A stretch of DNA of 64,000 nucleotides from the sequence record PV730300.1; one strand, 5' to 3'. The translations under genes and the position numbers were made by a program. Shown here one piece after another: positions 1 to 64,000 of this stretch. How positions within the stretch are numbered: the first letter of the stretch is position 1; each line of letters starts with the position of its first letter. The DNA comes from a phage. The notes under the pieces are model-generated. The model saw only the letters and a list, made by a program, of their open reading frames with translations, ran no database searches and was not told the origin of the DNA.

Positions 1-40
1 TATACCGCTTCTTCCGATAGCTATTGTTGCTACACCCATC
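1..40 (-). CDS. partial CDS, 5' end only (gene continues beyond window start)
   Basis: ATG (rc of cat 38-40) preceded on the minus strand by AAGGAGG; reading frame open to position 1. Confidence 0.3.
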
Positions 41-74
41 AATCCTCCTTATAAATGGCTTCCCTGCCATGTTA

Positions 75-836
75 TTAAATAAACACTTCAGTAATCAGTT
101 TAGACAAACGTCCACGTTTATTATCGTCCGTTGTCAGTTCAACGTATCCAATAAAATCTACAATTGGCTCACGAACACCTTCTTCATTTTCTGGATACAA
201 AAGTTCCAAAATTTGATGCAGACCATTACTACGTTTTTTAATTGCATATGTCTGGCGAACATCGCCTAATACAATAACATGCGTATTAATACCTGCACGT
301 TCAATAAGAAGTTTAAGTGTTTCTGTTGACATAAGTTGTGCTTCGTCAATAATGACGATTGTATTATCCAGGGTAGCCCCTAACAAATAGTTAGGAATAT
401 TCAATTCGATCTTACCTGATCCAATATCGTTTTCCAATTTGTTGGCTGTCATGAATTGCTGGAAAATACGTTTTGTAGATTCATAGTGTGCTGCTAGTTT
501 ATCTGTTTTATCCCCCGACAAGAAACCAATCTGATCATCTCCGACTTCAGTAGGGTTCTTGATAAAAAGTAGTTTACGGAAGTCTCCTGAGCGAAGCATC
601 TGCAAAGCTTTCCATAAAGCAACAGAGGTTTTACCAGTCCCTGCCGGAGCATTTACAACAGTCAGATCATTCCAAATCATGCTTTGAACAATCTTATTTT
701 GGTCCCCTTCAGGCATAAATTCATCTAAACGGTAATCGTCATTACCTACCGCTTTTGCTGCATAACGGCTTTCAATCTTTGCTGAATTAGCCAGTTTCTG
801 CCGTTGTGTTTTAGCTGCGGTTTTATTTCCCATAGT
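75..836 (-). CDS. phoH: PhoH-like ATPase
   Basis: Walker A GTGKTS, IIDEAQ Walker B-like motif, PhoH-like overall pattern; start moved to the internal MGNK Met, which has AAGGAG 8 nt upstream and avoids overlap with the lysozyme gene. Confidence 0.8.
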   Translation of the reverse strand, partial: TMGNKTAAKTQRQKLANSAKIESRYAAKAVGNDDYRLDEFMPEGDQNKIVQSMIWNDLTVVNAPAGTGKTSVALWKALQMLRSGDFRKLLFIKNPTEVGDDQIGFLSGDKTDKLAAHYESTKRIFQQFMTANKLENDIGSGKIELNIPNYLLGATLDNTIVIIDEAQLMSTETLKLLIERAGINTHVIVLGDVRQTYAIKKRSNGLHQILELLYPENEEGVREPIVDFIGYVELTTDDNKRGRLSKLITEVFI

Positions 837-850
837 AGCACTCCTTTTAG

Positions 851-870
851 AAGGGGCCGAAGCCCCTTTA
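851..870 (-). promoter_or_regulatory. GGGGCUUCGGCCCC hairpin between lysozyme and phoH (second copy of the nrdA/nrdB hairpin)
   Basis: Identical 14-nt stem-loop to 5139-5152; weak U tract, so processing/attenuation site rather than a clear terminator. Confidence 0.35.
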
Positions 871-1371
871 TTAGTTGTAAGCATCTAAAGTTCCAGAAGT
901 CAGAACTTTAATTACTCGTTCAGCACGGTTTGGCGTCTGGCTATACCATCGGCTTTTACGCATGTTTTTACCTGCTTGAGTATAATATGCATTGCTGATT
1001 AAAGTCAAGCTATTTTGAAACCCTTCAGCACCTTTTAACCCCAACTGGAAAACCATGTTGATTATTCCCAATTTACGAGTATCACTAACCTTATCATAGA
1101 TTGGTGATAAGATAGTACTGTTTTTTATGTCTCTCTTCACTTTTGCAACATCGTCAGCAAAGATTTGACGGGCTTCTTTTTCTGTGATAACTCCATTAGT
1201 CTTACGACCAAGAAGATTATCTAAGATTTGAATAGCCTTTGCTTTATCTTTTATTTTAGTCAGAAGGTGTCCTATGCCGACTGTCCAATAACCAAGATGG
1301 TCTTGATAAACAGTAAGCTTCAGTCCTTCATCGACTCGTAGCATATCAAACTCATCTACTACTTTAGCCAT
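871..1371 (-). CDS. e: T4-type lysozyme (endolysin)
   Basis: Translation aligns along its length with T4 lysozyme (EGL..Y.D..GYWT(V/I)GIGHLLTK, INMVFQ(L/M)G, KSRWY.QTPNRA.RVI). Confidence 0.85.
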   Translation of the reverse strand: MAKVVDEFDMLRVDEGLKLTVYQDHLGYWTVGIGHLLTKIKDKAKAIQILDNLLGRKTNGVITEKEARQIFADDVAKVKRDIKNSTILSPIYDKVSDTRKLGIINMVFQLGLKGAEGFQNSLTLISNAYYTQAGKNMRKSRWYSQTPNRAERVIKVLTSGTLDAYN

Positions 1372-1378
1372 TTACTTC

Positions 1379-1528
1379 CTATTCGTCGTCTCCTACTCCG
1401 TGATCCAACTCGTTAAACAACAGATGTTCTGGAGAAGTTTCACGTTTTGGTTTCGTTTTCTTTATGTTGGACTTCAGCTCATTTGCCAAAGCACGAGAAA
1501 AGATCTTACGTTTCTGTTTACTTTTCAT
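1379..1528 (-). CDS. small basic hypothetical protein (49 aa)
   Basis: Unlisted short ORF MKSKQKRKIFSRALANELKSNIKK... with GGAG ribosome-binding site, filling the lysozyme-glutaredoxin gap. Confidence 0.3.
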   Translation of the reverse strand: MKSKQKRKIFSRALANELKSNIKKTKPKRETSPEHLLFNELDHGVGDDE

Positions 1529-1533
1529 AATTG

Positions 1534-1794
1534 TTACTCCGCAATTTGAGCCATGAGATCACGCAGTTCGGTAAAACCGCCTACGTATGTTACCTCCCCG
1601 TTCACTTCAGACAGAATTTGTGGAAATGTGCGTGGAGGAACTCCGGTAAGATCAACAACTGTTTTAGTCATTGATTCTAAATCGTAGTCTTGGTCAAGAC
1701 TTAAATATTCAAACTGTTTATTGCGCATAGTCAATAGTTGTTTTGACATTTCACAAAATTGACAGTTAGGTTTACCAAAAATTACAAATTCCAT
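1534..1794 (-). CDS. glutaredoxin / NrdH-like redoxin
   Basis: 86 aa with CQFC active-site-like motif near the N-terminus; close to the ribonucleotide reductase genes. Confidence 0.6.
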   Translation of the reverse strand: MEFVIFGKPNCQFCEMSKQLLTMRNKQFEYLSLDQDYDLESMTKTVVDLTGVPPRTFPQILSEVNGEVTYVGGFTELRDLMAQIAE

Positions 1795-2636
1795 TACCTC
1801 TCCTTATTAAGTAATACTGCTAAAGACTGTTCAATACCTTTATTTAAATCTGATTTTGTAAGATAGTGACTGGTTACTAGTTGTGACTTCACCGGACGTG
1901 CTGCTGGAGCATTATAGGTTGAAGCTGATACCGCCGATATCTTAACAGGTTCTGGCATCTGTGTCAAGATCTTTTCCGCAAACTCCGCCCAAGAAATAAG
2001 ATGGCTTCCTGCAAAATGGTAAGTCTTAACAGACCTTGACCAACCTGTTTTTAATACTTCAAAAATAGCTTCTGCTAAATCTGGAGCATATGTTGGACAA
2101 GAGAACTGATCAGCAACAATAATAAAATCACGTTGTCCATCATTATAGCGAGACAACATGGTTTTTAGAAAGTTATTTCCAAATTCGCTATATACCGAGG
2201 CTGTTCGAATAATATATGCATTTGGGTTAACTCCTCGCACCATTTTTTCACCAAGTTCTTTCGTATACCCATAATTGTTTATTGGGTTAGGTGTAGTATC
2301 TTCAAAAATAGGATGAGAATAATTAAAAATATAGTCTGTAGAAATATGCACAAAATCAATTTTAAGTTTGCTGCACACTGCCGCAATATTTGCAGGTCCA
2401 TACGCATTAACAGCCAAAGCAGTAGCAAAATCATGTTCTGCTTTATCTACAGCCGTATAAGCAGCGCAGTTAATAACACCGTCTACATAATCTTCAACAA
2501 TAGCGTTTCGCACAGCTTCAAAATTTGTAATATCTACACGTTCTTTAGGATAAATTAAAGATACGTTTGAAGGAACCACTTTACGTAAAGCTTGTCCCAG
2601 TTGTCCATTACCACCCAATACCAGATATGTTAGCAT
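1794..2636 (-). CDS. rmlD: dTDP-4-dehydrorhamnose reductase-like (RmlD family) NAD(P)-dependent reductase
   Basis: N-terminal Rossmann motif LVLGGNGQLG, 280 aa, RmlD-like pattern; overlaps RmlC gene start. Confidence 0.6.
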   Translation of the reverse strand: MLTYLVLGGNGQLGQALRKVVPSNVSLIYPKERVDITNFEAVRNAIVEDYVDGVINCAAYTAVDKAEHDFATALAVNAYGPANIAAVCSKLKIDFVHISTDYIFNYSHPIFEDTTPNPINNYGYTKELGEKMVRGVNPNAYIIRTASVYSEFGNNFLKTMLSRYNDGQRDFIIVADQFSCPTYAPDLAEAIFEVLKTGWSRSVKTYHFAGSHLISWAEFAEKILTQMPEPVKISAVSASTYNAPAARPVKSQLVTSHYLTKSDLNKGIEQSLAVLLNKER

Positions 2637-3196
2637 ACACCCTCACTACGCAACTGTTGAAAAGATTTAGCCATTGCATCTTTTGTTGATAAGATAGGTT
2701 TAAAACCTTCGTCAAAAATCATATCGAAGCCCCAATCGATCCCTATGTCAGGATCATCCCAACGTAAACTTTGTTCGCTAGAAGGGTCGTATGGAGTTGT
2801 GCATTTGTATTCAAAGATAGCGTCCATACTCAAAACTATAAAACCATGTGCCAAACCAGGGGGAAGCCAAAACTGCGTATGGTGTCGTGCACTAAGAACA
2901 ACACCGTCCCAAGCACCGTAAGTTGGACTATCTTTACGTAAATCTACAGCGAAATCCAATACTTCTCCACTTACACAACGAACAAGCTTACCTTGCGGGT
3001 TATTTGTTTGAAAGTGCATTCCTCGCAAAACACCGAAGTTTGATTTAGACATATTATCTTGAACGAAAGTTTGTTTACCAATGATATCTTCGTATTTTTG
3101 TTCATTGTATGTTTCTAAAAAGAAACCACGATCATCTTTATAAACGTCTGGTTTGATAATTACCGCACCTTCAATTTTTGTTTTTTCTACTTTCAT
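2630..3196 (-). CDS. rmlC: dTDP-4-dehydrorhamnose 3,5-epimerase-like cupin (RmlC family)
   Basis: 188 aa; IEGAVIIKPDVYKDDRGFFLE N-terminus and HGF / cupin pattern typical of RmlC. Confidence 0.6.
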   Translation of the reverse strand: MKVEKTKIEGAVIIKPDVYKDDRGFFLETYNEQKYEDIIGKQTFVQDNMSKSNFGVLRGMHFQTNNPQGKLVRCVSGEVLDFAVDLRKDSPTYGAWDGVVLSARHHTQFWLPPGLAHGFIVLSMDAIFEYKCTTPYDPSSEQSLRWDDPDIGIDWGFDMIFDEGFKPILSTKDAMAKSFQQLRSEGVC

Positions 3197-3205
3197 TTTC
3201 TCTCC

Positions 3206-3532
3206 TTACCAGACATGTTGAGAAATAATAGTTTCCGTTTTAATGTTATATTTTTCAAGTAGCTCTGCATAGGCTTCTTTTGCATTCTCATTTACTTTCT
3301 CAAGATCTACAGCTACGCTTCCTTCTCCGCCTTCTAAATAAATACCATATATGCAATAAGACTCATCAGCATCGTAGAAAGGAGAGATGCGACTTAAGTC
3401 AAGACCTTCTTGTAAGAACCAGTTAAAATCTCCGTCAAATTCTTCTTCAATTCTAGGGTCTTCTCCTACAGCCTCTTCCCATTTATTAAAAGGTGCACCC
3501 TGTAACATACGCCATTCGATATCAATACCCAT
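3206..3532 (-). CDS. acidic hypothetical protein
   Basis: ORF with Asp/Glu-rich translation. Confidence 0.4.
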   Translation of the reverse strand: MGIDIEWRMLQGAPFNKWEEAVGEDPRIEEEFDGDFNWFLQEGLDLSRISPFYDADESYCIYGIYLEGGEGSVAVDLEKVNENAKEAYAELLEKYNIKTETIISQHVW

Positions 3533-3707
3533 TTTTCATCTCCTCCTCTTCTTGAGCAGCTTTAATAATTGCTTCATAAATATCGTAAGCAATGCCTCCA
3601 CAACATCTAGCTTCGAAAGCTATTGCTTCTGCAATGTGATCTGTTAATTCTCGTGGAATACGGACATACTCTTTTTCATTCTCCATCTTCCACCTCTTCT
3701 TTTTCAA
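3522..3707 (-). CDS. hypothetical protein (true start probably the internal ATG MENEKEY)
   Basis: ORF; internal ATG overlaps the stop of the upstream zinc-ribbon ORF. Confidence 0.3.
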   Translation of the reverse strand: MKKKRWKMENEKEYVRIPRELTDHIAEAIAFEARCCGGIAYDIYEAIIKAAQEEEEMKNGY

Positions 3708-3822
3708 AGACTACTACTCGTCCCTCACCATGACAATTCAGGCAAGGAAATGTTACCATAATTTCCACTTCCATCTGTCCAGTCCCACCGCACACAGGAC
3801 AAAAAATAAGTTTTTCAGCCAT
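3676..3822 (-). CDS. small zinc-ribbon protein (48 aa)
   Basis: Unlisted ORF MAEKLIFCPVCGGTGQMEVEIMVTFPCLNCHGEG... with two CxxC pairs; AAGGAGG 5 nt upstream. Confidence 0.35.
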   Translation of the reverse strand: MAEKLIFCPVCGGTGQMEVEIMVTFPCLNCHGEGRVVVFEKEEVEDGE

Positions 3823-4031
3823 TATTCCTCCTTAATTATTTCAAACTTGGCAACACCGTTTACAATAATATGACCACAAGACATAACTCCTAGCCAAGGA
3901 TCGCCGTTTTTCTTCGGGCGTTTACCGAATACATCACAAAAACCATTCTTCATTTCGGAGGCTTCATAAGAAGCCCCTTTGTCAAAAACGTCTTTGAATG
4001 TGTCGATTATACCAACACATCTCAAAATCAT
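3822..4031 (-). CDS. hypothetical protein
   Basis: ORF in tight gene array. Confidence 0.35.
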   Translation of the reverse strand: MILRCVGIIDTFKDVFDKGASYEASEMKNGFCDVFGKRPKKNGDPWLGVMSCGHIIVNGVAKFEIIKEE

Positions 4032-5116
4032 TAGAAGTCAAGCTCCTCATCATCAGAGAGATCTTTGTTAGCTGAATTCAATTTGTAATTAGTTAACTGA
4101 ATCTCTTGGGCTGCTGACTGAATCAAATCAGGATTCAACCATTTTTCCATCCAAGCTAAAGGACTATGTTTAGGTGCTTTAAACTTAGCTTTCATTTTCA
4201 ATCGACGATAAATAGGAGCAGCATTGAAATAAACCCACTGTTTAGACAATTCGGCGTTAAGACCTACAATAAAACGACCTTCACTAAACAGGTAGTCACA
4301 CCACTGTTCCTCTTGTTCAACAACAGTGTCGAGGATCAAAGTCAACTCTTCAATATTGTCTTCGTAAATTTTACGCCAAATTGGGTCATGCATCAATGCA
4401 TCAATTACAGCATAATCCATCTTAACATGCAAGATTTCATCTAACATAATTTTCTGGATCAGTTTACAAGCCCCAACAAACAGTTGTTGTTCTGCCATAG
4501 CAAAAGTAGCAGAGAAGGAAGATATAAACTGAATACCTTCTAATCCAATCAGGGCTACCATCCCTTTAAGAATCAGCAGTCGAAGTTCATCGTTAGCTTC
4601 AATCAATCCTAGAGCATACTTATGACCAGCTTCTTCCAACTGACCCATGATATCAGCAATGATACCCATACGATTGAAAATTTTATCATTAATCATAATC
4701 TGATTGATGACTTCGATTGGATCTGGAGTACATTGACGGATTATTTCAGAATACGTTAACGCATGGAGAACTTCCATTTCACTCTGCTTCATCATCATAG
4801 CACAGGCTTCATTGTTACTCAAGAATGGAGAGAACAAAGTGATGATTGATTTTGCAAGAGAATCATTTTCCCATTGGAACGATAAGTTTTTAATCATAAC
4901 ATCATAGTTGTTTTTAGAACAAGCTACGAAATCTTTACGTGTCTGATCCAGATTGACTTCATTCTCATCCCAATCTTGTGCTTTTTGAAGTTTGTAGAGT
5001 TTGTGCATTTCTGGATAAGTTACGTTAACAGAATCAAAGATCCCTAATTGTTCCCCTAAAAATACTGGATATTTTCCTGTTTTGTAAACTTCATTGTGTA
5101 AATTAATTGCTGCCAT
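4031..5116 (-). CDS. nrdB: ribonucleotide reductase class I small (beta) subunit
   Basis: Ferritin-like NrdB pattern (LEGIQFISSFSATFA, DEILHVKMDY); adjacent to nrdA. Confidence 0.8.
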   Translation of the reverse strand: MAAINLHNEVYKTGKYPVFLGEQLGIFDSVNVTYPEMHKLYKLQKAQDWDENEVNLDQTRKDFVACSKNNYDVMIKNLSFQWENDSLAKSIITLFSPFLSNNEACAMMMKQSEMEVLHALTYSEIIRQCTPDPIEVINQIMINDKIFNRMGIIADIMGQLEEAGHKYALGLIEANDELRLLILKGMVALIGLEGIQFISSFSATFAMAEQQLFVGACKLIQKIMLDEILHVKMDYAVIDALMHDPIWRKIYEDNIEELTLILDTVVEQEEQWCDYLFSEGRFIVGLNAELSKQWVYFNAAPIYRRLKMKAKFKAPKHSPLAWMEKWLNPDLIQSAAQEIQLTNYKLNSANKDLSDDEELDF

Positions 5117-5133
5117 TTAAAATTCTCCTCAAT

Positions 5134-5155
5134 AAAAGGGGGCCGAAGCCCCTTT
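5134..5155 (-). terminator. hairpin/attenuator between nrdA and nrdB (minus strand, UUCG tetraloop)
   Basis: Minus-strand RNA reads GGGGC-UUCG-GCCCC followed by CUUUUAUU. Confidence 0.5.
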
Positions 5156-5184
5156 ACGTTTACCCTTCTTCACCTGTTCTCCTA

Positions 5185-7428
5185 CTACATTTTACAGGCA
5201 CTACACCCTTCGTCTTCAGAATCTTCTTGTGCTAAAGAGTCTGCTGATTTTGTTCTACTATTAAGGTAATACAATGACTTGCCACCCAGTCTGGCAAAAT
5301 TCAGAATAAACTGCATCTCAGCTTTCACTGATAAACGTCCACCTACCAATTTAGAATAATCTAGCCAAGAATCACAAGAAATTCCTTGGTCCGTGAACTT
5401 GGTAAAGATACCATACATTTCTGCAAGATCTTTAGCCGGAGTATCCCAGGCGGATTGGTAGAACATTTTCAGTTTTTCGTAGTCTGGAACAATAAATAAT
5501 ACACTACCTTTCTGACTTTGTTTATACATAATAGTATCACGAACAGGATACAGAGAGTTAGTAGTATTGCTTACCAAACTGCTGGACTCATTAGGTGCAA
5601 TAGCAGCCAAGACACTGTTACGGATACCACCTTGTTCAATGATTTCAGCACGTAAGCCTTCCCAGTCCATTTTAAGATCAAAATTACCGATACTATCTAC
5701 TGTTTTAGCATAAGTGTCAATTGGTAGCCAACCTTGAGGCCATTTGGTTTTATCGATCCATTCCGCATTACCTTTTTCCTTAGCCAGACGCAGAGAGGCT
5801 TTTGCCAACCAAAAGTAATGACGTTCTGCAAGTTCATGCATTAATTTTTTAGCATAAGCATCTGAATAATTTACAAAATTGCTTGCCAAGTAATGCGCTA
5901 AGTTTGTAATACCTACACCAATAGATCTACGTGCTTTAGCAGTTATTTCGTTATGTTTAAATGGATAATCCATTGTTTCAATAACGTTGTCAATTGTCAA
6001 TACAGTGTAGTATGCAACATCCTCATATTCTTCAGGTAATACACGACCAGCAACAATAGAAGATAAGAAGCATAAAGCCAATTCTTGATCTTCTGTATTC
6101 TCACCAGTAAAGAGATCCGGCATACTGTGGAAAGCTTTAGTTGGTAAGAAGATCTCTTGACACAGGTTTGATTGATATACCGTATCCAGGAAAGGTGTAT
6201 GGTTGTTAACGTTGTCAGCAAAGAACATGTAAATACGTCCTGTTTCTGCACGTTGAACAATAATCTCTGTCAGAAGATCACGAGCCTTAACAAATTTTTT
6301 CTTAATGCGACGACGGCTTACTTTGTCATAAACTGCATCAAACTCTTCTTCACTTTTATACAAAGCTTCATAAAGTTCAGGAGCATCATCACAACTAACT
6401 AACATCCAGTCTTCGTTTTTTGCTGCTCGACGCAAGAACGAACGGTTAACAACAATAGAATAATCTAGTTTATCCACTCGTTTATCTATAGGTGTTGTTG
6501 GATTCTTCAGTCGAATCAGATCGTCGAAGTCTGGTTCAAGTATGGTAAAGGTAACTGTAGCACTACCTCCACGGCTTGCTTGCTTTGAAGCTCCAACACT
6601 ATCTTCCATCCATTTCAGATACGGAAGAAGACCACCGTGAATAATACGATTATTCTTAACACCTTGACCTGTGGCACGAGTTTGAAGATTAACACCAATA
6701 CCTGCGTTATTCAACGTATACTCATGAGCTAAGTAATTAGCAATGGCTAAAGACTCTGCTGTATCGTCTGCACGGAATAAACAACAAGACGCACTTCCTT
6801 TGATCGGAGTTCGTAGAGTTGTCAGATACGGCGATGGCAGATTAATCTTAAGATCGCTAACATAAGTATAAAGTTTTTTAATATCTTCTATACGGCGTTC
6901 TTTTGGTTGGATCTCCATAACCTTCATTGCGACACCAATGAAAAGAAACTGTGGAGACTCATGCACCACATCGTTTACTGCATCTCGAATAAGATATTTA
7001 TCCACCATTTGACGTAAAACAGAATAACCATAAGTTAGATTTTTATTATGCTTTACAATCTTACCGATTTCTTTGATCTCTTCATCAGTATAATCCATTT
7101 TAGCCCAATGACCACGTTCTACCATATCATGATAAAAGGTATTCAGTGAAGGGATACTGTGGTATCCCCCATGAGCCTGTTTGTAAATCATACCCAGAAG
7201 AAGTCTTCCTGCCATATCACTGTAAGCTTGTGTTTTCTTGTCAATACACGCTGCAATCATTGCTTTATGCAGATCACGTGTAGACACACCGTCATAACAC
7301 CGCTTCACAGCTTCTAATTCAATTTCAGACCAGTTTAGTTTACCTGCTGCAAATTCAGACCACTTGCGAAGTTTTTCTGGGTTAAACTCCTCTGTCTTAC
7401 CATTAGATTTAGTTACAAAACGAATCAA
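5185..7428 (-). CDS. nrdA: ribonucleotide reductase class I large (alpha) subunit
   Basis: 747 aa, NrdA-like, C-terminal Cys pair (CSACKM). Confidence 0.85.
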   Translation of the reverse strand: MIRFVTKSNGKTEEFNPEKLRKWSEFAAGKLNWSEIELEAVKRCYDGVSTRDLHKAMIAACIDKKTQAYSDMAGRLLLGMIYKQAHGGYHSIPSLNTFYHDMVERGHWAKMDYTDEEIKEIGKIVKHNKNLTYGYSVLRQMVDKYLIRDAVNDVVHESPQFLFIGVAMKVMEIQPKERRIEDIKKLYTYVSDLKINLPSPYLTTLRTPIKGSASCCLFRADDTAESLAIANYLAHEYTLNNAGIGVNLQTRATGQGVKNNRIIHGGLLPYLKWMEDSVGASKQASRGGSATVTFTILEPDFDDLIRLKNPTTPIDKRVDKLDYSIVVNRSFLRRAAKNEDWMLVSCDDAPELYEALYKSEEEFDAVYDKVSRRRIKKKFVKARDLLTEIIVQRAETGRIYMFFADNVNNHTPFLDTVYQSNLCQEIFLPTKAFHSMPDLFTGENTEDQELALCFLSSIVAGRVLPEEYEDVAYYTVLTIDNVIETMDYPFKHNEITAKARRSIGVGITNLAHYLASNFVNYSDAYAKKLMHELAERHYFWLAKASLRLAKEKGNAEWIDKTKWPQGWLPIDTYAKTVDSIGNFDLKMDWEGLRAEIIEQGGIRNSVLAAIAPNESSSLVSNTTNSLYPVRDTIMYKQSQKGSVLFIVPDYEKLKMFYQSAWDTPAKDLAEMYGIFTKFTDQGISCDSWLDYSKLVGGRLSVKAEMQFILNFARLGGKSLYYLNSRTKSADSLAQEDSEDEGCSACKM

Positions 7429-7444
7429 CTTCTCCTCCCTATTA

Positions 7445-7699
7445 TTAATGCATATTCAAAACATCTACATCATAACCGAACTTCATTTCATTAAAAAGTC
7501 CATTAGCATATAGAAAACCTTCAAAATGAGTTATGTCATCAAACCCTTTTGCTTTTGCTCGACGGTCTGCTTCTTGTCTTTTAGGAGATAAACGTTTTGA
7601 AGTGTCTAGAATTACAGTTACATTACAACCAACAGTTTCATCAAAATAGACTTCGATTTCACAGCCTTCATATTTATTATCAGTCATTGTCCCTCTCAT
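7445..7699 (-). CDS. hypothetical protein
   Basis: ORF. Confidence 0.4.
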   Translation of the reverse strand: MRGTMTDNKYEGCEIEVYFDETVGCNVTVILDTSKRLSPKRQEADRRAKAKGFDDITHFEGFLYANGLFNEMKFGYDVDVLNMH

Positions 7700-8106
7700 T
7701 GATTAGTATCATCTGCTTTCGCAGGATCATAAGAGTTACCGAAATCATCCATCTTAATATGTGACGCACCCCAACCTGTAAATTCTTCATCACCAAAATG
7801 AAAAATATCATTTTCTTGGTAGATTCGTTTAAAACCACAATTAGGTGAAACAGGGAAAGTGAAAAGCGTTGTATTTGCAAACACTACTCGCTTATCGTTA
7901 TTGCTTCGGATATTCACATTACGCTCAACAGAATAGTGTGAATCTTCAGCCATACCCAGCATTACAAGCGACGCTCTAATAACAGCATTTTGTTTCTCGT
8001 GTGGGATATTGCCATTGTGTTTATTTGATTCTAGTTTCCAGATAGGGGTAGACATTACAGTAGACATGCTTACGGTAGCCCAAGTTGTAGTATTTACTAA
8101 TGACAT
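7696..8106 (-). CDS. hypothetical protein
   Basis: ORF; start placed at the MSLVNTT Met, which has GAAGGAG at good spacing. Confidence 0.4.
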   Translation of the reverse strand: MSLVNTTTWATVSMSTVMSTPIWKLESNKHNGNIPHEKQNAVIRASLVMLGMAEDSHYSVERNVNIRSNNDKRVVFANTTLFTFPVSPNCGFKRIYQENDIFHFGDEEFTGWGASHIKMDDFGNSYDPAKADDTNQ

Positions 8107-8160
8107 ATTTTCTCCTTCGTTTTGAATGGGAGGACTCACCTCCTCCCAGTATTGTGCTAT

Positions 8161-8188
8161 ATTATACTAAAACTAATACTAAAGTCAA
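8161..8188 (-). promoter_or_regulatory. sigma70-like promoter on minus strand (TTGACT-N16-TATAAT)
   Basis: rc of 8183-8188 is TTGACT, rc of 8161-8166 is TATAAT, 16-nt spacer. Confidence 0.5.
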
Positions 8189-8204
8189 TAACTATTTAAA
8201 CAGA

Positions 8205-9203
8205 TCACCATTTAGTATGATTTGTTAAAAGTTGACGATGTTGAATCCAGCCTTTGAAATTGCCAGACCAAAACTTACCATTACGATCTACATGGGTAAT
8301 ACCTGGTTCCCAAGAGTTAAAATCCCAAGGAGCATTGATAAACAAATCTTCAAAACAGTTCTCTCCATATTGTTCGCATGTTTCTTGCATTGGAGTGGCT
8401 TGATGTTCAAACGGAGAAGCATGAACCTTGCGCCCAGTCAGCAAACGACCATAGATATCTAAAGCTTTATCTTTAGTTGCATTCAAACGACGATAGCTAA
8501 CCTGTGCACAACACGAAGCTGAAATAGCTTTGGCTTCTTCCAAAGTAAGCACAACAACTTCTCCAGATTCATCTTGAACGTAGTATCCACCAAAAACAAA
8601 ATGATCGTCACCTTCTGTGCCAATATTATCATAGAAATGGTCTACATAAGGTGTGTGCCATTGCCCTGGTTTCAGCACCTCTGGTGTAGATTCTTCATAC
8701 TCTTTGTGCATATCTTTAGCCAAAGCTTCGATAGTAGGATCGGCTTCTTTGTCATCACGTAGCCACCAGAAATTTTCATATTCTGTTGCTGTCAGAACTG
8801 TTTTAATTCGTTGGAAAGGTTCTAGAAGACGGTTTGCAACTTGTTTGTGGTACCCTGCCAAAGAGAATTCTTCTGCAAAACGTGCTGCACTAAGCGCGGC
8901 AAGATCCCACCACTCTTGAGCAGTATAACCTGCATCAATAAGAGCGTCATGATCAACACCTTTATCCTGCATACCAGGTTGGTTAGCCCCAAAACGATAA
9001 GGACGAGCAGGTTGATTTCGCACCATTTCAATCAGTGTTTTAACAGGTATAGCACGGCTAGAAGCAGCATTACGACTGAACAGGCGGTGAGTCATCAATT
9101 CTGAATGAATAATACGTGGATATTCTAGTTCAAAAGTTACAATCTCTTTTCCGTCTTCAGTGATGGAATGCGCAATAATACTAGCCGAAATCTGTTTTGT
9201 CAT
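8205..9203 (-). CDS. thyX: flavin-dependent thymidylate synthase (ThyX-like)
   Basis: ThyX N-terminal pattern including HRLFSRNAASSR (RHR-x7-S-like signature). Confidence 0.65.
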   Translation of the reverse strand: MTKQISASIIAHSITEDGKEIVTFELEYPRIIHSELMTHRLFSRNAASSRAIPVKTLIEMVRNQPARPYRFGANQPGMQDKGVDHDALIDAGYTAQEWWDLAALSAARFAEEFSLAGYHKQVANRLLEPFQRIKTVLTATEYENFWWLRDDKEADPTIEALAKDMHKEYEESTPEVLKPGQWHTPYVDHFYDNIGTEGDDHFVFGGYYVQDESGEVVVLTLEEAKAISASCCAQVSYRRLNATKDKALDIYGRLLTGRKVHASPFEHQATPMQETCEQYGENCFEDLFINAPWDFNSWEPGITHVDRNGKFWSGNFKGWIQHRQLLTNHTKW

Positions 9204-9212
9204 TTTTTCTCC

Positions 9213-9821
9213 TTAGTTTTTAAAATTGTTCAAAGTGTTAAAAACATCCAAACATGTTAGCCACTGATCTTCTAAACCTGTGATCACAACATTTGGTTTT
9301 TTCTTTAGTTCTTCTAGATGGTTATCTTTATAAGGCGTATTAAAATATATTTTAACCACTTCATCTGGAAAATATAGTAGGTTATCAGCCCTGTCATCTA
9401 TTGCTATATCACAAGGCAATAAGTATTTTTCTTTCGTAGCAAAAAAGCCGTTACCAGATCCTTTGCTAAAATCAATCGTATCTAACGTTCTTAAAACATG
9501 CTTATGTTTAGAACTTAAGTGACCACCTTTTGTCACACTTGCGATCAAAAGATTGCTACCTTTCCTTGAAACATACTTTAAGAAATCCGGCATACCTGGA
9601 ACAAAACCCATTGTATCATAGAGATGAGGATTATCCAGAAATCCGTAAGGATCTATATTGAACTCCTCCCTGAAACCAGGAAAGTAGTTGGTAAGATCAT
9701 AGTCTGCATTTTTTGTGAATGTGTCTATCTTAACACCAAGTCCACTAATCTTATTCAACCATTCTAACCAAGCAACATCTAATGGAGCCACAACTAAATC
9801 CCAATCACATACTATCTGCAT
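9213..9821 (-). CDS. HAD-like phosphatase, possible 5'(3')-deoxyribonucleotidase
   Basis: N-terminal DxD-type motif (CDWDLVV); nucleotide-metabolism neighbourhood. Confidence 0.35.
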   Translation of the reverse strand: MQIVCDWDLVVAPLDVAWLEWLNKISGLGVKIDTFTKNADYDLTNYFPGFREEFNIDPYGFLDNPHLYDTMGFVPGMPDFLKYVSRKGSNLLIASVTKGGHLSSKHKHVLRTLDTIDFSKGSGNGFFATKEKYLLPCDIAIDDRADNLLYFPDEVVKIYFNTPYKDNHLEELKKKPNVVITGLEDQWLTCLDVFNTLNNFKN

Positions 9822-9857
9822 AAAACCTCCTCTCTCTTTTAGTATAGTTATCTTATA

Positions 9858-10433
9858 CTAACTTTCAATTTCCTGCAATAGGATTTTGACTATTTGTTTA
9901 CGGCGTTTTGCTACTGTGCTTTCAGGTTCTATTTTACGCTTCTTCAACCAAGCCTTATCTTTCTTAGCTCTACACAAAGCTATCGCTTCTTTTTCAGCTT
10001 TTGCTTCTTCAAAAGATATGCCTTGCTTGTCTGCATAAGCAAGAATAGAGTTGCACAATTTACAAACCATTCGCAAATCTTCTTCTTTCACATAGATCAA
10101 ACGGAAAACAAAAAGAGGGATATCATCAAAACATTGAAGTTGTTTTGCTGCGTGAATATGATCCACTTGGAAGTCTTTCATTCCTCCTCTATGTCCACAT
10201 ATTTCGCACTCACAATTCCAAACTTGTTTTGGTTTTCCAGTTTTCTTATCTATCATTACATTGCCGTCTTTATCTACACGATCAACTTTAAAACGCCTTG
10301 CATTGATAACCTTAATTTTATTAGGGTGTCTCATCCATGCTTTTCTAAAGCATCCCCTAAGATAAGTATAAAATTCAGCTTGTGTTTTCCAGGGTGTTCC
10401 TTCACCCCACATTATTTTTGGTTCACCTGCCAA
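9858..10433 (-). CDS. HNH homing endonuclease
   Basis: CECEICGHRGG...DHIHA...CKLCN: HNH motif with Zn-ligand Cys pairs. Confidence 0.7.
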   Translation of the reverse strand: MAGEPKIMWGEGTPWKTQAEFYTYLRGCFRKAWMRHPNKIKVINARRFKVDRVDKDGNVMIDKKTGKPKQVWNCECEICGHRGGMKDFQVDHIHAAKQLQCFDDIPLFVFRLIYVKEEDLRMVCKLCNSILAYADKQGISFEEAKAEKEAIALCRAKKDKAWLKKRKIEPESTVAKRRKQIVKILLQEIES

Positions 10434-10656
10434 TATTGCTCACCTTTTTAGCTGTATATTCCCCTGGTGGGATATTGTGTTTAAAAAACAAAAGGCGGTC
10501 TAACCCAGCCTTGCACATTGTTTCTGGAATAGTCAAAGTTAGTAAAAGTTTATCACCTTTTCGGTTGAATATTTTATAAACTTCTCCTGCTCCATATTGT
10601 TTAGTATTACTCGCCACTAATACGTTCCTTAAGTTGTTTAATAGCTTCGATTGCAT
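10423..10656 (-). CDS. hypothetical protein
   Basis: ORF. Confidence 0.35.
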   Translation of the reverse strand: MQSKLLNNLRNVLVASNTKQYGAGEVYKIFNRKGDKLLLTLTIPETMCKAGLDRLLFFKHNIPPGEYTAKKVSNIGR

Positions 10657-11002
10657 CTACATAAGAAGAGTTATACATGTGTTTCAGTGCTACTCGTACT
10701 AAAGGATCTTTTGTGAAGAAATCAATAAGAAGCATAGCTTGATCATGTTTAGCTGCATTTGTCATAGATGGATAATTTTCACGAACCATATACGTGTTAT
10801 TTTGCATAAGGGTTCTTTCTAGTTCAATACAATGAATAGCTTTATCTAGGTTAATCTGACGTTCACCTTTGATACGTGTTGCGTATTTTGCCAATTTGCA
10901 AAAACAAGGTGTGCCACCAACCAAATAAGCTAGTTCAATAGGTTGCATTGCCATTTTTGTGTAGTGATCACCGTCAACCTGATTATCAAAAGCATTAGAC
11001 AT
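10607..11002 (-). CDS. hypothetical protein
   Basis: ORF. Confidence 0.4.
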   Translation of the reverse strand: MSNAFDNQVDGDHYTKMAMQPIELAYLVGGTPCFCKLAKYATRIKGERQINLDKAIHCIELERTLMQNNTYMVRENYPSMTNAAKHDQAMLLIDFFTKDPLVRVALKHMYNSSYVDAIEAIKQLKERISGE

Positions 11003-11258
11003 AATTTTCCTCCTGAATTCCTACTGCGCCGTCTTCTGGGTAGTCTGTATAATAAGCTACCCTACCTTGATAGATAACATCACCATCGCTATTGTAGATT
11101 GCTGTATCTTCTTGAATTGTTATTTCAACGTCAAGTAAATCTGGGTCTTTCTCGATGGTATAGTTCAAACCTAACATTTCAAACAGTTCGAAAATTTCGT
11201 TACCTGTTAATGTAATGCTCATATTTCCTCCTTTTATTGTGGTTAGCAGAGTATACAC
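10995..11258 (-). CDS. hypothetical protein
   Basis: ORF; preceded by a minus-strand promoter. Confidence 0.4.
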   Translation of the reverse strand: MYTLLTTIKGGNMSITLTGNEIFELFEMLGLNYTIEKDPDLLDVEITIQEDTAIYNSDGDVIYQGRVAYYTDYPEDGAVGIQEENYV

Positions 11259-11278
11259 TAATATAAAATTTTTGTCAA
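11250..11278 (-). promoter_or_regulatory. sigma70-like promoter on minus strand (TTGACA-N17-TATACT)
   Basis: rc of 11273-11278 is TTGACA, rc of 11250-11255 is TATACT. Confidence 0.5.
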
Positions 11279-11280
11279 TA

Positions 11281-11303
11281 AAAAAGGGAGCAATAAGCTC
11301 CCT
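11281..11303 (-). terminator. intrinsic terminator (minus strand)
   Basis: GGGAGC-loop-GCTCCC hairpin followed on the minus-strand RNA by a U-run. Confidence 0.5.
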
Positions 11304-11308
11304 GATTA

Positions 11309-12268
11309 TTAGATTCCAATAATAGTTGCTGCTCGTTTATCCTTGGATCTGGTGTTTGCTCTACTACGTGACAAACCTCCACAAGATTCACAACGAATGA
11401 TATCGAAAGAACTTACCGCAGTGTGGTATTGCTTACCAGTAACAACGTGAACATGATCACTTCCGCAACGAGAACAACGGACTTTCTCATCTGGGTAATA
11501 AGCGGATAAGTTAGGATGTTGTGGAATCCACGGAAGGATTTTCATATACAAATCACGGAGTGAAACAACATCACCATCGTTGTAAATCTGCATACGTTCA
11601 AAAGCATCACGATCACCTTCACAACATGCTTTCCATAAAGGGAACCCCTCGTTATCCAGTTTTTCACTCTCTGTTTCGAAATATGCTCCCATTTCTTTAA
11701 GGGAGTTGGAAGGAAGTGCAAATTGTTTCTTAGCTGCCTTCAATGTATCAACAACTACATAATTAGAAGGAGGAGCCATATCGTGATATGCAAATCGTTG
11801 GTTAATGTATGCACGGTCAAACTTATACCCGTTGTGTGCCACAACTACATCTGCCTCATTCAGAAGGTTCCAAAGATCTTGGCAAAGCTCCCAATCATCT
11901 GTATGATCAATATCAAAAAGAGGATAAGAAGACAAATTCTTACCTTCCACTTCACCAGTATACAGATCAGCAGAAGAATAAGATAACAAATAACCTCTGC
12001 GAATTACCTGGTCTGGAGAAATGAAGGCTTTGAATCGACGGAAAGTATATGCAATCTCTGGTGCAGTTTCAACATCAATAATTTTAATAACTGGTTGTTT
12101 CTTTTTAACGGGTTCTTGTTTACTTCCACTGAAACGTGCAAGGAAATCATTTACTGTGCTTTTTCTTGTTGGGCTACCTAAAACAATTGCTGCAATATTG
12201 CGAGAAGACATACCCTCTGCACTCATACTAAGGATATCTGCTTTCTGCTCTTCTGTTAATCTGCTCAC
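11309..12268 (-). CDS. putative nuclease (RNase H-fold exonuclease-like) with C-terminal zinc ribbon
   Basis: IDVET acidic motif; C-terminal CSRCG...CESCGG. Confidence 0.4.
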   Translation of the reverse strand: MSRLTEEQKADILSMSAEGMSSRNIAAIVLGSPTRKSTVNDFLARFSGSKQEPVKKKQPVIKIIDVETAPEIAYTFRRFKAFISPDQVIRRGYLLSYSSADLYTGEVEGKNLSSYPLFDIDHTDDWELCQDLWNLLNEADVVVAHNGYKFDRAYINQRFAYHDMAPPSNYVVVDTLKAAKKQFALPSNSLKEMGAYFETESEKLDNEGFPLWKACCEGDRDAFERMQIYNDGDVVSLRDLYMKILPWIPQHPNLSAYYPDEKVRCSRCGSDHVHVVTGKQYHTAVSSFDIIRCESCGGLSRSRANTRSKDKRAATIIGI

Positions 12269-13383
12269 TCTGCCTCCTGTTGTGAGATGTATGACTGAAG
12301 CATACTCTCAAATGTTGTATCGTCATTATCCCAGCGTTTCATGTATACCAACTGGAAAATTGTTTCTATCCATTCATCTGTTGTCATATGGACTTCTTCT
12401 CCATCCCAAGAAGTAAAATTAACACCATCTGGGAACCACGAGTAGTAAGTATCTTTAACTGTTTGGAAAAGCTCTGCTTGAGTTTTACAAGCTGAAAGAA
12501 GATTAAAACAAGTAATATCTCCAAACTTAATATCAAAATCTTGATAAGGTCGAATACTATCTGTTTTATCTCCCATTAGCATCTGATATGCTAACCAGTA
12601 ACTGCCCCAACCTTTAACTTCTTTCTTTTTACCTTTATCTACGATCCATATATCGCCAATAGACTCGTCAATAAGAATTATATCTGGATTTTTAAATACT
12701 CCATCCTCTTTGTAGAAATTAAAAAGGATACTAGGAGTATGTAAACTATCTTTATCTATAGACACTACGATATAAGAAAATTTACCCGTCCTTTTATAAT
12801 CTTTATAACCTTGGAAACCATACTTCTCTAACTCATCATCGGCTTCTATTACAGTAACAACATCACCATTGTGGAACTCCACAAGATAATCTTTGGTTTC
12901 TGAAAGCTGAAGTGGTTTGATATCTAATCGTTCAGATTTATATTCTACAGGCATTTTGAAGGCGTGTCTGAAAGTTTTTCCTACGCCAATAACTCCGCAA
13001 TATTTTTCTAAACGTAGATGTTTTAGAATACCTAAGACTTTTGTTTTAGCTGCTTGGAAGGTGTGTCCGATATCTTCTGGCGGGTATTGCTTATCAATGA
13101 TTTCGAACTCTTCCTTTGTGAAGGGACGTTTGTTTTTGGAGGCTCTTTCTGCATTTGTATCTCCTAGCCAACCTCCAATTTTAGTCTTGCTTTTACCCCA
13201 AAACTCTGTCTTATTTTTAAATTCCTTTTGAGCACCTGAAGGGATGTGCTTCGCAATGATTGTTCTTTTCTCTAATGCAGATGCTGCTTGGAAAGCGATC
13301 TGATCATAATCAATTGCAGCTATTGTTTCTTCGTTGACATATAAATGAAGATCTTCAGGTTTAATTAAAATATAACCGCTAAT
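12265..13383 (-). CDS. hypothetical protein; frame is open well upstream of the listed ATG (12954), start uncertain
   Basis: Same frame runs without a stop from 13395 to 12954 with protein-like translation (contains GVIGVGKT just upstream of the ATG); no ATG/GTG/TTG in that stretch; candidate ATT start at 13383 after a GGGGGA ribosome-binding site. Confidence 0.35.
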   Translation of the reverse strand: MSGYILIKPEDLHLYVNEETIAAIDYDQIAFQAASALEKRTIIAKHIPSGAQKEFKNKTEFWGKSKTKIGGWLGDTNAERASKNKRPFTKEEFEIIDKQYPPEDIGHTFQAAKTKVLGILKHLRLEKYCGVIGVGKTFRHAFKMPVEYKSERLDIKPLQLSETKDYLVEFHNGDVVTVIEADDELEKYGFQGYKDYKRTGKFSYIVVSIDKDSLHTPSILFNFYKEDGVFKNPDIILIDESIGDIWIVDKGKKKEVKGWGSYWLAYQMLMGDKTDSIRPYQDFDIKFGDITCFNLLSACKTQAELFQTVKDTYYSWFPDGVNFTSWDGEEVHMTTDEWIETIFQLVYMKRWDNDDTTFESMLQSYISQQEAE

Positions 13384-13395
13384 ATTTCCCCCTAA

Positions 13396-13605
13396 TTATT
13401 CATCGTCATCCTCTGTTGAGAATGTTTTAGTATACGGACATTGACGACTTTTCGGGATTGCTATAACTTCATCTTGGTTAGCGTTAGAATAGTAGCAATA
13501 TTTTGTATTGCCATTAACTTCAGAATCAGACAAGATTAAAGTAATTTGACCTGCTGCTACTGTGAAACTAAAAGCTAAAAGAACGACTGTCAGAATCTTT
13601 TTCAT
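13396..13605 (-). CDS. small secreted protein (N-terminal signal peptide)
   Basis: MKKILTVVLLAFSFTVAAGQ signal-peptide-like N-terminus; AGGAGG ribosome-binding site. Confidence 0.4.
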   Translation of the reverse strand: MKKILTVVLLAFSFTVAAGQITLILSDSEVNGNTKYCYYSNANQDEVIAIPKSRQCPYTKTFSTEDDDE

Positions 13606-13611
13606 AACGCC

Positions 13612-13641
13612 TCCTAAAAAGCCTACCTCATTAAGTAGGTA
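13612..13641 (-). terminator. intrinsic terminator (minus strand)
   Basis: GCCTACCT-loop-AGGTAGGC hairpin followed by a U-run on the minus-strand RNA. Confidence 0.55.
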
Positions 13642-13677
13642 GGCATAATATCATAACTAATCCCGCAAGTCAAGAAC

Positions 13678-14556
13678 TTATTTAAGGATTGTTGCTTTGG
13701 TTAAATCTTCCATCAGACCTCGAATCTCATTGAAGCACAGAAGGACTGAAGCTTCAATACTACCTTCTTCGTCTGCAAAATATTTCGGAAAACGTAGTTT
13801 AGAAAGTTTAAACTCTTTATCCACTACAAAATCTACAACACCATCATATTCAAGACCGATTGCAACCACATCTTTACCATCTTCTTTTAGTTCGACAGCT
13901 TTAGACTCGTATAGGGATTCTTTACTCCAAACAACAACGCCCTCGCTATCCTCCATTTTGATATAATTTCCGAGAGTAATACGATCTGCTTCGTGATTCT
14001 CCAACAATTCGCCAAAACCTTTTACAATAGCTTCTTCGTGCACACTAAAACCTACCGAAGGGAAAGTCCCCAGAACGGAACGGAGGAAAGAAGTAATCTC
14101 TTCTGCAACCTTTTTACTTCCATTAAGAACATAAAGAAGATTCGTAGTTTTATCCAAGACAACATAGTTAAAGAAATCTTCAGGTTCTGTTTCAGGCAAT
14201 AGTGCAAATTCAATATCTTCCTTCATCGCTTTGACTACTTCTTTATCGACATAAAACTCTTTACCTTCGCTCTCCATGTCCTGACGCATTTCTTCTAGAC
14301 GTTCATTCAGAATACGTTTAACTTTCTTTTTATCTACCTTCTTCACAGATTGACCTACATTAAGCAGTTCAAGATCTGAAAACTCTTTTACAAATTTAGA
14401 GTCATCTTCGAAACGAACAAGACCGATAGTGTGTGACTGGGAGCCTTCTGCTGTTACAAATTCCAGAGGAATATCTGTAATGCTGTTAAGGGATGCTACA
14501 GAAGCATTGTCACCAACAACCATAGGCAGAGCGGATTTAAAAGATTTTACAAACAT
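13678..14556 (-). CDS. RdgC-like recombination-associated protein
   Basis: About 290 aa; resemblance to RdgC recalled from memory, not aligned. Confidence 0.35.
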   Translation of the reverse strand: MFVKSFKSALPMVVGDNASVASLNSITDIPLEFVTAEGSQSHTIGLVRFEDDSKFVKEFSDLELLNVGQSVKKVDKKKVKRILNERLEEMRQDMESEGKEFYVDKEVVKAMKEDIEFALLPETEPEDFFNYVVLDKTTNLLYVLNGSKKVAEEITSFLRSVLGTFPSVGFSVHEEAIVKGFGELLENHEADRITLGNYIKMEDSEGVVVWSKESLYESKAVELKEDGKDVVAIGLEYDGVVDFVVDKEFKLSKLRFPKYFADEEGSIEASVLLCFNEIRGLMEDLTKATILK

Positions 14557-14612
14557 GTTTCCTCCTATTTAATACATCTCACATTACCGCCCATAAAGGG
14601 CGGCTTACAACA

Positions 14613-15338
14613 TTACTTGTTAATAATACCTGCAATATTAGGTTTAATGAAACCTGACCACTTCATGATCTTACCTTTATCATCAAAGAACACATACACT
14701 TTCTGTTTTTCATTATAAACAGCATGAACACCAGTGTATGCCCCTTCTGGACGATTGGCATTTCGTTCTTCAATTGCAGCACATTCTTGTGCAATGGCTG
14801 AATCGATATCTGAAGTTTTCCAAGTTTTCAGCAACTGTTGTTTAGTTGGATACTTGGAATCATTGCTTTTCAATACCTCTTTAATAACTTTCTTTTCTGG
14901 ATATTTTGAACGGATTAGAGTGTCACGAGACATACGCATAATACCCGCAGCCATTAGCGCCATTTGAACTGGCTCTGTAAATGTTTGTTCCAAAGCATCG
15001 AAATCGGTATACACAGTTGGAGTAAAAACATCGCCTACAGCATAGTCCAAGAAATTCATCGTATGTTCTTCACCAAAGAACATGTAAGTCAGATAACTGG
15101 ATACTACAAAAATATCCGCTGCTGCATCCAAGAGTTCTACATGATCGTTTACTTTCGCGGCTGTTTCATACTCTTTAAGCTCTTCACGAACGAACCCGAT
15201 TTGGGACATAAATAGCTCTTGAGTGAATTCAGGTTGTTCGCCACCTCGTGCTTTGGCATTCCAATCAATCACGTGCTTTGCTGCATTTTTGAAAAATTCA
15301 GTATCGAATTTAATATCTTTAAAAAAATTCTCGATCAT
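14613..15338 (-). CDS. MazG-like nucleotide pyrophosphohydrolase
   Basis: EELKEYETAAKVNDHVELLDAAADIFV: MazG-type EExxE...D helix motif. Confidence 0.55.
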   Translation of the reverse strand: MIENFFKDIKFDTEFFKNAAKHVIDWNAKARGGEQPEFTQELFMSQIGFVREELKEYETAAKVNDHVELLDAAADIFVVSSYLTYMFFGEEHTMNFLDYAVGDVFTPTVYTDFDALEQTFTEPVQMALMAAGIMRMSRDTLIRSKYPEKKVIKEVLKSNDSKYPTKQQLLKTWKTSDIDSAIAQECAAIEERNANRPEGAYTGVHAVYNEKQKVYVFFDDKGKIMKWSGFIKPNIAGIINK

Positions 15339-15347
15339 TATAACTCC

Positions 15348-15608
15348 TTATTTAAAATAGCTTTCTAGAAAGTTGCTAATATTTACTACAGTCTCACCCA
15401 TGTAAATTCCTGCGAAACCGAAAACAAGCATACGTGGAATATTGAAATACCATTTATCCGCCGGAAAAGATGCCAGAATTACAATAGCAATTGCTATCAA
15501 CATCATAAGAATTGTTGCTAAGATTATCATAAAAATGCCTCCAGGTATTTTGCACAATGATAAGCTAAGAAACAAGAAACTACCGCATACCCAACTCCAG
15601 ACATACAT
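15348..15608 (-). CDS. small membrane protein
   Basis: Hydrophobic predicted transmembrane segments. Confidence 0.35.
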   Translation of the reverse strand: MYVWSWVCGSFLFLSLSLCKIPGGIFMIILATILMMLIAIAIVILASFPADKWYFNIPRMLVFGFAGIYMGETVVNISNFLESYFK

Positions 15609-15721
15609 GAATCAATCGCAACACATATGGTTCTTTTCTTTGAATTCTTAGGAAAGTTTTCAGAAGCATTCATACAATAAAAAGAAAGCACACTGAAAAC
15701 GATTAAAATGGCTAAGAACAT
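15527..15721 (-). CDS. small membrane protein (overlaps the previous ORF; only one may be real)
   Basis: Hydrophobic ORF. Confidence 0.25.
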   Translation of the reverse strand: MFLAILIVFSVLSFYCMNASENFPKNSKKRTICVAIDSCMSGVGYAVVSCFLAYHCAKYLEAFL

Positions 15722-15730
15722 TTTTCCTCC

Positions 15731-16858
15731 TTATTCTGCTGGTTCCCAAGTGCCTGGGATCATTTCTCGGATACGAACACCAACAGGTTTTGTTGGAATA
15801 CCTTCATCTGAAAATTCTTCATACTCTATTTCAACGAACTGATTAATCAAGGTAGAAGCATTCTCTGCTTTACGATAATTGATAGTCTCATGAGCATCTT
15901 TACGCATTAAGAATTCGACTACTTTACCATTTTCCATCTCACCTGTCAACACTCCATCGCCATTTTTATCACTTTTTGAATTTATTACTTTAACTTCAAG
16001 CGTATGACGAGGCTTACGTTTAATAACATCATAAGAACGTTTATCAAATTCGTAAACTCCGTGAGCATTACGATATACTACACCTTCAGCTTTCTCAAGT
16101 AAAGCTTTTTCATAGAAAGCATCAAACTGTTCTTGGTTTTCAATATACTCTGTATGAACTACACAAATAAGCTCATCAAGACCATAATCCTCCACTACTG
16201 CCTTAAGAGCAGTAAGAACATCAACACGTTTTTCAAACGGTAGATCTGGAACTGGAATATCGTATACGTAATAATTCAGCAAAGGTGTATTTGCATTATG
16301 CTTCTTCCAGGCACTGTTAATTTGTTGCAGACTAAGAACACCTAACCCAGCAAACACTTCACCATCAAGAGGATGACCAACAACTTCACTAATAAAGTTT
16401 GGAATACCTTTCCAATGAGGTGGCAGGTTGTACACTTCCCCAGCTTTTGATAAACACTCCCCTTTCATGTTAATCATAGAACGTAACCCGTTCAGTTTGT
16501 ATTGTGCATAACCAGGGAACACAACCCTTTCAGGATAATCTTTATAATCCTGGCATTTCATTGGTGTGGAAGGAACATGGTTTTCAGCTTCTTCTTTTGT
16601 TTTATAATAGCCATTCTTTAACTGTTTTGTCCATTTGGCAAAAGCTTCAAGTTCAGCTTGTTCTTCCGGTGTTGTTTCATTGGAACGACCAATGTTTTTT
16701 GCTTCTGCTGTATAAGATTTTTCTGTGATTTTTCCACCTACCCTTCCATGAGCTACAGTAACAACTGCACCATCTGTATACACTGTCCACTGTTTAAGTT
16801 TTCCTTTTGAATCTTTACCATACAGCGTTTGATTTGTTTGTTGCATTAGTCCTCCCAC
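15731..16858 (-). CDS. ATP-dependent DNA ligase
   Basis: Nucleotidyltransferase motif I KLNGLR (KxDG-type); size about 375 aa as in T7-type ligases. Confidence 0.7.
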   Translation of the reverse strand: MGGLMQQTNQTLYGKDSKGKLKQWTVYTDGAVVTVAHGRVGGKITEKSYTAEAKNIGRSNETTPEEQAELEAFAKWTKQLKNGYYKTKEEAENHVPSTPMKCQDYKDYPERVVFPGYAQYKLNGLRSMINMKGECLSKAGEVYNLPPHWKGIPNFISEVVGHPLDGEVFAGLGVLSLQQINSAWKKHNANTPLLNYYVYDIPVPDLPFEKRVDVLTALKAVVEDYGLDELICVVHTEYIENQEQFDAFYEKALLEKAEGVVYRNAHGVYEFDKRSYDVIKRKPRHTLEVKVINSKSDKNGDGVLTGEMENGKVVEFLMRKDAHETINYRKAENASTLINQFVEIEYEEFSDEGIPTKPVGVRIREMIPGTWEPAE

Positions 16859-17067
16859 TTAAAAACTGAAATTTTCAATCTGTTACACACTTCATCCAAA
16901 TCTGCGTCGAGTAACGTTGTAGATGTTGCCAACATATAATCAATACTTGTGAAACCTTGCCCTTTGGCATAGTCAAGCATATCTTCATACATATCTTCAA
17001 GATCACCGTCATCAAAAGTAGCTAGAAAATCCTCGTCTCCGCTACGAACATAAAATGCAGTACTCAT
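16846..17067 (-). CDS. strongly acidic small protein
   Basis: 73 aa with many more Asp/Glu than Lys/Arg. Confidence 0.4.
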   Translation of the reverse strand: MSTAFYVRSGDEDFLATFDDGDLEDMYEDMLDYAKGQGFTSIDYMLATSTTLLDADLDEVCNRLKISVFKWED

Positions 17068-17255
17068 TCTTCTTCATCCCAAGATTCAAAAGCACAACAA
17101 TCATCGGTTTCTATAATACCAACACGTCCGCAGGTATTGCAAGTGATTTTATCCCCGTAGAATAAATAATTTTTATCACCCTCTGTGTTTACAGTTATGT
17201 CATTACTACCACAAGGGCAAGTCAGCCAACCAACAACAACGATATCTTTTTTCAT
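17064..17255 (-). CDS. small zinc-ribbon protein
   Basis: CPCG...CNTCG Cys pairs. Confidence 0.4.
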   Translation of the reverse strand: MKKDIVVVGWLTCPCGSNDITVNTEGDKNYLFYGDKITCNTCGRVGIIETDDCCAFESWDEEE

Positions 17256-17264
17256 AATCCCTCC

Positions 17265-17591
17265 TTAAGCGTTAAGTTCGTTGTTGAGTTCGTAAATCTC
17301 TTCTTGAAGAGCATCAATCTCTTCCTCCAAACGGGAGATCTCTTCTTTTAGATATACCATTTCGGATTCTTTCTCTTCTAATTCATTTTCAAATTTTACT
17401 TTATTAGCCTCATTTTCATAATGCAGTTCAGCGTAATCATCACGCATTTGTTCAATAAGATGAATCAGAGACAAGATATAATTGTCTCCCGTTTCATCAC
17501 GCCACTCTTCACCGTGACGGAGAACGGTAATTCGTCCAGTATCTTCATCTAAAATTGTCTCATATTTACGATCATCTGTATAAATCTGCAT
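17265..17591 (-). CDS. coiled-coil protein
   Basis: Heptad-rich C-terminus (EEISRLEEEIDALQEEIYELNNEL). Confidence 0.4.
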   Translation of the reverse strand: MQIYTDDRKYETILDEDTGRITVLRHGEEWRDETGDNYILSLIHLIEQMRDDYAELHYENEANKVKFENELEEKESEMVYLKEEISRLEEEIDALQEEIYELNNELNA

Positions 17592-17600
17592 TATTTCTCC

Positions 17601-18005
17601 TTATTGAAGTTTAAGTGAACCACGAAGACGTTTCTCTTGCTGATCACGGATATATTGTGGAACCTCGTGAATTGAATCATTACCGTGCCTATTTTCAACA
17701 ACTAAAGAGATAACTTGATAACCAAACTCTTCAGCAAGAGCTAGGTAAGGTTTAAGTTCTTTCTCTGTGGTTGAAGTATTAGAAACAATAATCTTGTTAA
17801 GATTAGATGCCATAGCATCACGAACAATACCCTGACACCATGCGTGTGCTTTACCTACATTTTCTGGCTTCCAATCGTAAACACCACTTTCTGTGTAATG
17901 ATATTGATCTGCCTCACAGATAGGCCAATAACCTTCAGAAATAATTTCTGCTACTGTAGATTTACCAGCACCTGAAACGCCACGTAAAATGATAAGTTGT
18001 TTCAT
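17601..18005 (-). CDS. P-loop kinase, putative polynucleotide 5'-kinase
   Basis: Walker A GVSGAGKST in a 134-aa protein; adjacent to RNA ligase and phosphoesterase genes. Confidence 0.5.
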   Translation of the reverse strand: MKQLIILRGVSGAGKSTVAEIISEGYWPICEADQYHYTESGVYDWKPENVGKAHAWCQGIVRDAMASNLNKIIVSNTSTTEKELKPYLALAEEFGYQVISLVVENRHGNDSIHEVPQYIRDQQEKRLRGSLKLQ

Positions 18006-18938
18006 TTATCCTCCAAAAAAGTTTTCGATTTTTTCACGTCGCTCTTGCTGATTTAAAGCAGCCCATTGAGTCTTCGTAAAATTATTTCGAATCCATTCTA
18101 ACAAAGCGTAATATTCTTCGTCAACCATTTGCTTGGCATTTTTTGGATTATCCCAAATCAGATCCCACTTTTTATCTCCACCACGCATAAGAAACTTCTT
18201 AGTAAGATAGTGTGGTGATTTAATTTTTAAAAGTAAGTTGAACGGATAGTTTGTTTCACGAACTACAAACCCTTCGTGTTTACAATGTTTAGACATTTCA
18301 ACCACATCTGAAAATTTAATCATCGGATAAACTTCAGGACGTTTAAATTTTGTAATAGATGCAATCCCATCAAGCACACCTTCAGGTAACATAAAACTTG
18401 TCCCATCAGGATTTTGAATTCTGGCACCAATTAAGTATGCACCTGGTTCTTCTTCGACAATATGCGGATCAGAAGGATCACAGATTTCAAACAGGAAAGT
18501 TGCTTTTGCACTCTCTGCCCATTTGATGAAATGTTCTATGTCATCGCACTCTGAAACAATATGATTCTTTGCAATACTTGCAAAATCTGATTCAAGGCTT
18601 CCTGTTGTCGATACAATAAGTTGACCTTTATATACACCTACAGAGGCCATAAAACCATTTACTTTACGAACCACATCTACAAGTTCATCCGCTGGTAGAT
18701 CTGTGCCATTCTCAAAACGATTAAAAATCTTAGTGAAAGGCCAAATAACAACATTGTCATCAGCATCAACAACGATTCCGCGACATTCTAGAAGACGAGA
18801 ATCAATGCTCCATAAGTTATCCCAGAAAACTTTGTTCTTATACTTAAGAACAGATAGACCAGAATACTCTCCTTCTTTATATGTTTTCTTATGAACTAAA
18901 CCTTTTTCAACCAAATCGTCGCAATTAAATTTAGTCAC
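18006..18938 (-). CDS. RNA ligase-like covalent nucleotidyltransferase
   Basis: Motif I KVNGF (KxNG), motif IV EGFVVR, motif V LLKIKS in the correct order. Confidence 0.6.
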   Translation of the reverse strand: MTKFNCDDLVEKGLVHKKTYKEGEYSGLSVLKYKNKVFWDNLWSIDSRLLECRGIVVDADDNVVIWPFTKIFNRFENGTDLPADELVDVVRKVNGFMASVGVYKGQLIVSTTGSLESDFASIAKNHIVSECDDIEHFIKWAESAKATFLFEICDPSDPHIVEEEPGAYLIGARIQNPDGTSFMLPEGVLDGIASITKFKRPEVYPMIKFSDVVEMSKHCKHEGFVVRETNYPFNLLLKIKSPHYLTKKFLMRGGDKKWDLIWDNPKNAKQMVDEEYYALLEWIRNNFTKTQWAALNQQERREKIENFFGG

Positions 18939-18939
18939 A

Positions 18940-19491
18940 TTACTCTCCTTTGATTATTTTGTGATGGTCTACAGTCACGATATCTCGTTTACTCATCATA
19001 GAAATTATCTCATCAAAATGCAAGATTTTTCCGTGTGCATCCCAACCCACATCTAACATTTTACCATAAGCTTCATCAGGGAAAGATCCGTGGGAATGCC
19101 CGTGTAGCATGATTGATCCACGACCTTGTTTATTCCAGGAGGCTATAGGGTAATGGCTTAAGACGAAGAACAGCTTCTGATATTTCACTTCGTCATAATA
19201 CACCACTTCTCCATACTCTGCAAGCACTTCTCGGTGTTTGCTGTAGTCATGGTTCCCAACACAGTAGGTGATATCTCCTTGGAGACGGGAAGCAATTTTA
19301 CGGGTATCTTCTTCAGTTCCGAAACAGAAGTCGCCCAAATGCCACATCTTAACACCAGGAGTAGTAGCACATTTGTTCCATGCTTCGATCAAGGCTTCTG
19401 TCATGTGGTCCATATCTTCCCACGGACGATATTCAGGAGCAAACTCTCGAATACGTTTATGCATAAAATGCAAATCGCTTGTAATAAACAT
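18940..19491 (-). CDS. calcineurin-like metallophosphoesterase
   Basis: DLHF, GDFCFG, GNHD, LHGHSHG metallophosphoesterase signature blocks. Confidence 0.7.
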   Translation of the reverse strand: MFITSDLHFMHKRIREFAPEYRPWEDMDHMTEALIEAWNKCATTPGVKMWHLGDFCFGTEEDTRKIASRLQGDITYCVGNHDYSKHREVLAEYGEVVYYDEVKYQKLFFVLSHYPIASWNKQGRGSIMLHGHSHGSFPDEAYGKMLDVGWDAHGKILHFDEIISMMSKRDIVTVDHHKIIKGE

Positions 19492-19847
19492 TAGTATAAT
19501 CCCTCGCTAAATAATTCATGGTCGTGACCATTACGCTCATGGTCGATCTGGTCAGCATTTTCCGCGATGATGTAAGCATCCGCACGACTCCACCAATTGT
19601 AATACTGATCGATAAAGCCTTGATTATCTGGTGTGCACAAAGTTTTGTTGATTACACCTGCTTCTTTCAACACGTTTAACTGTGCATATAGTACAGGATT
19701 TGCATGTCGAACACAAGGAATAATTAATTCTTCACCATTATTCAAAATATACTTATTCGCAGCACAGACGATAACACGTTGCGCATAATGGCCCTCACCA
19801 ATCCAGGTGAGAGGTTGGTAACAAATGTTCTGATCAATACTACTCAT
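19491..19847 (-). CDS. hypothetical protein
   Basis: ORF. Confidence 0.4.
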   Translation of the reverse strand: MSSIDQNICYQPLTWIGEGHYAQRVIVCAANKYILNNGEELIIPCVRHANPVLYAQLNVLKEAGVINKTLCTPDNQGFIDQYYNWWSRADAYIIAENADQIDHERNGHDHELFSEGLY

Positions 19848-19858
19848 TAAATTTCTCC

Positions 19859-20215
19859 TTAATAGTGAACACGAATCATTTTAATACCATAACGCAGCAT
19901 GGATTCTTTTGCAAGCATGAATTTATCCCCAGCGGCGGGATTAGAAGTATGCACGAAAATGGTAGGTGAACCAAAGCAAGGTTTACCAAACGCCAGAAGT
20001 TCTTCCAAACGCAAGAAAACATCATACCCGTCTTGATCAGAATCTTCACCCAAATCGTTGTCAAAATGCCACTCGTCTACAAAACGATAACCCTTCTGCA
20101 CCTCATTCATGTAACGAGAGGCAAGAAGTTCCTGTGAGGTTTTAAACCAGATTGCATCTGGACAACCATAATCTTTTGGATCACGTAAATCATCAAGCCA
20201 AATAATAGTACCCAT
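19859..20215 (-). CDS. hypothetical protein
   Basis: ORF. Confidence 0.4.
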   Translation of the reverse strand: MGTIIWLDDLRDPKDYGCPDAIWFKTSQELLASRYMNEVQKGYRFVDEWHFDNDLGEDSDQDGYDVFLRLEELLAFGKPCFGSPTIFVHTSNPAAGDKFMLAKESMLRYGIKMIRVHY

Positions 20216-20225
20216 ATAACCTCCT

Positions 20226-20696
20226 CTAAGCTGGCATTATTAAAAAAGAACTCTCCACTTCAAAATGCCAATCATCCACAAGCCCTGATTCCCAATCCTT
20301 CTCTTCATGGAAAGAGCAAATCCAACGGTACATACCTGGCGGTGTATTCTCAACATCTTCTGGCAACCCGTAATCCAAAGCTGTCAAACCGTTCTCTGTA
20401 AAACTAGGATGGAGATTAGGAGCTTTCAATACAGAAACCATGCCTCCAACATCTACAGCCACAATCCACTCTGTCATGTATGGGCTGTCATATTGAGGCT
20501 CATCAGAACCTACCTCAACAGCCTCTGTGCGTAAGATGATAATAGCCTGCTCTGTGATTGGGGCTTTGACAATATACCCGTGGTCCTCAAAAAGATCGAT
20601 AACCTCGAACTCATCACCGTTTTCGATACCATAGCTCTTATTCAAAGAGATAAACTTCGGGTTATCATCGTAAGCTTTAGTTACTTTAATTTTCAT
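20226..20696 (-). CDS. acidic hypothetical protein
   Basis: ORF. Confidence 0.4.
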   Translation of the reverse strand: MKIKVTKAYDDNPKFISLNKSYGIENGDEFEVIDLFEDHGYIVKAPITEQAIIILRTEAVEVGSDEPQYDSPYMTEWIVAVDVGGMVSVLKAPNLHPSFTENGLTALDYGLPEDVENTPPGMYRWICSFHEEKDWESGLVDDWHFEVESSFLIMPA

Positions 20697-20917
20697 TTTT
20701 CCTCCTTCACTTTAACCTCAAATTCTACAGGCTTGCCCTCAATGTAAAAACACTGATACTCTGACTTATCATCCTCATCACGAGGCCAAGTTACCAAGGA
20801 GTTATAGCAATCTTCTGGTGCTTTGAAGATGTTTTTAGTCTCCACAGTAACATTCCCATTAAGTGTTGCCAATACCACCCAACCAGCTACAGGGATCATA
20901 GTGTCTCCACTTTCCAC
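20693..20917 (-). CDS. hypothetical protein
   Basis: ORF. Confidence 0.4.
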   Translation of the reverse strand: MESGDTMIPVAGWVVLATLNGNVTVETKNIFKAPEDCYNSLVTWPRDEDDKSEYQCFYIEGKPVEFEVKVKEEK

Positions 20918-21078
20918 GTTTTACCATTATCAACCAAGGTCTTTGCTACAGCATACTCCTTCCCATTAATAATGAAATAATAAACTATAAAAGATTTTCC
21001 GATTGTTACTGTCTTAGTAACCTCTACGCGTTTAACACCTTGCATGTATTTCGCCTTACCGGAATAGAGTAAAATCAT
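20896..21078 (-). CDS. hypothetical protein
   Basis: ORF. Confidence 0.35.
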   Translation of the reverse strand: MILLYSGKAKYMQGVKRVEVTKTVTIGKSFIVYYFIINGKEYAVAKTLVDNGKTWKVETL

Positions 21079-21356
21079 TTTGCATTCCTCTTGTTGTTGA
21101 TAACATCCATAGTAGTATATGGTTTATTAGTGCCATGATACTCTAGAATCATTGGAGAGCCTTCTTGCACTACTTCAAAAATACCATAAACAGAACTTTC
21201 AGCAAATACCATTTGCTTCGTGCCTTCATCGTTTACAACGAGAGAAAACTTCTTGCCTGTCCCGTTGAGGATCTCGTATTTCTTGCCAGCAGTGAATAAT
21301 CCAGAGTACCACTCGTTATCTGTTGCTTTTACACACTTCAGGAAAGTCTTGATCAT
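21075..21356 (-). CDS. hypothetical protein
   Basis: ORF. Confidence 0.4.
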   Translation of the reverse strand: MIKTFLKCVKATDNEWYSGLFTAGKKYEILNGTGKKFSLVVNDEGTKQMVFAESSVYGIFEVVQEGSPMILEYHGTNKPYTTMDVINNKRNAK

Positions 21357-21706
21357 TTCTTTTTGCTCCTCTTTTTAGATTTCTCATACAAACCTAACAC
21401 AGCCGCTTCTTTTGCACAAGTAGGAACTGAAGTCATTCCTCTTCTTTTTGCTTCTGGTAGTTGCAAAGTCCATATTCCCCACCAATAAATTTGGTCTGCC
21501 GTGAGTGGTTCAGCCATTGGATCTGCCTCCTGCTCCTCAAGACGTTGCAACGCTTCTTCAATCTTCTCGATTGGTGTGTCAAAGACGAATGCCTCCGTAT
21601 CAAATTTATCTTTCTTAGGAACTGATTTGGCTACTTTGAGAACCTCGTTTTTCGGTTTCTTAGTAACGTTCTTTGGCTTTGATAACTTCTTCGGTGTTTT
21701 CGCCAC
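21353..21706 (-). CDS. lysine-rich hypothetical protein
   Basis: ORF with basic N- and C-termini. Confidence 0.4.
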   Translation of the reverse strand: MAKTPKKLSKPKNVTKKPKNEVLKVAKSVPKKDKFDTEAFVFDTPIEKIEEALQRLEEQEADPMAEPLTADQIYWWGIWTLQLPEAKRRGMTSVPTCAKEAAVLGLYEKSKKRSKKK

Positions 21707-21899
21707 TTACTACCTCCATACGATCTAAAAAGTCATTCACAAATCTCCAGTAACGTTGACCTGTTCTAAGATCTTCATAGATAACCACAGGATCAAACAC
21801 TTTAGATATTCCGGCAGGTTTTGGAAATTCCACTACTGTATATAAACCACCTTTTGCTACACAAGAATAGGTTACGCCTGTAATTGGATAGTTGCTCAT
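21660..21899 (-). CDS. hypothetical protein
   Basis: ORF. Confidence 0.35.
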   Translation of the reverse strand: MSNYPITGVTYSCVAKGGLYTVVEFPKPAGISKVFDPVVIYEDLRTGQRYWRFVNDFLDRMEVVSGENTEEVIKAKERY

Positions 21900-22090
21900 T
21901 TCTTTACGTACTCCATGATTGGGGTATGGTCGCCAGTAAGCGTAACACGGCTGTAGGACACATCTTGTGTCTTCAGTGTATCAATCCACTCTAAGAAGTG
22001 TTCTTTCGCTTCTGTGTAGTTCTGTGTGCCTTTAACAACGTGTATACCATCTAGAGTTACACGGAATACCATTTGAATAACGTCTTTCAT
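21896..22090 (-). CDS. hypothetical protein
   Basis: ORF. Confidence 0.35.
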   Translation of the reverse strand: MKDVIQMVFRVTLDGIHVVKGTQNYTEAKEHFLEWIDTLKTQDVSYSRVTLTGDHTPIMEYVKK

Positions 22091-22186
22091 TTCTTACCTC
22101 CTTTGTTGTCAAAATAACTTACCAGAACATCGTGAACCACACACATGGCAAAAATCAGAACAATTGTTGTCAGGACTGGATTCTCA

Positions 22187-22510
22187 CTAATTAGTGCTAT
22201 CATCTTTAACCACCTCCAATTGCCTTTCGAGTTTGACTTTGTTTGAGAACTGATAATGACACAACTTACATTGCATGTCAACAATCTGATCGTGATTTAA
22301 CCCTACAATTTTAACTTCCTTTGCACCATCCCACTCCAAATACTCAAAGCCATCCAAATGATTACTCTTGTCCAACAGGAATGCTATCTGCTGCCATTCA
22401 ATCTGAATGTCATTTAAATGATATGCTGCACAGAAGATATCCTCATAGTAAAAGACGATCATTGTCATTGCTTCGTCCAGCACAACTACCTCTTGTCTTG
22501 TAAATCTCAT
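22187..22510 (-). CDS. hypothetical protein (first gene of the leftward arm)
   Basis: ORF. Confidence 0.4.
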   Translation of the reverse strand: MRFTRQEVVVLDEAMTMIVFYYEDIFCAAYHLNDIQIEWQQIAFLLDKSNHLDGFEYLEWDGAKEVKIVGLNHDQIVDMQCKLCHYQFSNKVKLERQLEVVKDDSTN

Positions 22511-22621
22511 TCTAGCCTCCTAAACGCGTCTCTGACGCACTTTTTATATATAAGATGATAAATCACCTTACCTAGTAAGTGAACTTGCTCTACGAGCCTC
22601 TTATGAAGCTTATGTTATAGG

Positions 22622-22649
22622 TTATACTATTGCTACCTGTTTAAGCAAG
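22622..22649 (-). promoter_or_regulatory. sigma70-like promoter on minus strand (TTGCTT-N16-TATAAC)
   Basis: rc of 22644-22649 and 22622-22627; sits in the divergent control region. Confidence 0.4.
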
Positions 22650-22991
22650 GTTTTTGCACACAGAAAATAATTTTTAATAAAACTCTTGACTTTTGTGTTC
22701 GAAGTATGCTACCCTAGAAATCTATTAACGAGCGCAGCGAGTTAAGGTTTTAGGTTGTTGATGTAGTACTCTGTACTCAAGTACTGTACTCCGTACTAGA
22801 TTAATAATTATTAAATATTAATAATAAATAATTATTAGATCTAACAAACAGGTACAGTGTATCAGAACTGGTACGTACAGATCAACTTCTATCAATTAAA
22901 AATAAAATAATAAATTATTATAAATAATACTTGATCTATAGATCAGTATGAAGTACAGTACGGAACATCTTAACAAGAATGGAGGTGTGCA

Positions 22992-23177
22992 ATGATTAGT
23001 GAGAATCCGTGCAAATGGCATCATGTGCCTATTAAAGATTGTATGTCTTGTAATCCACGTTCTATTTATAACATTGCATCTTATGATGATGACAATGTGT
23101 TAGACGATGATGAAGGCTGGGAGGATTTGGATTGGACTGGTTATGAAACCAAAAAGGATAAAATTATTCCTAGTTGA
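22992..23177 (+). CDS. hypothetical protein
   Basis: ORF; GGAGG ribosome-binding site. Confidence 0.4.
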   Translation: MISENPCKWHHVPIKDCMSCNPRSIYNIASYDDDNVLDDDEGWEDLDWTGYETKKDKIIPS

Positions 23178-23214
23178 CTTAAGATATCCTTCGTGCTAAA
23201 CTAGAAGTGAGGAG

Positions 23215-23466
23215 ATGCCGATCACTCCCCATTTGGGGTTCGAAGGATATATGCAAAATAGCTTTTATTTTAGGTGCCGTGCTTGTAATAGGCATTTGAC
23301 AAACCACTCCAGACGTGATAAAAATGGAGTCATCAAGGAATCAGACCTCTGTTCTATTTGCACAGGTTTGGCTTTTGATGATAGTCCCGAAAGGGTTTAT
23401 CAGCATCAATGTATAACAGACGTTCTCGTGTCAAACTTGGTAGAGGACGAACAACTAACAGATTAG
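23215..23466 (+). CDS. small Cys-rich protein
   Basis: CRACN...CSICTG Cys pairs. Confidence 0.35.
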   Translation: MPITPHLGFEGYMQNSFYFRCRACNRHLTNHSRRDKNGVIKESDLCSICTGLAFDDSPERVYQHQCITDVLVSNLVEDEQLTD

Positions 23467-23475
23467 GAGGAACAA

Positions 23476-23723
23476 TGTCTCTATTAGAAAAACACGTGTT
23501 TGAAGATGGTAACGGCAATGCAGTTTTTCTTTTCCATCCAGAAAAATACACATCTGAAAACAATGGTACAACTTCTATTGTAATCACTAAAGATGTTAAA
23601 GTTATTGATTTCTTGGCTCTGATGCGAGAGATGGATCTTGAAATTAATACTTTTAACGCAGAAGCTTTGGTTGTTGCTCTTCTGGAAAAGAAAGATAGTG
23701 AAGAAGTAGCAGAATATGCTTAA
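23476..23723 (+). CDS. acidic hypothetical protein
   Basis: Start placed at MSLLEKHV with AGGAGG upstream. Confidence 0.4.
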
Positions 23724-23730
23724 ATAACTA

Positions 23731-23760
23731 TTGACAAACGTATCCTTCATATGTTAGGAT
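23731..23760 (+). promoter_or_regulatory. sigma70-like promoter at the head of the tRNA/RNA cluster
   Basis: CTATTGACA motif at 23731-23736, then about 17 nt and a TGTTAGGAT-type -10. Confidence 0.45.
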
Positions 23761-23762
23761 AC

Positions 23763-23952
23763 GTTCATCAAGTGTGGTAACAGGGTCGTTGACTTTTGTT
23801 AAGAGGGGCTTGCACTGCGGTAGTGTTAGAGACTACTTCTTCAGAGGTTAGCTACCAAAGAGGAAAAGGAATAGTCTCGGCTCAAGAACTTTTACGCTGA
23901 AAGTTGGGCTTGGTCTTAGAGAATGTAGCGGTTCTCTACAATCGTCAGCGTC
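23763..23952 (+). ncRNA. candidate structured small RNA 1
   Basis: Perfect 10-bp terminal helix GTGGTAACAG (23763-23772) / CTGTTACCAC (23943-23952) enclosing nested helices; no coding potential; no tRNA T-loop. Confidence 0.35.
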
Positions 23953-23969
23953 TCTGTTACCACATTTAT

Positions 23970-24044
23970 GGCCCTGTAGCTCAATGGGAGAGCTGTCGGC
24001 TCATAACCGATAGGTAGCTGGATCGAAACCAGCCAGGGCCACCA
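23970..24044 (+). tRNA. tRNA-Met (anticodon CAT)
   Basis: Manual cloverleaf: acceptor GGCCCTG/CAGGGCC, anticodon loop CTCATAA, CCA encoded. Confidence 0.7.
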
Positions 24045-24046
24045 AC

Positions 24047-24121
24047 GTCTTTATGGTGTAATGGATAGCACAGGAGTCTTCTAAACTCTTAGTCAAGGTT
24101 CGATTCCTTGTAAAGACACCA
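24047..24121 (+). tRNA. tRNA-Arg (anticodon TCT)
   Basis: Acceptor GTCTTTA/TAAAGAC, anticodon loop CTTCTAA, T arm CAAGG-TTCGATT-CCTTG. Confidence 0.65.
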
Positions 24122-24122
24122 G

Positions 24123-24306
24123 AACATTTTAACATGAATTAGCTCAAGTGATTTGAACCCACTACTGATCATGGTGGCAGAGAATGAGGCAAGTATGTCA
24201 GACATTATAAACAAAGGCCACGGTTATATTAGAAGACATAAATGCTCGAAGAGCACCGTTCGTTGAGAACGGGGGTTGGTGGAGTCACCATTCATGGTAA
24301 AATGTT
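24123..24306 (+). ncRNA. candidate structured small RNA 2
   Basis: 16-nt terminal helix AACATTTTAACATGAA (24123-24138) / TTCATGGTAAAATGTT (24291-24306), 15 of 16 paired, enclosing several hairpins. Confidence 0.35.
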
Positions 24307-24317
24307 TTAAAAAACTA

Positions 24318-24347
24318 TTGACAACTAACATTATTTTATGTTAGATT
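24318..24347 (+). promoter_or_regulatory. sigma70-like promoter (internal to the tRNA cluster)
   Basis: AAACTATTGACA at 24318-24323, 17 nt, TGTTAGATT-type -10. Confidence 0.45.
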
Positions 24348-24355
24348 ATAAGTAT

Positions 24356-24446
24356 GGAAGGGCAAATCGACGTGGCGACGAAAACGGTCTTGAAAACCGC
24401 CGAGCTTGAAAGAGCCTTGGGAGTTCGACTCTCCCTCCTTCCGCCA
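24356..24446 (+). tRNA. tRNA-Ser (anticodon TGA), class II
   Basis: Acceptor GGAAGGG/TCCTTCC, anticodon loop CTTGAAA, long variable arm, CCA encoded. Confidence 0.7.
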
Positions 24447-24451
24447 GATTA

Positions 24452-24537
24452 GGTAGATTGGTGAAATGGTAGCCACGACAGTTTGCTAAACTGTAGTCGG
24501 AAACGGCGTGTAGGTTCGAGTCCTACATCTACCGCCA
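24452..24537 (+). tRNA. tRNA-Ser (anticodon GCT), class II
   Basis: Acceptor GGTAGAT/ATCTACC, anticodon loop TTGCTAA, long variable arm. Confidence 0.7.
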
Positions 24538-24667
24538 AGTTCTTTTTAATATAGCTTACTTTAATAGAGTAAACTTTCGGCAGATGGCCCCCACCATCTT
24601 ACCGATAACTCATAGTTAGTGGTGTGAACACTGGCTATTTTAAAAAGAATTTAAATATTAGTATTTA

Positions 24668-24755
24668 GGTGAGTTAATTCCGTAGGGGTAGCGGGGCAGA
24701 CTGTAAATCTGTTATCATTGCGATTCGGGTGGTTCGACTCCATCACTCACCACCA
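24668..24755 (+). tRNA. tRNA-Tyr (anticodon GTA), class II
   Basis: Acceptor GGTGAGT/ACTCACC, anticodon loop CTGTAAA. Confidence 0.7.
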
Positions 24756-24761
24756 AATTAA

Positions 24762-24847
24762 GATGAGTTGGCTGAATGGTTTAAGCGGCGGACTGTTAAT
24801 CCGTGTTCGAAAGAACGATATAGGTTCAAATCCTATACTCATCGCCA
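24762..24847 (+). tRNA. class II tRNA, isotype uncertain (anticodon loop reads CTGTTAA, i.e. GTT)
   Basis: Acceptor GATGAGT/ACTCATC, T arm ATAGG-TTCAAAT-CCTAT, about 15-nt variable arm; anticodon assignment ambiguous by hand. Confidence 0.45.
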
Positions 24848-24937
24848 GAATTATGGACTTGTAGAGTTAAGGTAAACCCCCAGTCGCCAAGAGGCTTCTG
24901 AAATTGCAGGTATCGAATCCTGCCGAGTCCCAGCTTT

Positions 24938-25012
24938 GCTCCTATAGTATAATGGCTATTACAACGGTTTTGTAATCCGTGGATCTCTGTTCGATTCAGA
25001 GTGGGAGCACCA
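24938..25012 (+). tRNA. tRNA-Thr (anticodon TGT)
   Basis: Acceptor GCTCCTA/TGGGAGC, anticodon loop TTTGTAA, T arm CTCTG-TTCGATT-CAGAG. Confidence 0.6.
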
Positions 25013-25287
25013 ACACAACATTAAGAGCACTGTGATTGATCGTCGTATCCTGTGCACAAGGTCTGTTCGAAAGACAGTGTTCTTAGTATTGTGTTGATCA
25101 CACAAAAAGAGTTACCTGAAACTTGACCGGAGTAGGGTTGGATGGGGCAAAAGAAGAAGCGGCTCTCCCATCGACAGCAACGAAGAATAATATTTGACTT
25201 TGGTTTTGTATTATTTTAAGTTAGCTTACCGAACGTAGGGCTAGTCACCCAATGGGATACTCGTCACTGTCCCACTCAATAAAACTA

Positions 25288-25317
25288 TTGACAACCAATA
25301 GTAAAATGTAGTATAGT
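25288..25317 (+). promoter_or_regulatory. sigma70-like promoter (internal to the tRNA cluster)
   Basis: AAACTATTGACA at 25288-25293, about 18 nt, TATAGT. Confidence 0.45.
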
Positions 25318-25328
25318 AAAGATGTAGG

Positions 25329-25403
25329 GCGTTCTTGGTGTAGCGGTAGCATTCCGTCCTTCCAAGTCGGCGGCACGAGTTCGATCCTCGTAGAACGCTC
25401 CAA
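25329..25403 (+). tRNA. tRNA-Gly (anticodon TCC)
   Basis: Acceptor GCGTTCT/AGAACGC, anticodon loop CTTCCAA, T arm ACGAG-TTCGATC-CTCGT. Confidence 0.7.
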
Positions 25404-25500
25404 ATTATTTAATAAAGGGTTGCCAGAAAACTTTCTCTTTTACTCATGGTTTTCTCCTTCTCTCACACCTCTTCTGGTTGCCCTTCATTAAATGATTTAT

Positions 25501-25576
25501 TGGTTTGTAGTGTAGTCCGGTAGCACACGACACTTTGACTGTCGTAGGTTTGGTTCAAATCCAGACAGACCAGCCA
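25501..25576 (+). tRNA. tRNA-Gln (anticodon TTG)
   Basis: Anticodon stem CGACA/TGTCG, loop CTTTGAC, T loop TTCAAAT. Confidence 0.7.
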
Positions 25577-25581
25577 TATAA

Positions 25582-25658
25582 CGGAATTTAGCTCAGTTTG
25601 GTAGAGCATACGCTTTGGGAGCGTAGGGTCGCAGGTTCGAATCCTGCAATTCCGACCA
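25582..25658 (+). tRNA. tRNA-Pro (anticodon TGG)
   Basis: Acceptor CGGAATT/AATTCCG, D stem GCTC/GAGC, anticodon loop TTTGGGA, T arm CGCAGG-TTCGAAT-CCTGC. Confidence 0.8.
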
Positions 25659-25664
25659 ATTTAA

Positions 25665-25738
25665 TGTTTCGTAGTTCAATGGTAGAACCCACGACTGATA
25701 ATCGTGAGACACAAGTTCGATTCTTGTCGAAACAACCA
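25665..25738 (+). tRNA. tRNA-Ile (anticodon GAT)
   Basis: Acceptor TGTTTCG/CGAAACA, anticodon stem CACGA/TCGTG, loop CTGATAA. Confidence 0.75.
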
Positions 25739-25740
25739 GT

Positions 25741-25810
25741 TTCCCGTTAGACTTACAGGATAAGAGTTCCACAGCTTATTGTGATGCTGGTTCGAATCCA
25801 GCACGGGATA
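25741..25810 (+). tRNA. putative tRNA, anticodon not assignable by hand
   Basis: Canonical T arm GCTGG-TTCGAAT-CCAGC and pairing acceptor ends, but no clean anticodon arm could be folded. Confidence 0.3.
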
Positions 25811-25816
25811 CCTAAT

Positions 25817-25895
25817 AGCGGGATAGAGGAGTCTGGTCGTCCTCGCCAGTTTCATATGCTGGAGATCATCGGTTCGAATCCGATTCCCGCCTCCA
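25817..25895 (+). tRNA. tRNA-Met (anticodon CAT), possibly initiator-like or Ile2-type
   Basis: Anticodon loop TTCATAT, T arm ATCGG-TTCGAAT-CCGAT, A1-C72 mismatch at the top of the acceptor stem. Confidence 0.6.
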
Positions 25896-26009
25896 AATAT
25901 CGCTTGCCAGCGGTATCTTTGAAGACCTTGCCTGGTTCCTTCTAAGATGGAGGGGTGCGACTCCTTAACGCACAATTATAATAAAGCATTTCAACTTAAC
26001 AGTATTTAT

Positions 26010-35259: not shown

Positions 35260-35747
35260 TGGAAAGTGAGATCTTACCAGGTGACGATACAGATTGGGGA
35301 ACCATTATCAAAAAGATGATGGACCTTGAACAAGTTCAAATCGAAGCTGGTTTTTTAACAAACAAAAGGCATCCTGAATCAGATCTCACTATTCCTGCAA
35401 TAGCAGCTATTCAACAATATGGTAATGAAACAAACAACATACCTGCTCGCCCTTTTATAACAGATGGTGCTGTTATCTCACAGAACAATATCGCTAAAAA
35501 GATGAAGCAGGTGTTTGCAAATTACTTACTGAATAATGTCGGGTTAGCTGTTTTTGAGCCTATAGCGAGAGCCTCTAGAGAAGGAATAGCTCAAGCGATT
35601 GCAATGCAACGTTATCGTCCTTTATCTCCTGTGACAATTAAGATACGACAAGATAAAGGCAACTATTCTAATCATATCTTAATAGATACGGCACACATGA
35701 TAAATGCAATCGAAACAAAAATCACAAAAAGCAAGTCTAAAAAATAA
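35259..35747 (+). CDS. neck / head completion protein (putative)
   Basis: Position only. Confidence 0.35.
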   Translation: MESEILPGDDTDWGTIIKKMMDLEQVQIEAGFLTNKRHPESDLTIPAIAAIQQYGNETNNIPARPFITDGAVISQNNIAKKMKQVFANYLLNNVGLAVFEPIARASREGIAQAIAMQRYRPLSPVTIKIRQDKGNYSNHILIDTAHMINAIETKITKSKSKK

Positions 35748-35748
35748 C

Positions 35749-35777
35749 TTGCATAAACTTTGTTTTTGATGTATACT
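35749..35777 (+). promoter_or_regulatory. sigma70-like promoter (TTGCAT-N17-TATACT)
   Basis: TTGCAT at 35749-35754, TATACT at 35772-35777. Confidence 0.45.
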
Positions 35778-35792
35778 AAAAAGGAGATACAA

Positions 35793-36209
35793 GTGTTACT
35801 AGATCAATTTACTCTCCTTGATCTAACTGAATACCAAGGTCGTAGACGAGTCTACAAAGAGGCCGTTGGTTCAGTTATTGCTAACTTAGAAAGTAGTGTA
35901 GAATATGAACCATTTACTATTGAAGCTGCAAGCTTACAACCGATATCTGGTAAAACACTGAATGCACTACCTGAAGGTTACAGATCTAAGGCTCAATATA
36001 GTTTCTGGACTAAAACAGAAATGAAGGGGTTACAACAAGGAACAGAACAGTTATCAGATCAGATATTGATAGATGGTAAATGGTATTCTGTTTATTCCCT
36101 TAAAGATTGGACCAGAACATCTTTCTTAGTCCATCATCACTGTGTTGCAATATTAGACGATCAAAACAACTCCTGGTCTTATGGAACAGAAGGAGGAAAC
36201 TTTGGCTAA
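35793..36209 (+). CDS. tail completion / neck protein (putative)
   Basis: GTG start with AAGGAG upstream. Confidence 0.35.
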   Translation: MLLDQFTLLDLTEYQGRRRVYKEAVGSVIANLESSVEYEPFTIEAASLQPISGKTLNALPEGYRSKAQYSFWTKTEMKGLQQGTEQLSDQILIDGKWYSVYSLKDWTRTSFLVHHHCVAILDDQNNSWSYGTEGGNFG

Positions 36210-36840
36210 TATTTACCAACAAATAGAAGCATACGAAAATGCCATCTACTTAAATATAGGTGGCTTCCTTCAAGAATTAGTGGGGTTGCCAGTCTATGTT
36301 ATGGATAAGCCATTCATTAAACCGGATACTCCTTACCTAGCACTACGTATTATCACTTCCAGCGATTCTGGAGGTTGGTCTTACCGAAGCTCTATTCAAA
36401 ATGATATGTATTCCTACGAGATGGATAATACCTACGAGATTGAACTTGTAGCCTATCGTGGAAGACCTACCACTTTGATGAGCTATGTTCTGGCTGCTCT
36501 CCGTGGTGCAGAGGAATTAAAATACAAACATCTCTATTCTAAAGGTCTTGGTTTTTTAGGAGCCTCCAATATAGCTCAAGCCAATACAATTGTAGACGGA
36601 GATAAGACTGAATTAAGAGCGCGTATGGTTATGACGTTCAACACTCGTATGAGTATTGAAGATATTGCTACTACACCAATAGAAGCAATCAACATGCACA
36701 TCCGTTCATTCAGAGATAGTTACAATGATCCTATCCCTTTAGATTTAATTCTAAACAGGGTTTATGCAATTACTTTGGTTCCAGGCGAATACTCGTCAGT
36801 CAATCAAAATGGATCATTATTTAACAACCCTACCGAATAA
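36181..36840 (+). CDS. tail-associated protein (putative; start may be the TTG at 36202)
   Basis: ORF overlapping the upstream gene end; AAGGAGG precedes the in-frame TTG. Confidence 0.35.
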   Translation: MEQKEETLANIYQQIEAYENAIYLNIGGFLQELVGLPVYVMDKPFIKPDTPYLALRIITSSDSGGWSYRSSIQNDMYSYEMDNTYEIELVAYRGRPTTLMSYVLAALRGAEELKYKHLYSKGLGFLGASNIAQANTIVDGDKTELRARMVMTFNTRMSIEDIATTPIEAINMHIRSFRDSYNDPIPLDLILNRVYAITLVPGEYSSVNQNGSLFNNPTE

Positions 36841-36874
36841 ACTCATTGGAATTAAGTTTCTAACAGGAGCATAA

Positions 36875-38248
36875 ATGGCAACTTTTCGTGAAAAGGTAGC
36901 AACCGTAACTTTACTGTATGGTGCTACATCAATTCGTGAAACCCAGTTCGATATTCCCCTGATCCTTACAGGTCAGAACGTAACTGGCGAAGCGATTCAA
37001 TATTACTCTTCTTCCGATGCACTTTTGGAAGCAGGTTATGGATTAAATGATCCAGCGTATATTATGGCAGTCAAACTGTTTAACGGTTTGTTCCCACCAG
37101 ATCAAGTCATGGTTGGTAAGCGTGAAGTTACAAACTTTACTCTAACTCCAATCGTAGAAGATAGTGCAACTTACACAATTACCATCAAAAATGGTACCAA
37201 GAAAAAAGAATTTAAATTCATTGCTGATGACACTGCAACTGCACAAGAGATTGTAGTTGGTCTGACTGAAATGATCAATGCAGATCTTGTTTATGGCCCA
37301 CTGTTTACAGTAGCTAACAACGGCGCTGCAATGACTTTCACTCCAGTAGAAGGTAAGTTTGGTTCTATTGACAGCACAGGTTTCACTCAAGAAACTGTCT
37401 ATGCTAATGCTATTACGGAAGATATCGCTGCTCTGCATGATATTGATAGTAGCTGGTTCTGGACCCTTTCAGATTCCCATGAAACAGAAGATGTTCTAGC
37501 TTTGGCTGCATGGGTAGAAGAGAATGATAAAGTTTACTTCTTCTCTAGCTCTGAACCTGGAATTAAAACGAAAGCAGAAGATAACGTTCTGGAACGACTG
37601 AATGACCTCGGTTATAATAACACTTGCTTTGCTTTGTGGATGACCGATGCAGATTCTGTATTCCCAGAAGCGGCAGTTGTTGGTGCAATCTGTTCTCGTC
37701 AACCTGGTTTAACTACTCTTCACGGTAAAACACTGGTAGGTGTAGAGATCGAGAAACTGGATCAGACTTCGGAAAACAATATTGTTCAACAGAACGGTAA
37801 CATCTATCGTAAAGAGCATGGAACTCTGTTCTATCGTGATGGATTGATGGTTAGCGGTTTCTTTGTTGACTATGTTGTTCATGCTTTGTGGTTTAAAGCT
37901 CGCACAGAAGAATCACTGTTTACACTGTTTAAACAACAGTCTATGCTGGGTGGTGGTGTTCGTGCTACTTCAAACGGTCTGGCTTTGATTCGACAAGCTG
38001 TTCTGGCTAACCCGATCCAAGTAGGTATCCTCAACGGTTCCATCGCTAATGAAGTTGTTACTTCTGAAGAGACTGGTTTGCGTGTCGATCTGAAACCTAT
38101 TGTTTATATTCCTTCTCGTGCCGATATGACTGATGCGCAAATCAATGCTCGTCTGGTCGATGGGATGAAGATTGAATATGTTTACGCTGGCTTCTTCCAT
38201 TACGTTAAAGTTCAGGTCAACGTCCTGACTAACCGTACTGCAAACTAA
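36875..38248 (+). CDS. tail sheath protein (putative)
   Basis: 457 aa, high-expression codon usage, immediately upstream of a tube-sized gene. Confidence 0.5.
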   Translation: MATFREKVATVTLLYGATSIRETQFDIPLILTGQNVTGEAIQYYSSSDALLEAGYGLNDPAYIMAVKLFNGLFPPDQVMVGKREVTNFTLTPIVEDSATYTITIKNGTKKKEFKFIADDTATAQEIVVGLTEMINADLVYGPLFTVANNGAAMTFTPVEGKFGSIDSTGFTQETVYANAITEDIAALHDIDSSWFWTLSDSHETEDVLALAAWVEENDKVYFFSSSEPGIKTKAEDNVLERLNDLGYNNTCFALWMTDADSVFPEAAVVGAICSRQPGLTTLHGKTLVGVEIEKLDQTSENNIVQQNGNIYRKEHGTLFYRDGLMVSGFFVDYVVHALWFKARTEESLFTLFKQQSMLGGGVRATSNGLALIRQAVLANPIQVGILNGSIANEVVTSEETGLRVDLKPIVYIPSRADMTDAQINARLVDGMKIEYVYAGFFHYVKVQVNVLTNRTAN

Positions 38249-38252
38249 TACG

Positions 38253-38275
38253 GCGGGGGTTAAGCCCCCGTTATC
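38253..38275 (+). terminator. terminator-like hairpin after the sheath gene
   Basis: CGGGGG-TTAA-CCCCCG hairpin with a weak T tract. Confidence 0.4.
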
Positions 38276-38294
38276 AAAATAAAGAGGATCTATA

Positions 38295-38774
38295 ATGGAT
38301 AAAATGCTTACTGGCGTAATGGCCTACGACCCATCTCAAGTTATCCTTTCATTAGGTGGTTGGGAACCGTGGGGTTTTGCGGCTGATACTAAAATCGTTA
38401 TTGCTAAATCTAACGATATTATCAACCCTTATGCAGGGACTGATGGCGACGTTTCACTAGCTTTGAGTCGTAACCGTTTGGGAACACTCACAATGTCTTT
38501 GCAACGCACATCTCCAGCTAACGAAGTACTTGCAACATATGCACAAACAATGTATTCTACTCGTCAAGTAGCATTCAGCGTTTACTTGGAAGACCCACGT
38601 GGCTATTACATTAGCACGATTGGATGGATTCAAAGTCAGCCTGAAGATACTATTGGCGAAATGATTACAGAGAACCAATGGGTTATTGGTCTTAAAGATG
38701 CAAGCCTTCTGCGTAATGAAGTTGGTGTAGGTTTGAGCACCCTTAACTCAATCTCTGCTCTGACAATTCAATAA
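38295..38774 (+). CDS. tail tube protein (putative)
   Basis: 159 aa following the sheath gene. Confidence 0.45.
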   Translation: MDKMLTGVMAYDPSQVILSLGGWEPWGFAADTKIVIAKSNDIINPYAGTDGDVSLALSRNRLGTLTMSLQRTSPANEVLATYAQTMYSTRQVAFSVYLEDPRGYYISTIGWIQSQPEDTIGEMITENQWVIGLKDASLLRNEVGVGLSTLNSISALTIQ

Positions 38775-38781
38775 TAAATAA

Positions 38782-38803
38782 AGGGCAGAAATGCCCTTTT
38801 TAT
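38782..38803 (+). terminator. intrinsic terminator
   Basis: AGGGCA-GAAA-TGCCCT hairpin followed by TTTTT. Confidence 0.6.
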
Positions 38804-38819
38804 CATTAGAGAGGAAAAT

Positions 38820-39302
38820 ATGTCACAAGAACAAGATAACACAATTCAAAAATATGCTCGACCAGAAGAAGTAGTTGAGATTCCGTTAGATGGAAACAGA
38901 TCTGTTACTTTCCGTATTATGAAGTGGAGTCCATCTAAAGTGTTTGACAGGATTCCAGAATTGGGTAGTGTTCTGGTTGTTCCTATGACTATGTATAGCA
39001 CAGCAACAATGTCCGCAGACGAAGACCTTGAGTCACGTATTGCTATGGCACTGATCCAACTTTTTGCGGGTTTGGAAGAAAAGAATTTAACTGTCTTTTT
39101 GCGTAAAATTTTAGATGAGGTTTATACTCAAGACGGTTATAACGTTGCAGAAAATTTTGATGAATTATTTATGGCTCACCCAGAACTAGTGTTAGATCTT
39201 ACTGCTAAAGTTCTGGAGGTAAACTACGGCCCTTTTTTCAAACGAGGTTTCGGAAAACTGTTCACACAGCTTCAGGCGATGACGAGTTTAGCAGCAAATT
39301 AA
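38820..39302 (+). CDS. tail assembly chaperone (putative) with candidate -1 frameshift extension to 39568
   Basis: Slippery heptamer T_TTT_TTC at 39233-39239 in frame 0; the -1 frame is open from there to 39568. Confidence 0.45.
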   Translation: MSQEQDNTIQKYARPEEVVEIPLDGNRSVTFRIMKWSPSKVFDRIPELGSVLVVPMTMYSTATMSADEDLESRIAMALIQLFAGLEEKNLTVFLRKILDEVYTQDGYNVAENFDELFMAHPELVLDLTAKVLEVNYGPFFKRGFGKLFTQLQAMTSLAAN

Positions 39303-39564
39303 CACCTGCGATTGAACATGCTATCGACACAGCAACGAAAACCCTTACTTTGAAGTGGTATGAGGTTATTCTTTGCAAAGTCGTTAAAGATACCTCGGAA
39401 ACACTGAAAACATTGGATAACTACGGTGTAGATTATCTTTTAAAACTATATGAGTATTTAACATACGAAGAGTATGTTGAAGCCATGTATGTTAAAGACA
39501 CTTCAATAAAGAGAAAACATCAAAACCAAACAAATAAAATGTCAGATTTGTTTAAGAAACTTGT

Positions 39565-39593
39565 TTGACTTTAAAACGTCACGGTGGTATACT
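39565..39593 (+). promoter_or_regulatory. sigma70-like promoter (TTGACT-N17-TGgTATACT) upstream of the endonuclease ORF
   Basis: TTGACT at 39565-39570, TATACT at 39588-39593. Confidence 0.5.
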
Positions 39594-39620
39594 TCTTTTA
39601 TTGAATAGAGGAGGAACATC

Positions 39621-40937
39621 ATGCGTGGCGTTTTAAATATTATAGGTCAAGACCCAAACAATCCAGACAAAATTCTGGTTACATGCTCTATCTGTTCAGA
39701 AGATAAAGAACTTTATCCTCAACCTTTCAGCATGTTCAAAAGTAACTTTGGTAGGCAAACACCTTGTGGTTGCTCAAAATGTCCAAAACTAAGTGAAGAT
39801 CAAGCCTACATTGTAGCAAAGAGAGCTACAGAAGCTTTAGGATACACTTTTTTAGGTTGGAGTAAAGAATACACAGGCTCAAGTTCTACAAAAATCCGTT
39901 GTGTTTGTCCTGAACATGGGGAATGGAACACTGGTATAATTTCAACGATTCGGAAGGGTGTGGGTTGTCCAAAGTGTGTAGATCCTAGGAAAAGAAAAGA
40001 TTTAGTAAAAGCTGAAGATTTCTTGGCAACAGGCTTCTTTGAAGATGGGACTACTTTTACCAAATCTGAAAGAAAAGATAAAAATGGTTGGAGTCCTTAT
40101 TGGTTTGTTACCTGCCCTACATGTTCAAATGATAAGTTTGTAAAAGCTGGACTTTGCTCTGGTATCTTTGAAGGCATGAAGTCTAATCTTTTGAAGGGTG
40201 CTAAACCTTGTCGTTGTTCTTCAAGGTATGTATACACTGAAGAGCAATATATTTTACGAATTAACACTGAAACACCTTATAGCTTTATTCGTTGGATTGG
40301 GAAGTTTAAAGGTAATCGCTCAAAAGTTGTAGTTTTTTGCGAAGAACATGGCGGTGAGATAGAGATGACTGTTTTTGGTTTGTTATCGGGAAACCGTTGT
40401 ATTACTTGTCACGGACACAAACCGAAACCAGAGACTGACATGAAAGAACAATTGAAAAAGGTTTGTGAGGAACGTGGATACACTTTTGTAAAGCTTATTG
40501 ATTACAAATCAAATAAGAGTTCTTTTCAATACTCTTGCAAAACCCACGGCATCCAACAAATATCAATCACAAACTTTATACACGGTGAACAAGGTTGTCC
40601 AGAATGTAGAGGTAAAAATCAGACCTATGCTTATATTCACCTGGTGGAAGATGAGGGTCTTGGTATTATTGGTCTTAAATTTGGAATAACAAAAAATCCA
40701 AGAATAAGAATAAGGCAACAGAATCGACTTGCTAAATATAAACTACGCAAGTTTAAGTTATATAGATTTGAAACTGTGGCAGCTTGTCGCACCGCAGAGA
40801 AAGAAGTGAAAGACGTTTTACCTTGCGGAGTTTTCTCCCAACAAGACATTCCAGACGGGTGGACAGAGACAACTTATATCTACAACCTGGAAAACATTAT
40901 GAAAATCTTTGAAGATAATGGAGGAATACTTTGTTAG
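39621..40937 (+). CDS. homing endonuclease-like protein: five tandem Cys-rich zinc-ribbon repeats plus C-terminal T5orf172 / GIY-YIG-like domain
   Basis: Repeated Cys-pair zinc-ribbon modules (e.g. CPEHG...CPKC, CEEHG...CITC, CKTHG...CPEC); C-terminal YIHLVEDEGLGIIGLKFGIT...R...Q pattern; own ribosome-binding site (GAGGAGG); lies directly 5' of the intron core. Confidence 0.5.
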   Translation: MRGVLNIIGQDPNNPDKILVTCSICSEDKELYPQPFSMFKSNFGRQTPCGCSKCPKLSEDQAYIVAKRATEALGYTFLGWSKEYTGSSSTKIRCVCPEHGEWNTGIISTIRKGVGCPKCVDPRKRKDLVKAEDFLATGFFEDGTTFTKSERKDKNGWSPYWFVTCPTCSNDKFVKAGLCSGIFEGMKSNLLKGAKPCRCSSRYVYTEEQYILRINTETPYSFIRWIGKFKGNRSKVVVFCEEHGGEIEMTVFGLLSGNRCITCHGHKPKPETDMKEQLKKVCEERGYTFVKLIDYKSNKSSFQYSCKTHGIQQISITNFIHGEQGCPECRGKNQTYAYIHLVEDEGLGIIGLKFGITKNPRIRIRQQNRLAKYKLRKFKLYRFETVAACRTAEKEVKDVLPCGVFSQQDIPDGWTETTYIYNLENIMKIFEDNGGILC

Positions 40938-40994
40938 AAATTAACGCCTTAACTTAGGGGCTAATGTGTAGTGATACACATTATCAACTTTGTG

Positions 40995-41185
40995 AATTGC
41001 TGGGACACCCTTAGAGCCACACTACCACTGCGAATCGAAAGATGAAGCCACGGTTTGAAAAGTGTGTGGATTGGGTAATCAGCAGCCAAGCTCCGTTTAG
41101 GAGAAGGTTCAACGACTATCCCGTAAGGGAGTAGGATCAAGTGGTCCGAAGCGCAAAGCGTCTCATGTAGATGAAGATATAGTCT
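40995..41185 (+). ncRNA. group I intron catalytic core (P, Q, R, S elements)
   Basis: P-like AATTGCTGGGAC (40995-41006), Q AATCAGCAGC (41077-41086), R GTTCAACGACTA (41107-41118), S AAGATATAGTCT (41174-41185), in canonical order, with GACTAT/ATAGTC able to form P7. Confidence 0.7.
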
Positions 41186-41264
41186 AATCTGTAGGGAAAC
41201 TTACAGCAGCGAAAGCGGGGAAGAATTAACGAATCTTCCCGAATACAATGCAAAAATTAGTAAC

Positions 41265-43220
41265 GTGGTTACGTTTAAGGTGGACAAGAACAGTCTCAAG
41301 GAAGCAAAAGATGCCGTGTTGAGTGTTCAGAAGTTTGCAAATAAAATGCAACCCACTATGAACATGACCAAGTTTAGACAACAAATGAAAGAGATTGAGC
41401 GTGAACTTAAGAAAGCTCAAACTCAAAGTCAAAAACCTATGCGAGCACCTACTCCCGCTGGAGCGGGTGCTCCTGTAGGTGGATCTGGCAGACCTAGAAC
41501 TCCTAAAACCCCGCAAGGAAGAGAAGAAGAAAAAGCTCGTAAAGCGGCTGAACGCGAAGCTAAAGCAGCAGCACGTAGGGAAGATTTAGGTAATCTTCGT
41601 TTGCAGAACTTTAACTACCGAGCAAAAGCATTTAGTAAAGCCAGTCCTGGCGCTATGCAAGAAGCTAGAGACGTTATGGGTAAAGCTGTAGAGCAATATA
41701 AGAAGGGTGAAATAACTCTTCAACGTATGAACCAAGCTCTTGCTCACCAGTTAGATGCTTTACGCAGATCTCATCGTGAAAAGAATGCTGAAATAGAAGA
41801 CGAGGTTCGCGGTCGTCGCCGTATTCGTAGAGAGCTAGAAGCAGAAGCTAAAATGCGTATACGTATGCGAAACCGTGAACTTAGAGATATAGAACGCAAC
41901 CGTAAGCGTGAATTAGCTCAGCAAAAACGTGATCGTGATCGTCGATATGGACAATTAAAAGAAGGTGCAGCAGGTCTTAATCCACGCATGATTGCATCCT
42001 CTTTGATAGGTGCTGGACTGTTTGCAGGTGGTTCTGTAGTTGGTAACACTTTGATGAATACTAACGAAAGAATTAAAATGGTTAGTCGCGGTGCTGAAAA
42101 CGTCCAAACGAATGCTAACTCTATTTTAACAATGACCGCATGGGGTGAACAAAACGGTGTAGACTCGGCAAATATCATTAAAGCAATAGATAACATTAAA
42201 GACGTTCGTGAACGTCTAGGTAATACCATGATGAACACCAAATGGAACGCAAAAGAAGGGAAATGGAAAGGTGGTGATAACGGTATTACTGATATTATGA
42301 ATGCTTTTGGTTGGAACCCCGATCAAATAAAACATTTGCAAAATGACCCGTTAGCTTTTATCCAAGCCACTGTTAATGAAGGCGAACGTCGAGGCATGAA
42401 CTCTGCTCAAATCGGGCGACTTCTTGAAAACCTTGGTGATGACCTTATGCACTACCAACGTATGTTTAGTAAAAACGGCGAAGGGTATAACGAAGTATTG
42501 AAAATGCTTCAAAGAACAGGTGCAACATTAACTCAAGAACAAATAGATGCTTCTAAAGAGTTTACTCGTTTTGCTGCAACAGTTCAGCTTGTAGGTCAAG
42601 GTATGCAGAACCATTTCCTGGAAGGTTTTGTAAAAGCTTTACCTAAAGATGATTCTTGGTTGGATAATGTTAAAGTGCTAGATCAGTTCGCCAAAGATTT
42701 AGGTGAAGAACTTGGTAAAACAACAGTTCAACTTGGTGGTTTTGCTAAAGAATTGGGAGATGGTTTCGGATCTTTTACCAATTGGCTTAAAGAAACATTC
42801 CCCGATACCTTCGGAGACAACACAGATCCTAATAAATCTATGGCACAAAAAGCATATGAGGCAACGCAAAGTGGAGACAGTAACCCTGTAGCAGATTGGT
42901 TGTACAATTTAACAGGTATTGATACACAAGATATTGGTCGTATGTGGAGAGGAGAGCAAACAAGGACACGTGCTTTTGGATTTGGTAATCCTCTTGAGGA
43001 TTTACGTGAATCAGCCTATACACCTAACGTAAGTTTGGCTCGTAATCAACCTGTTGTTGAGAATACGGTAGCAATACCAAGTGATCTTATCAAAGTTACG
43101 ATCAGCCCTTCTTCCGAGTTTGGAAATATTCTTGATGCAAGAATTCAAAACAGCGGAAATAGCATTTTCCAACGTTTGTCTCTTTCAACTCTAAGTGGAC
43201 AATCTAACACTGGTGGTTAA
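41265..43220 (+). CDS. tail tape measure protein (putative); 5' end probably supplied by splicing
   Basis: 651 aa, coiled-coil and basic-rich, followed by a strong terminator; the listed GTG start has no ribosome-binding site and the frame is open upstream to 41175. Confidence 0.55.
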   Translation: MVTFKVDKNSLKEAKDAVLSVQKFANKMQPTMNMTKFRQQMKEIERELKKAQTQSQKPMRAPTPAGAGAPVGGSGRPRTPKTPQGREEEKARKAAEREAKAAARREDLGNLRLQNFNYRAKAFSKASPGAMQEARDVMGKAVEQYKKGEITLQRMNQALAHQLDALRRSHREKNAEIEDEVRGRRRIRRELEAEAKMRIRMRNRELRDIERNRKRELAQQKRDRDRRYGQLKEGAAGLNPRMIASSLIGAGLFAGGSVVGNTLMNTNERIKMVSRGAENVQTNANSILTMTAWGEQNGVDSANIIKAIDNIKDVRERLGNTMMNTKWNAKEGKWKGGDNGITDIMNAFGWNPDQIKHLQNDPLAFIQATVNEGERRGMNSAQIGRLLENLGDDLMHYQRMFSKNGEGYNEVLKMLQRTGATLTQEQIDASKEFTRFAATVQLVGQGMQNHFLEGFVKALPKDDSWLDNVKVLDQFAKDLGEELGKTTVQLGGFAKELGDGFGSFTNWLKETFPDTFGDNTDPNKSMAQKAYEATQSGDSNPVADWLYNLTGIDTQDIGRMWRGEQTRTRAFGFGNPLEDLRESAYTPNVSLARNQPVVENTVAIPSDLIKVTISPSSEFGNILDARIQNSGNSIFQRLSLSTLSGQSNTGG

Positions 43221-43226
43221 TAAAAT

Positions 43227-43250
43227 ACCTCGCTTCGGCGGGGTTTTTTC
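43227..43250 (+). terminator. intrinsic terminator (UUCG tetraloop)
   Basis: ACCTCGC-TTCG-GCGGGGT hairpin followed by TTTTTT. Confidence 0.7.
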
Positions 43251-43257
43251 GTTTCCC

Positions 43258-43287
43258 TTGACACGAAGTTTCTATATGTGTTACAAT
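43258..43287 (+). promoter_or_regulatory. sigma70-like promoter (TTGACA-N18-TACAAT)
   Basis: TTGACA at 43258-43263. Confidence 0.45.
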
Positions 43288-43346
43288 AATCAATATGGGA
43301 AGATCTTGCATCTTCCTTTTGGCATTATCATTACTACGAGGTTATC

Positions 43347-44054
43347 ATGGCAGCAATGACTCCACAACAGTCGGTGAGAGCCGTCTATAAGGCAGAACAG
43401 GAAATCAACTCTACCGAGAATAAAAATACCTCGGCATCTACCGTAAAGGGTGATAATGGTTTCTGTATTTTAGCAAGTGTTTATAATAGTTCAAGCGATC
43501 AATACATTCAAAACTTTAAAGCAATTACTTTCGATTCAGTCCCTGAAATAGGTGTAACTCGTGAAGCAGATGTTACAAGTTTTCCTGTGGAATCAGGATC
43601 GGATGTAAGTGACCACGTTCAAATAAAAAACAACAGATTTAAACTTTCAGGTATAATTACCGAAACACCAATTCGGCTTATGCGAGATCAATTATACAGT
43701 GCAGGTGTAAATGGGGCAAGGATTTCTCAAGCAATAGAATATCTAGATCAAATATTTGAGTCAAGACAACCAATAGTTCTTTTGACAGAACACAGAACTT
43801 TTGAAAATGTTATTCTCAAAGGCTACTCTTATGATTATAAATCTGAATTTGCTATGCAATTTGATTTAGAGTTCGAACAAATCCGTCTAGTCTCTAAGGC
43901 CACCACTAACGCTATCGCTGTAAAAACAGCACCAAATAAGTCAACTGGTGGTGATGTGAAAGGACAAGTTCCATCTGGCGGTCCTAAAGTGGATAACCCA
44001 ATTACAAGAAACACTGCGTCATCTACTGGAACACCAACTAATACGGGGAATTAA
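43347..44054 (+). CDS. baseplate/tail protein (putative)
   Basis: Position in the tail module. Confidence 0.35.
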   Translation: MAAMTPQQSVRAVYKAEQEINSTENKNTSASTVKGDNGFCILASVYNSSSDQYIQNFKAITFDSVPEIGVTREADVTSFPVESGSDVSDHVQIKNNRFKLSGIITETPIRLMRDQLYSAGVNGARISQAIEYLDQIFESRQPIVLLTEHRTFENVILKGYSYDYKSEFAMQFDLEFEQIRLVSKATTNAIAVKTAPNKSTGGDVKGQVPSGGPKVDNPITRNTASSTGTPTNTGN

Positions 44055-44056
44055 TA

Positions 44057-44470
44057 ATGGCAACATATTCTAAGACAACCCGATCTACAAGCAACTCTGG
44101 TTATAGTGCAGTATATTTAGAAGATCATTCAACATACTTTGCGTGGTATTTGAAAACAGAGGAATATCCAGATCAAACTTATACGGTAACTTTAGATGGG
44201 GTTGATTACGACATTCGTTTAAGGTGGAACACTAGGGACGAGTCTTGGCAATGTCAAATAGGGCTGTCTGGAGACGATCCAAGTATTACTTTTAAAGTTA
44301 CAAATGGTTTAGATCTTCTTAAACCTTATAAATATCTTGAAAGTGTGCCAGATGGTCAATTATATATAGTAGATACAGTCAAGATTAATGGTCGTCCTGG
44401 GTATACAACTACAGGTCGAGATAAACGTTTTGTATTGGTTTATATTGATAACAAACCTAATCAGGCGTAA
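44057..44470 (+). CDS. baseplate/tail protein (putative)
   Basis: Position in the tail module. Confidence 0.35.
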   Translation: MATYSKTTRSTSNSGYSAVYLEDHSTYFAWYLKTEEYPDQTYTVTLDGVDYDIRLRWNTRDESWQCQIGLSGDDPSITFKVTNGLDLLKPYKYLESVPDGQLYIVDTVKINGRPGYTTTGRDKRFVLVYIDNKPNQA

Positions 44471-44479
44471 GGAGATAAT

Positions 44480-45490
44480 ATGGCAGAAAGAGAGTATACA
44501 AAAGCTCCTGCCCCTAATTTAAACAGGGCATACAAATTATTAATTGGTTCTGCCACAAACACAATACAGAAGAGAACTAAGAACTCGGCATTTAAATCTA
44601 CAGTAGATTTGGATACCAAGTTAGGGACAACAGAAAAATCCTCTTCTAATTTGTATTTGTTGCAAGACCATCAAATAACCTTCAGTATTAAGAAAGATAA
44701 TAACAAAGATCCTAACCAAGCAGAGATTGTAGTTTATAACCTTTCGGATGATACTGTTAACTATATAAACCGTGGTATCCGAAATAACTTGGCTGTTGCT
44801 TTAGCGGTAGGATACGAAGGTGAAGAGTTGGTTATGATCTTCAAAGGAACTATCCAGTGGGTTAGTGATACTTTTGACTCGGTAGACAGGAAAACCACTT
44901 TACACTGTTTAGATGGCGGTATTAACATTGCAGAAGCAAGAACAAGCCGCAGTTATCCAAAAGGAACTAAAATAAAACGTGTTGTGACAGATTTAGTAAA
45001 GGATTTAGGAACTACAGAAGGTAATATACACGTAGATAATGATCAAACCTTATCCTCAGCAACAGCTATGTGTGGAAACACTTCACATTACCTAGAACAT
45101 ATTTGTAAAAGTATTGATCACAATGTGTCAATACAAGATGGATCTGTTTATGTCACTCCTCGTTCACAAATGTCTAGTGCACGTAGCGCCTATATTAGCC
45201 CTGAAACTGGTCTGATAGGAAGTCCAGAACCATTCCACAACGATATAAAACCTACTAAAAAAGTTACCAAGTCCTCTAAGAAGGCAAAGAAACCTACAGA
45301 TGGTGTTAAATTCAAATGCCAAATGAATGGTGCAATATTACCAGAAAAAACAATCTGGTTAAAAAGCCGAGATTATGATGGTCCATTTAAAGTTGTTTCT
45401 GTTTCTCACAATGGTGATAAAGAGGGTAAAGAGTGGGTTACTGAAGTGGAGTGTGTATCCGTGTCTGAAATAATGACTAAGGAGAAATAA
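44480..45490 (+). CDS. baseplate hub-like protein (putative)
   Basis: Position in the tail module. Confidence 0.35.
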   Translation: MAEREYTKAPAPNLNRAYKLLIGSATNTIQKRTKNSAFKSTVDLDTKLGTTEKSSSNLYLLQDHQITFSIKKDNNKDPNQAEIVVYNLSDDTVNYINRGIRNNLAVALAVGYEGEELVMIFKGTIQWVSDTFDSVDRKTTLHCLDGGINIAEARTSRSYPKGTKIKRVVTDLVKDLGTTEGNIHVDNDQTLSSATAMCGNTSHYLEHICKSIDHNVSIQDGSVYVTPRSQMSSARSAYISPETGLIGSPEPFHNDIKPTKKVTKSSKKAKKPTDGVKFKCQMNGAILPEKTIWLKSRDYDGPFKVVSVSHNGDKEGKEWVTEVECVSVSEIMTKEK

Positions 45491-46224
45491 TGGATGCATT
45501 GAATTTTGTCACAGCAATGCGTGGCTTAATGACAGAACAATTAGCAGAAGTCCATACAGCCCTGCCAGTCCGTGTGACTGGTGTTAATTATGGTGCTAAG
45601 ACTGTCACCTTAGAATCTATTGTTAAAAACACACGATCTAGCGAAGATGAAATAGATTACCCTACTTTTGAAGATGTTCCTTTTATGGTTAATGGTGGTG
45701 GGACAGGAAGAATCTCATTCCCTATTAAAGCTGGCGATTTAGGAACTGTTATATTTTCTGAAAGAGATCCTTCTAATGCACTGCAAACTAATGGGGAAAC
45801 CTCTTCATCATCCACTTTTATGCAACCTTGTGGATTATACCCTATTTGTTTTATTCCCAAAATAGCTACAGGAACAGATTCAACAGAAGCTGTAGATTCT
45901 GAAAAGGTAGTTATTTCTAATAACAAAAACACGTACGCTTCTTTCGACCCTACAGGTAATATCTCAATATGGAATAGTCAAGGGATGAAAATAGATATTA
46001 CTACCTCCGGTATTACTATTACAGATGGCACAGGGACTTTGGATCTAAAAGGTGGTAATTTAACTTTCAAAGGCGGCGTGGCAGATATCAATGGTCTTAA
46101 AATAGATCAGAACGGTTTGATGACAGATGGCAATGGCATCGGATTCCATACTCACACGCACACGGTTCGTAACATTCAGAGCGGTAACTCAAGTGCCGAG
46201 TCCTTAAAACCAACAGGAGCCTAA
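45490..46224 (+). CDS. baseplate spike-like protein (putative)
   Basis: Position in the tail module; Gly-rich C-terminus. Confidence 0.35.
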   Translation: MDALNFVTAMRGLMTEQLAEVHTALPVRVTGVNYGAKTVTLESIVKNTRSSEDEIDYPTFEDVPFMVNGGGTGRISFPIKAGDLGTVIFSERDPSNALQTNGETSSSSTFMQPCGLYPICFIPKIATGTDSTEAVDSEKVVISNNKNTYASFDPTGNISIWNSQGMKIDITTSGITITDGTGTLDLKGGNLTFKGGVADINGLKIDQNGLMTDGNGIGFHTHTHTVRNIQSGNSSAESLKPTGA

Positions 46225-46225
46225 C

Positions 46226-46852
46226 ATGGGAATCCCTTTTGACTTAAAACTTGGGCCAAACAACGACCTCATCATGGATGATGGGGATTTGGTCCTCACT
46301 ACAACCAGAACAGAAATTGCAGCACAAACTCTTGGGATAACTCTGAACACGTATCGTGGAGAGTGGTTTTTAAATACTAACTTCGGTGTTCCTTACTTAC
46401 AAGAGATTATTGGTGTTGCTAGAAAGAAAGATATTGTAGACAGAATATTTTTAGCAGAGATTGCCAAAAACGTTTACATAGATACAATAAACAGTTATAA
46501 ATCTGCTTATGATATGGACCAACGTTATTATTCAATGACAGTTATGGTCACAGTTGGAGCAGATACAGTAACATCTATATTCAATACTCAACCTTCTGAA
46601 GAGTTTATTTACCCTGAAGCTGGCGAAGACAATGCAGCGATCATTTGTGAAGCTTACAGTATTGTTGAGAATTCGAATAGACTTTATCGCTTTATCAACT
46701 TTGTTGGTTTGCCACGTGATACCTACTCTACTTGGTGGAATGAATGGTCTACAGAGTCAGCAGTGGAAAGAATCATGGTTAACGAAAAAGGTGATGCATT
46801 AGCTACAAACAATGATTTCGGTATAACAGCTATGACAGGAGTAGAAGAGTAA
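46226..46852 (+). CDS. baseplate wedge protein (putative)
   Basis: Position in the tail module. Confidence 0.35.
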   Translation: MGIPFDLKLGPNNDLIMDDGDLVLTTTRTEIAAQTLGITLNTYRGEWFLNTNFGVPYLQEIIGVARKKDIVDRIFLAEIAKNVYIDTINSYKSAYDMDQRYYSMTVMVTVGADTVTSIFNTQPSEEFIYPEAGEDNAAIICEAYSIVENSNRLYRFINFVGLPRDTYSTWWNEWSTESAVERIMVNEKGDALATNNDFGITAMTGVEE

Positions 46853-47325
46853 TGGCAGATTTAACTACGATCAAAATTTCTGATCTTACACAAACAACCT
46901 CTGTGTCTGATACAGATTTCTTTGTAACAGATCAGGCTGGAATAACAAAGAAAACTTCTTTGAAAGTGCTGTTGAGTGGTGCAGGGGTAACTAGAAACCG
47001 TCTGAATGCACGGGGAACAGTAACTAGCACCTTGGTATTAGATATTAGTTCGGCAGAATATTTTTCAGCAACTTTATCTTCTGCAACGTGCACAATTAGT
47101 TTTACTAATATTCCAGTAGCAACAAATGCAGTTTTAAACTTTACTTTAGCTTTGCGTCAAGGAAGTGGTGCAAATAAAGTCGTATGGCCTTCTTCTGTAA
47201 AATGGAGTTTTGGTCGTTCCCCAGTTTTGAGTTATCGTCAAGGTGCAACAGACACTTTTGAGTTTATCAGTTATGATAATGGAGCAACTTGGACAGGTAG
47301 CTTAGTTTTAGCAGGAGTTATTTAA
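46852..47325 (+). CDS. tail/baseplate protein (putative)
   Basis: ATGA start/stop overlap coupling with neighbours. Confidence 0.35.
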   Translation: MADLTTIKISDLTQTTSVSDTDFFVTDQAGITKKTSLKVLLSGAGVTRNRLNARGTVTSTLVLDISSAEYFSATLSSATCTISFTNIPVATNAVLNFTLALRQGSGANKVVWPSSVKWSFGRSPVLSYRQGATDTFEFISYDNGATWTGSLVLAGVI

Positions 47326-50201
47326 TGTCAAGAGTTAAGCACAATATTGACAACACGTTTCAGTTGATTGAAGGGTTGGTTCAGTTTTTGGAAAGAAATA
47401 CTGGGCTTACCATAGATCCTACGGTTCAGCATTACATTATCAACCCACAAAACGTATTGGCGAACAACAGACACTTTATTAACTGGACAGCGCAGGAAGG
47501 GCAACCAAACGGTGACGCTACTACCGAAGGTCAATCTGTGCTTATCACTGGTTTTGCTTATGCATATTTGGCTACAGGGGATAAAAAATATCTTGAATCT
47601 GCCGAGAAGTATTGGCAAGCCTATATAGATCACTTCTTCGGGGGCCAACCTATTCCTGATCCTCCGGCTAAGTATCGTCCCAACTGGATCATCAATGGTA
47701 AAGAACCACGTTTAGCACATTACCCTCTCACAGATGATGGGTATCCTACGCACGGCGGGTTCAAAGGTAGCATGATGACTTGGATTAACGGAAGGACTGT
47801 TATTCCTAAAGGTGCACCGCATTGGGGGGAATACTTAGATAAAGCTTGGTTTGCTTTCAATGGCAATCTTGGTTGGAACTCCGTTAACGCAACAGTGTAT
47901 GCAACTAACCCAGATGGTTCAACCAACTGGAAAGAATATGGAGATCAGTGGGACGTTGAATGGATTATAGATCGTCTAGGACGTAAAGTTGACTGGGATG
48001 GTAACATTTTATCCACTGGGCATAGCTTTGCAGAATATGGAACAGTGCAACTTAAAAACGCTTCTGTGAACGGTGACTATAAATTCAACTACGCTACATG
48101 CAACCCTGTAGAACACGGTGGATATCTGCTTAAGCGTAATGAGATGTGGCATAACCGTCCTGTAAACGTTCCGGTAGAGTTAGGTTATCAAGACAATGCT
48201 TCCGATGCTGAAACGTGGTGGTGTGATGCAAACTACTTGATGTATCAGATCACAGGAGAGAGAAAATACTGGCTTTGCTGGCAATCTTCTTTATTGTTGT
48301 GTCAAGACTACTCAAACATTGATATGTTTGATAAATTCTTCCGTAGATCTACGACAGCAATAATTCCTTTTACAGATGGTATCTCGTATGATTACTCATA
48401 CCCATCTACAGCAATACCTAAATATTCTCGTGACGAATTAGGATACACAGTAATTCGCCAAGATGTTTCAGCACAAACAACTCTAGAACAACAGGCAGTT
48501 TGGTTCAGAGTAGATCAGAATTCAAAACTGCGTATTGAGTTTCAAGGTGTAGATGATGCAGGGGAAGGTGTTCTTTTCCGTCCAGAGCTAGAATTAAGCA
48601 AAACTAAGAGTGAAACAGACACAGTGACATATCGTTGTGGCTTACCTCTTGGTGCAGCTAATATGACTAAGATGGATATACCTTTATCTAGTTTTATGCG
48701 CACTGAACCTCCTGGAGGTGGTGTATATATTATTGCTGAACCTAGAATCATTGTTGACTGGGGAAGCAATACTGTGATACAATATAAATATGCAACTGGT
48801 ATTGCTGGGACAAATAGTGATCAGATAGTTTCTGCTAATATGGATTCAGATGGTGGTTTTACTATTGGGTTTTGGTTAACACCAACTAAAACAACCAATT
48901 TAAAATCTATTACGTATCGTTCATACGCAGATGATTTTAACATCACTATTACGGATTCCGCAGGTTGGAGATGGTGGGCCATGTTAGAAAAAACAAATTC
49001 TGCATGGGTTACTAAAGCTTTAAGTCCTGCTGATTTCAAATTAAGTACTTGGCAACCTAATCACAATGACACAGAGACAAAACCTTCGTCAATAAACCTG
49101 ACTGCTGTTGATCAGATGAACATTGCATTGGATTCTGAACCTGCAAATGGCTTGACAGGGGCAATCGACTTTTATTGCGTTAACGATATCCCATCTTTGT
49201 ATTCTTCAGCCGCTGGTGATGATTACACAATGTATTTCAGGGTTACAGTTTCATCTGAAAATCCTTATACAGCAAAACTTGGAGATTGTACAATACTGGA
49301 CTACAAACTTGACAGTTTGAATTATACTCCAGGAATCATTCCATTTTCCAATATTAGTGATCCTAACACAGCATTATATGATGGTTGGCGTGGTATTCCT
49401 TACCCAGGTTATCAGTATCCATCCTTATATTGTTTTAAAGGGAGAGATATTGACTGGGTTCGTATGAACAACAGTATAGACTTTTTATATGATTCACAAA
49501 TGTGGTTTTATAATAAGTTTGCCCCTGTAATGCCTGGGCCAATGGCACAAGCTTATGTTTGGGATCGTTGGGATGCTCATAAATATGGAAACAAAAATGA
49601 GTTCACAATGTATCATTGGAACGATAAAGCTTGGGATGGTTATGAAGCAAGAGCATTCTTCTGTGCGTGTCATACGGTATACGAACTAAAGCGACGAGGA
49701 GCCGAAGTTCCTGAAAAACTTTTAACAGTTTGTAAAAACTGGATCAACTATCTGAAATGGTTCCAAGATAACAACGAAGGAAGAACACCAACAATATTTT
49801 ATCCCAATGGAGAAGTGGCTGCGCCTGTAGATGACTTTACAAGTCACATGTCTGCGCTCTTTATGGCGGGATGTGCTATAATGGGGATGGCTGGATATGA
49901 TTCAGAAATTCCTAACATTAAAATAGTAGCAGACCGCTGTTTTGAACTTATTCAGGAAAACTATATTGTTCTTGGTCCTAATCACGTCATGAATGGTTGT
50001 TGGAGTGCTGCTCCTAGACCAGACAGTGATAACGGAGTCTTCTTTGGCTTCCACGCTGGAGAGTTGTTACGTGGTTTTGGGTTGTATGCCTTATACAAAA
50101 AACTTAATCCCCAAAATGCATTACCTGTTTTGGATTCGAGCAATATTCCTGCACTTACTGTTTTGACAATGGCAAACATTAGTGTGGACGTTACCAAGTA
50201 A
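47325..50201 (+). CDS. large virion-associated protein with glycoside-hydrolase-like character
   Basis: 958 aa, very Trp/Tyr/Asp-rich; domain assignment not verified. Confidence 0.4.
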   Translation: MSRVKHNIDNTFQLIEGLVQFLERNTGLTIDPTVQHYIINPQNVLANNRHFINWTAQEGQPNGDATTEGQSVLITGFAYAYLATGDKKYLESAEKYWQAYIDHFFGGQPIPDPPAKYRPNWIINGKEPRLAHYPLTDDGYPTHGGFKGSMMTWINGRTVIPKGAPHWGEYLDKAWFAFNGNLGWNSVNATVYATNPDGSTNWKEYGDQWDVEWIIDRLGRKVDWDGNILSTGHSFAEYGTVQLKNASVNGDYKFNYATCNPVEHGGYLLKRNEMWHNRPVNVPVELGYQDNASDAETWWCDANYLMYQITGERKYWLCWQSSLLLCQDYSNIDMFDKFFRRSTTAIIPFTDGISYDYSYPSTAIPKYSRDELGYTVIRQDVSAQTTLEQQAVWFRVDQNSKLRIEFQGVDDAGEGVLFRPELELSKTKSETDTVTYRCGLPLGAANMTKMDIPLSSFMRTEPPGGGVYIIAEPRIIVDWGSNTVIQYKYATGIAGTNSDQIVSANMDSDGGFTIGFWLTPTKTTNLKSITYRSYADDFNITITDSAGWRWWAMLEKTNSAWVTKALSPADFKLSTWQPNHNDTETKPSSINLTAVDQMNIALDSEPANGLTGAIDFYCVNDIPSLYSSAAGDDYTMYFRVTVSSENPYTAKLGDCTILDYKLDSLNYTPGIIPFSNISDPNTALYDGWRGIPYPGYQYPSLYCFKGRDIDWVRMNNSIDFLYDSQMWFYNKFAPVMPGPMAQAYVWDRWDAHKYGNKNEFTMYHWNDKAWDGYEARAFFCACHTVYELKRRGAEVPEKLLTVCKNWINYLKWFQDNNEGRTPTIFYPNGEVAAPVDDFTSHMSALFMAGCAIMGMAGYDSEIPNIKIVADRCFELIQENYIVLGPNHVMNGCWSAAPRPDSDNGVFFGFHAGELLRGFGLYALYKKLNPQNALPVLDSSNIPALTVLTMANISVDVTK

Positions 50202-50209
50202 GGGGTAAA

Positions 50210-52363
50210 ATGAAACAAGCTATATTTACTGTCACGCGAGACAAGAGAGTAAATGCGAGTTCATTTAACTACACGACTGTTGACGGAACAGCAGTCGCTG
50301 GTAGAGATTATATTGCAAAATCGGGAACACTTGTGTTCCCTGATGATGCTGATTCTGCTACTATTGTGGTTGAAGTATTTGAACGACCAAAGAACTCAAT
50401 AGATCTTAACTTCTCCCTCCAAGTTTCAGGGATTAGTCAAAATAACATGATGGTTGAAACAACCATCAATTGTATTATAACTACTATCCAAGAAAATACT
50501 ACTCCAATAACTTGGACTACAAAAGACGTTAAAATGTTCTCTCCTATGTATTGGACAATAGATTCTCAAGCAACGGAAAGTTGTTCTATTGTATCTCATG
50601 GAGACTCTTTTACTGCAAGATTTGTAAACAGAACAACAGCAGGTTTGGCAGGGGTTATCTGGAGCACAGTTGACAAATATGACCATAAAGGTGTTGGGTA
50701 TTTACCCCACACAGATTTAAGTTCAGAGAAACTTTGGTTTAAAATGGAAATTAGTCAAAACATGCCAGGTTTTAAAGAAGAACCTTTGGTGCCGACTTTG
50801 ACTGTAACCCTCCTGGATAAAAGTGTTCATTATGTCAGTTTAGGATTCTATGCTTCAGATATTTCAGAAGATGGTAAAACAGCCACAATCAAGCTAGATT
50901 TTGGTAATATCTTTTCTGGCCCTAATAATGATATTCCTTTGGATATGAGTGCCGTAGACAATATTTTCTTCTCTTTGATTACAGCAAGGTATGAAAAAAT
51001 AGAGGAGATTGTACCTATTGACAGTCAAGAGGCTTGGTTTACTTTCACTCTTCTTGAACCTACTTCTGGTTATAGTATGATGAAAGTCAGCAACCTTGTC
51101 CAGCCTGAACATGATATTCGCATGTGCACATCTTATGATGATATGTATAACCTGACTCCAGAGAGAGTTATTTATAATACATATGCACTAGGTTATCGTG
51201 GAATGATTAACCATTACAACGGAATGTCTCACTATTATGAGTTCTCATGGAACGGAACATCTTGGGCTTTAAATAGATCTGTTTTCCTGAATCCGGCTAC
51301 AGAAGCTTGGCTTAACAGTTTCCATTCTATAGCTAATGAAAATGGCTACACAATAATGAACTCTTTGAGTTTTGAGTTGATGAGCACAGTTTGTCCTGTT
51401 GAATGGGTCCAGCATGATTGGAACGATGCTCTTGCAGCAACAGGGTATAAGCCTCCTAGTTACGTGTTGTCTCCAACTATTGACGAAGGCATGGAATATT
51501 TGCAAAATGTTATTAACAAAATAGCATCTATTTCTCAAGCTAATAACATTCCAGTCGTCATTCAAATTGGTGAACCTTGGTGGTGGTATAATACAGCAAG
51601 TAAAATGCCTTGCATATACGATTACACTACCAAACTGGCATTCAACACAGAAACTGGCTTATTTGCACAAGATGCAGGAACAATAGATAATTATAAAACA
51701 GGAACGCCGTTTGACGAATACTATGCGTTTTTGTCTCGTAAACTAGGATTAAGAGTTACAAAGTTTGCAACAGACACTAGAGCAACTTATCCAGGAGCTA
51801 AAGTAACATTGCTGCCATTCTTACCATCAATTATCGGCAATGGTTTAATGGAGAAAGTTAACTTTCCGTCTGATTACTACATTCCTGAAGCTTTTGATTT
51901 TTATTGTTCAGAGTGTTACGACTGGCTTCTGGAAGGTAAAATGATGAAAGCATTTGATGCAATTACCATACCACATGAAAAATTAGGTTTTGAATATTCT
52001 GATATTCACTATCTTGCAGGTTTTGTTCCAGATGCTACTCTTGCCCCTTTGTATGGCTTTGATCCTGAATCAAACTACCGCACGTATCTTTGGAAAATGA
52101 TTATAGGTAACATAGTGTTGAACGCCAATAAGTTTGACGGACTTACACAATATATATGGGCCTATCCTCAAATAATGCACGATTCTATCACGGTAGTTAA
52201 TTCTCAATCCCAAGTTTTCTATATGGGTAACGTGCCTTTGAACGCTTATTTACAGGATATCACTCTTAAGCAGGTAAATGTTGAGATTGCCACCCTAAGT
52301 GGAATTACATTAGCCACTAAATCTGGAGAAGATTTAGTAACAACACAAAAATTTTATATATAG
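50210..52363 (+). CDS. large tail fibre / baseplate protein (putative)
   Basis: 717 aa in the tail module. Confidence 0.4.
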   Translation: MKQAIFTVTRDKRVNASSFNYTTVDGTAVAGRDYIAKSGTLVFPDDADSATIVVEVFERPKNSIDLNFSLQVSGISQNNMMVETTINCIITTIQENTTPITWTTKDVKMFSPMYWTIDSQATESCSIVSHGDSFTARFVNRTTAGLAGVIWSTVDKYDHKGVGYLPHTDLSSEKLWFKMEISQNMPGFKEEPLVPTLTVTLLDKSVHYVSLGFYASDISEDGKTATIKLDFGNIFSGPNNDIPLDMSAVDNIFFSLITARYEKIEEIVPIDSQEAWFTFTLLEPTSGYSMMKVSNLVQPEHDIRMCTSYDDMYNLTPERVIYNTYALGYRGMINHYNGMSHYYEFSWNGTSWALNRSVFLNPATEAWLNSFHSIANENGYTIMNSLSFELMSTVCPVEWVQHDWNDALAATGYKPPSYVLSPTIDEGMEYLQNVINKIASISQANNIPVVIQIGEPWWWYNTASKMPCIYDYTTKLAFNTETGLFAQDAGTIDNYKTGTPFDEYYAFLSRKLGLRVTKFATDTRATYPGAKVTLLPFLPSIIGNGLMEKVNFPSDYYIPEAFDFYCSECYDWLLEGKMMKAFDAITIPHEKLGFEYSDIHYLAGFVPDATLAPLYGFDPESNYRTYLWKMIIGNIVLNANKFDGLTQYIWAYPQIMHDSITVVNSQSQVFYMGNVPLNAYLQDITLKQVNVEIATLSGITLATKSGEDLVTTQKFYI

Positions 52364-52371
52364 GAGTAAAA

Positions 52372-54012
52372 ATGTCAACTACAATTACTAATTTACCTGA
52401 AACATCAAAAGTTAATGGTTCTGATTACCTGGTTTTAGACCAACCTGATAAGACTGTTAAAAGCACAGTTTCCAACTTTCTTACTGACACTGGGGTGGTT
52501 TTAGCCACCCAGTTGAAAGATACAGATGGAGCAGGTTTAGTTAACACATCTAGCGGAGATTCAGTCCAAACCGTTATTGATTATCTGATAGATACTGACC
52601 TGGCTCATCTTAGTAATCTGGCTACTGCCAAAGCGTCTACCATTAAAGCCAACAACATTAATATTGCTTATAAATATGGTAATGTTTCTTATCTCTCTAC
52701 CGGCACTACTGGTACGCCTTCAACTGGTAACGCACATACTTTTTATGATGCAACTGGTAAGGGGTTTAAGATAAATGCACCGCAACGGCAGAAAAACACT
52801 TCTGGTGTAATAGCATTCTCGGAAGTATGGACTAAGTTAGATTTAGACCCTACTCTATTCGAAAAAGCAATATCGCTAGGAATTGGTACATTCATGTTCT
52901 ATACCTGGACAGCGCCAGTACAGACATATAAAGATTTCCTCGACCTTGCGAGTATTTACGGATTTGATGTTATTTTACAGGCAGTACCAAATAGTACGTA
53001 TTCATCCGACCTGGACGCGGATTTCGCTAAACTGTCTCCTTTATTCGACCATGACGCTGTAGTAGGGTTATACCTATTCGACGAGCCGAACTTGTCTACA
53101 TACCCTCTTACCCGCCAGGGTGAGATTATTGCTAAAGCGAAAACACTTAGTAACCTACCGCTGTACGCCGCTAGTAATGCAGAAGTTAACGGGGAATCTC
53201 TACCACTCCATATGGATATTGATTACGTATTTACATCCCAGTACGCGCATTTCATAGGTGCAGTTGGTATCCGTCGATACGCTGCCTCTATGTGGTCGGC
53301 TATGGAGGAGGAGGGGATGAGGGCAGGACGTATCATCCCGTTACTAACAGCGTATTGGTATGAGAACGAGGCCCCAACTTTAAAATCCGCACAGATTACA
53401 GCGGTTAATAACTTCATCTGTAAAAACTTTTCTAAGATTGGCATGTGGGCTTTCTATGCTAATAAAAATGGGCACTTTCTGGAAAACGATGACCAGATAT
53501 ATAATCTCGTGAAACAAAGTCTTGCCATCCGCAAGAGTAAAATAAAAGACTGTAAGTTGATACGTACACTATTCCGAAAGGCTAACGCCCTGCCCGCTAA
53601 CTGCTATAAATACCAGACAAAACCAACTGTCGTAGGGGATGTGTTCTGGCTAGATCCTGCATCAACCGCTACATGGAACGACCCCGCAGGAGTTATTCGA
53701 ATTAAGACAGGGGAGCAATTCGCCATAAACTTTGGGCGACCAGTACGTCTGGAGGCGATTATAGCAGCTTTCACCGACAACAACGGTTCAAGTAACAGCG
53801 CCACCCTGTCCCTCACTTTCAACCCAACTATCGCATCTGGTAGGGTGTATGATACTACTGTCACAAAAGTAGGCGGCGGCGATTTTGAGTGGTTTTTTAC
53901 GGATTTATCGAACCCACCACATTTAGTTACTACAGTGGCTATAAAGGTTGTATCGTCTACTGGCTCTGACTATCTGATATTGGAGCGTATTGGTTTTGTA
54001 GTAACTGAGTAA
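52372..54012 (+). CDS. tail protein with possible glycosidase-like domain
   Basis: 546 aa; central region suggestive of a TIM-barrel glycosidase; terminator follows. Confidence 0.4.
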   Translation: MSTTITNLPETSKVNGSDYLVLDQPDKTVKSTVSNFLTDTGVVLATQLKDTDGAGLVNTSSGDSVQTVIDYLIDTDLAHLSNLATAKASTIKANNINIAYKYGNVSYLSTGTTGTPSTGNAHTFYDATGKGFKINAPQRQKNTSGVIAFSEVWTKLDLDPTLFEKAISLGIGTFMFYTWTAPVQTYKDFLDLASIYGFDVILQAVPNSTYSSDLDADFAKLSPLFDHDAVVGLYLFDEPNLSTYPLTRQGEIIAKAKTLSNLPLYAASNAEVNGESLPLHMDIDYVFTSQYAHFIGAVGIRRYAASMWSAMEEEGMRAGRIIPLLTAYWYENEAPTLKSAQITAVNNFICKNFSKIGMWAFYANKNGHFLENDDQIYNLVKQSLAIRKSKIKDCKLIRTLFRKANALPANCYKYQTKPTVVGDVFWLDPASTATWNDPAGVIRIKTGEQFAINFGRPVRLEAIIAAFTDNNGSSNSATLSLTFNPTIASGRVYDTTVTKVGGGDFEWFFTDLSNPPHLVTTVAIKVVSSTGSDYLILERIGFVVTE

Positions 54013-54021
54013 TAATACATT

Positions 54022-54046
54022 CCCCTCTTAGGAGGGGTCTTTTTCT
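54022..54046 (+). terminator. intrinsic terminator
   Basis: CCCCTC-TTAG-GAGGGG hairpin followed by TCTTTTT. Confidence 0.7.
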
Positions 54047-54067
54047 TAGAAAAACAAAGAGGTACTT

Positions 54068-54220
54068 ATGAACGAATTATTCTCCCAAGGCGGTATTGCC
54101 CCAGGTATTACTGCCATTGGTCTTAGTGCTGCCGGAGTATTAGTTCACTCTGCTGGTAATGTGGACCTTGGGGAATTAGCTGCATATCGTGATTTAAAAA
54201 GTAATGAGAACGCACTATGA
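54068..54220 (+). CDS. small membrane protein (50 aa)
   Basis: Unlisted ORF with AAAGAGG ribosome-binding site and hydrophobic core GIAPGITAIGLSAAGVLV; stop overlaps the next start (ATGA). Confidence 0.3.
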   Translation: MNELFSQGGIAPGITAIGLSAAGVLVHSAGNVDLGELAAYRDLKSNENAL

Positions 54221-54459
54221 GAAAATTTTTAATAGGTATGTTCTGTACATATCCTGATAATAAAGTCAGTTCTACGAAAGTCTGGAACGCTGTAGGCATG
54301 TCGGTTATGACAGGCATGTTTATCTTTTTAGGAATAGAAAAAGAAATTCCTGAATGGATGGGTTGGGCTTTTGTTTTCATGATAACTCCTTCTCGCCTCA
54401 TGAAAAATCTTATTGATTTACGCTGGGGCAGATCACAATCTACCAAAGAGGATGACTAA
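54217..54459 (+). CDS. small membrane protein (80 aa, two predicted transmembrane segments)
   Basis: Translationally coupled to neighbours on both sides. Confidence 0.35.
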   Translation: MRKFLIGMFCTYPDNKVSSTKVWNAVGMSVMTGMFIFLGIEKEIPEWMGWAFVFMITPSRLMKNLIDLRWGRSQSTKEDD

Positions 54460-55946
54460 TGGACGAATATGGTTTGACAGATGCGGGATTTGTAATCCCG
54501 ACTTTTGACGATGTTTTAAACAACTACATGACAGCAGTAAAAAACACATTTGGTGCAGATGCAGCCACTTCGGAAGATACTGTGATCGGACAACTGTTTA
54601 GAATAATTGCATACACAGATTACACATTGTGGGAAGGTATGCAAGGTGTTTATAATACTCAAACACTGGATGGTGCAGAAGGTATTTATCTTGATGAAAT
54701 CTTTTCTAAACGCGGTTTCTATCGAGCAGGTGCAGCAGCAAGTACAGGTTATGCATATGTTAAGAGTAATAACAAAGCAGCTTGGACTTATGAGCTAGGC
54801 ACGGATATTTACTTCAACTCTGATAGTGATATGAACTACTATGTTAGCACACCAACCATGTTGAATGCTAAGATTGCAGCTTATCAAATCTCTCGTGCTA
54901 ATGCAACTGCTACAGGTGTTCCAAATATTACTTTTTATGCACAAAGTGCGGTCGATGGAGGACTAAACAGCAAAACACTTGCACCTGGTTCTTCTACATT
55001 TATAACCGATCTTGAAACTTTTATCAAGGCAAATTTAACAGAAGCTGATCGTAGTCTTGTATTTTCTGATTCAGGTAACTTATCAATTGGTTTTACTTCT
55101 TTAACCAGTGATACTCCAGTGGGGCTGGTAACTCCTATTAAATTTTATGCTAGTGTTCCGGTTGGAACCAAGTGGAGTGAGATTCCGGTAGTTGCAGCAG
55201 AGAAAGGATACAATCCTGTTGGTGTGGAGTCTATTACAGGGATATCTTCTACCTTTACAGGTTATCTTGACAGTGGTAACTTCTATTCATTTTCTCCTGG
55301 TCGAGATGTTGAGACAGACGCAGAATTCCGCTCTCGTTTCAATGACAACGTTGATGAAGCTAACGCAGGGACACGAGCAGCTATTGTGAAAGCTCTGTTG
55401 CTTACAGATGGTGTTACTAAGGTGAAGATTTATGATAACCCTACGTTACATGATCAAGAACACGCTCCAGCTATGACTTTCCAGACTATAGTTTATGGTG
55501 GCAGTGCAGAAGAAATTGCAAATGTTATCTATAAAACCAAACCAATCAACACTTTGACACACGGAACAACTAACATAACAGTTACAACAGAAGATGGAGG
55601 ACAAGAAATTATTCGCTTCTCCCCTGGTGCTTCTGCTACGTATTCTGTAAAACTTGTTTATCAAACTGTCAACGGAACAACTTTAAGTGGAACAGAAAAA
55701 CAAAACATCGTAGAAGCTTTACAAAACCTGCAAGCTTACTTTGAGTTAGGTTCTTCAGTAACGAACGATCAAATCAAAGGTGTTATTTATGCAGCACTTG
55801 CTTTTGGACGCTTGACTTCTCTTCGTGTTTATGTTAAACTTAATACTGAGGATGACAGTAAATATACAGAGAATAATATAGTTCCTGCTTATAATGTTGT
55901 CCCTTCTTTTGACCTTGATAACATTTCTTACGAGTATGGAGTGTAA
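54459..55946 (+). CDS. tail fibre / structural protein (putative)
   Basis: 495 aa in the tail module. Confidence 0.4.
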   Translation: MDEYGLTDAGFVIPTFDDVLNNYMTAVKNTFGADAATSEDTVIGQLFRIIAYTDYTLWEGMQGVYNTQTLDGAEGIYLDEIFSKRGFYRAGAAASTGYAYVKSNNKAAWTYELGTDIYFNSDSDMNYYVSTPTMLNAKIAAYQISRANATATGVPNITFYAQSAVDGGLNSKTLAPGSSTFITDLETFIKANLTEADRSLVFSDSGNLSIGFTSLTSDTPVGLVTPIKFYASVPVGTKWSEIPVVAAEKGYNPVGVESITGISSTFTGYLDSGNFYSFSPGRDVETDAEFRSRFNDNVDEANAGTRAAIVKALLLTDGVTKVKIYDNPTLHDQEHAPAMTFQTIVYGGSAEEIANVIYKTKPINTLTHGTTNITVTTEDGGQEIIRFSPGASATYSVKLVYQTVNGTTLSGTEKQNIVEALQNLQAYFELGSSVTNDQIKGVIYAALAFGRLTSLRVYVKLNTEDDSKYTENNIVPAYNVVPSFDLDNISYEYGV

Positions 55947-55948
55947 AA

Positions 55949-56578
55949 ATGGCAGTGAGTGTTGACCATGTAACAACTTGGGCCAGTATCAACGAAGATG
56001 TTAAAAACCTTCTGATTGAAGATTTTAAATCTTCTCCTAACATTGTCAAGCTCCTCTACATCGTATCCAGTGAAAAGCAAAAGATAGATCAGGCAATGAT
56101 CTATCTTGCTAAACACCGCTTGATCTCTACAGCCACAGGCAAATACCTAGATATTCTAGGGGAAGAAATGGGGATCGAACGTAATGGCTCTGATGATGAA
56201 GAGTATAGAACAATATTAAAAATCAGGGCTTACCGCGTAGCCTCATCGGGGACTCGTGGTGACATAATTGATATCTTCGCCCGTTTCACAGGAACAGAGC
56301 GTGAAACGCTTAATACTTACGTAGGTTTGAATAAAACCTTTGATGTGTTTTTCTACAACCTGTGTCTTCAATCTGATCAAGCTTTAGAGCAGTTGCTAAG
56401 TGTTTTCCCTATTATTAGTAGCTACCGTCTTGGAGCAAAAGCAGGATCAGCTTTTGGTTTTAGTTCTTATTATGCTACCAAACCGCCTCATGGTATTGGT
56501 GGTTTAGGTTCCCTGTACATGGAATCTACTGGGGATGAAACAGGACGCATGTGTACGCTTCTCAAGCAAATAGATTAA
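55949..56578 (+). CDS. tail-associated protein (putative)
   Basis: Position only. Confidence 0.35.
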   Translation: MAVSVDHVTTWASINEDVKNLLIEDFKSSPNIVKLLYIVSSEKQKIDQAMIYLAKHRLISTATGKYLDILGEEMGIERNGSDDEEYRTILKIRAYRVASSGTRGDIIDIFARFTGTERETLNTYVGLNKTFDVFFYNLCLQSDQALEQLLSVFPIISSYRLGAKAGSAFGFSSYYATKPPHGIGGLGSLYMESTGDETGRMCTLLKQID

Positions 56579-56587
56579 GGAGTTTAA

Positions 56588-57649
56588 ATGGCGAAGCCAA
56601 TATATTATCCTGACTGGGCTACACAAACTGTAACGCTCCCAGGAACTTTAAACACAAACAAAATTAGACCTAAAGAAACCATCCGCACAGTTGGTATGGA
56701 TTATGGTCAAATCATGACTTGCGAAGAAATGAACTGGATTCTTAATAATATCGGTTTATGGATTCGCTATTTGGTGGATGACTTTCTTCCAACTTTACCT
56801 AATACCTACTTGCCTTTAGTGGGAACTAAGATTACAATGGCAGGTGATGCTACTGGTGAGGCTACTTGGAACGGTAACAAAGAAGTTACTTTATCTATCC
56901 AAGTTCAAGATAACAGTCATAATCACTTGTCGGCAAACATTACAGATGCCACTAGTTCAACAGTAACACCAAACGTGTTGGTAAAACGTGATGCGGGTGG
57001 TGCTATTTATGGTGGCGATGTTTATGTTAACGGTACTTCCACAACAGATCCTGCAACACTGTTCTTCAAAAACTTCGCAGGACAAACAAATGGTGAGATT
57101 TCTGCCGAGTATCAAAGCGGAGGTCAGCTTTACATCTATCGTAGAAATCCTAGCACAGGTAATGTATCGGCAGGTGTTCGTTTATATGATGCAGGTTATG
57201 TTCTAATAGACAGTCCAAGATCAAACAGTGGGCAAGATACTTCTAACGGAAACGCTTTAGTTCGCTTAGATTATCTGAATTCTCGTTTGACTTCTCTTCA
57301 GAACACATTGCAGACGAATATTAACACTGTTCAAAACAACCTGAATAGTGTTAACAACAACCTCTCTTCTCGTATAAACAATGTAGAAAGTAATCATCAA
57401 AGTCAGATTACAAATAACTACAACTATGCTAACGGAACCTTTGTAAGAGATATTCGTTATACTAGCCAAGGTGTGTATTATCCCCCAGGGAACGAGGTTT
57501 CTTGGACTTATATCTGTTCTTCTGGTTATGTTCTTTCTGGTATTATCGTACAGGAAACAGGACGTAGCTCTGCGGATAACATCGGTGGGGTTTACTTCAA
57601 ACGCCTCCAGCGCAACGTTAACGGAAACTGGTACGATATTGGAGGCTAA
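56588..57649 (+). CDS. tail fibre protein (putative)
   Basis: Asn/Ser-rich heptad-like segment (NNLNSVNNNLSSRINNVESN) typical of fibre shafts. Confidence 0.4.
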   Translation: MAKPIYYPDWATQTVTLPGTLNTNKIRPKETIRTVGMDYGQIMTCEEMNWILNNIGLWIRYLVDDFLPTLPNTYLPLVGTKITMAGDATGEATWNGNKEVTLSIQVQDNSHNHLSANITDATSSTVTPNVLVKRDAGGAIYGGDVYVNGTSTTDPATLFFKNFAGQTNGEISAEYQSGGQLYIYRRNPSTGNVSAGVRLYDAGYVLIDSPRSNSGQDTSNGNALVRLDYLNSRLTSLQNTLQTNINTVQNNLNSVNNNLSSRINNVESNHQSQITNNYNYANGTFVRDIRYTSQGVYYPPGNEVSWTYICSSGYVLSGIIVQETGRSSADNIGGVYFKRLQRNVNGNWYDIGG

Positions 57650-58195
57650 ATGATATTTACAAACTTTAAAAAATATATTCCTGAAGACCCTGAACTAAAA
57701 GAATTGGTAGAAGCAGAGAACATTCTTTTTCTTCGTTGCGATCAAGGTTACGATTGGTATGATTTACGTAGCACAGAGTTCAATAACGATAAAATGAAAG
57801 TCGTTTTTGATGATCAAAATCGTATTGTGTTTTGGAATACTGATCCTACACTACTTTGCCCTGAAGATCTTTCTATAGCACAAGTAGACTTTAATATAGA
57901 TACTTTTGAGGATATTAGGAACAAGGTTCTGGATTTAGAAACCTTAACTCTTAAGGATAAAGAGTATTCCCGTGAAGAGTTGATGACACAAGCTAGTGCA
58001 AAAATTCGCTCTTTACAAGAAACAGCGGTAGCACTTATAACACCTTTACAGTATGCTAAAGATTTAGAAATGGCTACTGAAGACGAATTAGCTTATCTTA
58101 AAAATCTTCAAGTTTATGTAGTTAAACTAAATCGTGTTCCGCTTCAAAAAGACTATCCTTACGCTATAGATTGGCCTACATTACCGACAGAATAA
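57650..58195 (+). CDS. tail fibre assembly / accessory protein (putative)
   Basis: Position between fibre genes. Confidence 0.3.
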   Translation: MIFTNFKKYIPEDPELKELVEAENILFLRCDQGYDWYDLRSTEFNNDKMKVVFDDQNRIVFWNTDPTLLCPEDLSIAQVDFNIDTFEDIRNKVLDLETLTLKDKEYSREELMTQASAKIRSLQETAVALITPLQYAKDLEMATEDELAYLKNLQVYVVKLNRVPLQKDYPYAIDWPTLPTE

Positions 58196-58204
58196 GGGAT
58201 CACT

Positions 58205-58540
58205 ATGGAATTTCAAGAAGCATGGGGACTTGCAAAGGATGCAATAATCCCTTTAATCGGAGTCATCTGGTTCTTTTTCAAACAAAAAATGGATAAATTC
58301 GGCTCTGATCTTGAGGAAATGGAGGAGAAAAGTCGAGAGCTAGAGAAGAAGTTGGTCTTTGTTGAATCAACTTATGCAACTAAAGCCGAACTTACCCAGA
58401 TGCTAAATCAAATTAACTCTACATTAATGGCAAATAATAACACCCTTGAGCAAAAAATTGAAAAGATTATGGACCTCAAGAATGCGACTATCCAAATGAT
58501 GCTAGATGACATAGTTAAACGTACACAGAATAAGGGGTAA
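58205..58540 (+). CDS. small coiled-coil protein
   Basis: Heptad-rich sequence. Confidence 0.35.
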   Translation: MEFQEAWGLAKDAIIPLIGVIWFFFKQKMDKFGSDLEEMEEKSRELEKKLVFVESTYATKAELTQMLNQINSTLMANNNTLEQKIEKIMDLKNATIQMMLDDIVKRTQNKG

Positions 58541-58543
58541 TTA

Positions 58544-61500
58544 ATGGCAACATTCCCAACATATCCAGCAACGTCTCTCGAACAGGGCGTAGACCTGGTT
58601 ATTTTCTCATCTAACCAACTCCATGATGTTATTAATGGAAGTGCTACAGAGAGTATTGAAACAGAATCAGGGTTGATACCAACCCTGAGAAAAGCCCTTG
58701 TTGACAACTTTTTCTTTAAAAGCCCATTGGATTGGGCGCAAGGCACAAACGAAACAGTTTTTAACCAACTTCGTTATTTCCAGAATGGAGTATTGAGCGG
58801 TTATTACTATGCCCCTAACGCTACATTGGTTAACCCAATCCCTATGCAAGGGACTCCAGTAGGAGATAACAACTGGGTATTGTGGGGACTGAAAACAGAA
58901 CAACTAGCAACAGAAGTCACCCCGTGGGTATACTCTGGTGCAACGGGTTATGAAACAGTAATTAGTCCTCCTTACATCTTTGATAGTGCTATTGTTACGA
59001 TCAATGGTGTTATTCAGGTTCTGGGGGAAGCTTTCCGTATAGAAGATAGTAAGATCATCTTATCTGAACCTTTGGGACACGATCCTGCAACAGGACTGCC
59101 AAACAAGCTTTTTGCTTATATTGGTAAAATCGTAGCTTCAGCAGATACAGATCCTAACCTAGAGAATCGTCTTGTTAGTTTAGAAACAAAAACGGAAGAA
59201 CTAACAGAAAGCATGGATAAAGTCCCTCTGCAAACTATTGCTCGTAAATATGGTTTGTTAGATGATGAGGTGGCTTACGCAACAGCAGGTCAATCGTTAA
59301 CAGGGATTAAAGCTCTGTATGATCCAGTAGCACAGTCTTCCTACACATTACCTCCTAACATCACAGGAACTTTAACATCCTTATCTGTTTCTGGAGTAAT
59401 GACTTATTCTGGTGGGTCTGTAGATCTTTCTGCACTAGCTGTTGAACGTGGACAGTTTGTTCATTTGCCTACAAGCTTTGGTAATAACGTAACTCTGACA
59501 GCTAAAAATCAGACGATTGGACGTGGTGCTGGTCGTTATCGTTGGGCTGGAAGTTTACCAAAAAGTATTTTGGCCTCCGATACATTGGAGACAAGCGGTG
59601 GATTAGGTCCAAATGCATGGGTTCTGACCAATACAGAAGGACTGTTAACCCCTCGTGGTGGAACATACAACGACTTATTCGATGTTGTCTACTTGTCAGA
59701 ATTTGCTAACAACACAACAGCATATACCACACCAGAAGCAGCTTTCCAAGCAGCACTGTTAGCAGCAAAAGCTTCTAAAAGCAAGATTCTCGATGCTTAC
59801 GGTTGTGATATGACTTTCACGACAAGCTCTTTTGATATTCAAGGTATCACTTTGCGTGGGGGTGTGTTCCGTGGTCAACGCGACTATCGTGTGCAAAATG
59901 CTACAGTAGAAGGCACAACTTTCCGTAACTCTCGTGTTATGTATTGGGGTGGTGCTGTGCGCATGTTCGATTGTTTGTGGGACGGTGCTCCTCGCGCAGG
60001 TCAAGTTGGTAGCTTGGTATTCCAAGGCAACCCAATATCAGGTACTTTTGAAATTGATAACTGTACTTTTAAAAACGGGTTGTATGGCATCCTTCAACAA
60101 GGAACAGGGGAACCAGTAACACGTGGTGTCTTCCGTAACCTTACCTTCATGGACATGCAAGGTGATGCAATAGAACTGAACGTCATCAATAAACATTATG
60201 ACGATGGTTGTGTGATTGAGAATATTTACCTGTCTAATATCGATGGGACTAACGCTCCTATTCCTCTGTCCAACTGGGGTATCGGTATCGGTGTAGCTGG
60301 TAAAGGACCATATGGTTACGGAATCCCTGATGATCAATATTGCAAGAATATTACAATTCGTAACGTTTTTGCAAAACGTTGTCGTCAGATTGTCCACGTA
60401 GAAGTTGGTCGTAATATCTCTATCGAAAACATTCATGGCGATCCAGACCAGACCGTATCTGTTGGGACAGGTTTGGCAACTGGCGCAGTTGTAATGTATG
60501 GAAGTAAAGATTTTACGATTGACGGTGTTTACGGAGAGCCTAAAACAGACGGTAGCACACTTGCAAGTAATATCCGTATGATTTATTTGGAGTGGGGAAC
60601 TAACGCAGTTCTGGATGAAGAGGGTAATCCGGTAGTTCCGGCACAGGGCAGACCTTCAAATCCATGCTTTAACTATTCTGTTCGTAACATTCACACCAAA
60701 ACTGGGCGTGTTTTTGCGGGAGTTTCCGCTGGACCAGGTTATGAAAACAGAGTTAGCTTTGAAAATATTCGTTGCGCTGCATTGCAGTTGTTCGGTATAG
60801 CTTCTTGGCTTTCAATGTCTAACATCACCTGTAATATCTTCGATTGTGTTGGTCAACCTGAATCTGGTCCAGGGACATTTTATGATGGATTCTTCCGTAG
60901 AGAAAAATCTGTTCTTGAAATGGTTAACGTAAACTGTTACCCAGATGGCAAGACGATGGTTACTGGTCGTCCACAGTGGAGCCGTTGCCGTTACTCTGAT
61001 ATTCATCGTGTCAACTGTAATGTTGAAGCTAATATGTATACCAATATCGCAGGTGGTATTGGAGCTATTGTAGGGACAACGGGCAAAGTTTATTACTTAG
61101 AGCCTAATCCTAGTCGAAACATTGATGGAATGCATTTCCCAACAGGGAAAGAGTTTGACAAAGGTGATATGATAGTCAAGGCGGATAATACGTTCTTCCT
61201 TGTAACAACAAGTGGGGCATATATTCCAGATATCCCAGCTTTCGGTATTCGAGCTACACAGGCAGGAGATACCTTCCTAACACAGAACTTGACTCCTAAC
61301 GGGACAGCAACAAATGCTTCTTGGTTGTATCATTACCCTCTGTCAGCAGGGACACGTATCCGTATTCCTGGTGCTGGCGTAGGTGGAGCAGATTTGGACA
61401 CAGTTATTACTCGTGCACCTTATCAAGATAATGATACGTGGACTAACCCAGTTAAAATAGACATTGCAGATCCAATTGTAACGCCTACAAGTGCTGGAGT

Positions 61501-61597
61501 TAGAATTAAAACCATACCTAATGATTCCAGCAATGTTTCTGTAGGTAATACTGCGGTTATTCGCCCAACGCCAGTAGTAGATGTGCCAACAACCTAA
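58544..61597 (+). CDS. tailspike-like protein with probable beta-helix (possible depolymerase)
   Basis: 1017 aa; Gly/Asn/Thr/Val-rich repeats suggestive of a right-handed beta-helix; terminator-like hairpin follows. Confidence 0.45.
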   Translation: MATFPTYPATSLEQGVDLVIFSSNQLHDVINGSATESIETESGLIPTLRKALVDNFFFKSPLDWAQGTNETVFNQLRYFQNGVLSGYYYAPNATLVNPIPMQGTPVGDNNWVLWGLKTEQLATEVTPWVYSGATGYETVISPPYIFDSAIVTINGVIQVLGEAFRIEDSKIILSEPLGHDPATGLPNKLFAYIGKIVASADTDPNLENRLVSLETKTEELTESMDKVPLQTIARKYGLLDDEVAYATAGQSLTGIKALYDPVAQSSYTLPPNITGTLTSLSVSGVMTYSGGSVDLSALAVERGQFVHLPTSFGNNVTLTAKNQTIGRGAGRYRWAGSLPKSILASDTLETSGGLGPNAWVLTNTEGLLTPRGGTYNDLFDVVYLSEFANNTTAYTTPEAAFQAALLAAKASKSKILDAYGCDMTFTTSSFDIQGITLRGGVFRGQRDYRVQNATVEGTTFRNSRVMYWGGAVRMFDCLWDGAPRAGQVGSLVFQGNPISGTFEIDNCTFKNGLYGILQQGTGEPVTRGVFRNLTFMDMQGDAIELNVINKHYDDGCVIENIYLSNIDGTNAPIPLSNWGIGIGVAGKGPYGYGIPDDQYCKNITIRNVFAKRCRQIVHVEVGRNISIENIHGDPDQTVSVGTGLATGAVVMYGSKDFTIDGVYGEPKTDGSTLASNIRMIYLEWGTNAVLDEEGNPVVPAQGRPSNPCFNYSVRNIHTKTGRVFAGVSAGPGYENRVSFENIRCAALQLFGIASWLSMSNITCNIFDCVGQPESGPGTFYDGFFRREKSVLEMVNVNCYPDGKTMVTGRPQWSRCRYSDIHRVNCNVEANMYTNIAGGIGAIVGTTGKVYYLEPNPSRNIDGMHFPTGKEFDKGDMIVKADNTFFLVTTSGAYIPDIPAFGIRATQAGDTFLTQNLTPNGTATNASWLYHYPLSAGTRIRIPGAGVGGADLDTVITRAPYQDNDTWTNPVKIDIADPIVTPTSAGVRIKTIPNDSSNVSVGNTAVIRPTPVVDVPTT

Positions 61598-61603
61598 TGG
61601 AAC

Positions 61604-61626
61604 AGAGGGGGATTCCCCCTCTTCTT
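61604..61626 (+). terminator. terminator-like hairpin
   Basis: AGAGGGGG-ATT-CCCCCTCT followed by TCTTCC. Confidence 0.45.
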
Positions 61627-61658
61627 CCAATAGAATGGTCTAATGATAGGAGAGATAA

Positions 61659-63683
61659 ATGAATTTAACAAGACCTAATAGTGCGATAGCCGATCTGGTA
61701 GAAGCTACTTATCGAAAACGTCGCAGCTTTGAGGCAGGTTTTACATTACGTAATTCCCGTGAAGTTTTGCTGTTAGCAGCAGAAGGGAATTATTACCAAT
61801 GGAAAGGAACTTTTCCTAAAGTAGTTCCAGCAAACTCTACGCCAGCCACCACAGGTGGTATTTCTTCCCTTGCATGGCAAAGTGTTGGGACCGCTGATGA
61901 TATAGCAATTATCAATGCCAAGTTTACGGCAATGCAGCAACAGATTGATGATCTGTCGGAAACAATACCTGAAGCTGGTAAATCGGCTTATCAGATCGCA
62001 CTTGATAATGGTTTTGTTGGAACAGAAGCACAATGGCTTGCTTCTTTGAAAGGGGATACTGGTGCTCAACTTAATATTAAAGGATCATTAGCAAGCACTA
62101 GTGAGCTACCATCTACAGGTAACGTTGCAGGGGACGGTTATATCGTAGGCGATGTAATCTATGCTTGGGATGGTTCTGTTTGGAAGCTTATTTCTTCTCT
62201 TGGACCAGAAGGGAAATCAGCTTATGAGGTATGGTTGGCAGATGGTAATACAGGATCTGTTTATGATTTTCTTACCTCTATAAAAGGTGATAAAGGTGAT
62301 GTTGGTCCTACAGGGCCACAGGGAGCACCTGGTGTTAACGCCAACGGTTTTGATTATCGTGGAGATTTGCCTTCTACAAGTAACTTACCACAACCTAACT
62401 CTGAAAACGTAAGCCAAGCTTATTCTATCAATGGTAATCTTTATGTCTCTAATGGGACAGCTTGGGTCAACATGGGTAATATTGTTGGTCCTCAAGGTCC
62501 ACAAGGTGAGGCAGGTAAAGACGGTCTTGATGGAACAGATGGAGATGAAGGGAAATCTGCATATCAAAGTTGGCTGGATGCTGGTAATGAAGGGACAGAA
62601 GTAGATTTTATTGCCTCACTTAAAGGTCCAAAAGGAGACAAGGGTGATCAAGGAGAGCGAGGTCCACAAGGTGAACTAGGTCCACAAGGACCAGTGGGTG
62701 CAACAGGATCAGGCTTAGAGATTATCGGGGTTCTGAACAGTGAAGCTGAACTTCCTCCTACTGGAGAAGTAGGTGATGCATATAAAATTAATAATGATTT
62801 GTATGTTTGGATTCAAGATGCTACGGAATGGATGAATGTTGGCAGTCTTGGAGGAACATCAATTACAGCTAAAGGTCATGTTCCGAACAGTGAAGCTCTC
62901 CCTGTTTATAATAACTATGGTGATGCCTATTTAACTGAAGACACTAGTAATCTTTACATCTATACCTACGATCAAGACACCAATTCCGCATCTTTTGTTG
63001 ACATGGGAAGTATTAAAGGCGACAAAGGTGAAAAAGGGGATAAAGGAGATAAGGGTGATCCTGGAACAAACGGAACCAACGGTACTAATGGGACCAACGG
63101 TAAAGACGGCGCACAGTGGTTTGTAGCAACAACTAATCCAGTCGCAGGTGATGGTGTTATCAATGATTACGCTTTCAACACTACCACTGGAGCAGTGTTT
63201 AAGAAAACAGATTCTTCTACGTGGACACTTATAGGAACTCTTCCTAGTATACCAGAAGCACCTCAAGACGGCTTGACGTATGGTCGTTCTGATGGGAACT
63301 GGATCGAAATATCAGGATCAGATCCTACAGAAGCTATAACACCAACTAAAGTTACAGCAGGTTTCATGGAACTTGAAACAACTACTGCCAACTCTGGAGC
63401 ATCTTGGACTCCTTCTGGAACTTCCAATATGTATGTTGTTACAGTAACTGACGCTCTGACAGTTGGAGCATGGCCTGGTGTCACTGGCTCTACAAAGCCT
63501 AAAGCGTTTTCAGCAATGATTTATTTGATTCAAGATACAACGGGACACACGGTTACACTAGATGCGTCTTATGGAGCACTGAATGATACAGAAATAGCAA
63601 CTACTGCTAACGCAGTAACAATTTTGCAATTAACGTATCCTGGTGTGGGTAATGTCGTGGACATGGTTGTTGTAACACGATAA
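61659..63683 (+). CDS. tail fibre protein with collagen-like Gly-X-Y repeats
   Basis: GPKGDKGDQGERGPQGELGPQGPVGATG and GDKGEKGDKGDKGDPGTNGTNGTNGTNGKDG tracts; thrice-repeated GKSAY..WL...GN.GTE..F..SLKGDKGD module. Confidence 0.6.
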   Translation: MNLTRPNSAIADLVEATYRKRRSFEAGFTLRNSREVLLLAAEGNYYQWKGTFPKVVPANSTPATTGGISSLAWQSVGTADDIAIINAKFTAMQQQIDDLSETIPEAGKSAYQIALDNGFVGTEAQWLASLKGDTGAQLNIKGSLASTSELPSTGNVAGDGYIVGDVIYAWDGSVWKLISSLGPEGKSAYEVWLADGNTGSVYDFLTSIKGDKGDVGPTGPQGAPGVNANGFDYRGDLPSTSNLPQPNSENVSQAYSINGNLYVSNGTAWVNMGNIVGPQGPQGEAGKDGLDGTDGDEGKSAYQSWLDAGNEGTEVDFIASLKGPKGDKGDQGERGPQGELGPQGPVGATGSGLEIIGVLNSEAELPPTGEVGDAYKINNDLYVWIQDATEWMNVGSLGGTSITAKGHVPNSEALPVYNNYGDAYLTEDTSNLYIYTYDQDTNSASFVDMGSIKGDKGEKGDKGDKGDPGTNGTNGTNGTNGKDGAQWFVATTNPVAGDGVINDYAFNTTTGAVFKKTDSSTWTLIGTLPSIPEAPQDGLTYGRSDGNWIEISGSDPTEAITPTKVTAGFMELETTTANSGASWTPSGTSNMYVVTVTDALTVGAWPGVTGSTKPKAFSAMIYLIQDTTGHTVTLDASYGALNDTEIATTANAVTILQLTYPGVGNVVDMVVVTR

Positions 63684-63686
63684 CAG

Positions 63687-63712
63687 AAGCCCCGAAAGGG
63701 GCTTTCTTTTTA
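63687..63712 (+). terminator. intrinsic terminator
   Basis: AGCCCC-GAAA-GGGGCT hairpin followed by TTCTTTTT. Confidence 0.7.
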
Positions 63713-63724
63713 TGGAGGGTTTAA

Positions 63725-64000
63725 ATGTTTCCAATTCCAATATTTACTATTATGACTAGCACTGGTGTCGTTCCTCTGCCAGCAGGTATTGTTAAAAAAG
63801 TGATTACTTTAGATTACCCAGATAACGCTGGTAATTCTAACAACAGTTTAGCAATTTTGCTTAATGATGGTAGATTGTTTACTCAAGGCGCAAACCTCTT
63901 TGGTGAGATTGCAGATGGAACTCGTAGTGCACGATTCAATAATTTCCACTTAGCTTCTACTGTAGTAGCGGACGTGTTTACCGCAGATCGTTGTTTTGTT
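63725..64000 (+). CDS. partial CDS (3' end beyond window), tail-associated
   Basis: ATG with GGAGGG ribosome-binding site after the terminator; open to the window end. Confidence 0.35.
   Translation, partial: MFPIPIFTIMTSTGVVPLPAGIVKKVITLDYPDNAGNSNNSLAILLNDGRLFTQGANLFGEIADGTRSARFNNFHLASTVVADVFTADRCFV

Follow-up and report, generated by a model that had tools for sequence, protein, structure and literature searches.

The tail gene cluster of a phAPEC8-like phage raises the question of how a reading frame that opens close to the tail assembly chaperone gene's 3' end is translated, i.e., as a separate small protein or as an extension of the chaperone that ribosomes reach by slipping into the -1 frame. 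We examined this locus in a window of 64,000 nucleotides of phage DNA (sequence record PV730300.1). The source genome is a Phapecoctavirus with 99.3% identity to Escherichia phage nepoznato, the phage is described as a phAPEC8-like myovirus, and the genome is AT-rich, with a GC content of 39%. From the sequence comparisons set out below, we hold it to be very probable that ribosomes undergo a programmed -1 frameshift, of the type known from lambda G/GT, in the chaperone gene of this myovirus.

The chaperone gene and its slippery run

The genes are arranged in the order sheath (36875-38248), tube (38295-38774), chaperone (38820-39302), -1 frame extension (to 39568) and tape measure (from 40931). 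The chaperone and extension pair sits between the tube and tape measure genes, the placement by which the lambda G/GT class is recognised, and relatives without the intron have the start of their tape measure gene approximately 20 nt 3' of the extension. The features around the chaperone gene are as follows.

38780..38807, + strand: terminator-like hairpin with a T-run in the tube/chaperone interval (8-bp stem AAAGGGCAGAAATGCCCTTT, then TTATCATT)
38820..39302, + strand: TAC-N, the zero-frame tail assembly chaperone gene (ATG start, predicted product of 160 aa and 18.2 kDa)
39215..39220, + strand: Shine-Dalgarno-like GGAGGT, a possible 5' stimulator, 12 nt 5' of the heptamer
39230..39239, + strand: slippery run C_CCT_TTT_TTC (conserved heptamer T_TTT_TTC at 39233-39239 and overlapping C_CCT_TTT at 39230-39236)
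39239..39568, + strand: -1 frame extension (109 codons and TGA), which joined to residues 1-140 would give TAC-NC (predicted 249 aa and 28.8 kDa)
39239..39302, + strand: dual-coding overlap (last 20 TAC-N codons in the zero frame; the -1 frame encodes the long product's linker)

TAC-N matches the Pfam family PF21822, Phage_TAC_15 (E 4e-23, 82.7 bits against a cut-off of 22), over its residues 29-143 and profile positions 3-125 of 127, as well as phrog_3840 (tail assembly chaperone; E 3e-50), and the RefSeq product name was also counted as support for this assignment. The hairpin in front of the gene likely reduces how much transcription reaches the chaperone and tape measure genes, and the PATM and FBKp34 records show annotated terminators at the equivalent spot.

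The sequence at 39230-39239 is CCCTTTTTTC, in which the zero frame reads CCT (39231-39233), TTT (39234-39236) and TTC (39237-39239). With this phasing, the heptamer T_TTT_TTC (39233-39239) has the X_XXY_YYZ register that a -1 tandem slip requires, and it stands 22 codons ahead of the chaperone stop. This verifies the coordinates and register given in the preliminary description, which had singled out this heptamer near the 3' end of ORF 38820-39302. The second heptamer, C_CCT_TTT, is likewise in register, and a slip there would lead to an identical protein. Together they form the sole heptamer site between the upstream -1 stop at 39206-39208 and the zero-frame stop. Both U_UU.U_UU.C and C_CC.U_UU.U belong to the H_HH.U_UU.Y class, which measurements in E. 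coli rank as most efficient for -1 shifting (PMC4066793).

Starting at 39209, the -1 frame stays open until the TGA at 39566-39568, i.e., for 119 codons, 109 of which follow the heptamer, so that the claim of a frame open from the heptamer to 39568 was also borne out. The window's open frames of 100 codons or more contain 89 in-frame X_XXY_YYZ heptamers, among which this one is an outlier in the -1 open run that follows it (109-110 codons compared to a median of 6 and a next best of 44). At the stop-triplet frequency of the window, an open stretch of 119 codons would arise with a probability of about 1e-3; on these two grounds the open frame exceeds what chance would give. A fortuitous T-run, or a homopolymer sequencing error, combined with a fortuitously open frame might be expected in an AT-rich genome, where T-runs are common, and CCT, TTT and TTC are all frequent codons. 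However, the T6 run is identical in more than 130 independently sequenced genomes, and the frame carries the coding signature and cross-subfamily homology described below. Given this conservation, the coding signature and the outlying open run, we regard chance or artefact as effectively refuted and attach almost no probability to it.

Conservation and coding signature of the -1 frame

The heptamer is invariant in all of the more than 40 relatives compared from the Stephanstirmvirinae and Vequintavirinae, across chaperone identities down to approximately 30%. The comparison covered eight Stephanstirmvirinae, four Vequintavirinae and 32 IMG/VR loci, and all of these have an in-frame T_TTT_TTC followed by a -1 frame that is open for 102-136 codons and ends just before the tape measure gene, although the relatives are phylogenetically related and the sequence counts therefore overstate the number of independent observations. 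The codon ahead of Phe-Phe varies (CCT Pro, TGT Cys or TCT Ser) while its last base is always T, and the final C of the heptamer is invariant even though this base is a wobble position for Phe and begins a -1 residue that varies (Gln, His or Arg). Synonymous differences at the three heptamer codons amount to 0 of 198, compared to 0.47 in the rest of the chaperone gene; part of this conservation is not independent of zero-frame coding, because Phe-Phe is conserved as protein. Within the dual-coding overlap synonymous variation is lowered, to 0.22-0.31 compared to 0.47, with the zero-frame wobble as the most variable position.

In the stretch past the zero-frame stop and before any -1 start codon (39302-39349), differences at the first, second and third -1 codon positions amount to 0.34, 0.28 and 0.67, a pattern like that of the remainder of the extension (0.38, 0.25 and 0.61), which shows that this start-less stretch has a protein-coding substitution pattern in the -1 frame. 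The alternative is that the extension is a separate small protein of 72-85 aa, with a start at TTG 39350, a start at ATT 39311, or translation by ribosomes that re-initiate past the stop of the chaperone. Gene callers have treated it in this way, as every inspected record annotates a separate small CDS, and phrog_16039, which the C-terminal 72 aa of the extension match, corresponds to the 72-aa version. Yet the 16 codons past the chaperone stop vary mainly at the third -1 position, the 37 codons 5' of TTG 39350 are conserved as protein, and homology reaches back to the heptamer. With the -1 peptide as query, tblastn alignments to other genera start at residue 1 with 59-66% identity, and the -1 ORF of rV5 is homologous to the extension (E 2e-12) from the RFRK motif directly past the site. 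Furthermore, in every relative the opening of the -1 frame lies just 9-36 nt 5' of the heptamer.

The start codons themselves also argue against two genes. The first ATG, GTG or TTG in the -1 frame is TTG 39350, whose preceding bases, CAGCAACGAAAACCCTTACT, hold no Shine-Dalgarno match; the other candidate starts lack one too, whereas neighbouring genes have strong ones. The first start codon varies among relatives in both place and type, and annotators have variously chosen TTG, ATG and even ATT. The earlier view that the frame has no credible independent start is upheld by this lack of a Shine-Dalgarno sequence and by the inconsistent positions in relatives, and we consider separate initiation very unlikely. 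The fused product has no counterpart in a collection of 5.8 billion proteins, where only chaperones of 158-175 aa were matched, covering at most 64% of the fusion, and none of the inspected public records annotates it; its absence from that collection only means that it was never annotated.

Some other candidates were set aside. A shift into the +1 frame would lead into a frame that is closed after 18-52 codons in relatives. The conserved GGTTTCGG motif 3' of the heptamer was considered as a possible RNA element. Between subfamilies, however, its spacing from the heptamer shifts by one codon, and for this reason it better fits conservation at the protein level (GFG, RFR). A search for relatives of known structure in the PDB at E values up to 1 returned none, and the extension folded alone without an alignment gave a mean pLDDT of 47.7, too low for interpretation.

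The site, its register, the open -1 frame, the conservation of both and the coding signature are seen in the sequences, from which we infer the slip itself, its efficiency and the roles of both products. We propose that most ribosomes would read 38820-39302 to its end and release the 160-aa TAC-N, while a minority would slip by -1 on CCT TTT TTC, the P-site and A-site tRNA-Phe on UUU UUC re-pairing with UUU UUU. Alternatively, in this subfamily, tRNA-Pro and tRNA-Phe on CCU UUU could re-pair with CCC UUU, with an equal outcome. After the slip, reading would resume at CAA 39239 in the -1 frame and continue to the TGA at 39566-39568. The predicted junction of the 249-aa TAC-NC, ...NYGPFF|QTRFRK..., is identical for either overlapping heptamer, and its trans-frame tryptic peptide would be VLEVNYGPFFQTR, with VLEVNYGPFFK as the zero-frame counterpart.

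The same proteins could be made by another mechanism, transcriptional slippage, in which the polymerase adds an extra U on the T6 run and the resulting subset of mRNA is read straight into the extension. The conserved core is a homopolymeric T6, polymerase slippage acts on homopolymer runs (PMC5009743), and the GTTTTT motif is common to related clades (PMC12846349). Against this, in more than 40 sequences the run is exactly T6 and never T7 or more, and the flanking C and the register are fixed too. T6 is also short for a bacterial polymerase, for which productive slippage is said typically to require about nine. Programmed transcriptional slippage calls for a long homopolymer, usually of nine or more A or T, or else for a defined slippage cassette that has a hairpin upstream; the run at this locus is shorter, and folding of the region revealed no significant local structure. 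In Vibrio phage S4-7, the equivalent place is occupied by A_AAT_TTT, a tandem-slip heptamer without a long homopolymer, although the annotated start of its -1 ORF, 18 nt past the heptamer, makes this case no more than suggestive. Since the run also belongs to a motif class that is efficient for ribosomal -1 shifts in E. coli (PMC4066793), we judge transcriptional slippage to be unlikely and retain the ribosomal frameshift.

Candidate stimulators and related systems

The preliminary description had pointed to a downstream stem-loop or pseudoknot as something to look for, and neither folds of the site region nor an alignment of 11 relatives yielded a significant or conserved structure. Single-sequence folds were no better than shuffles (z of -0.57 for 39240-39330 and 0.01 for 39200-39400). 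The consensus fold of the 11 relatives gave a sole hairpin of -1.1 kcal/mol, which includes the U-run and shows no covariation or compensatory pairs; it was rejected as a stimulator on account of its weakness, its use of the slippery U-run in the stem and its lack of covariation. These folds placed no stable conserved structure 5-9 nt past the heptamer, where the 3'-stimulated class has one, and the efficiency of frameshifting may therefore be low. Lambda G/GT reportedly needs no downstream structure either.

Upstream, GGAGGT at 39215-39220 has a predicted duplex of -10.6 kcal/mol with the 3' end of 16S rRNA, and a role for it in frameshifting is possible. GAGGT is found at an equal distance in 17 of 23 distinct relatives and GGAGA in two more, while GAGGT is absent from the phiTE, W70 and FBKp34 types. 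The Glu codon in this motif is GAG in 21 of the 23, compared to just 26% of Glu codons in the genes of the window. In this subfamily the U6C run is doubled into the overlapping heptamers C_CCU_UUU and U_UUU_UUC. Tentatively, the locus may represent a structure-free, 5'-stimulated cassette, in which a GAGGU that selection on a rare GAG Glu codon keeps 12 nt upstream sets, together with the U6C run, the ratio of short to long chaperone; such a cassette could be an ancient, fixed signal common to the Stephanstirmvirinae and Vequintavirinae and, as the literature would have it, to the Vandenendeviridae and Andersonviridae.

The closest model is lambda G/GT, with the conserved class of Xu, Hendrix and Duda (2004), as cited in PMC5009743 and PMC8785237. 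Lambda likewise has two overlapping ORFs in the interval from the major tail (tube) gene to the tape measure gene, the second of them in the -1 frame without a start of its own. The claim that the locus matches the conserved chaperone frameshift upstream of tape measure genes is supported here by gene position, Pfam family, register, the start-less -1 ORF, conservation and coding signature. It differs from lambda in its heptamer (T_TTT_TTC with C_CCT_TTT, compared to G_GGA_AAG), in belonging to a 150 kb phage with a contractile tail, in a Phage_TAC_15 protein without detectable similarity to gpG, and in the Shine-Dalgarno-like motif upstream. By analogy with gpG and gpGT, we would expect the N-terminal part common to both products to coat the tape measure protein, the rarer C-terminal domain to bring in the tube protein, and the virion to contain neither product. 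The cryo-EM component list of the phi92 virion holds gp130, gp131 and gp134, and the chaperone homologues gp132 and gp133 are not in it (PMC13450770), as expected for a chaperone; this is an indirect indication, from a relative whose chaperone is approximately 75% identical.

In the myovirus P2, the tail chaperone E/E' reportedly shifts -1 on T_TTT_TTG. As so described, P2 shares with this phage a contractile tail, a U6N heptamer close to the chaperone gene's 3' end and an extension that ends before the tape measure gene, and it is set apart by a different protein family and a heptamer ending in G, where ours ends in C. A -1 frameshift at GTTTTT has been proposed for the chaperone genes of the Vandenendeviridae (Pakpunavirus Adele) and Andersonviridae (PMC12846349, 2025). 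Those loci likewise have a poly-T near the 3' end of TAC-N and a -1 frame that runs through a so-called intergenic region and a small hypothetical gene, and their virion modules are evolutionarily related to those considered here; the Vequintavirinae sites, which read TGTTTTTTC, contain GTTTTT. The loci in PMC12846349 exclude the Stephanstirmvirinae and Vequintavirinae chaperones, whereas here a full X_XXY_YYZ heptamer, its register and synonymous-site evidence are added. The E. coli dnaX gene combines A_AAA_AAG with a Shine-Dalgarno-like element upstream and a stem-loop downstream (PMC4344849). It resembles our locus in a -1 tandem slip in E. coli and a Shine-Dalgarno-like sequence approximately 10-14 nt 5' of the heptamer, and differs in its heptamer, in its stem-loop, of which we found no counterpart, and in a shift that truncates the protein, whereas here it would lengthen it.

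Frameshifts of this kind are already well known in phages and the understanding of frameshifting is unchanged; in this phage group the site is unannotated. The literature was searched for a frameshift described in Phapecoctavirus, Stephanstirmvirinae, phi92, rV5 or Vequintavirinae, and none emerged; the matches to 'frameshift' were host-receptor mutations or references. All inspected records of phAPEC8-like, phi92-like and rV5-like phages present the locus as a chaperone and an unrelated small hypothetical protein. Recognising the site would correct these annotations, drop the false hypothetical family phrog_16039, define a 249-aa product for structural and assembly work on phi92-type tails, and extend the recently proposed poly-T chaperone frameshift to two further subfamilies. 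The frameshifted chaperone is probably essential for correct tail length, as gpGT is in lambda. More than 130 genomes of the phage collection have the extension, and many of these phages are therapy candidates.

The endonuclease insertion and the tape measure gene

Downstream of the extension, the tape measure gene is preceded and interrupted by two separate elements.

39565..40937, + strand: free-standing endonuclease cassette (promoter-like site at 39565-39593, TTGACT-17-TATACT; ORF 39621-40937)
40931..40949, + strand: tape measure exon 1 (TTG start; MLEINA and the first base of a Ser codon, by comparison with intron-less ESCO5)
40950..41250, + strand: group I intron without an ORF in the tape measure gene (Rfam RF00028, 92.9 bits)
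41251..43220, + strand: tape measure exon 2 (predicted spliced product of 662 aa, the partner protein of the chaperone)

It had been suggested that the extension ends exactly where an intron/endonuclease insertion begins. This holds for the endonuclease cassette, as divergence from intron-less relatives begins at 39567, inside the stop codon of the extension (TAA to TGA); it does not hold for the group I intron, a separate element located 1.4 kb beyond the end of the extension, within codon 7 of the tape measure gene. The cassette is missing from almost all relatives, and its insertion left the extension ORF intact to the last codon, which we count in favour of the frameshift. The endonuclease ORF encodes 438 aa with five CapR-domain matches, a weak T5orf172 match and a match to the phrog_681 endonuclease. 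The phi92 homologue of the tape measure product, gp134, is the virion tape measure protein (PMC13450770). In the intron, P1 takes in the exon end ...GCCU, the last intron base is G and the spliced frame is intact; the tape measure sequence of the intron-less ESCO5 reads ...AACGCCTCCAAAATT...

The chaperone gene and its slippery heptamer

The window derives from a phAPEC8-like myovirus of the genus Phapecoctavirus, subfamily Stephanstirmvirinae, and its 38200-41400 region is 99.3% identical to Escherichia phage nepoznato.

Genes leading to the tape measure gene
36875-38248, sheath gene
38295-38774, tube gene
38820-39302, chaperone ORF, between the tube and tape measure genes

The chaperone ORF was found as previously described; it has an ATG start and 160 aa and matches Pfam PF21822 (Phage_TAC_15; 82.7 bits, cut-off 22) as well as phrog_3840, 'tail assembly chaperone'. 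A slippery heptamer, T_TTT_TTC, had been reported in its frame (the zero frame) at 39233-39239, and the bases 39230-39239, CCCTTTTTTC, bear this out: the zero-frame codons are CCT, TTT and TTC (Pro138, Phe139, Phe140), therefore the heptamer lies in the X_XXY_YYZ register needed for a tandem -1 slip. A second heptamer, C_CCT_TTT (39230-39236), overlaps the first and is likewise in register, and slipping on either gives the same peptide, ...NYGPFF|QTRFRK...

The -1 frame, closed upstream by TAA (39206-39208), is open from 39209 to the TGA at 39566-39568, in line with the preliminary description of a frame open from the heptamer to 39568, and reaches 266 nt beyond the zero-frame stop. With stop triplets at the window's frequency of 0.055, 119 consecutive open codons would arise with a probability of ~1e-3. 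As a test of chance, all 89 in-register X_XXY_YYZ heptamers within open frames ≥100 codons long were taken from the window: the median -1 open run behind them was 6 codons, the two overlapping chaperone heptamers had 110 and 109, and the longest at any other heptamer was 44. That the site reflects chance or a sequencing error can hardly be credited, given a T6 run identical in more than 130 genomes. The +1 frame is closed.

The phage carries a cluster of 10-11 tRNA genes at 23970-25895 (two Met, Arg, Ser, Asn, Thr, Gly, Gln, Pro-UGG, Ile). As tRNA-Phe is absent from this cluster, host tRNA-Phe would have to serve in the slip. At the overlapping heptamer, C_CCU_UUU, the phage's own tRNA-Pro(UGG) could take part.

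Conservation of the site and translation of the extension

Comparison was made with seven other Stephanstirmvirinae from GenBank (ESCO5, phiWec190, Klebsiella phage phi1_175008, PATM, FBKp34, Citrobacter Tr1 and AV123), four Vequintavirinae (rV5, GAP31, phiTE and W70) and 32 IMG/VR loci (~20 distinct), the latter retrieved by chaperone alignment and 31-100% identical to the window chaperone. In all relatives compared, T_TTT_TTC stands 22-36 codons ahead of the chaperone stop in the zero-frame register, and the -1 frame opens just 9-36 nt before the heptamer and continues for 102-136 codons past it, ending shortly before the tape measure gene. The residue ahead of Phe-Phe is Pro (CCT), Cys (TGT) or Ser (TCT), its third base being T throughout; the heptamer's last C is invariant despite occupying a Phe wobble position, and the -1 residue that this C begins varies (Gln, His, Arg). 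Among 12 Stephanstirmvirinae, the rate of synonymous differences in codon pairs for identical amino acids was 0.47 over chaperone codons 1-120, 0.22-0.31 where the frames overlap after the heptamer, and 0/198 in the heptamer's three codons. Because the T and C bases are fixed while the residues on either side of Phe-Phe vary, and synonymous differences are missing, these alignments show selection on the heptamer nucleotides themselves, beyond the Phe-Phe residues. The distant Vibrio phage S4-7 has A_AAT_TTT at the equivalent place; the resemblance is only suggestive, since the annotated start of its -1 ORF lies 18 nt past the heptamer.

The extension, i.e., the -1 frame ORF 39239-39568, was said to have no credible independent start, and this stands: its first ATG, GTG or TTG is the TTG at 39350, preceded by CAGCAACGAAAACCCTTACT, in which a Shine-Dalgarno match is absent; neighbouring genes have GAGAGGA, GGAGGA or GAGGA at proper distance from the start. 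The first -1 start codon changes position among relatives and never has a Shine-Dalgarno sequence. Public records are inconsistent in starting the small 'hypothetical protein' 3' of the chaperone, using ATT, ATG or TTG at various positions, and that of ESCO13 (NC_047770; locus 673-930) annotates ribosome-binding sites for both neighbouring genes and none for the small ORF. The family matching the final 72 residues of the extension, phrog_16039, has unknown function and was made from the separately annotated small ORF.

In tblastn searches the 109-residue -1 peptide aligned from residue 1, whose codon directly follows the heptamer, and shared 59-66% identity with sequences of other genera; in the rV5 -1 ORF, homology begins at the RFRK motif (26% identity, E 2e-12). 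Pairwise differences were counted per -1 codon position in a codon alignment of the 12 Stephanstirmvirinae. Segment 39302-39349, past the zero-frame stop and ahead of any start codon in the window phage, gave 0.34, 0.28 and 0.67 at positions 1, 2 and 3, the same coding signature as the remaining extension (0.38, 0.25, 0.61). The overlap (39239-39301) gave 0.40, 0.26 and 0.23, with the zero-frame wobble varying most, as expected where both frames code and the -1 frame supplies a tolerant linker. Homology, substitution pattern and start codons together indicate that translation enters the extension from upstream. That a small protein is initiated independently is contradicted by this evidence and by comparative conservation, and is highly improbable.

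Proposed mechanism and stimulatory elements

At the level of sequence, the slippery site and its register are established, as are the open frame, the conservation, the coding signature and the missing independent start. Site, register, conservation and coding signature support the proposed match to the conserved chaperone frameshift upstream of tape measure genes, and we consider a functional programmed -1 ribosomal frameshift in the chaperone gene very probable. A minority of ribosomes would slip -1 on U_UUU_UUC (or C_CCU_UUU), giving TAC-NC, the long trans-frame product (249 aa, 28.8 kDa), beside the short chaperone TAC-N (160 aa, 18.2 kDa). By analogy with lambda gpG/gpGT (PMC5009743), the shared N-terminal part would bind the tape measure protein, the C-terminal domain of TAC-NC would recruit the tube protein, and neither chaperone product would remain in the virion. 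In a 2026 cryo-EM study of phi92, the virion components include gp130 (sheath), gp131 (tube) and gp134 (tape measure), with gp132 and gp133 unlisted (PMC13450770); these two are homologues of the chaperone ORF and the extension ORF, and the list is consistent with the lambda analogy.

Sharma et al. count H_HH.U_UU.Y motifs, of which the heptamer is one, with the most efficient -1 motifs in E. coli, and IS elements also use U_UU.U_UU.C (PMC4066793). Transcriptional slippage on the T6 run would produce identical proteins; it is nevertheless improbable, as the run is short and constant in length, is followed by a fixed 3' C and matches an efficient ribosomal motif.

A search for a downstream stem-loop or pseudoknot, as the preliminary description had suggested, found no supported structure: MFE z-scores were -0.57 and 0.01, and the consensus fold of 11 relatives was a -1.1 kcal/mol hairpin that takes in the U-run, without compensatory changes. 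The 24 nt behind the heptamer are highly conserved, but the spacing between the heptamer and their conserved GGTTTCGG core is 6 nt in one subfamily and 9 nt in the other, a shift which indicates that the constraint acts on the protein in both frames (GFG and RFR). Upstream, GGAGGT (39215-39220) lies 12 nt from the heptamer, with a predicted duplex of -10.6 kcal/mol with the 16S 3' end. GAGGT recurs at equal distance in 17/23 distinct relatives and is missing from three types; the Glu codon in the motif is GAG in 21/23, GAG making up only 26% of Glu codons in window genes. Given this conservation and codon preference, a dnaX-like 5' stimulator is a possibility.

The chaperone frameshift is textbook knowledge (Xu, Hendrix and Duda 2004, as cited in PMC8785237 and PMC5009743). 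For Vandenendeviridae and Andersonviridae, a December 2025 paper proposed a -1 site of the same kind, placed at an invariant GTTTTT. It noted a relationship of both families to Vequintavirinae and Stephanstirmvirinae, whose chaperone locus lay outside its analysis (PMC12846349). Our literature search returned no description of the site for Phapecoctavirus, phi92-like or rV5-like phages, all GenBank/RefSeq records inspected annotate two separate CDS at the locus, and a collection of 5.8 billion sequences held no protein spanning both halves. We regard the site as an unannotated case of a known type, common to at least two subfamilies. The biology itself is as expected and brings no surprise; the gain is a corrected annotation and a defined true long chaperone in a phage group popular for therapy.

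Between the tube and chaperone genes lies a terminator-like hairpin (38780-38807; hairpin 38780-38799, AAAGGGCAGAAATGCCCTTT plus a T-run), and the records of PATM and FBKp34 annotate terminators at the matching place. The hairpin may reduce transcription reaching the chaperone and tape measure genes, which would bring chaperone expression down further relative to tube and sheath.

The downstream endonuclease cassette and intron

The extension had been described as ending where an intron/endonuclease insertion begins. With boundaries set against the intron-less relative ESCO5, this holds for the endonuclease cassette but not for the intron, which is a separate element.

Features downstream of the extension
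39565-39593, promoter-like site TTGACT-17-TATACT, start of the endonuclease cassette
39621-40937, free-standing endonuclease ORF, 438 aa, with a strong ribosome-binding site ahead
40931 (TTG) to T40949, tape measure exon 1
40950-41250, group I intron, ORF-less, 301 nt (Rfam RF00028, 92.9 bits)
From C41251, tape measure exon 2

Similarity to ESCO5 ends within the extension's stop codon, TAA in ESCO5 and TGA (39566-39568) in the window; the cassette was inserted inside this codon, turning the TAA of relatives into TGA and keeping the ORF to its last codon, a minor additional hint that the ORF matters. Matches of the endonuclease are to the CapR domain (five), to T5orf172 (weak) and to phrog_681, and the cassette's final codons extend across the tape measure gene's TTG start (40931).

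The intron, the only group I intron detected in the window, splits the tape measure gene (40931-43220) in codon 7; its P1 pairs the exon end GCCU and its 3' end is G. The spliced protein has 662 aa and an N-terminus, (M)LEINASKISNVVTFKV, identical to that of ESCO5. In the nepoznato RefSeq record the gene begins at GTG 41280 and the intron is left unannotated. Free-standing endonucleases paired with ORF-less introns are known from 'collaborative homing', which the present arrangement resembles. Among 50,697 phage records, endonuclease and intron occur together only in nepoznato. Each query matches two places in the nepoznato records MN850571/NC_052658, so a second related intron and endonuclease lie elsewhere in that genome.

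Follow-up and report, generated by a model that had tools for sequence, protein, structure and literature searches.

A group I intron without an open reading frame beside a putative free-standing endonuclease gene at the tape measure gene of a Phapecoctavirus

The tape measure gene in the stretch of phage DNA analyzed here (record PV730300.1, 64,000 nucleotides, hereafter the window) is interrupted in its codon 7 by a 301-nt group I intron that contains no open reading frame (ORF), and a gene encoding an endonuclease-like protein lies immediately upstream of it. These are probably two adjacent selfish elements, an ORF-less intron and a free-standing endonuclease gene, and not one composite element; the analysis shows the anatomy and boundaries, the RNA fold with its covariation, the family and fold of the protein and the joint presence or absence of the two parts. 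Empty, endonuclease-only and endonuclease-plus-intron alleles of this one site co-circulate in related coliphages.

Results

A group I intron had been proposed in the first-pass annotation, together with a covariance-model search as a check. This search was carried out and yielded a match to Rfam family RF00028 at 40938-41206, covering the full model (positions 1-253) with 92.9 bits (E 1.4e-22), above the gathering score of 50 bits and well outside what chance would give. The four conserved core elements listed earlier were confirmed in the sequence, as was the ability of GACTAT (41114-19) and ATAGTC (41179-84) to pair as P7. The order of the elements and the catalytic core P3-P9 are as required of group I introns.

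P element: AATTGCTGGGAC, 40995-41006
Q element: AATCAGCAGC, 41077-41086
R element: GTTCAACGACTA, 41107-41118
S element: AAGATATAGTCT, 41174-41185

The intron edges were fixed independently via the intronless alleles of ESCO5 and L025, which are contiguous exactly across 40950-41250: U40949 precedes the 5' end and the terminal G is 41250. In the minimum-free-energy fold a U40949-G40958 wobble pair is located at the 5' splice site within P1, where helix 1 of the Rfam model also aligns, and the P1 sequence is the same in the diverged lineages L017 and L020.

40950-41250, plus strand: group I intron, 301 nt, without ORF (Rfam, intronless alleles, covariation)
40946-40961, plus strand: P1 helix, GCCU/U with GGGGC (40946-40950 with 40957-40961), loop AACUUA, from the minimum-free-energy fold
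40962-83, plus strand: P2
40988-94 with 41152-58, plus strand: P3
40997-41003 with 41079-85, plus strand: P4
41007-10 with 41073-76, plus strand: P5
41086-41107, plus strand: P6
41112-19 with 41179-85, plus strand: P7, including the G41114-C41184 pair, with C41113 bulged
41120-29, plus strand: P7.1 hairpin
41134-47, plus strand: P7.2 hairpin
41159-73, plus strand: P8
41189-41206, plus strand: P9, with a GAAA loop
41218-40, plus strand: P9.2

Covariation was assessed for a hand-drawn P1-P9.2 structure on an alignment of the window intron and four related phage introns. Across these five introns, standard pairs amounted to 86.8% compared with 31-42% when the 3' partners were slid by 1-3 columns in the same alignment, both sides had changed in 45 pairs, and the observed values were reached by none of 500 shuffles. 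Compensatory changes back P7.2 and, in part, P7.1 (66.7% of cells paired), while natural variants fall in loops, for example GUAA to GAAA in L7.1. Given P7.1 and P7.2 between P7 and P3', the intron is of the subgroup IA type, the class features of which are outlined in PMC3984707. The G41114-C41184 pair is invariant in 5/5 related introns and was assigned, by analogy, as the guanosine-binding pair of P7. Because of the U40949-G40958 pair in P1, the G-C guanosine pair in P7 and the terminal G41250, the 301-nt intron most likely self-splices. Any P10 helix involving the 3' exon would be weak or unclear; no convincing one could be drawn. The closest intron relatives by sequence (70-78% identity) reside in RNA polymerase and capsid genes of Pseudomonas, Serratia and Vibrio phages.

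The intronless tape measure gene starts with TTG TTA GAA ATT AAC GCC TCC AAA, and the intron is inserted after its nucleotide 19. It had previously been placed 5' of the gene, with the suggestion that the first codons are joined by splicing; the insertion point does not agree with the former, and the location of the intronless-allele start at 40931-40949 argues for the latter.

40920-40925, plus strand: tape measure ribosome-binding site (RBS) GGAGGA, within the last endonuclease codons; GGAGG occupies the equivalent position in L017, L020 and L021
40931-40949, plus strand: coding part of exon 1, TTG TTA GAA ATT AAC GCC T (start codon + 18 nt), without a difference to nt 1-19 of the tape measure CDS in ESCO5
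41251-43220, plus strand: exon 2; in-silico splicing to exon 1 yields 662 aa

The protein obtained by in-silico splicing starts with LEINASKISNVVTFKVDK, and its first 60 aa are identical to those of intronless ESCO5. Excision in silico restores the host frame in the window, L017 and L020 alike. The predicted spliced junction is GCCT/CAAAAATT, preceded by AAC in exon 1 (AACGCCT). In unspliced RNA, the exon-1 frame runs into a TAG at 40955-57, and the exon-2 frame is open upstream to 41175, as noted earlier, following a TGA at 41172-74. An identical 620-aa tape measure sequence was found both with and without the block of endonuclease gene and intron, and a look-up of the 651-aa ORF from 41265 returned no record.

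Upstream of the intron, an endonuclease cassette takes the place of 10 nt (AATCCAACAC) in the spacer that separates the tape measure gene from a chaperone extension ORF. ESCO5 and L025, both empty alleles, are contiguous exactly across 39567-40920, and in the empty allele only ~31 bp lie between the two insertion points. The right edge of the cassette is ambiguous within GAGGAA..TACT.

39567-40920, plus strand: endonuclease cassette, missing from empty alleles (alignment with ESCO5 and L025)
39565-39593, plus strand: putative sigma-70-like promoter, TTGACT-17 nt-TATACT with TG before the -10 element, 10/12 matches
39608-39614, plus strand: endonuclease RBS GAGGAGG, read from the sequence
39621-40937, plus strand: endonuclease gene, 438 aa; it ends in a TAG (40935-37) that overlaps codons 2-3 of the tape measure gene

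The promoter-like site sits at the left insertion junction, and this layout is also present upstream of diverged orthologues (TTGACA-17-TATTAT in L017, TTGACA-17-TAAAAT in L021). The zinc-ribbon repeats that had been noticed in the 438-aa ORF were borne out by Pfam: residues 1 to ~330 comprise five CapR/DUF723 modules (CapR 156 bits over five stretches, DUF723 23.2 bits against a cut-off of 20.9). Residues ~334-438 form a T5orf172/GIY-YIG-like nuclease domain. With the T5orf172 profile the window protein scores 17.0 and 19.4 bits, just below the curated cut-off of 20; among 28 aligned homologues, 11 match T5orf172 and 8 match MUG113 (E <= 0.01). The domain has a GIY-YIG fold with the conserved Tyr, Arg and Glu residues of catalytic type; all 28 homologues share K, G, R, E and E within it, and nearly all share Y. 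Foldseek returned no significant match for the protein in the PDB. Three lineages retain the ORF at full length, and the gene differs from that of phage nepoznato at 12 nucleotides and two amino acids.

Since the tape measure start and 19 coding bases (40931-40949) map downstream of almost the whole ORF, the ORF is located outside the intron. In three lineages its stop codon lies 12 nt upstream of the 5' splice site (40949/40950 in the window). We thus interpret it as a putative free-standing homing endonuclease gene and not, as first proposed, as an intron passenger.

Approximately 65 near-identical Phapecoctavirus records (flanks at least 95% identical) carry neither the endonuclease gene nor the intron, and nepoznato is the sole carrier of the block in the phage collection searched. 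No close relative has just one of the two. Three diverged lineages, L017 and L020 among them, have both the gene and the intron, with orthologues at 68% and 45% amino-acid identity located at the same site and the intron at the same codon. The diverged lineage L021 carries the endonuclease gene next to an uninterrupted tape measure gene, so the intron is not needed for residence of the gene or for escape of the donor from cutting. An intron without the endonuclease gene was found in none of the lineages examined. Taken together, the intronless alleles, the position of P1 and L021 show that the intron is 301 nt long, free of an ORF and situated within the tape measure gene.

Twelve contigs encode precisely this endonuclease protein, a set biased towards identical endonuclease genes by the exact-protein look-up, and 10/10 contigs read carry gene and intron in the window order. 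The ends of four 1746-bp contigs each lie exactly 30 nt outside 39567 or 41252; these ends match what would be expected of insertion-specific unitigs without an internal branch. Single insertion-specific contigs carrying gene and intron are present in several metagenomes, and the block is polymorphic both between genomes with ~99.5% identical flanks and inside single samples. An exact-pattern scan of IMG/VR gave 0 matches for the exon 1-intron junction (strict and degenerate patterns) and 0 for the spliced junction. A scan of JGI metagenomes gave two matches, both due to chance and without similarity to the window. The following junction sequences would be diagnostic of the single-element alleles.

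Intron-only allele: CGAGGAACATACTTTGTTAGAAATTAACGCCTTAACTTAGG
Endonuclease-only allele: GGAGGAATACTTTGTTAGAAATTAACGCCTCMAAAATTAG

Codon 7 is TCA in all four endonuclease-bearing lineages and TCC, TCT or GCT in empty alleles. A long co-conversion tract was not found: the flanks are 99-100% identical to empty alleles up to the junctions, and the occupied allele is marked only by TCA instead of TCC at codon 7 and by a difference of 2 nt in the RBS spacer. The flanks of L017 resemble phiWec188, with ~10 nt around the insertion site resembling the window. Relative to the window, the endonuclease gene and the flanks of L017 have diverged to a similar extent (71% against 73.5%), which would also fit long vertical co-residence with loss elsewhere. 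In a search for a second intron, the terminase gene of nepoznato was seen to be split by an HNH gene, with no Rfam intron at gathering score; the window terminase gene is intact.

Discussion

The following scheme could account for this locus. The endonuclease gene would have inserted into the 10-nt spacer that precedes the tape measure gene. Its product would bind DNA via the CapR zinc ribbons and cut it with the T5orf172/GIY-YIG-like domain, breaking the empty allele near the tape measure start during mixed infection. Repair of the break from the occupied allele would copy endonuclease gene and intron together, that is trans or 'collaborative' homing, and splicing would restore an mRNA encoding the same N-terminus as in intronless relatives. 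Splicing activity, endonuclease activity, the cut site and protection of the donor by the intron are what we infer in this scheme. In its layout, the locus matches the published 'collaborative' or trans homing arrangement, known from a few other phages (S-PM2, T3/PhiI, T4 mobE and ICP1 terL), and is a new, unannotated case.

The first-pass annotation had envisaged a single composite intron of ~1.7 kb with the ORF in a P1/P2 loop and a 5' splice site near 39560-39620. Although the ORF abuts the ribozyme core and both parts are missing together in relatives, the probability of this arrangement is close to nil: a start codon, an RBS and 19 coding nt are found at 40920-40949 as in the intronless gene, P1 with its U-G pair is located at 40946-61, the Rfam match begins at 40938 and L021 has the endonuclease gene beside an intact tape measure gene. 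The proposed splice site coincides with the left edge of the cassette and the stop of a chaperone -1 frameshift extension, and the ORF ending at 39568 is this extension and not a tape measure exon. The comparison with intronless alleles suggested at the time upheld the intron, by fixing its boundaries, and spoke against an endonuclease inside it. It is also very improbable that the intron is a dead remnant, with translation of the tape measure protein beginning internally at 41265 or 41280. The RefSeq tape measure CDS of nepoznato does begin at the GTG equivalent to 41280; however, no RBS is present before 41265 or 41280, and the counterpart of GTG 41265 is GTT in nepoznato, in line with the earlier view that 41265 is not the true start. 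Further, the ribozyme core is intact with compensatory changes, three lineages keep the exon-1 codons in frame and conservation of the N-terminus MLEINxSKI extends to phi92.

A stricter version of collaborative homing, where the endonuclease recognizes the intron site and the intron confers donor immunity as an intermediate towards an intron-encoded endonuclease, seems rather unlikely to us. It would be favored by the distance of 12 nt between stop codon and splice site in three lineages, by the five zinc-ribbon modules, which imply a long recognition site possibly spanning both insertion points, by the restriction of TCA at codon 7 to endonuclease-bearing lineages and by the precedents of S-PM2 and T3/PhiI reviewed in PMC3984707. 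Together with the short window-like tract in L017, the 12-nt spacing and the shared TCA give indirect hints of a cut at or near the intron site. On the other hand, L021 lacks the intron and yet tolerates its own endonuclease gene, and insertion of the gene may itself destroy the target. Similarly doubtful is the related notion that the locus is a snapshot of the birth of a mobile intron, with a long endonuclease recognition site spanning the intron site and the intron acting as immunity. Quite improbable, in our estimation, is that the endonuclease-like gene is inactive or has taken on a domesticated role, such as that of a CapR-like regulator binding DNA, with a vertically inherited block lost by recombination with empty alleles and the adjacency being a relic of a replaced intron-encoded gene. 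In its favor, PLE satellites have recruited CapR-type domains as repressors, and a turnover of endonuclease genes at intron loci has been suggested (PMC10448857); endonuclease gene and flanks also show a similar divergence between L017 and the window. However, the near-complete conservation of the nuclease residues across 28 homologues, the full-length ORF in three lineages, the mostly synonymous differences to nepoznato and the polymorphism of the block at ~99.5% identical flanks and inside single samples all argue against it.

The T4 td intron carries I-TevI inside P6. The window intron resembles td-type subgroup IA introns in its P1-P9 core, P7.1 and P7.2, GNRA loops and location in a gene of a virulent phage; unlike td with I-TevI, it is compact and empty. 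In T4, the mobE gene mobilizes the nrdB intron in trans with co-conversion (Wilson & Edgell 2009, PMC2790892). Both loci have a free-standing gene upstream of the interrupted gene and an intron without a working endonuclease of its own. MobE, however, is an HNH nicking enzyme whose gene lacks a dedicated promoter, and a defunct ORF persists in the nrdB intron, whereas the window intron is entirely free of an ORF and a promoter-like site precedes the endonuclease gene. The psbA intron of S-PM2 with F-CphI, and T3 gene 5.3 versus I-TslI of PhiI, provide cases of cutting at the intron insertion site (Zeng et al. 2009 and Bonocora & Shub 2009, as reviewed in PMC3984707). These endonucleases belong to other families (Endo VII-like and HNH) than the window endonuclease, the gene for which differs further in occupying an upstream intergenic spacer and overlapping the translation start of the host gene.

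A parallel in protein family is the Vibrio phage ICP1, where a T5orf172 endonuclease gene lies beside the N-terminal exon of the large terminase gene terL, splicing of the terL intron was shown by RT-PCR and the tape measure gene contains three introns (Barth, Dunham and Seed 2023, PMC10448857); contrary to the first-pass annotation, an intron in a tail gene is not unusual. ICP1 ORF174 aligns with the window protein and belongs to the same family of T5orf172 nucleases with CapR-type zinc ribbons. The terL locus shares the layout of an endonuclease gene by a short N-terminal exon, an intron without ORF and an essential late host gene. The window differs in that the tape measure and not the terminase gene is affected, in a Phapecoctavirus with another host bacterium and with splicing predicted from sequence, and it comes with empty and endonuclease-only alleles that exist in nature. 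Searching the literature for introns in Phapecoctavirus gave nothing of relevance.

In nepoznato-type phages the tape measure gene is annotated 16 codons short and the intron is unannotated, an error that gene callers repeat on metagenomic contigs. More generally, an endonuclease ORF beside a ribozyme core is not to be assumed intron-encoded, and intronless alleles settle the boundaries. Few well-documented pairs of a free-standing endonuclease gene and an empty intron exist, and here the comparison alleles are present in easily grown E. coli phages. Collaborative homing should therefore be testable by crosses of culturable phages (nepoznato vs ESCO5 or phAPEC8), and the locus could reveal whether the cut sites of T5orf172 endonucleases coincide with intron insertion sites and what extent co-conversion has. 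If the birth-of-intron reading were true, a single illegitimate recombination would suffice to turn the pair into an intron with an encoded endonuclease.

Boundaries of the intron and the endonuclease cassette

The window is a segment of a Phapecoctavirus genome (phAPEC8-like E. coli myovirus) and shares 99.1% identity with Escherichia phage nepoznato over 38800-41700. All features described in the first-pass annotation were found at their coordinates, and the group I intron it proposed was recovered as a full-length RF00028 match (40938-41206, 92.9 bits, E 1.4e-22), the sole non-tRNA match in an Rfam search of the whole 64 kb. About 65 near-identical phage records lack 1643 bp at this locus. 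The intronless allele of ESCO5 reads ...CTTGTTTAATCCAACACGAGGAACATACT TTG TTA GAA ATT AAC GCC TCC AAA ATT AGT AAC GTG..., the TTG after CTTGTTTAATCCAACACGAGGAACATACT being the annotated start of its tape measure CDS. The resulting boundaries are listed below.

Features at the locus
39567-40920: endonuclease cassette, in place of 10 nt of the spacer in the empty allele (comparison with the empty alleles ESCO5 and L025)
40931-40949: tape measure exon-1 coding start, TTGTTAGAAATTAACGCCT (ESCO5 intronless allele)
40950-41250: intron, 301 nt, ending ...AATG (comparison with the intronless allele)

CAAAAATTAGTAACGTG resumes directly 3' of the intron end at 41250, with U as the last base of the 5' exon and G as the last base of the intron. 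Spliced in silico, the tape measure ORF encodes 662 aa, residues 1-60 being the same as in ESCO5, and in unspliced RNA the exon-1 frame meets a TAG at 40955-57. Since 39567-40920 and 40950-41250 each differ from the empty allele, cassette and intron are, judged by sequence comparison, two separate insertions. The endonuclease ORF had been placed inside the intron; it does not lie there, as the ORF (39621-40937) stops 12 nt upstream of the 5' splice site.

Intron structure

Helices obtained from RNA folding
P1: GCCU/U paired with GGGGC, U40949-G40958 wobble included
P2: hairpin with GNRA cap
P3, P4, P5/5a/5b and P6: formed
P7: formed, G41114-C41184 next to bulged C41113
P7.1, P7.2, then P8: formed
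P9: GAAA loop
P9.1: 2-bp hairpin, little support
P9.2: formed

No convincing P10 pairing could be drawn for the window intron. As modeled, the intron belongs to subgroup IA by its P7.1 and P7.2 (class definition: PMC3984707). For covariation analysis, the window intron was aligned with four introns related to it at 70-78% identity, found in RNA polymerase genes of N4-like and phiKZ-like Pseudomonas phages, in a Serratia jumbo phage and in the capsid gene of a Vibrio phage. Standard pairs under the structure amounted to 86.8% versus 31-42% in slid controls, both sides had changed in 45 pairs, and none of 500 shuffles attained the observed values.

The closest intron cores elsewhere lie in RNA polymerase or capsid genes of other phages.

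Closest intron cores
L015, 1470-2759: Serratia phage 2050HW
L016, 2501-3393: Vibrio phage 1.232.O
L013, 2453-3440: Pseudomonas phage Pa_WF01

ORFs just upstream or just downstream of these cores encode HNH/NUMOD4-type endonucleases, not T5orf172; thus, related ribozymes are paired with unrelated endonuclease families.

The endonuclease

Pfam analysis of the 438-aa protein matched the CapR zinc ribbon in five stretches (156 bits) as well as DUF723, while T5orf172 scored 17 bits for the whole protein and 19.4 for the C-terminal fragment (cut-off 20). Among 28 aligned homologues, T5orf172 was matched in 11 and MUG113 in 8, both of which we take to be GIY-YIG-clan families in Pfam; the C-terminal domain has invariant K, G, R, E and E residues and one nearly invariant Y. 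An AF2 model built for residues 322-438 reached a pLDDT of 94.7. An alignment with ICP1 ORF174 covers 84% of the endonuclease length; according to Barth et al. (PMC10448857), gp174 is a T5orf172 endonuclease that also carries a CapR domain. Compared with nepoznato, the gene carries 12 nucleotide but only 2 amino-acid differences.

A promoter-like TTGACT-17-TATACT is found at the left cassette junction, and TTGACA-17-TATTAT and TTGACA-17-TAAAAT upstream of diverged orthologues. At the other end, the final endonuclease codons include GGAGGA (40920-25), the ribosome-binding site of the tape measure gene, and the endonuclease TAG overlaps tape measure codons 2-3. In all four endonuclease-bearing lineages the conserved C-terminal Gly-Gly codons (GGAGGx) form this ribosome-binding site, and the stop codon falls within the first tape measure codons. 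The translation signals of the tape measure gene thus come with the insertion.

Overlap of endonuclease 3' end and ribosome-binding site
Window: 40920-40937
L017: 5297-5314
L020: 1384-1404
L021: 4905-4927

Alleles and proposed homing

Twelve contigs, drawn from many samples, encode exactly this endonuclease protein, and each of the 10 that were read has endonuclease gene and intron in the window order. Four 1746-bp contigs span exactly 39537-41282, each end lying 30 nt outside the outermost differences from the empty allele (39567 and 41252); we infer that these are k=31 unitigs branching against a co-occurring empty allele, with no internal branch. Over a 620-aa segment, the tape measure sequence encoded by the empty allele L025 is the same as that of the window. 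In diverged lineages, orthologues with amino-acid identities of 68% (L017-L019) and 45% (L020) occupy the same site, and introns of 301 and 296 nt (Rfam scores of 86.6 and 90.5 bits) lie downstream of them in the same codon. Codon 7 is TCA in all four endonuclease-bearing lineages and TCC (ESCO5, phi92), TCT (KP2025) or GCT (phiWec188) in the empty alleles examined. L017 flanks resemble phiWec188 throughout, with ~10 nt around the insertion site resembling the window, a pattern that would fit a short co-converted tract or P1 sequence needs.

Most likely, the endonuclease would cut empty alleles close to where the tape measure gene begins, repair from an occupied allele would copy both endonuclease gene and intron because their sites in the empty allele are ~31 bp apart, and splicing would preserve the function of the essential tape measure gene. 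Two rival explanations concern where the cut falls: strict collaborative homing would place it at the intron insertion site, whereas passive co-conversion, as for T4 mobE (PMC2790892), would place it at the point where the endonuclease gene itself inserted. In the diverged lineage L021, a 308-aa orthologue occupies the site, Rfam gives no match and the 659-aa tape measure gene is uninterrupted, so the endonuclease gene can reside here without the intron. None of the alleles examined had the intron alone.

Other features of the window

At 39233-39239 the tail assembly chaperone gene (38820-39302) has T TTT TTC, a canonical slippery heptamer for -1 frameshifting; the -1 frame stays open from 39209 up to a TGA (39566-68), which suggests a frameshift product of the lambda G/GT type. 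ORF 39350-39568 (72 aa, phrog_16039) is probably the chaperone C-terminal extension and not a separate gene. A + strand cluster at 23970-25892 holds 11 tRNA genes (Rfam matches of 39-72 bits). In the nepoznato annotation, an HNH endonuclease gene separates two parts of the large terminase gene (NC_052658 3553-6597, L029), where no group I intron was found by Rfam at the gathering score, whereas the window terminase ORF (27398-29473, 691 aa) is uninterrupted. Mobile-element content therefore differs, and the window is not nepoznato itself. Within the tape measure gene, mismatches to ESCO5 number 16-25 per 100 nt at 42050-42350 and 0-7 in the remainder, with a similar density in this stretch against nepoznato (200-nt bins); the sequence L003 hardly differs from the window there. 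This mosaic patch, which has no connection with the intron, points to intragenic recombination.

Relation to known systems

For ICP1 terL, this arrangement has already been published with an endonuclease of the same family, tape measure introns have also been published in ICP1 (PMC10448857), and the concept of collaborative homing dates from 2009 (reviewed in PMC3984707). A literature search found no paper on any Phapecoctavirus intron, and annotation of the locus in the nepoznato RefSeq record is limited to an 'endonuclease' and the tape measure CDS, which starts from the GTG equivalent to 41280. The intron-endonuclease pair of the window is therefore a new, unannotated example of an already known arrangement, whose value lies mainly in being experimentally convenient and in offering a natural allele series.

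Follow-up and report, generated by a model that had tools for sequence, protein, structure and literature searches.

A free-standing T5orf172-type homing endonuclease gene next to a coliphage tape-measure gene split by an ORF-less group I intron

A segment of a Phapecoctavirus genome (Stephanstirmvirinae) of 64,000 nucleotides, here called the window, contains a free-standing homing endonuclease gene (HEG) that encodes five zinc modules followed by a T5orf172-like nuclease domain, and this gene stands directly beside a group I intron that has no ORF of its own. The HEG lies in a cassette of ~1.35 kb, with a predicted sigma70-like promoter of its own, between the tail-assembly-chaperone region and the tape-measure gene, which the intron interrupts. 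We are highly confident of the identity of the parts, that is, of the domains of the HEG and of the intron, and we consider collaborative homing the best-supported reading of the pair, one that we favour by a modest degree of belief. The nearest relative is Escherichia phage nepoznato (NC_052658), 99.1% identical over 39000-41400, and no paralogs of the HEG were found within the window. The locus is laid out as follows:

36875-38248, tail sheath
38295-38774, tube
38820-39302, tail assembly chaperone
39350-39568, 72-aa ORF, intact, directly upstream of the endonuclease ORF
39565..39593, plus strand, putative sigma70-like promoter TTGACT-17-TATACT with a TGn extended -10 (10/12 consensus match)
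39608..39614, plus strand, strong Shine-Dalgarno sequence GAGGAGG of the endonuclease gene
39621..40937, plus strand, free-standing homing endonuclease gene, 438 aa, ATG start, stop codon included
40920..40925, plus strand, tape-measure ribosome-binding site GGAGGA, embedded in the last HEG codons
40931..40949, plus strand, tape-measure exon 1, 19 nt (TTG TTA GAA ATT AAC GCC T), overlapping the endonuclease stop by 7 nt
40950..41250, plus strand, ORF-less group I intron, 301 nt (Rfam RF00028), in phase 1 within codon 7 (Ser, T|CA) of the tape-measure gene, with terminal G41250
41251..43220, plus strand, tape-measure exon 2 (exon 1 + exon 2 = 662 aa)
41265, tape-measure gene start in the ORF finder listing

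Most relatives lack ~1.65 kb at this locus. An empty site at least 99% identical is present in 65 phage records (about 65 Phapecoctavirus records), and the window flanks are 99.6-100% identical to those of these empty-site phages. Within GenBank, only nepoznato carries both this HEG and this intron. The locus is therefore a presence/absence polymorphism among near-identical genomes, and the same holds for a diverged relative, L003, when compared with phage phiWec188. Searches of the Logan public assemblies recovered the same cassette at 99.5% identity (L006-L011) as well as three diverged relatives of the HEG, all of them at the chaperone/tape-measure junction where flanks are visible:

L003, HEG P0002, 68% aa identity to the window HEG; intron at the same position (86.6 bits, 90% nt identity); sheath 87% aa identical
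L135, HEG P0003, 45% aa identity; intron present (90.5 bits); exon 1 GTG GCA TTA GAA ATC AAC GCC T
L136, HEG P0004, 47% aa identity, 308 aa, lacking modules 1-2 (three modules); no intron; diverged tape-measure 5' end GTG TTA GAG ATT AAA ACC TCA ACC CTC...

The HEG and the intron thus occur as a pair at the same site in window/nepoznato, L003 and L135, a linkage that extends to these three lineages only. L136, with the HEG at the locus and no intron, goes against it. Outside the HEG's own clade, homologs in GenBank phages are only about 25-35% identical, and distant homologs of about 36% identity (Klebsiella phage KP2025 and Pectobacterium phage DU_PP_I), considered as candidates for the same locus, were rejected because they are located among early genes. 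In IMG/VR, an exact search with a 19-mer of the intron/exon-2 junction gave no match, and a 17-mer of the same junction, which is short and AT-rich, returned loci from a metagenome collection of which none matched the region by blastn.

A preliminary description, made from the letters alone, had seen in the endonuclease ORF five Cys-pair zinc-ribbon modules. We found exactly this ORF, in which ten Cys/His knuckles pair into five four-ligand sites. The whole protein matches the Pfam CapR profile (PF21817) over five stretches (E=2.6e-46, 156 bits), and when each fragment was scanned singly, 5/5 scored above the gathering cut-off of 24.2 bits:

39621..39788, plus strand, CapR module 1, aa 1-56, ligands C22/C25/C49/C51 (CxxC...CxC), 38.8 bits
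39789..39983, plus strand, CapR module 2, aa 57-121, ligands C96/H99/C116/C119 (CxxH...CxxC), 41.0 bits
39984..40223, plus strand, CapR module 3, aa 122-201, ligands C165/C168/C197/C199 (CxxC...CxC), 55.5 bits
40224..40415, plus strand, CapR module 4, aa 202-265, ligands C240/H243/C260/C263 (CxxH...CxxC), 30.0 bits
40416..40613, plus strand, CapR/DUF723 module 5, aa 266-331, ligands C306/H309/C326/C329 (CxxH...CxxC), CapR 39.0 bits and DUF723 21.4 bits
40614..40934, plus strand, T5orf172-like GIY-YIG nuclease domain, aa 332-438, with invariant Y338, K353, G355, R363, E393, G413, E416 and T417

Such an array of five predicted sites is far beyond chance. The subtypes follow one another in the order A-B-A-B-B (A, CxxC...CxC; B, CxxH...CxxC), with a spacing of CxxC-23/28 aa-CxC in modules 1 and 3 and of CxxH-16 aa-CxxC in modules 2, 4 and 5; the latter pattern is nearer to DUF723/DUF4379, to which these three B modules also show weak similarity. 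All four Cys of module 3 are invariant in 29 homologs. Pairwise identity among the modules is 27-42%, which points to an ancient protein-level repeat rather than a tandem repeat of DNA. The full-length AlphaFold2 model has a mean pLDDT of 89.3 and a pTM of 0.47, with confidence dipping at approximately aa 121-130, 261-270 and 321-330, so that the modelled protein would consist of confidently folded beads on flexible or loose linkers. Comparison with the L003 ortholog points to purifying selection, with dN/dS of 0.13 for the whole gene (0.12 for the DNA-binding part, 0.15 for the nuclease part), at a dS that is near saturation.

By homology with CapR, the zinc modules are in all probability the DNA-binding part of the protein, as the preliminary description had proposed. 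The CapR domain of the PLE, a Vibrio cholerae satellite, belongs to the same PF21817 family and is the only one for which Zn-dependent, sequence-specific DNA binding has been shown experimentally, by EMSA and with Cys-to-Ser mutants (PMC8096241). That repressor has lost its nuclease domain, whereas the window protein keeps one. The CapR motif was described as two Cys pairs, CxxC ...(24-26 aa)... CxC (PMC8096241), and in this respect 3/5 modules of the window protein differ, being CxxH...CxxC.

The C-terminal domain carries the motif YIHLV...LKFGIT...R...Q at aa 338-366. Its residues Y338, K353-x-G355, R363, E393 and E416 are invariant in 26-29 homologs and reproduce the conserved pattern of the GIY-YIG clan, a Tyr on the first strand, K/Y-x-G on the second strand, an Arg and a catalytic Glu; which Glu would bind the metal can be assigned only provisionally from such a pattern. 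A nuclease fold in the C-terminus, on which the preliminary description had made its reading depend, is indeed found: the AlphaFold2 model of the domain (pLDDT 96.6) has a GIY-YIG alpha/beta fold. A Foldseek search of this model against the PDB yielded nothing significant (best SLX1, E 0.37), and a sequence profile of the C-terminal domain had no match among all PDB chains. With the T5orf172 profile (PF10544), the protein or its C-terminus scored 17.0, 19.4 and, for residues 330-438, 19.6 bits (E about 1e-3), below the 20-bit gathering cut-off. In the HMM search that had been suggested as a check, 10/26 homologous C-termini matched T5orf172 at E<=0.01 (best 4.8e-6) and 7/26 matched MUG113, two families that both belong to the GIY-YIG clan (Pfam). 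The proposed T5orf172/GIY-YIG-like C-terminus therefore stands with respect to motif, fold and family matches, and falls narrowly short of the Pfam threshold, for which reason we name the domain T5orf172-like and do not treat it as a certified member. The match to PHROG 681 'endonuclease' (1e-89), the CapR array and the T5orf172-like C-terminus agree with the original assignment to homing-type endonucleases; we place the ORF in the T5orf172 branch of the GIY-YIG superfamily, and its C-terminal domain would be the part that cuts DNA.

The neighbouring intron is absent from existing annotation: the nepoznato RefSeq record starts the tape-measure gene at an internal GTG, and intron and exon 1 are missing from its annotation of this stretch. 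Rfam RF00028 matches at 92.9 bits (gathering score 50) over model positions 1-253 of 253 (match span 40938-41206), and this is the sole group I intron in the window. Its borders were set by comparison with the empty allele, for which Klebsiella phage ZCKP1 provides the sequence GAGGAacatacTTG TTA GAA ATT AAC GCC TCC AAA ATT AGT AAC GTG..., with the tape-measure start 20 nt past the 72-aa ORF. In the window, the 24 nt ATACTTTGTTAGAAATTAACGCCT (40926-40949) are kept intact and are the same as in the empty allele; they are followed by TAACTTAGGGGC..., and the intron closes with ...GAATACAATG (end G41250), after which the sequence continues as CAAAAATTAGTAACGTGG. The predicted ligated junction is AACGCCT|CAAAAATT (GCCT|CAAAA). 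Removal of the intron restores the reading frame, and 40931-40949 joined to 41251-43220 encodes a protein of 662 aa, which matches the uninterrupted ZCKP1 tape-measure protein from end to end with 99.7% identity; self-splicing in vivo would accordingly be predicted to restore an intact tape-measure mRNA. Among six alleles (window, ZCKP1, L003, L133, L135 and L136), differences across the splice junction fall mainly at third codon positions, which argues that this sequence is coding.

Structural conservation of the intron RNA is apparent from comparison with L003: across 89 predicted pairs there are 6 compensatory changes (both sides), 8 one-sided changes to wobble or standard pairs and 0 broken pairs. 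The folding energy of the intron has a z-score of -4.4. RNAalifold places a U40949-G40958 wobble in P1 at the 5' splice site; the Rfam alignment and RNAalifold give slightly different registers for P1, and inspection by eye revealed no convincing P10 pairing. The longest plus-strand open frame inside the intron has 39 codons.

Expression signals are found at both ends of the HEG. The putative promoter occupies the first bases at the left edge of the inserted cassette, and its start overlaps the stop codon of the upstream 72-aa ORF. L003 (TTGACA-17-TATTAT) and L136 (TTGACA-17-TAAAAT) have a putative promoter of this geometry at the corresponding place, despite diverged surroundings. At the other end of the gene, the last HEG codons GGA GGA ATA CTT TGT TAG supply the tape-measure ribosome-binding site and overlap the TTG start at 40931; a homologous GAGGA lies upstream of the TTG at the empty site of ZCKP1.

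Collaborative homing would account for these features as follows. In a mixed infection, the enzyme would recognise the uninterrupted chaperone/tape-measure junction of cassette-free phages, with the CapR modules, as independently folded beads, providing DNA recognition and the C-terminal alpha/beta domain cutting there or near the intron insertion site. Repair of the double-strand break by recombination would then copy the HEG and the intron as one unit, along with the short exon 1. A genome that carries the cassette would have its recognition sequence split by the inserted intron and HEG, and we propose that the carrier is protected for this reason, while self-splicing would give back the mRNA of the 662-aa tape-measure protein.

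Several observations at the junction bear on this mechanism. A free-standing HEG adjoins an ORF-less intron in three lineages, and the single allele with the HEG alone, L136, is diverged in the presumed target region; a strongly diverged tape-measure 5' sequence, as seen there, would be expected of a genome whose target lay in it. The flanks of L003 share about 96% identity with phiWec188 and PsgM04F, two empty-site phages, and near the intron site L003 differs from phiWec188 at 6/24 positions, compared with 41/495 elsewhere (Fisher p=0.015, for a test window picked post hoc). Of these L003 changes, 4/6 agree with the window allele. The pattern would fit co-conversion over a short tract, or else selection for pairing in P1. 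All 3/3 intron alleles read T|CA AAA at the insertion point, and the empty alleles read TCC AAA or GCT AAA.

A more specific proposal, which we regard as rather improbable, is that the five-module array reads a bipartite site of ~40-60 bp that extends from the point where the HEG is inserted to beyond that of the intron, 33 nt downstream; the intron would then be the immunity determinant, and the stretch across its insertion site would be read by modules 1-2. These two N-terminal modules occur in 3/3 HEGs that are linked to an intron, whereas the three-module HEG of L136, which has no intron, lacks them.

The main rival to collaborative homing is that two independent selfish elements happen to lie side by side. 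The HEG would target the chaperone/tape-measure junction or a nearby site regardless of the intron, and the intron would be the relic of an older invasion that has lost its own endonuclease through HEG turnover and hitch-hikes on gene conversion, an alternative that has also been proposed for such layouts elsewhere (PMC10448857). We consider it possible, if on balance doubtful. It is in line with the HEG of L136, which occupies the same locus with no intron, and with unequal divergence between lineages: the HEGs of the window and L003 share 71% nt identity and their introns 90%, so the two parts may have separate histories. Moreover, the closest relatives of the intron reside in RNA polymerase genes of Pseudomonas phages, one of them with an annotated endonuclease ORF, so the window intron may simply have lost an internal HEG. 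However, GenBank phages and IMG/VR yielded no allele with the intron alone, the pair recurs in three lineages with exon 1 conserved among them, and the exon is near-identical to the empty allele in the intron-bearing genomes but diverged in the intron-less HEG carrier.

The cassette could alternatively encode a domesticated derivative, either a CapR-like or I-TevI-like regulator of the tape-measure and late genes or an Odn-like nuclease directed against a satellite or competing phage. Precedents exist, since CapR is itself a repressor derived from such HEGs (PMC8096241) and Odn-like T5orf172 nucleases occur in related E. coli phages (PMC10448857), and the HEG overlaps the tape-measure translation-initiation region. 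Nevertheless, we judge domestication very unlikely: the protein still has its nuclease domain, in which catalytic-type residues are invariant and selection is purifying, a Pfam profile search of the protein found neither RepA_N nor any other captured targeting domain, and a gene found patchily, at one locus, among near-identical genomes bears the mark of a selfish element rather than of a beneficial regulator.

The preliminary description had called the endonuclease intron-borne, which would place the ORF inside a group I intron as in I-TevI. The ORF and the ribozyme are contiguous, and the Rfam match begins at 40938, the base after the HEG stop, which speaks for this reading; the intron itself begins 13 nt past that stop. 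Because the ORF stops at 40937, ahead of the intron start at 40950, with the tape-measure ribosome-binding site, start codon and 19-nt exon 1 intervening or overlapping, we place the HEG outside the intron and upstream of exon 1. The segment ATACTTTGTTAGAAATTAACGCCT, which follows the ribosome-binding site, holds the tape-measure start and exon 1 as in the empty allele, P1 and the U-G splice-site pair are located past the HEG stop, the 301-nt intron has no plus-strand ORF longer than the short frame noted above, and the intact 72-aa ORF leaves no exon upstream of the HEG, so that an ORF encoded inside the intron is barely tenable. HEGs often degenerate after fixation and the T5orf172 score is sub-threshold, but a decaying, inactive remnant is just as hard to reconcile with a full-length ORF, 5/5 intact Zn sites, invariant core residues, the low dN/dS given above and a conserved promoter and Shine-Dalgarno sequence.

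The domain architecture is less exceptional than first thought. The preliminary description considered a zinc-ribbon array in such an endonuclease unusual, whereas 200/229 T5orf172 HEGs have CapR, DUF723 or DUF4397 Zn-finger domains, many of them several, arranged as "beads on a string" (PMC10448857). As this architecture has already been described, it adds little by itself. Known examples include ICP1 gp174, gp165 and others, and the six-repeat HEG of Vibrio phage Helene (PMC10448857, PMC8096241), in which the same N-terminal Zn array precedes a C-terminal nuclease. Like the window HEG, they are free-standing beside an essential structural gene, and their repeat number varies, as it does here (5 in the window protein, 3 in P0004); changes in repeat number by recombination have been reported (PMC10448857). 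The window protein departs from them in that its T5orf172 score lies just under the Pfam cut-off. Among T5orf172 proteins, nuclease activity has been demonstrated for Odn only (cited in PMC10448857). I-TevI, encoded in the td intron of phage T4, combines an N-terminal nuclease with a single Zn finger and an HTH, and the window HEG differs in having a C-terminal nuclease, five Zn modules and a gene outside the intron.

The layout, too, has counterparts. In ICP1 a T5orf172 HEG adjoins the terL intron and does not lie inside it, an arrangement that was read as collaborative homing (PMC10448857), and comparable pairs are F-CphI beside the psbA intron of cyanophage S-PM2 (PMC6083498) and the DNA polymerase introns of T3/T7-like phages. 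Shared with these is an HEG directly beside an ORF-less group I intron in an essential gene, with joint presence or absence in close relatives. Differences are that the host gene in the window is a coliphage tape-measure gene and that the HEG lies upstream, overlapping the start codon of a 19-nt exon 1; furthermore, cleavage at the intron insertion site has been demonstrated for F-CphI and is a prediction for the window HEG. Tape-measure genes are often interrupted (PMC10448857), and that of ICP1 is likewise home to group I introns and HEGs, but it holds three introns with HNH-3 HEGs inside them (PMC10448857), compared with the single ORF-less intron at codon 7 and the external T5orf172-type HEG of the window. 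Nepoznato was not found in the dataset of that study (PMC10448857; five supplementary files searched), and a text search of a paper collection returned none that connects Phapecoctavirus with group I introns.

The window therefore adds a further example of a known layout, a T5orf172-type HEG with an ORF-less intron, now in a coliphage, and brings to light that an E. coli phage has a group I intron, missing from annotation, in its tape-measure gene. Should the bipartite-site proposal, doubtful as we hold it, prove true, the natural allelic series of five versus three modules and of split versus diverged targets would offer a handle on a modular CapR zinc-finger recognition code. This is a clean new pair of HEG and intron in a well-sampled, easily grown coliphage genus with dozens of sequenced empty-site isolates, and the availability of a carrier together with many such isolates makes collaborative homing, intron-mediated immunity and the recognition logic of CapR arrays directly testable.

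The RefSeq record of Escherichia phage nepoznato (NC_052658), the nearest relative of the window, places the start of the tape-measure coding sequence at an internal GTG, which corresponds to position 41280 of the window. No feature is listed in that record between the endonuclease coding sequence and this start, so that neither exon 1 (19 nt) nor the group I intron (301 nt) is annotated in NC_052658. Once spliced, as predicted, the real tape-measure product is 662 aa.

Window 41251-43220; nepoznato locus 5281-7221 (L001, NC_052658): tape-measure stretch, based on comparison with the RefSeq record

The nepoznato genome also contains, outside the window, a second matching place for both the intron query and the protein query of the homing endonuclease gene (HEG); within the 64-kb window, neither a second intron nor an HEG paralog was found. 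The nearest relatives of the intron core (~78% identity over ~75% of core length) come from Pseudomonas phages, where they interrupt genes for RNA polymerase subunits, with an annotated endonuclease ORF directly following the matched core in one of the two phages listed here and none in the other.

L139 2001-2940: intron-core relative, Pseudomonas phage phPLST
L140 2001-2249: intron-core relative, phage HPP-Temi

We observed two features in the exon bases flanking the intron. In an RNAalifold structure of two sequences, AAUU in exon 1 (window 40939-40942) is paired across the intron with AAUU in exon 2 (41255-41258), and one two-sided change between the window and metagenomic locus L003 (A-U to U-A) keeps the pair. 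This pairing may be due to chance, given two sequences, or it may help align the exons. Moreover, all three alleles with the intron (window, L003 and metagenomic locus L135) carry A as the second base of exon 2 (window 41252), vs. C or T in alleles lacking the cassette, a synonymous difference in the Ser codon. This A may mark co-conversion, or splicing may require it.

Upstream of the HEG lies a small ORF that is conserved among relatives, with a length of 82 aa in both L003 and the empty-site phage phiWec188. The -35 element of the predicted HEG promoter overlaps the stop codon of this ORF.

Window 39350-39568: 72-aa ORF with a TTG start, between the tail assembly chaperone gene and the HEG

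Elsewhere in the window, a tRNA cluster adjoins a point near 23 kb where the GC skew changes sign, suggesting that the direction of transcription switches at this point.

Window 23970-25892, + strand: 11 clustered tRNA genes

Finally, an ortholog of the HEG protein, P0004, is encoded at the same chaperone/tape-measure junction in a metagenomic locus (L136) whose tape-measure gene has a diverged 5′ end and no intron.

L136 4001-4927 (Logan SRR23967707): P0004, 308 aa, 47% identical to the HEG protein

P0004 lacks CapR modules 1 and 2, and is a natural repeat-deletion variant that correlates, in a single case (n = 1), with intron absence.

Follow-up and report, generated by a model that had tools for sequence, protein, structure and literature searches.

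Genes and setting of the locus

The window, by which we mean the whole 64,000-nt stretch of phage DNA that was analysed, carries on its plus strand a gene for a 157-aa adaptor protein (46852..47325), whose stop overlaps the start of an ORF for a 958-aa protein (47325..50201); genes for a 717-aa protein (50210..52363) and a 546-aa tailspike (52372-54012) follow. The three large ORFs were found exactly where the initial annotation had placed them, with 8 nt between neighbours, and the adaptor gene lies outside the region that it had described. A hairpin with a T-run at 54022-54037, resembling an intrinsic terminator (feature 54022..54045, plus strand), closes the three-gene block. From 47325, the first 5215 nt were 98% identical to many Phapecoctavirus genomes, and each of the three proteins has many homologues; we therefore regard the ORFs as real genes. 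The sequence identifies their source as a Phapecoctavirus, a phAPEC8-like myophage, with the three ORFs lying within its tail/baseplate operon. The baseplate and fibre setting proposed earlier was borne out by the identities of the flanking genes on both sides, which were tape measure, Dit-like tube initiator, plug, hub and spike genes upstream, and baseplate J-like wedge, short tail fibre and chaperone genes downstream.

The three proteins had also been described as very rich in Trp, Tyr and Asp/Asn. Relative to a background of 59 window ORFs (W 1.5%, Y 4.4%, D+N 12.2%), this held clearly for the 958-aa protein (W 3.5%, Y 5.9%, D+N 14.1%) and marginally for the 717-aa protein (W 2.2%, Y 5.9%, D+N 12.1%), and did not hold for the 546-aa protein, which was at background (W 1.5%, Y 4.4%, D+N 12.6%).

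Comparison with phage phi92 showed 83% identity between the 958-aa protein and gp141 and 77% identity between the 717-aa protein and gp142, while the 546-aa protein had only its first 54 aa in common with gp143 (94% identity). The block occupies the same slot, preceded by the central spike/gp139-140 genes and followed by gp144-146; its 8-nt spacers and flanking genes are as in phi92, and the adaptor gene stands in the gp140 position. As judged by these alignments, the three proteins are syntenic orthologues of the gp141, gp142 and gp143 slot, the third through its anchor only. Farther downstream, in the phi92 gp150 slot, lies a 1017-aa colanidase-type tailspike (58544..61597, plus strand) that had been described as a beta-helix tailspike. 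Its identity as a spike stood (PHROG 6117 'colanic acid degradation', E 2e-282; Tail_spike_N, E 2.3e-9), and its Beta_helix match (E 0.0099) fell under the Pfam cut-off. This spike, 75% identical to gp150 over aa 1-215 and 33% over aa 455-1002, is by that comparison itself mosaic.

The adaptor and the conserved 958-aa and 717-aa proteins

The adaptor combines an N-terminal anchor that is particular to each lineage with a C-terminal domain, about 70-90 aa long, that is conserved. A homologue of this domain was encoded directly upstream of the 958-aa homologue in all six other phages compared (LL12, Vibrio Vp_R1, Vibrio D494, podophage ISAO8, Rosemountvirus UPF_BP2 and an SU10-like contig; E 1e-8 to 1e-32), or in 7/7 phages with the window phage counted, and in ISAO8 the N-terminus of the adaptor was the T7 tail-fibre N domain. 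A 717-type gene was absent from the position beside the 958-aa homologue in LL12, Vp_R1, D494, UPF_BP2 and ISAO8. Proteins like the 958-aa protein occurred in 534 of 50,697 phage records and were 43-55% identical between phages of very different hosts, a degree of sequence conservation more in keeping with a structural role, or with a substrate that is itself very conserved, than with a depolymerase. Natural fusions also exist, one in P0197, where a 717-type part is joined to the C-terminus of a 958-aa homologue, and another of a P2 gpI-like domain to a 958-aa homologue.

For the 958-aa protein, prediction gives an (alpha/alpha)6 barrel in separate pieces, with helices at aa 8-104, 293-330 and 711-925; a beta insertion at aa 146-276 and a pair of beta-sandwich domains at aa 353-660 split it. 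E68 (nt 47526-47528), D294 (48204-48206) and E296 (48210-48212) are the candidate catalytic residues, and they were invariant across six phages whose proteins are about 30-42% identical to that of the window. Candidates for the catalytic base, which GH8 enzymes carry in the C-terminal half of their barrel, are the invariant R748/W746 region and E913. The barrel, as predicted, is of the type that defines GH8, and the GH8 motifs S-E-G-Q and A-[ST]-D-[AG]-D were colinear with those of BcsZ (PDB 3qxf), with Glu in place of the second Asp. We did not place the protein in GH8, because this motif alignment reached only a non-significant hhalign E of 0.13; Pfam Glyco_hydro_8 was also unmatched. Searches up to E 10 returned no Pfam or NCBIfam match and no CAZy-type Pfam family, and sequence searches of the PDB returned none with either the single query or the family profile.

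The 717-aa protein contains Calx-beta (aa 4-82, nt 50219-50455; PF03160, E 7.8e-11), NCTSP_N (aa 107-292, nt 50528-51085; PF23844, E 4.1e-16, 59.2 bits) and NCTSP TIM barrel (aa 299-658, nt 51104-52183; PF23845, E 6.6e-79, 265.9 bits) domains, all on the plus strand. With a Pfam gathering score of 27 bits for NCTSP, these matches identify it as a member of this family, which is of the N4 gp65/gp64 type. N4 gp64 was matched in the PDB at E 5e-30 by the protein itself and at E 2e-92 by its family profile, which also matched the N4 gp65 sheath (E 3e-41). Invariant within the family were D310/D311, E389, a G454-E455-P456-W-W-W motif, D563, E568 and D571. The TIM barrels of the 717-aa and 546-aa proteins were not taken as paralogues, because hhalign found no significant relation between them.

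An exchangeable tailspike gene

The 98% DNA identity to other Phapecoctavirus genomes stops at 52539, within the tailspike gene, at the end of an N-terminal anchor (aa 1-56, 52372..52539, plus strand) that is present in every slot allele of Stephanstirmvirinae. Residues 1-54 were 94-100% identical to the N-termini of the phi92 and phAPEC8 endosialidases, and the same N-terminus, at the same identity, is carried by alleles with pectate-lyase, SGNH and other heads. Beyond it begins a putative foreign catalytic head (52540..54012, plus strand) made up of neck, barrel and beta-sandwich. The foreign cassette (52540-~54022) had a GC3 of 0.41 vs 0.27-0.32 in its neighbours; the terminator-like hairpin forms its right border, and homology to phage ukendt returns at 54022-54095 (82%) and continues at 96% from 54094 onward. 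These borders mark the head as a horizontally acquired cassette on a lineage anchor of about 45-55 aa. EmilieFrey has an empty slot here; phi92 and phAPEC8 have an endosialidase in it.

Heads of the 546-aa type were found elsewhere on P22-, T7- and CBA120-type anchors (Head_binding, Phage_T7_tail and Tail_spike_N); in one P22-like prophage the head occupies the gp9 tailspike slot. The family is small, with 28 clusters among 1.84 billion representatives, and none of 5,426 complete E. coli genomes contained the head DNA. An anchor common to unrelated heads, and a head found on unrelated anchors, make the 546-aa protein a modular tailspike by its alignments.

The initial annotation had noted a region reminiscent of TIM-barrel glycosidases in this protein, and structure prediction agreed, giving a (beta/alpha)8 barrel at about aa 140-390 (nt 52789-53541) and a C-terminal beta-sandwich at aa 440-546 (nt 53689-54009). 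D237-E238-P239 lies at the end of predicted strand 4, and this DEP motif was invariant in the family down to about 15% identity; it resembles the N-E-P-type acid/base motif of clan GH-A, with Asp replacing Asn, and the predicted barrel is the fold of that clan. E331/E333, also invariant, lie 6-8 residues past predicted strand 7 in a low-confidence stretch of the model, which had a pLDDT of 70 (moderate confidence) and predicted the putative-nucleophile loop poorly. The head matched no Pfam or NCBIfam model even to E 10, and no Pfam GH family. Of its remote relatives, one matched Glyco_hydro_2_C, the GH2 TIM barrel (E 4e-4), and another DUF4434 (E 9e-3). Searching the PDB by sequence found nothing for the head itself, alignment matches stemming solely from the anchors of other members. 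The head is predicted to be a clan GH-A-like TIM barrel with a beta-sandwich.

Probable glycan processing and relation to known systems

The earlier reading of the three proteins as polysaccharide-degrading or -binding is supported by sequence and structural models, with glycoside-hydrolase-type folds or domains in 3/3 and invariant acidic residues at catalytic-type positions; the predicted folds were not exclusively non-enzymatic, the outcome that had been named as refuting it. The suggestion of several virion-borne glycan-acting proteins is favoured by these folds, by the colanidase-type neighbour spike and by orthology to the phi92 set. The complex capsule or O-antigen host range that had been proposed applies in part, since the third gene is variable and the 958-aa and 717-aa proteins are conserved and thus unlikely to track capsule or O-antigen diversity. 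Among the three genes, host-range variability is confined to the third.

We consider it probable that the region is the lateral, glycan-processing part of a phAPEC8-like adsorption apparatus, orthologous to phi92 gp140-gp143. Beyond the ORFs, orthology, synteny, domains, predicted folds, cassette borders and modular head reuse observed here, we infer catalysis, substrates, docking partners and the order of events. The 157-aa adaptor would carry the 958-aa protein, which would be a glycosidase with an (alpha/alpha)6 barrel distantly like those of GH8/GH76 and with beta domains of carbohydrate-binding type. Its C-terminus would adjoin the 717-aa protein, a candidate to bind or process NGR, the conserved glycan receptor of N4. 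An exchangeable tailspike would be formed by the 546-aa protein, whose anchor of 45-55 aa would plug into the conserved scaffold and whose head would recognise a strain-specific O-antigen or capsule and probably cleave it. The variable spike might first clear the strain-specific glycan, the conserved enzymes might then handle conserved glycans, and last the short tail fibres would contact the LPS core and contraction would be triggered.

It is rather unlikely, in our view, that these folds, though glycosidase-like, act only as scaffold or bind in the manner of lectins, with the 958-aa and 717-aa proteins as structural lateral-fibre arms and only the terminal spike, if any, catalytic. Such a role would agree with the strong conservation of the 958-aa family across hosts, with the fusion to a P2 gpI-like baseplate domain and with the lack of a significant sequence match to curated GH families, and N4 gp64 and gp65, with catalysis unreported, figure in PMC13434306 as proteins of the sheath and of NfrA binding rather than as enzymes. 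For the 717-aa protein, a function as a glycan deacetylase, with ECA or NGR as its target and the esterase spike of phage G7C as a parallel, appears improbable. The suggestion comes from the annotation of the BASEL phages, where a poly-GlcNAc deacetylase was the Phyre2 match, as given in a figure legend (Maffei et al. 2021, PMC8594841, S5F legend). The annotation of the EmilieFrey protein ('glycosidase and deacetylase domains') and the wecB/NGR dependence common to N4 and these myophages point the same way. However, the 717 family profile found neither a deacetylase nor PgaB in the PDB up to E 10, Pfam gave Calx-beta, NCTSP_N and the TIM barrel alone, and the invariant G-E-P-W-W-W motif and E568 are more like those of a glycosidase barrel. 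The C-terminal half of PgaB is a GH153 TIM barrel, and the deacetylase label may therefore stem from the name of that protein.

The closest named relative of the 546-aa head is gp17 of LSB-1, a phage that lysed 2/17 bacterial strains tested, both enteroinvasive E. coli; strain ATCC 43893 is O124. Because the GenBank product of KC425724 is 'lyase', gp17 was modelled on an endosialidase (PMC2955717) and the slot holds endosialidases in phi92 and phAPEC8, the head might be a lyase or an endosialidase, which we judge highly improbable; as an endosialidase (GH58) it was rejected, the beta-propeller and endosialidase Pfam domains being absent.

Within the favoured reading of a glycan-processing apparatus, a more tentative proposal, possible though doubtful, is that the adaptor and 958-type genes form a mobile two-gene cassette founding an unrecognised GH8/GH76-like family, and that the 546-aa head founds a new GH-A family. 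The seven phages that have the pair include myophages, podophages of the T7-like and SU10-like kinds, and large Vibrio phages. On this proposal, the 958-type family would act on a glycan conserved across Gram-negative hosts, and a 958-type protein could explain either the unassigned fibre II of phi92 or the arm of its fibre I; the GH-A family would comprise O-antigen-specific tailspikes, possibly for enteroinvasive E. coli, as hinted by the LSB-1 host range. The widespread pair is a candidate for biochemistry and for fitting into the unassigned densities in maps of phi92. Phages of the Phapecoctavirus type are used in therapy and biocontrol for their broad host range, so it is useful to know the exchangeable specificity gene and its borders, and the module borders at codon ~56 and the terminator at 54022 offer a direct handle for host-range engineering.

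Relative to the (alpha/alpha)6 enzymes of GH8 (E. coli BcsZ) and GH76, the predicted 958-aa barrel is instead divided, with beta domains totalling about 500 residues set into it, its sequence likeness is non-significant and a Pfam match is absent. In the N4 sheath heterodimer gp65/gp64 (PDB 9lc0, 9yf4), NCTSP_N of the 717-aa protein matches gp65 and its TIM barrel matches gp64; these are two chains in N4, whereas the window phage, which is contractile-tailed, has one chain with Calx-beta in front, without about 900 further gp65 residues that include tail-plug-binding domains. N4 and phi92-type myophages both depend on the NGR glycan, and passages of PMC8594841, PMC8669472 and PMC11990801 connect the N4 gp64 homologue to wecB/NGR dependence. 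The tailspike shares its architecture of anchor and exchangeable head with P22-like, T7/K1F-like and CBA120/Ackermannviridae tailspikes, as well as their exchange junction (G-A-G-L-V-x-T...S-V-Q), but its head is predicted to be a TIM barrel, a rare tailspike type, and not the usual right-handed beta-helix.

The adsorption apparatus of phi92 is said to have been likened to a Swiss army knife ('Swiss-army-knife') by Schwarzer et al. in 2012. Gene order and spacing of phi92 gp140-gp143 are identical to those of the window phage, and the locus continues likewise downstream with wedge, short fibre, colanidase slot and collagen-like fibre; a corresponding locus is known in BASEL Justusliebigvirus and Vequintavirinae phages. 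A table in PMC5380687 lists gp141 and gp142 as glycosidases, a label credited to Schwarzer et al., and this table and passages of PMC8594841 and PMC11990801 describe the set as a multivalent, glycan-degrading adsorption apparatus; in phi92 cryo-EM, fibre I was L-shaped and tipped by gp143, and gp141 and gp142 were left unplaced (PMC13450770). The two phages differ in the colanidase slot, where the allele is 33% identical in its catalytic part, and in the gp143 slot, where phi92 has an endosialidase beta-propeller and the window phage a predicted GH-A-like TIM-barrel head. The multivalent apparatus is thus already known from phi92 and the BASEL phages, and the window locus is a new allele of it, whose only new element is the predicted barrel-shaped enzyme head swapped into the third gene.

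An exchangeable head in a conserved tail locus

Three plus-strand ORFs of 958, 717 and 546 aa were found at exactly the coordinates reported in the initial annotation (47325-50201, 50210-52363 and 52372-54012, respectively), separated by 8-nt spacers and followed 3' of the last ORF by a hairpin and T-run at 54022-54037. Their surroundings are a myophage tail module, with a tape measure, Dit-like tube initiator, plug, hub and central spike encoded upstream, and a baseplate J-like wedge, short tail fibre and chaperone, colanidase-type spike and collagen-like fibre downstream. Many genomes of the genus Phapecoctavirus (Stephanstirmvirinae; phAPEC8-like myophages) match nucleotides 47325-52539 at ~98% identity, and the remainder of the 546-aa gene beyond 52539 had no match at the ~98% level among 50,697 phage records.

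The 546-aa protein is a chimera of a lineage anchor and a foreign head. The anchor (residues 1 to ~54-66) is 84-100% identical to alleles carrying other heads (endosialidase, pectate-lyase, SGNH, beta-helix and others), and the sequence beyond residue 44-47 matches proteins with other anchors (P22 head-binding, T7 fibre-N and Tail_spike_N domains) at 54-94% identity. In a P22-like prophage, one of these proteins fills the tailspike slot, adjoining the integrase. At the DNA level, the cassette extends from 52540 to ~54022, and the GC3 of the head cassette is 0.407, versus 0.27-0.32 in adjacent genes.

The TIM-barrel-like region previously proposed for this protein was recovered in an AF2 model (pLDDT 70), which predicts a disordered anchor followed by a neck, then eight beta/alpha units (aa 146-385), with a beta-sandwich at the C-terminus. 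D237-E238-P239, invariant even at ~15% identity, would lie at the end of strand 4, with E331 and E333 placed after strand 7. This head family is tiny: of 1.84 billion representatives searched, 28 clusters belong to it. One remote relative matches Glyco_hydro_2_C and another DUF4434, and a 'capsular polysaccharide depolymerase' of an Acinetobacter phage and the 'lyase' of PE3-1 are among the viral structural neighbours. The closest named relatives, both 88-89% identical, are the ZQ1 tailspike (Ackermannviridae) and gp17 of LSB-1, a phage tested on 17 bacterial strains that lysed only the two that were enteroinvasive E. coli, and the modelling of this gp17 as an 'endosialidase' had a template match of E 1.1 (PMC2955717). 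In Justusliebigvirus EmilieFrey (L003 11886-14218), the orthologues of phi92 gp141 and gp142 are kept and the gp143 slot, filled here by the 546-aa gene, is empty, which indicates that the third spike is an optional add-on that is dispensable in some members.

Several other features of the window were observed. A 50-aa ORF at 54068-54220 (+) is an internally deleted copy of a 102-aa 'tail protein' encoded by phage ukendt (L001 20043-20351), which itself resembles the first ~100 aa of tailspikes from Ackermannviridae, such as P0004. The ORF may represent a tailspike adaptor domain that is either free-standing or decayed. Near 22000 (window ~20000-24000), GC skew switches from negative to positive, probably marking a transcription-direction switch between genome modules, and a local GC peak of 0.435 lies at 24001-26000.

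The 958- and 717-aa proteins

All three proteins had been described as very rich in Trp, Tyr and Asp/Asn. Relative to background composition (W 1.5%, Y 4.4%, D+N 12.2%), this description fits the 958-aa protein clearly (W 3.5%, Y 5.9%, D+N 14.1%) and the 717-aa protein marginally (2.2%, 5.9% and 12.1%), but not the 546-aa protein, which is at background (1.5%, 4.4% and 12.6%).

The 958-aa protein had no match by sequence in Pfam, NCBIfam or PDB. Its AF2 model, built with 27 homologues, was confident (pLDDT 85.7, pTM 0.81) and predicts N-terminal helices (aa 8-104 and 293-330) and C-terminal helices (aa 711-925), with a beta insertion and two beta-sandwich domains between them. A barrel-only profile gave weak matches to GH76 structures (E 1e-4 and 6e-3). 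The family-invariant motifs G-D-A-T-T-E-G-Q-S and N-A-S-D-A-E-x-W are colinear with T-T-S-E-G-Q-S and S-A-S-D-G-D of BcsZ (GH8), a match not significant alone (E 0.13); the first BcsZ motif contains the Glu changed to Gln in PDB 3qxq. Six homologues with ~30-42% identity to the window protein, from sources including a Vequintavirus, two Vibrio phages, a T7-like podophage and a Rosemountvirus, all retain E68, Q70, D294, E296, R340, W746 and R748. The distribution of the family is very wide (534 phage records, in myo- and podophages and large Vibrio phages), with relatives from Pseudomonas, Stenotrophomonas and marine bacteria at 43-55% identity.

Pfam profiles divided the 717-aa protein into Calx-beta (aa 4-82), NCTSP_N (aa 107-292) and 'non-contractile tail sheath protein TIM barrel' (aa 299-658, E 6.6e-79) domains. 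The solved N4 proteins gp64 and gp65 match its TIM part (profile E 2e-92) and N-terminal part (E 3e-41), respectively, and this shared type of protein has been tied to the reliance on wecB and the N4 glycan receptor, NGR, that N4, Vequintavirinae and phi92-like phages have in common (PMC8594841, PMC8669472, PMC11990801). Across relatives of the 717-aa protein that are 27-38% identical, D310/D311, E389, Q-x-G-E-P-W-W-W, D563, E568 and D571 are invariant. The NCTSP_N and TIM-barrel pair also occurs in Acinetobacter prophages, where a 623-aa version present in many genomes is misnamed 'phage capsid protein'. In metagenomic Pseudomonadota (P0286-P0303) the pair is fused to DUF2460, which matches the distal tail protein of the gene-transfer-agent type, RcGTA Rcc01695.

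The main rival to an enzymatic reading is that the conserved proteins merely bind or serve as scaffold. In N4, gp64 and gp65 form a sheath heterodimer surrounding the tail, with gp65 acting as the receptor-binding protein. Predicted folds and existing knowledge of this phage group support the reading initially put forward, of polysaccharide-degrading or -binding tail proteins.

An adaptor gene and natural fusions

The 157-aa ORF directly upstream of the 958-aa ORF (46852-47325) has a C-terminal domain of ~70-90 aa in common with the gene directly upstream of the 958 homologue in 6/6 other phages (E 1e-8 to 1e-32). The adaptor N-termini differ between phages; in podophage ISAO8, where the pair sits at the gp17 position, this end is a T7 tail-fibre N domain. 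We infer a two-gene 'adaptor + enzyme' cassette, in which the variable N-terminus would plug into the tail of each phage. Natural fusions point the same way: P0179 joins a P2 gpI-like domain to a 958 homologue, and P0197, from a SU10-like podophage, has a 958 homologue whose C-terminus runs on into the NCTSP_N and TIM-barrel segment of a 717 homologue (52% identity, without Calx-beta).

In a SU10-like podophage contig (Logan SRR10874396, L012 5931-11364), the fusion of a 958 homologue to the NCTSP_N and TIM-barrel segment is a single protein of 1557 aa; the small adaptor gene again lies ahead of it, and its location is between head-tail adaptor and Gp10_C-type genes. Within the window, a 38-residue motif (I..L..T..V...D..V.DQ...T.K......L...GV) is common to the N-termini of the adaptor (46852-46990) and the 546-aa spike (52372-52500), whose anchor resembles the adaptor N-terminus (local alignment score 62 versus 27 +/- 5 for shuffles, 0/2000 of which reached 62). 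This resemblance suggests that both proteins may use the same kind of docking site.

Proposed action and comparison with phi92

The analysis shows which genes are present, their orthology, predicted folds and conserved residues, where the cassette borders lie and that modules are reused; the functional steps are our proposal. The adaptor and 958-aa protein, joined by the 717-aa protein, would form the conserved part of a lateral fibre, on which the 546-aa spike would dock via its short anchor. Its variable head may cut strain-specific O-antigen or capsule, and the conserved enzymes may act on conserved glycans, NGR being a candidate for the 717-aa protein and none being proposed for the 958-aa protein; short fibres would finally reach the LPS core.

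Genes 141-151 of phi92 are colinear with this locus. The 958- and 717-aa proteins are 83% and 77% identical to phi92 gp141 and gp142, respectively, whereas the 546-aa protein resembles the endosialidase gp143 only over its first 54 residues (94% identity). Both gp141 and gp142 appear as 'glycosidase' in a review table that cites Schwarzer et al. 2012 (PMC5380687), and BASEL annotations name their counterparts 'lateral tail fiber protein with several glycosidase domains' and 'with glycosidase and deacetylase domains'; the 'deacetylase' label was not reproduced for the 717-aa protein in our profile search. Cryo-EM of phi92 placed gp143 at the tip of L-shaped fibre I, and that paper gives fibre II no protein assignment and leaves gp141 and gp142 unmentioned (PMC13450770). 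The colanidase-slot spike (58544-61597, +), a second variable slot of the adsorption apparatus, is mosaic: aa 1-215 are 75% identical to phi92 gp150 and aa 455-1002 only 33%, with an inserted Tail_spike_N domain (aa 302-361) and 213 aa of additional length.

The new elements are modest: an allele of an exchangeable slot that had not been recorded before, with a rare, predicted TIM-barrel head, explicit borders for the head cassette, and a dedicated adaptor accompanying the 958-type protein in every phage examined. The arrangement itself is already described for phi92-like and rV5-like phages.

Follow-up and report, generated by a model that had tools for sequence, protein, structure and literature searches.

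The phAPEC8-like and phi92-like phages are of therapeutic interest for their broad host range, and the assignment of genes to their lateral fibres is unsettled, according to the BASEL paper and the cryo-EM study of phi92 (PMC13450770). In the latter work, published in 2026, an AF3 model of gp151 fitted no fibre density, gp151 was not placed, and its function was termed uncharacterised. Related proteins go under several names: phAPEC8_00179, 'TfpM2' for a 681-aa protein in PMC12695924, and 'lateral tail fiber protein with type I collagen domain' for the orthologue in the BASEL phages. In the literature that we searched, no experiment was reported on the protein described here or on a close orthologue. 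Experimental data exist for EPclA and EPclB, two collagen-like side-tail proteins of E. coli O157 prophages: Ghosh et al. (2012, PMC3368898) showed that they form trimers and contain a true triple helix. For collagen, both inter-chain electrostatic pairs of the Lys-Gly-Asp/Glu type and a zipper-like folding from the C- to the N-terminus have been described (PMC11923368).

We analysed a window of 64,000 nucleotides (PV730300.1), by which we mean the whole stretch of phage DNA under study, and dissected one of its genes. The phage is a Phapecoctavirus, a phAPEC8-like myovirus. All positions are those of the window, and the gene, its parts and the signals flanking it lie on the + strand.

Gene, neighbourhood and flanking signals

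The coding sequence occupies 61659..63683, starts with ATG and encodes 674 aa. The initial annotation had described here an open reading frame with several Gly-X-Y runs and a module of about 30 residues repeated three times, and these elements proved to be real. Its designation as a tail fibre was borne out through homology and context only: phrog_15437 ('tail fiber protein') matched the protein over its full length (aa 1-674, 1335 bits), a Tail_spike_N domain is present, and the gene lies in a fibre gene block. At the nucleotide level, the gene is 97-99% identical to its counterparts in about 55 GenBank Phapecoctavirus records, where it is named tail fibre, tail spike or 'collagen triple helix repeat protein', and 98.5% identical to the phAPEC8 gene. 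In the central part of the shaft (aa 101-514, 414 aa), 59% of its residues are identical to those of phi92 gp151 at the protein level. Both its full-length similarity and the position of its gene after that for a colanidase are those of the Stephanstirmvirinae gp151/TfpM2 group (phrog_15437). Judged by sequence, the 674-aa protein is the orthologue of phi92 gp151, phAPEC8_00179 and TfpM2. The gene is an ordinary, well-conserved and already annotated one, and the nature of its product was already known.

The gene is located within a block of baseplate, short-fibre and tailspike genes, directly 3' of a colanidase tailspike gene (ORF 58544-61597, which matches a colanic-acid-degradation family). 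The order of colanidase and fibre gene is common to phi92 (gp150 followed by gp151), ASO2A and others, and the downstream neighbour in relatives encodes a large Ig-like domain protein. No chaperone gene was found directly adjoining the fibre gene, and no other ORF with the modules or with collagen-like tracts was found in the 64-kb window.

The fibre gene has its own ribosome-binding site and a hairpin on each side. Just past the colanidase stop codon, we read directly a stem-loop (AGAGGGGG-att-CCCCCTCT, 61604..61622), which was left out by the terminator scan for its too few Ts; the equivalent site in ASO2A is annotated as a rho-independent terminator. The ribosome-binding site AGGAG (61648..61652), also read directly, lies 6 nt 5' of the ATG, and phi92 gp151 is likewise preceded by an annotated AGGAG ribosome-binding site. 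At the other end, 3 nt past the stop codon, the terminator scan returned a hairpin resembling an intrinsic terminator (GAAGCCCC-gaaa-GGGGCTTT followed by CTTTTTAT, 63686..63705), whose counterpart in ASO2A is annotated as a terminator.

Domains at the two ends of the protein

Near the N-terminus, aa 12-77 (61692..61889) matched Pfam Tail_spike_N (PF18668) with 70.5 bits against a cut-off of 25 (E 1.3e-19). The same residues matched CBA120 TSP1/3/4, G7C gp63.1 and others in the PDB, with E-values from 2e-13 to 2e-5, and Foldseek matched the same Tail_spike_N structures with a probability of 1.0 (AF2 pLDDT 79-89). Identity to the N-terminal domains of CBA120 TSP1/3/4 and of G7C gp63.1 and gp66 was 35-40%. 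This is likely a particle-attachment or docking domain. In the CBA120 and G7C proteins the domain is followed by a beta-helix enzyme, whereas in the window fibre it is followed by collagen and modules, and no enzymatic domain was detected in the latter. The neighbouring colanidase also has a Tail_spike_N domain, at its aa 302-361. Next to the domain, AF2 placed a single long helix at aa 81-102 (H81-102; 61899..61964), and these 22 residues would, from the model, probably form a short trimeric coiled coil.

Toward the other end, phmmer and AF2 revealed a foldon-like beta-hairpin at aa 530-553 (SIPEAPQDGLTYGRSDGNWIEIS, 63246..63317). In the phmmer search it matched T4 fibritin foldon chains in the PDB with 13 of 23 residues identical and E-values from 1e-4 to 5e-3. 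The foldon signature Glu...Tyr.Arg....Trp is kept at aa 530-553, the AF2 hairpin consists of strands E540-544 and E547-551, and A534, R543 and W548 are nearly invariant in 25 sequences. Pfam Fibritin_C (PF07921) gave no match on aa 481-674 even at E<=10; two relatives, P0020 and P0028, do exceed the cut-off of this model (21 bits), scoring 37.2 and 30.3 bits. Because the Pfam match is absent, we name the hairpin foldon-like and do not file it as a Fibritin_C member, and we make the foldon assignment with caution since Fibritin_C is silent and the E-values over a 23-residue match are weak. The hairpin would act as a trimerising clamp. With the T4 fibritin foldon and the engineered collagen-foldon peptides (PDB 1nay) it shares the 23-residue match (IPEAPxDGxxYxRxDGxW) and the place of a hairpin C-terminal to a collagen-like run. 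The T4 foldon is C-terminal, whereas the motif in the window fibre is internal and has a tip of about 110-120 residues after it; moreover, unlike in the engineered fusions, a 41-residue module stands between collagen run and motif. In the orthologue P0011 the collagen run abuts the foldon-like motif, as it does in those fusions.

The C-terminal part, aa 562-674 (63342..63680), is a beta-rich tip according to its phiTE homology and an AF2 model with pLDDT 82-95. It is homologous to residues 682-790 of the 793-aa phiTE tail fibre (PDB 9cuy chain g, E 7e-11), which is attached to the baseplate wedge (PMC11972413). In the BFVD viral structure library the tip had 229 matches at E<=0.001, and the named ones were mostly tail-fibre or collagen-repeat proteins. 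The tip is presumably the receptor-binding end. No match to a TNF- or C1q-like fold was found in the C-terminal domain, and a BclA/C1q-like architecture was accordingly not recognised.

Modules and collagen-like runs of the shaft

Pairwise comparison and profiles located three copies of a module that we call A, at aa 104-133 (PEAGKSAYQIALDNGFVGTEAQWLASLKGD, 61968..62057), aa 182-211 (62202..62291) and aa 296-325 (62544..62633), with 43-59% pairwise protein identity. We further searched with independent module profiles, made from distant proteins only and leaving out the orthologues of this gene. Exactly three copies of module A were again obtained (E 6e-15, 2e-10 and 7e-12, scaled to 1e6 sequences), so that the three modules of about 30 residues first reported are confirmed, at positions within about 10 nt of those given at that time. 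AF2 showed two short helices in copy 1 (H110-116 and H123-130).

A second repeat of about 45 aa, module B, is present in four copies, with independent-profile E-values from 1e-13 to 2e-5. Copy 1 lies at about aa 137-181 (62067..62201; independent-profile E 8e-13) and was modelled by AF2 as four beta-strands with pLDDT of about 82. Copy 2 was located with the module profiles at aa 230-276 (62346..62486), and copy 3 with the independent profile at aa 352-398 (62712..62852). Copy 4, at aa 401-453 (62859..63017), has a longer beta-hairpin, as seen from the AF2 strands, and an independent-profile E of 2e-5. Comparison also revealed a divergent B-like beta module, a fifth copy, at aa 486-527 (63114..63239; AF2 pLDDT 83-92), which is missing in one orthologue, P0011. 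Module B, this fifth copy, the foldon-like hairpin and the tip domain are all additions to the initial annotation. For every module the AF2 monomer had pLDDT 75-88, and the modules are predicted to be discrete folded units.

At least 27,900 protein clusters contain module A, and a single protein may have as many as 38 copies of it. The Pfam copy used models neither of the two modules, nor the tip, and no solved structure contains module A. DUF2934 was touched by only 5 of 51 module A copies (E>=0.066). The only PDB profile matches of module A were designed ankyrin repeats (GKTPFDLAxDNGN, E>=0.001); we rejected an ankyrin assignment and put the resemblance down to chance or to a convergent helix-turn-helix. 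For module B, the profile comparison with the PDB gave only a weak match (8y6v gp184, E 6e-4). PF26209.2 appears in precomputed annotations of orthologues and was absent from every scan here. The nucleotide repeat families D3 to D10 were short two-copy matches, mostly protein-level repeats or chance.

Counting Gly-X-Y triplets gave four uninterrupted runs of 6, 8, 10 and 11 triplets, 35 in total: run 1 at aa 210-227 (62286..62339), run 2 at aa 277-300 (62487..62558), run 3 at aa 323-352 (62625..62714) and run 4 at aa 454-486 (63018..63116), the last being an imperfect 9-nt tandem repeat. The triplets of run 4 are, in order, GDK GEK GDK GDK GDP GTN GTN GTN GTN GKD GAQ. The earlier description of (GDK/GEK)n followed by four GTN triplets is therefore accurate, with the GTN block at nt 63063-63098, where TRF and a second repeat search both detected the 9-nt period. 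The 14 full-length sequences that we read from the 90%-identity cluster all have GTN GTN GTD GTN at this place; the four perfect GTN triplets set the window phage apart within the gp151/TfpM2 group.

When the protein was shuffled 10,000 times, no run was longer than 8 triplets, and only 225 shuffles had any run of at least 5, as against four such runs, the longest of 11, in the observed protein. The score for Pfam Collagen (PF01391), which has a cut-off of 27.2 bits, was 46.5 bits. Across 25 relatives, the glycine at every third residue of runs 1-3 is invariant at most of its positions, among them those at aa 210-225 in run 1. In run 2, identity at X and Y goes down to 29% (phi92) though Gly is kept, and indels in the runs are always multiples of 9 nt (9 or 18 nt). 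Conserved Gly, variable X and Y and indels of whole triplets only mark these runs as collagen repeats, and the term collagen-like holds at the sequence level, both by Pfam Collagen and by the invariant every-third Gly. Run 4 contains KGE and KGD pairs, and Pro is enriched in the X position of the runs. In the AF2 monomer, pLDDT fell below 50 only in the Gly-X-Y runs. We infer that the runs form collagen triple helices. The NCBIfam Scl and Lcl models stayed below threshold on the Gly-X-Y parts (61 vs 400 bits). Like B. anthracis BclA and streptococcal Scl1/Scl2, the protein has a collagen-like, hydroxyproline-free stalk rich in Thr, Pro in X and charged triplets; unlike them, it has no LPXTG anchor, and its stalk is split into four short rods. 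The filament length of BclA is set by triplet-number polymorphism.

Comparison among relatives showed that phi92 gp151, phAPEC8_00179 and TfpM2 have the same three A modules, four B modules, four runs, foldon-like motif, tip and post-colanidase position; phi92 differs from the window fibre only in its run lengths (6/6/9/6 vs 6/8/10/11 triplets). Module counts were fixed at three A and four B in all 15 orthologues that were profile-scanned (58-99% identity), and run 1 had 6 triplets in all orthologues examined. The remaining runs ranged over 5-11 (run 2), 8-10 (run 3) and 3-13 triplets (run 4). The initial annotation had put forward repeat-number variation, which is true of run 4 and not of run 1 or of the 30-residue module, always present three times. 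Copy number is indeed not invariant, as run 4 differs even among phages at least 97% identical, where it has 11, 10 or 9 triplets in whole 9-nt units; in phi92-like phages it has 6 or 7. The 11-triplet form is kept by the large majority of independent isolates, whereas iGC_PHA_EC001 has a 9-triplet and phiWec179 a 13-triplet allele. One triplet corresponds to about 0.86 nm of triple helix. The initial annotation also called repeat number a known route to variation in fibre length and host range; nothing here ties the variation of run 4 to host range. The host-range-relevant variability of the locus is located elsewhere, in the tailspike slot 52372-54012.

We also found that run 3 and module B copy 3 (B3) make up a cassette with a second allele in anhysbys, nepoznato and WPEC1, which is swapped as a unit between genes otherwise 98-100% identical. 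Two other alleles were set aside. The EP57 allele has a 486-nt in-frame deletion (162 aa missing), which we distrust as a module loss because that record has 130 kb, compared with the usual length of about 150 kb, and both neighbour genes are truncated too. In SKA64, a 76-nt tandem duplication of module A copy 1 breaks the frame and is an error or a dead allele.

Proposed fibre architecture and alternative readings

Building on the anatomy, homology, conservation and polymorphism observed above, we consider it probable that the phAPEC8-type gp151 orthologue is a homotrimeric, segmented lateral tail fibre, and we put forward its trimerisation, triple helix, virion position and receptor as parts of a proposal. 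The Tail_spike_N domain (about 80 residues) would dock the trimer at the baseplate by plugging into the branched adsorption apparatus. In the shaft, the three A modules of two helices and the four B modules of four beta-strands would alternate with four short rods, whose 35 triplets together would measure about 30 nm if triple-helical. Beyond the shaft would follow one more beta module, the foldon-like hairpin and the beta-rich tip of about 110 residues. During assembly, the tip and the foldon-like clamp may trimerise first and fix the register of the three chains, and the triple-helical rods would next zip toward the N-terminus. The rods would owe their stability to Pro in X and to Lys-Gly-Asp/Glu salt bridges between the chains rather than to hydroxyproline. 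The tip may then bind a host surface structure, probably a conserved one because the gene is highly conserved among phapecoctaviruses.

For its evolution, we propose that run 4 may gain and lose whole triplets by slippage or unequal recombination, so that fibre length would change in steps of about 0.86 nm, and that conserved module borders could serve as recombination joints, with the cassette of run 3 and B3 as a pair of alleles. A tentative extension, which we regard as possible but doubtful, is a natural 'collagen plus foldon' fibre, in which the clamp would nucleate the rods and both run 4 and the cassette of run 3 and B3 would be evolvable elements. Run 4 would then be a length spacer in 9-nt steps, and the cassette a mid-shaft specificity or interaction site.

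EPclA and EPclB are similar to the proposed fibre in being of the E. coli phage tail-fibre type and in combining a Gly-X-Y domain with a coiled coil and, at the C-terminus, a domain for trimerisation. Their domain scheme reportedly has a single collagen domain, with PfN, PCoil and PfC domains flanking it. In the window fibre, by contrast, four short runs are set among A and B modules, the head is a Tail_spike_N domain and the proposed clamp is foldon-like, and no sequence relationship with EPclA/EPclB was found beyond the Gly-X-Y tracts. The best Foldseek match of the AF2 model was the Pa223 capsid spike gp52 (PDB 9ny6, E 1.3e-5, 14% identity), a spike made of three chains whose shaft is beta-structured and which ends in a C-terminal knob. 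Unlike the window fibre, gp52 has no collagen runs, no module A and a capsid-binding N-terminus, and the PDB sequence searches gave no match to it.

The match to gp52 belongs to an alternative in which the protein would sit on the capsid or neck instead of the baseplate and, as a decoration spike or whisker, prolong contact with the cell envelope in the manner of the Pa223 spike or T4 fibritin. The phi92 authors remark on the same similarity and did not fit gp151 into the tail-fibre density (PMC13450770), the foldon-like motif is a hallmark of the T4 neck whisker, fibritin, and the Vequintavirinae have, beside the major head protein gene, genes for large proteins made up of the same two modules. 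We nevertheless find a place on the capsid or neck unlikely, as the known Tail_spike_N domains belong to tailspikes in branched tail complexes (CBA120, G7C) and not to capsid anchors, the gene is surrounded by those for baseplate, short fibres and tailspikes, the phiTE baseplate-wedge fibre ends in a homologue of the tip, and the TM-scores against gp52 were low (0.12 and 0.25). A different objection concerns the rods of the lateral tail fibre that we prefer, since the Gly-X-Y runs might be flexible glycine-rich linkers or hinges between modules and form no triple helix. They are short (6-11 triplets), hydroxylation machinery is absent, and all four had AF2 pLDDT below 50; such low confidence is, however, expected there from single-chain AF2, and stable triple helices occur in comparable E. 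coli phage proteins (PMC3368898). Simple linkers also fit poorly with the strict Gly periodicity kept in 25 relatives while X and Y diverge, with indels of whole triplets only, with the enrichment of Pro in X, the KGD/KGE pairs and a Pfam Collagen score above cut-off, and we judge them improbable.

The variation of run 4 invites yet another reading, namely that of a fast-switching contingency repeat that alters host range at high frequency. Run 4 alone differs in length among near-identical phages (11/10/9, and 6/7 in phi92-like phages), and there are precedents in other viruses, where collagen-like repeats are recombination hot spots and sites of host-range-associated deletions (PMC7242381, PMC5601072). 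We think such switching very improbable. The units of run 4 are imperfect (75-78% matches) with scrambled synonymous codons, which disfavours slippage; exactly 11 triplets are held by the large majority of independent isolates; there would be no on/off switch because every change is in frame; and the effect on length would be about 1-2 nm, with no known correlation to host range. Finally, the repeats could be a product of collapsed assembly, a concern raised in the initial annotation, or of an expanded one, and the frame-breaking duplication in SKA64 and the deletion in EP57 do look like errors or defective alleles. This concern did not hold up for the window gene. Short reads easily span the run 4 array, as it is imperfect and measures no more than about 100 nt, the 2025-nt length is that of nearly all of the about 55 records at least 95% identical and of the 14 full-length cluster members read, metagenome-derived ones included, and the module copies are only 43-59% identical in protein sequence. 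An artefact is thus hardly credible.

In summary, the domain map leaves the view of what kind of protein this is unchanged. It provides construct boundaries for structural studies of a gp151-type fibre, namely docking domain, coil, A and B modules, four rods, clamp and tip, and it marks the sites that tolerate natural length and cassette variation. If the tentative 'collagen plus foldon' reading is true, module A would be an undescribed and very common building block of fibre shafts.

Domain organization of the collagen-like fibre

The fibre gene (61659-63683, + strand, ATG start, 674 aa) is already known and annotated. It shares 97-99% nucleotide identity with about 55 phage records, nearly all of them from Phapecoctavirus (phAPEC8-like myoviruses of ~150 kb), where it is labelled tail fibre, tail spike or, once, 'collagen triple helix repeat protein'. 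It is phAPEC8_00179, corresponds to the 681-aa 'TfpM2' of the proposed Wecvirus phages (PMC12695924), and has orthologues in phi92 (gp151, 59% identity) and in the BASEL phages EmilieFrey and PaulScherrer ('lateral tail fiber protein with type I collagen domain'). The gene order is that of phi92: baseplate wedge, short fibre, fibre assembly protein, lipoprotein, colanidase tailspike and fibre gene. The fibre gene has its own ribosome-binding site (AGGAG), with a hairpin 3' of the stop codon of the gene upstream and a clear terminator-like hairpin 3 nt past its own stop.

The initial annotation had described Gly-X-Y runs, including four GTN triplets, and a ~30-residue module present three times in this ORF, and both observations were confirmed. 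There are four uninterrupted Gly-X-Y runs on the + strand, namely run 1 (aa 210-227, 6 triplets), run 2 (aa 277-300, 8 triplets), run 3 (aa 323-352, 10 triplets) and run 4 (aa 454-486, nt 63018-63116, 11 triplets). Run 4 reads GDK GEK GDK GDK GDP GTN GTN GTN GTN GKD GAQ, and its 9-nt period was seen both by Tandem Repeats Finder and by a direct-repeat search. Across 10,000 shuffles of the protein the longest run had at most 8 triplets, and any run of at least 5 triplets occurred in only 225. The ~30-residue module, module A, was found exactly three times with an independent profile made from distant proteins only, at aa 104-133 (nt 61968-62057, E 6e-15), aa 182-211 (nt 62202-62291, E 2e-10) and aa 296-325 (nt 62544-62633, E 7e-12), all on the + strand and within ~10 nt of the positions first assigned. 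Pairwise identity among these copies A1-A3 is 43-59%.

A second module of ~45 aa, module B, follows the pattern G..x.G.....LP......GDxY.I....Y.W.G..W...G and has four profile-matched copies, B1-B4 (aa 138-181, 230-276, 352-398 and 401-453, + strand), and a divergent fifth copy at aa 486-527 (+). At the N-terminus lies a Pfam Tail_spike_N domain (aa 12-77, +, E 1.3e-19), which resembles the N-terminal domains of the CBA120 tailspikes and of G7C gp63.1. Towards the C-terminus, a foldon-like motif, SIPEAPQDGLTYGRSDGNWIEIS (aa 530-553, +), has 13 of 23 residues in common with the T4 fibritin foldon, as matched in many PDB entries (E 1e-4 to 5e-3). The C-terminal tip domain (aa 562-674, +) has a homologue in the 793-aa phiTE tail fibre (9cuy, 9mjn; E 7e-11), where it makes up the final ~110 residues.

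In an AF2 monomer model built from a 25-sequence alignment (mean pLDDT 66.8), all modules were confident (pLDDT 75-88). Module A was predicted as two short helices and module B as four beta-strands, with a single long helix at aa 81-102 and a beta-hairpin at aa 540-551. The Gly-X-Y runs fell below pLDDT 50, as expected for a single chain of a triple helix, which is evidence neither way; confidence was also low for the first 17 residues, the junctions at aa 132-135 and 180-186, and the linker at aa 552-574. The best Foldseek match in the PDB was the trimeric Pa223 capsid spike (E 1.3e-5, low TM-scores), followed by tailspikes with Tail_spike_N. A separate model of aa 486-674 (pLDDT 77.9) matched the N-terminal domains of CBA120 TSP4 (score 6.4) and the Pa223 spike (5.5), so that a BclA-type C1q-/TNF-like head is not supported. 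This unit gave 229 matches at E<=0.001 in the BFVD viral structure library; many of the rows listed are unnamed or uncharacterised, and the named ones are mostly tail-fibre or collagen-repeat proteins.

Repeat number among relatives and the run 3-B3 cassette

Repeat number was compared in 19 orthologues (58-99% identity) taken from GenBank loci and a protein search. All 15 scanned with the module profiles had three A and four B modules. Of the other four, GenBank variants added later and compared by alignment, three show no indel relative to the window protein anywhere in the module region, and vB_EcoM_EP57 lacks aa 319-480. Among the orthologues compared, the length of run 1 is fixed at 6 triplets, and the other runs vary, run 2 from 5 to 11, run 3 from 8 to 10 and run 4 from 3 to 13. 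Run 4 differs in length even among near-identical phages. It has 11 triplets in most phapecoctaviruses, 10 in ASO2A (one 9-nt GTN unit lost), 9 in iGC_PHA_EC001 (18 nt, two GDK units, lost) and 13 in phiWec179; in the phi92-like cluster it has 6 in most and 7, with an extra GEK, in two sampled members. In every case the indel length is divisible by 9 nt, and whole triplets are gained or lost. Since module number is constant and run 4 is variable, the earlier proposal of repeat-number variation among relatives is borne out by one tract and not by the module, and the interpretation put on the repeats is in part supported.

Among the matches listed, records at least 96% identical span 2025 nt, except ASO2A, iGC_PHA_EC001, SKA64 and EP57. 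In SKA64 (GenBank locus L001, OM362897.1; about 695-770 of the locus) 76 nt of the A1 coding sequence are duplicated in tandem. The reading frame is broken by this, and a truncated CDS is all that was annotated in the record; either the allele is defective or a sequencing or assembly error produced the duplication. EP57 (locus L005, OR544956.1) carries a 486-nt in-frame deletion, from the end of A3 through most of run 4. Its genome is only 130.7 kb, 20 kb short, relatives have much longer versions of the adjoining colanidase and downstream genes, and the record looks deletion-ridden. Given this frame break, short genome and truncated neighbours, neither record was counted as reliable module-number variation.

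A different kind of variation was found in anhysbys, nepoznato and WPEC1. Their proteins are 96-100% identical to the window protein outside aa ~323-400 (window 62625-62852), but within this segment, which comprises run 3 and B3, identity is 52-64% for protein and 50-68% for DNA, with length kept. The segment, a second allele, starts right behind the SLKG end of A3 and stops at the GSLGG end of B3, its end points thus falling on module borders. This allele is probably shared by further records that have a query coverage of 93%. From these alignments, it looks as if a whole rod-plus-module unit is exchanged via conserved borders, in agreement with published work in which the collagen-like repeats of phage anti-receptor genes are regarded as hot spots of recombination (PMC7242381, PMC5601072).

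The modules in other proteins and the other genes of the locus

Across the wider superfamily the copy numbers span a very large range: among the best 120 protein matches, single proteins carry 0-21 copies of module A and 0-11 of module B. At E<=0.001 the module A profile matched 27,923 cluster representatives (50% identity clusters) among 1.84 billion. Module A on its own can be repeated in tandem many times, up to 38 copies in one protein (2782 aa) and 21 in another (1153 aa); P0149, P0028 and P0030, all outside the window, are among these proteins. A PDB profile search found no solved structure with a sequence match to module A and a weak match for module B, and neither of the two modules, nor the tip, is covered by a model in the Pfam copy used. 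In Vequintavirinae the same modules build two putative head or tail fibres, the 1099-aa phiTE_215 (locus L007, 1999-5298; seven B copies) and a 1266-aa LTH01 protein (locus L008, 2008-5808; eight B copies), whose genes lie two genes downstream of the major head protein gene, outside the tail-fibre locus. P0011, a 622-aa orthologue on a 156.8-kb ENA contig, has no B-like module ahead of its foldon-like motif, so that the last collagen run directly abuts the motif (...GQDGVSGIPEAPNDAKLYGRK...), a natural counterpart of engineered collagen-foldon fusions.

Elsewhere in the locus, a 546-aa ORF (52372-54012, +, with a gap to 54459) is a rare allele in the variable tailspike slot, where ASO2A has a 921-aa fibre gene. 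Window 52300-54500 was not covered to 80% or more by any of 50,697 phage records; vB_EcoM-ZQ1 came closest (90% identity over 59% of the query). The ORF had no Pfam match and no PDB sequence match, and its PHROG tail family match is limited to the first ~70 aa. The host-range cassette of the locus looks to be this gene, not the collagen fibre. A 717-aa protein (50210-52363, +) combines a Calx-beta domain with NCTSP_N and TIM-barrel_NCTSP, families named for a 'non-contractile tail sheath protein', yet the window phage is contractile-tailed. The upstream 1017-aa colanidase-type tailspike (58544-61597, +, phrog_6117) has an internal Tail_spike_N (aa 302-361), the same domain as at the fibre N-terminus, and over its first ~200 residues it is similar to the N-termini of other fibres; it may be a hub where other fibres dock.

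Proposed assembly and role of the fibre

We propose that three chains would assemble into a segmented fibre. The tip and the foldon-like clamp would trimerise and put the chains in register, and the collagen rods would then zip toward the N-terminus, stabilised by inter-chain electrostatic pairs, while Tail_spike_N would dock the fibre on a branched adsorption complex. The triple helix rises 0.286 nm per residue, and the 35 triplets would thus add ~30 nm. A C-to-N zipper and electrostatic clamps are established for collagens generally (PMC11923368), and collagen-like side-tail proteins from E. coli prophages have been shown to form real triple helices and to possess a C-terminal trimerisation domain (PMC3368898). 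Divergence between genera is no greater in the tip (54-66% identity) than elsewhere in the protein (about 60% overall), and the putative target of the tip is therefore probably a conserved surface structure.

Pro occurs in the X position of the triplets, and run 4 holds KGE and KGD pairs. That the runs are flexible linkers instead of triple helices is disfavoured by their conservation pattern, in which every third Gly is strictly conserved while the X and Y residues diverge. A fast contingency switch in run 4 is likewise disfavoured, since one length predominates and the repeat units are imperfect (75-78% matches, with differing synonymous codons), which fits a low, not a high, slippage rate. 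For practical purposes, an assembly artefact is excluded as the source of the repeats. It is possible that the protein is a capsid or neck fibre, as the similarity to the Pa223 capsid spike, the foldon motif and the related module-rich genes adjoining a head gene in Vequintavirinae would suggest; the N-terminal Tail_spike_N domain, the position of the gene and the tip homology to the phiTE fibre argue for the tail.

In summary, our results give this known fibre a finer domain map, and show that it is built from modules A and B, which are very common yet without a Pfam model in the copy used or a solved structure. They further pin its natural length variation to run 4, and identify run 3 with B3 as an allelic cassette.
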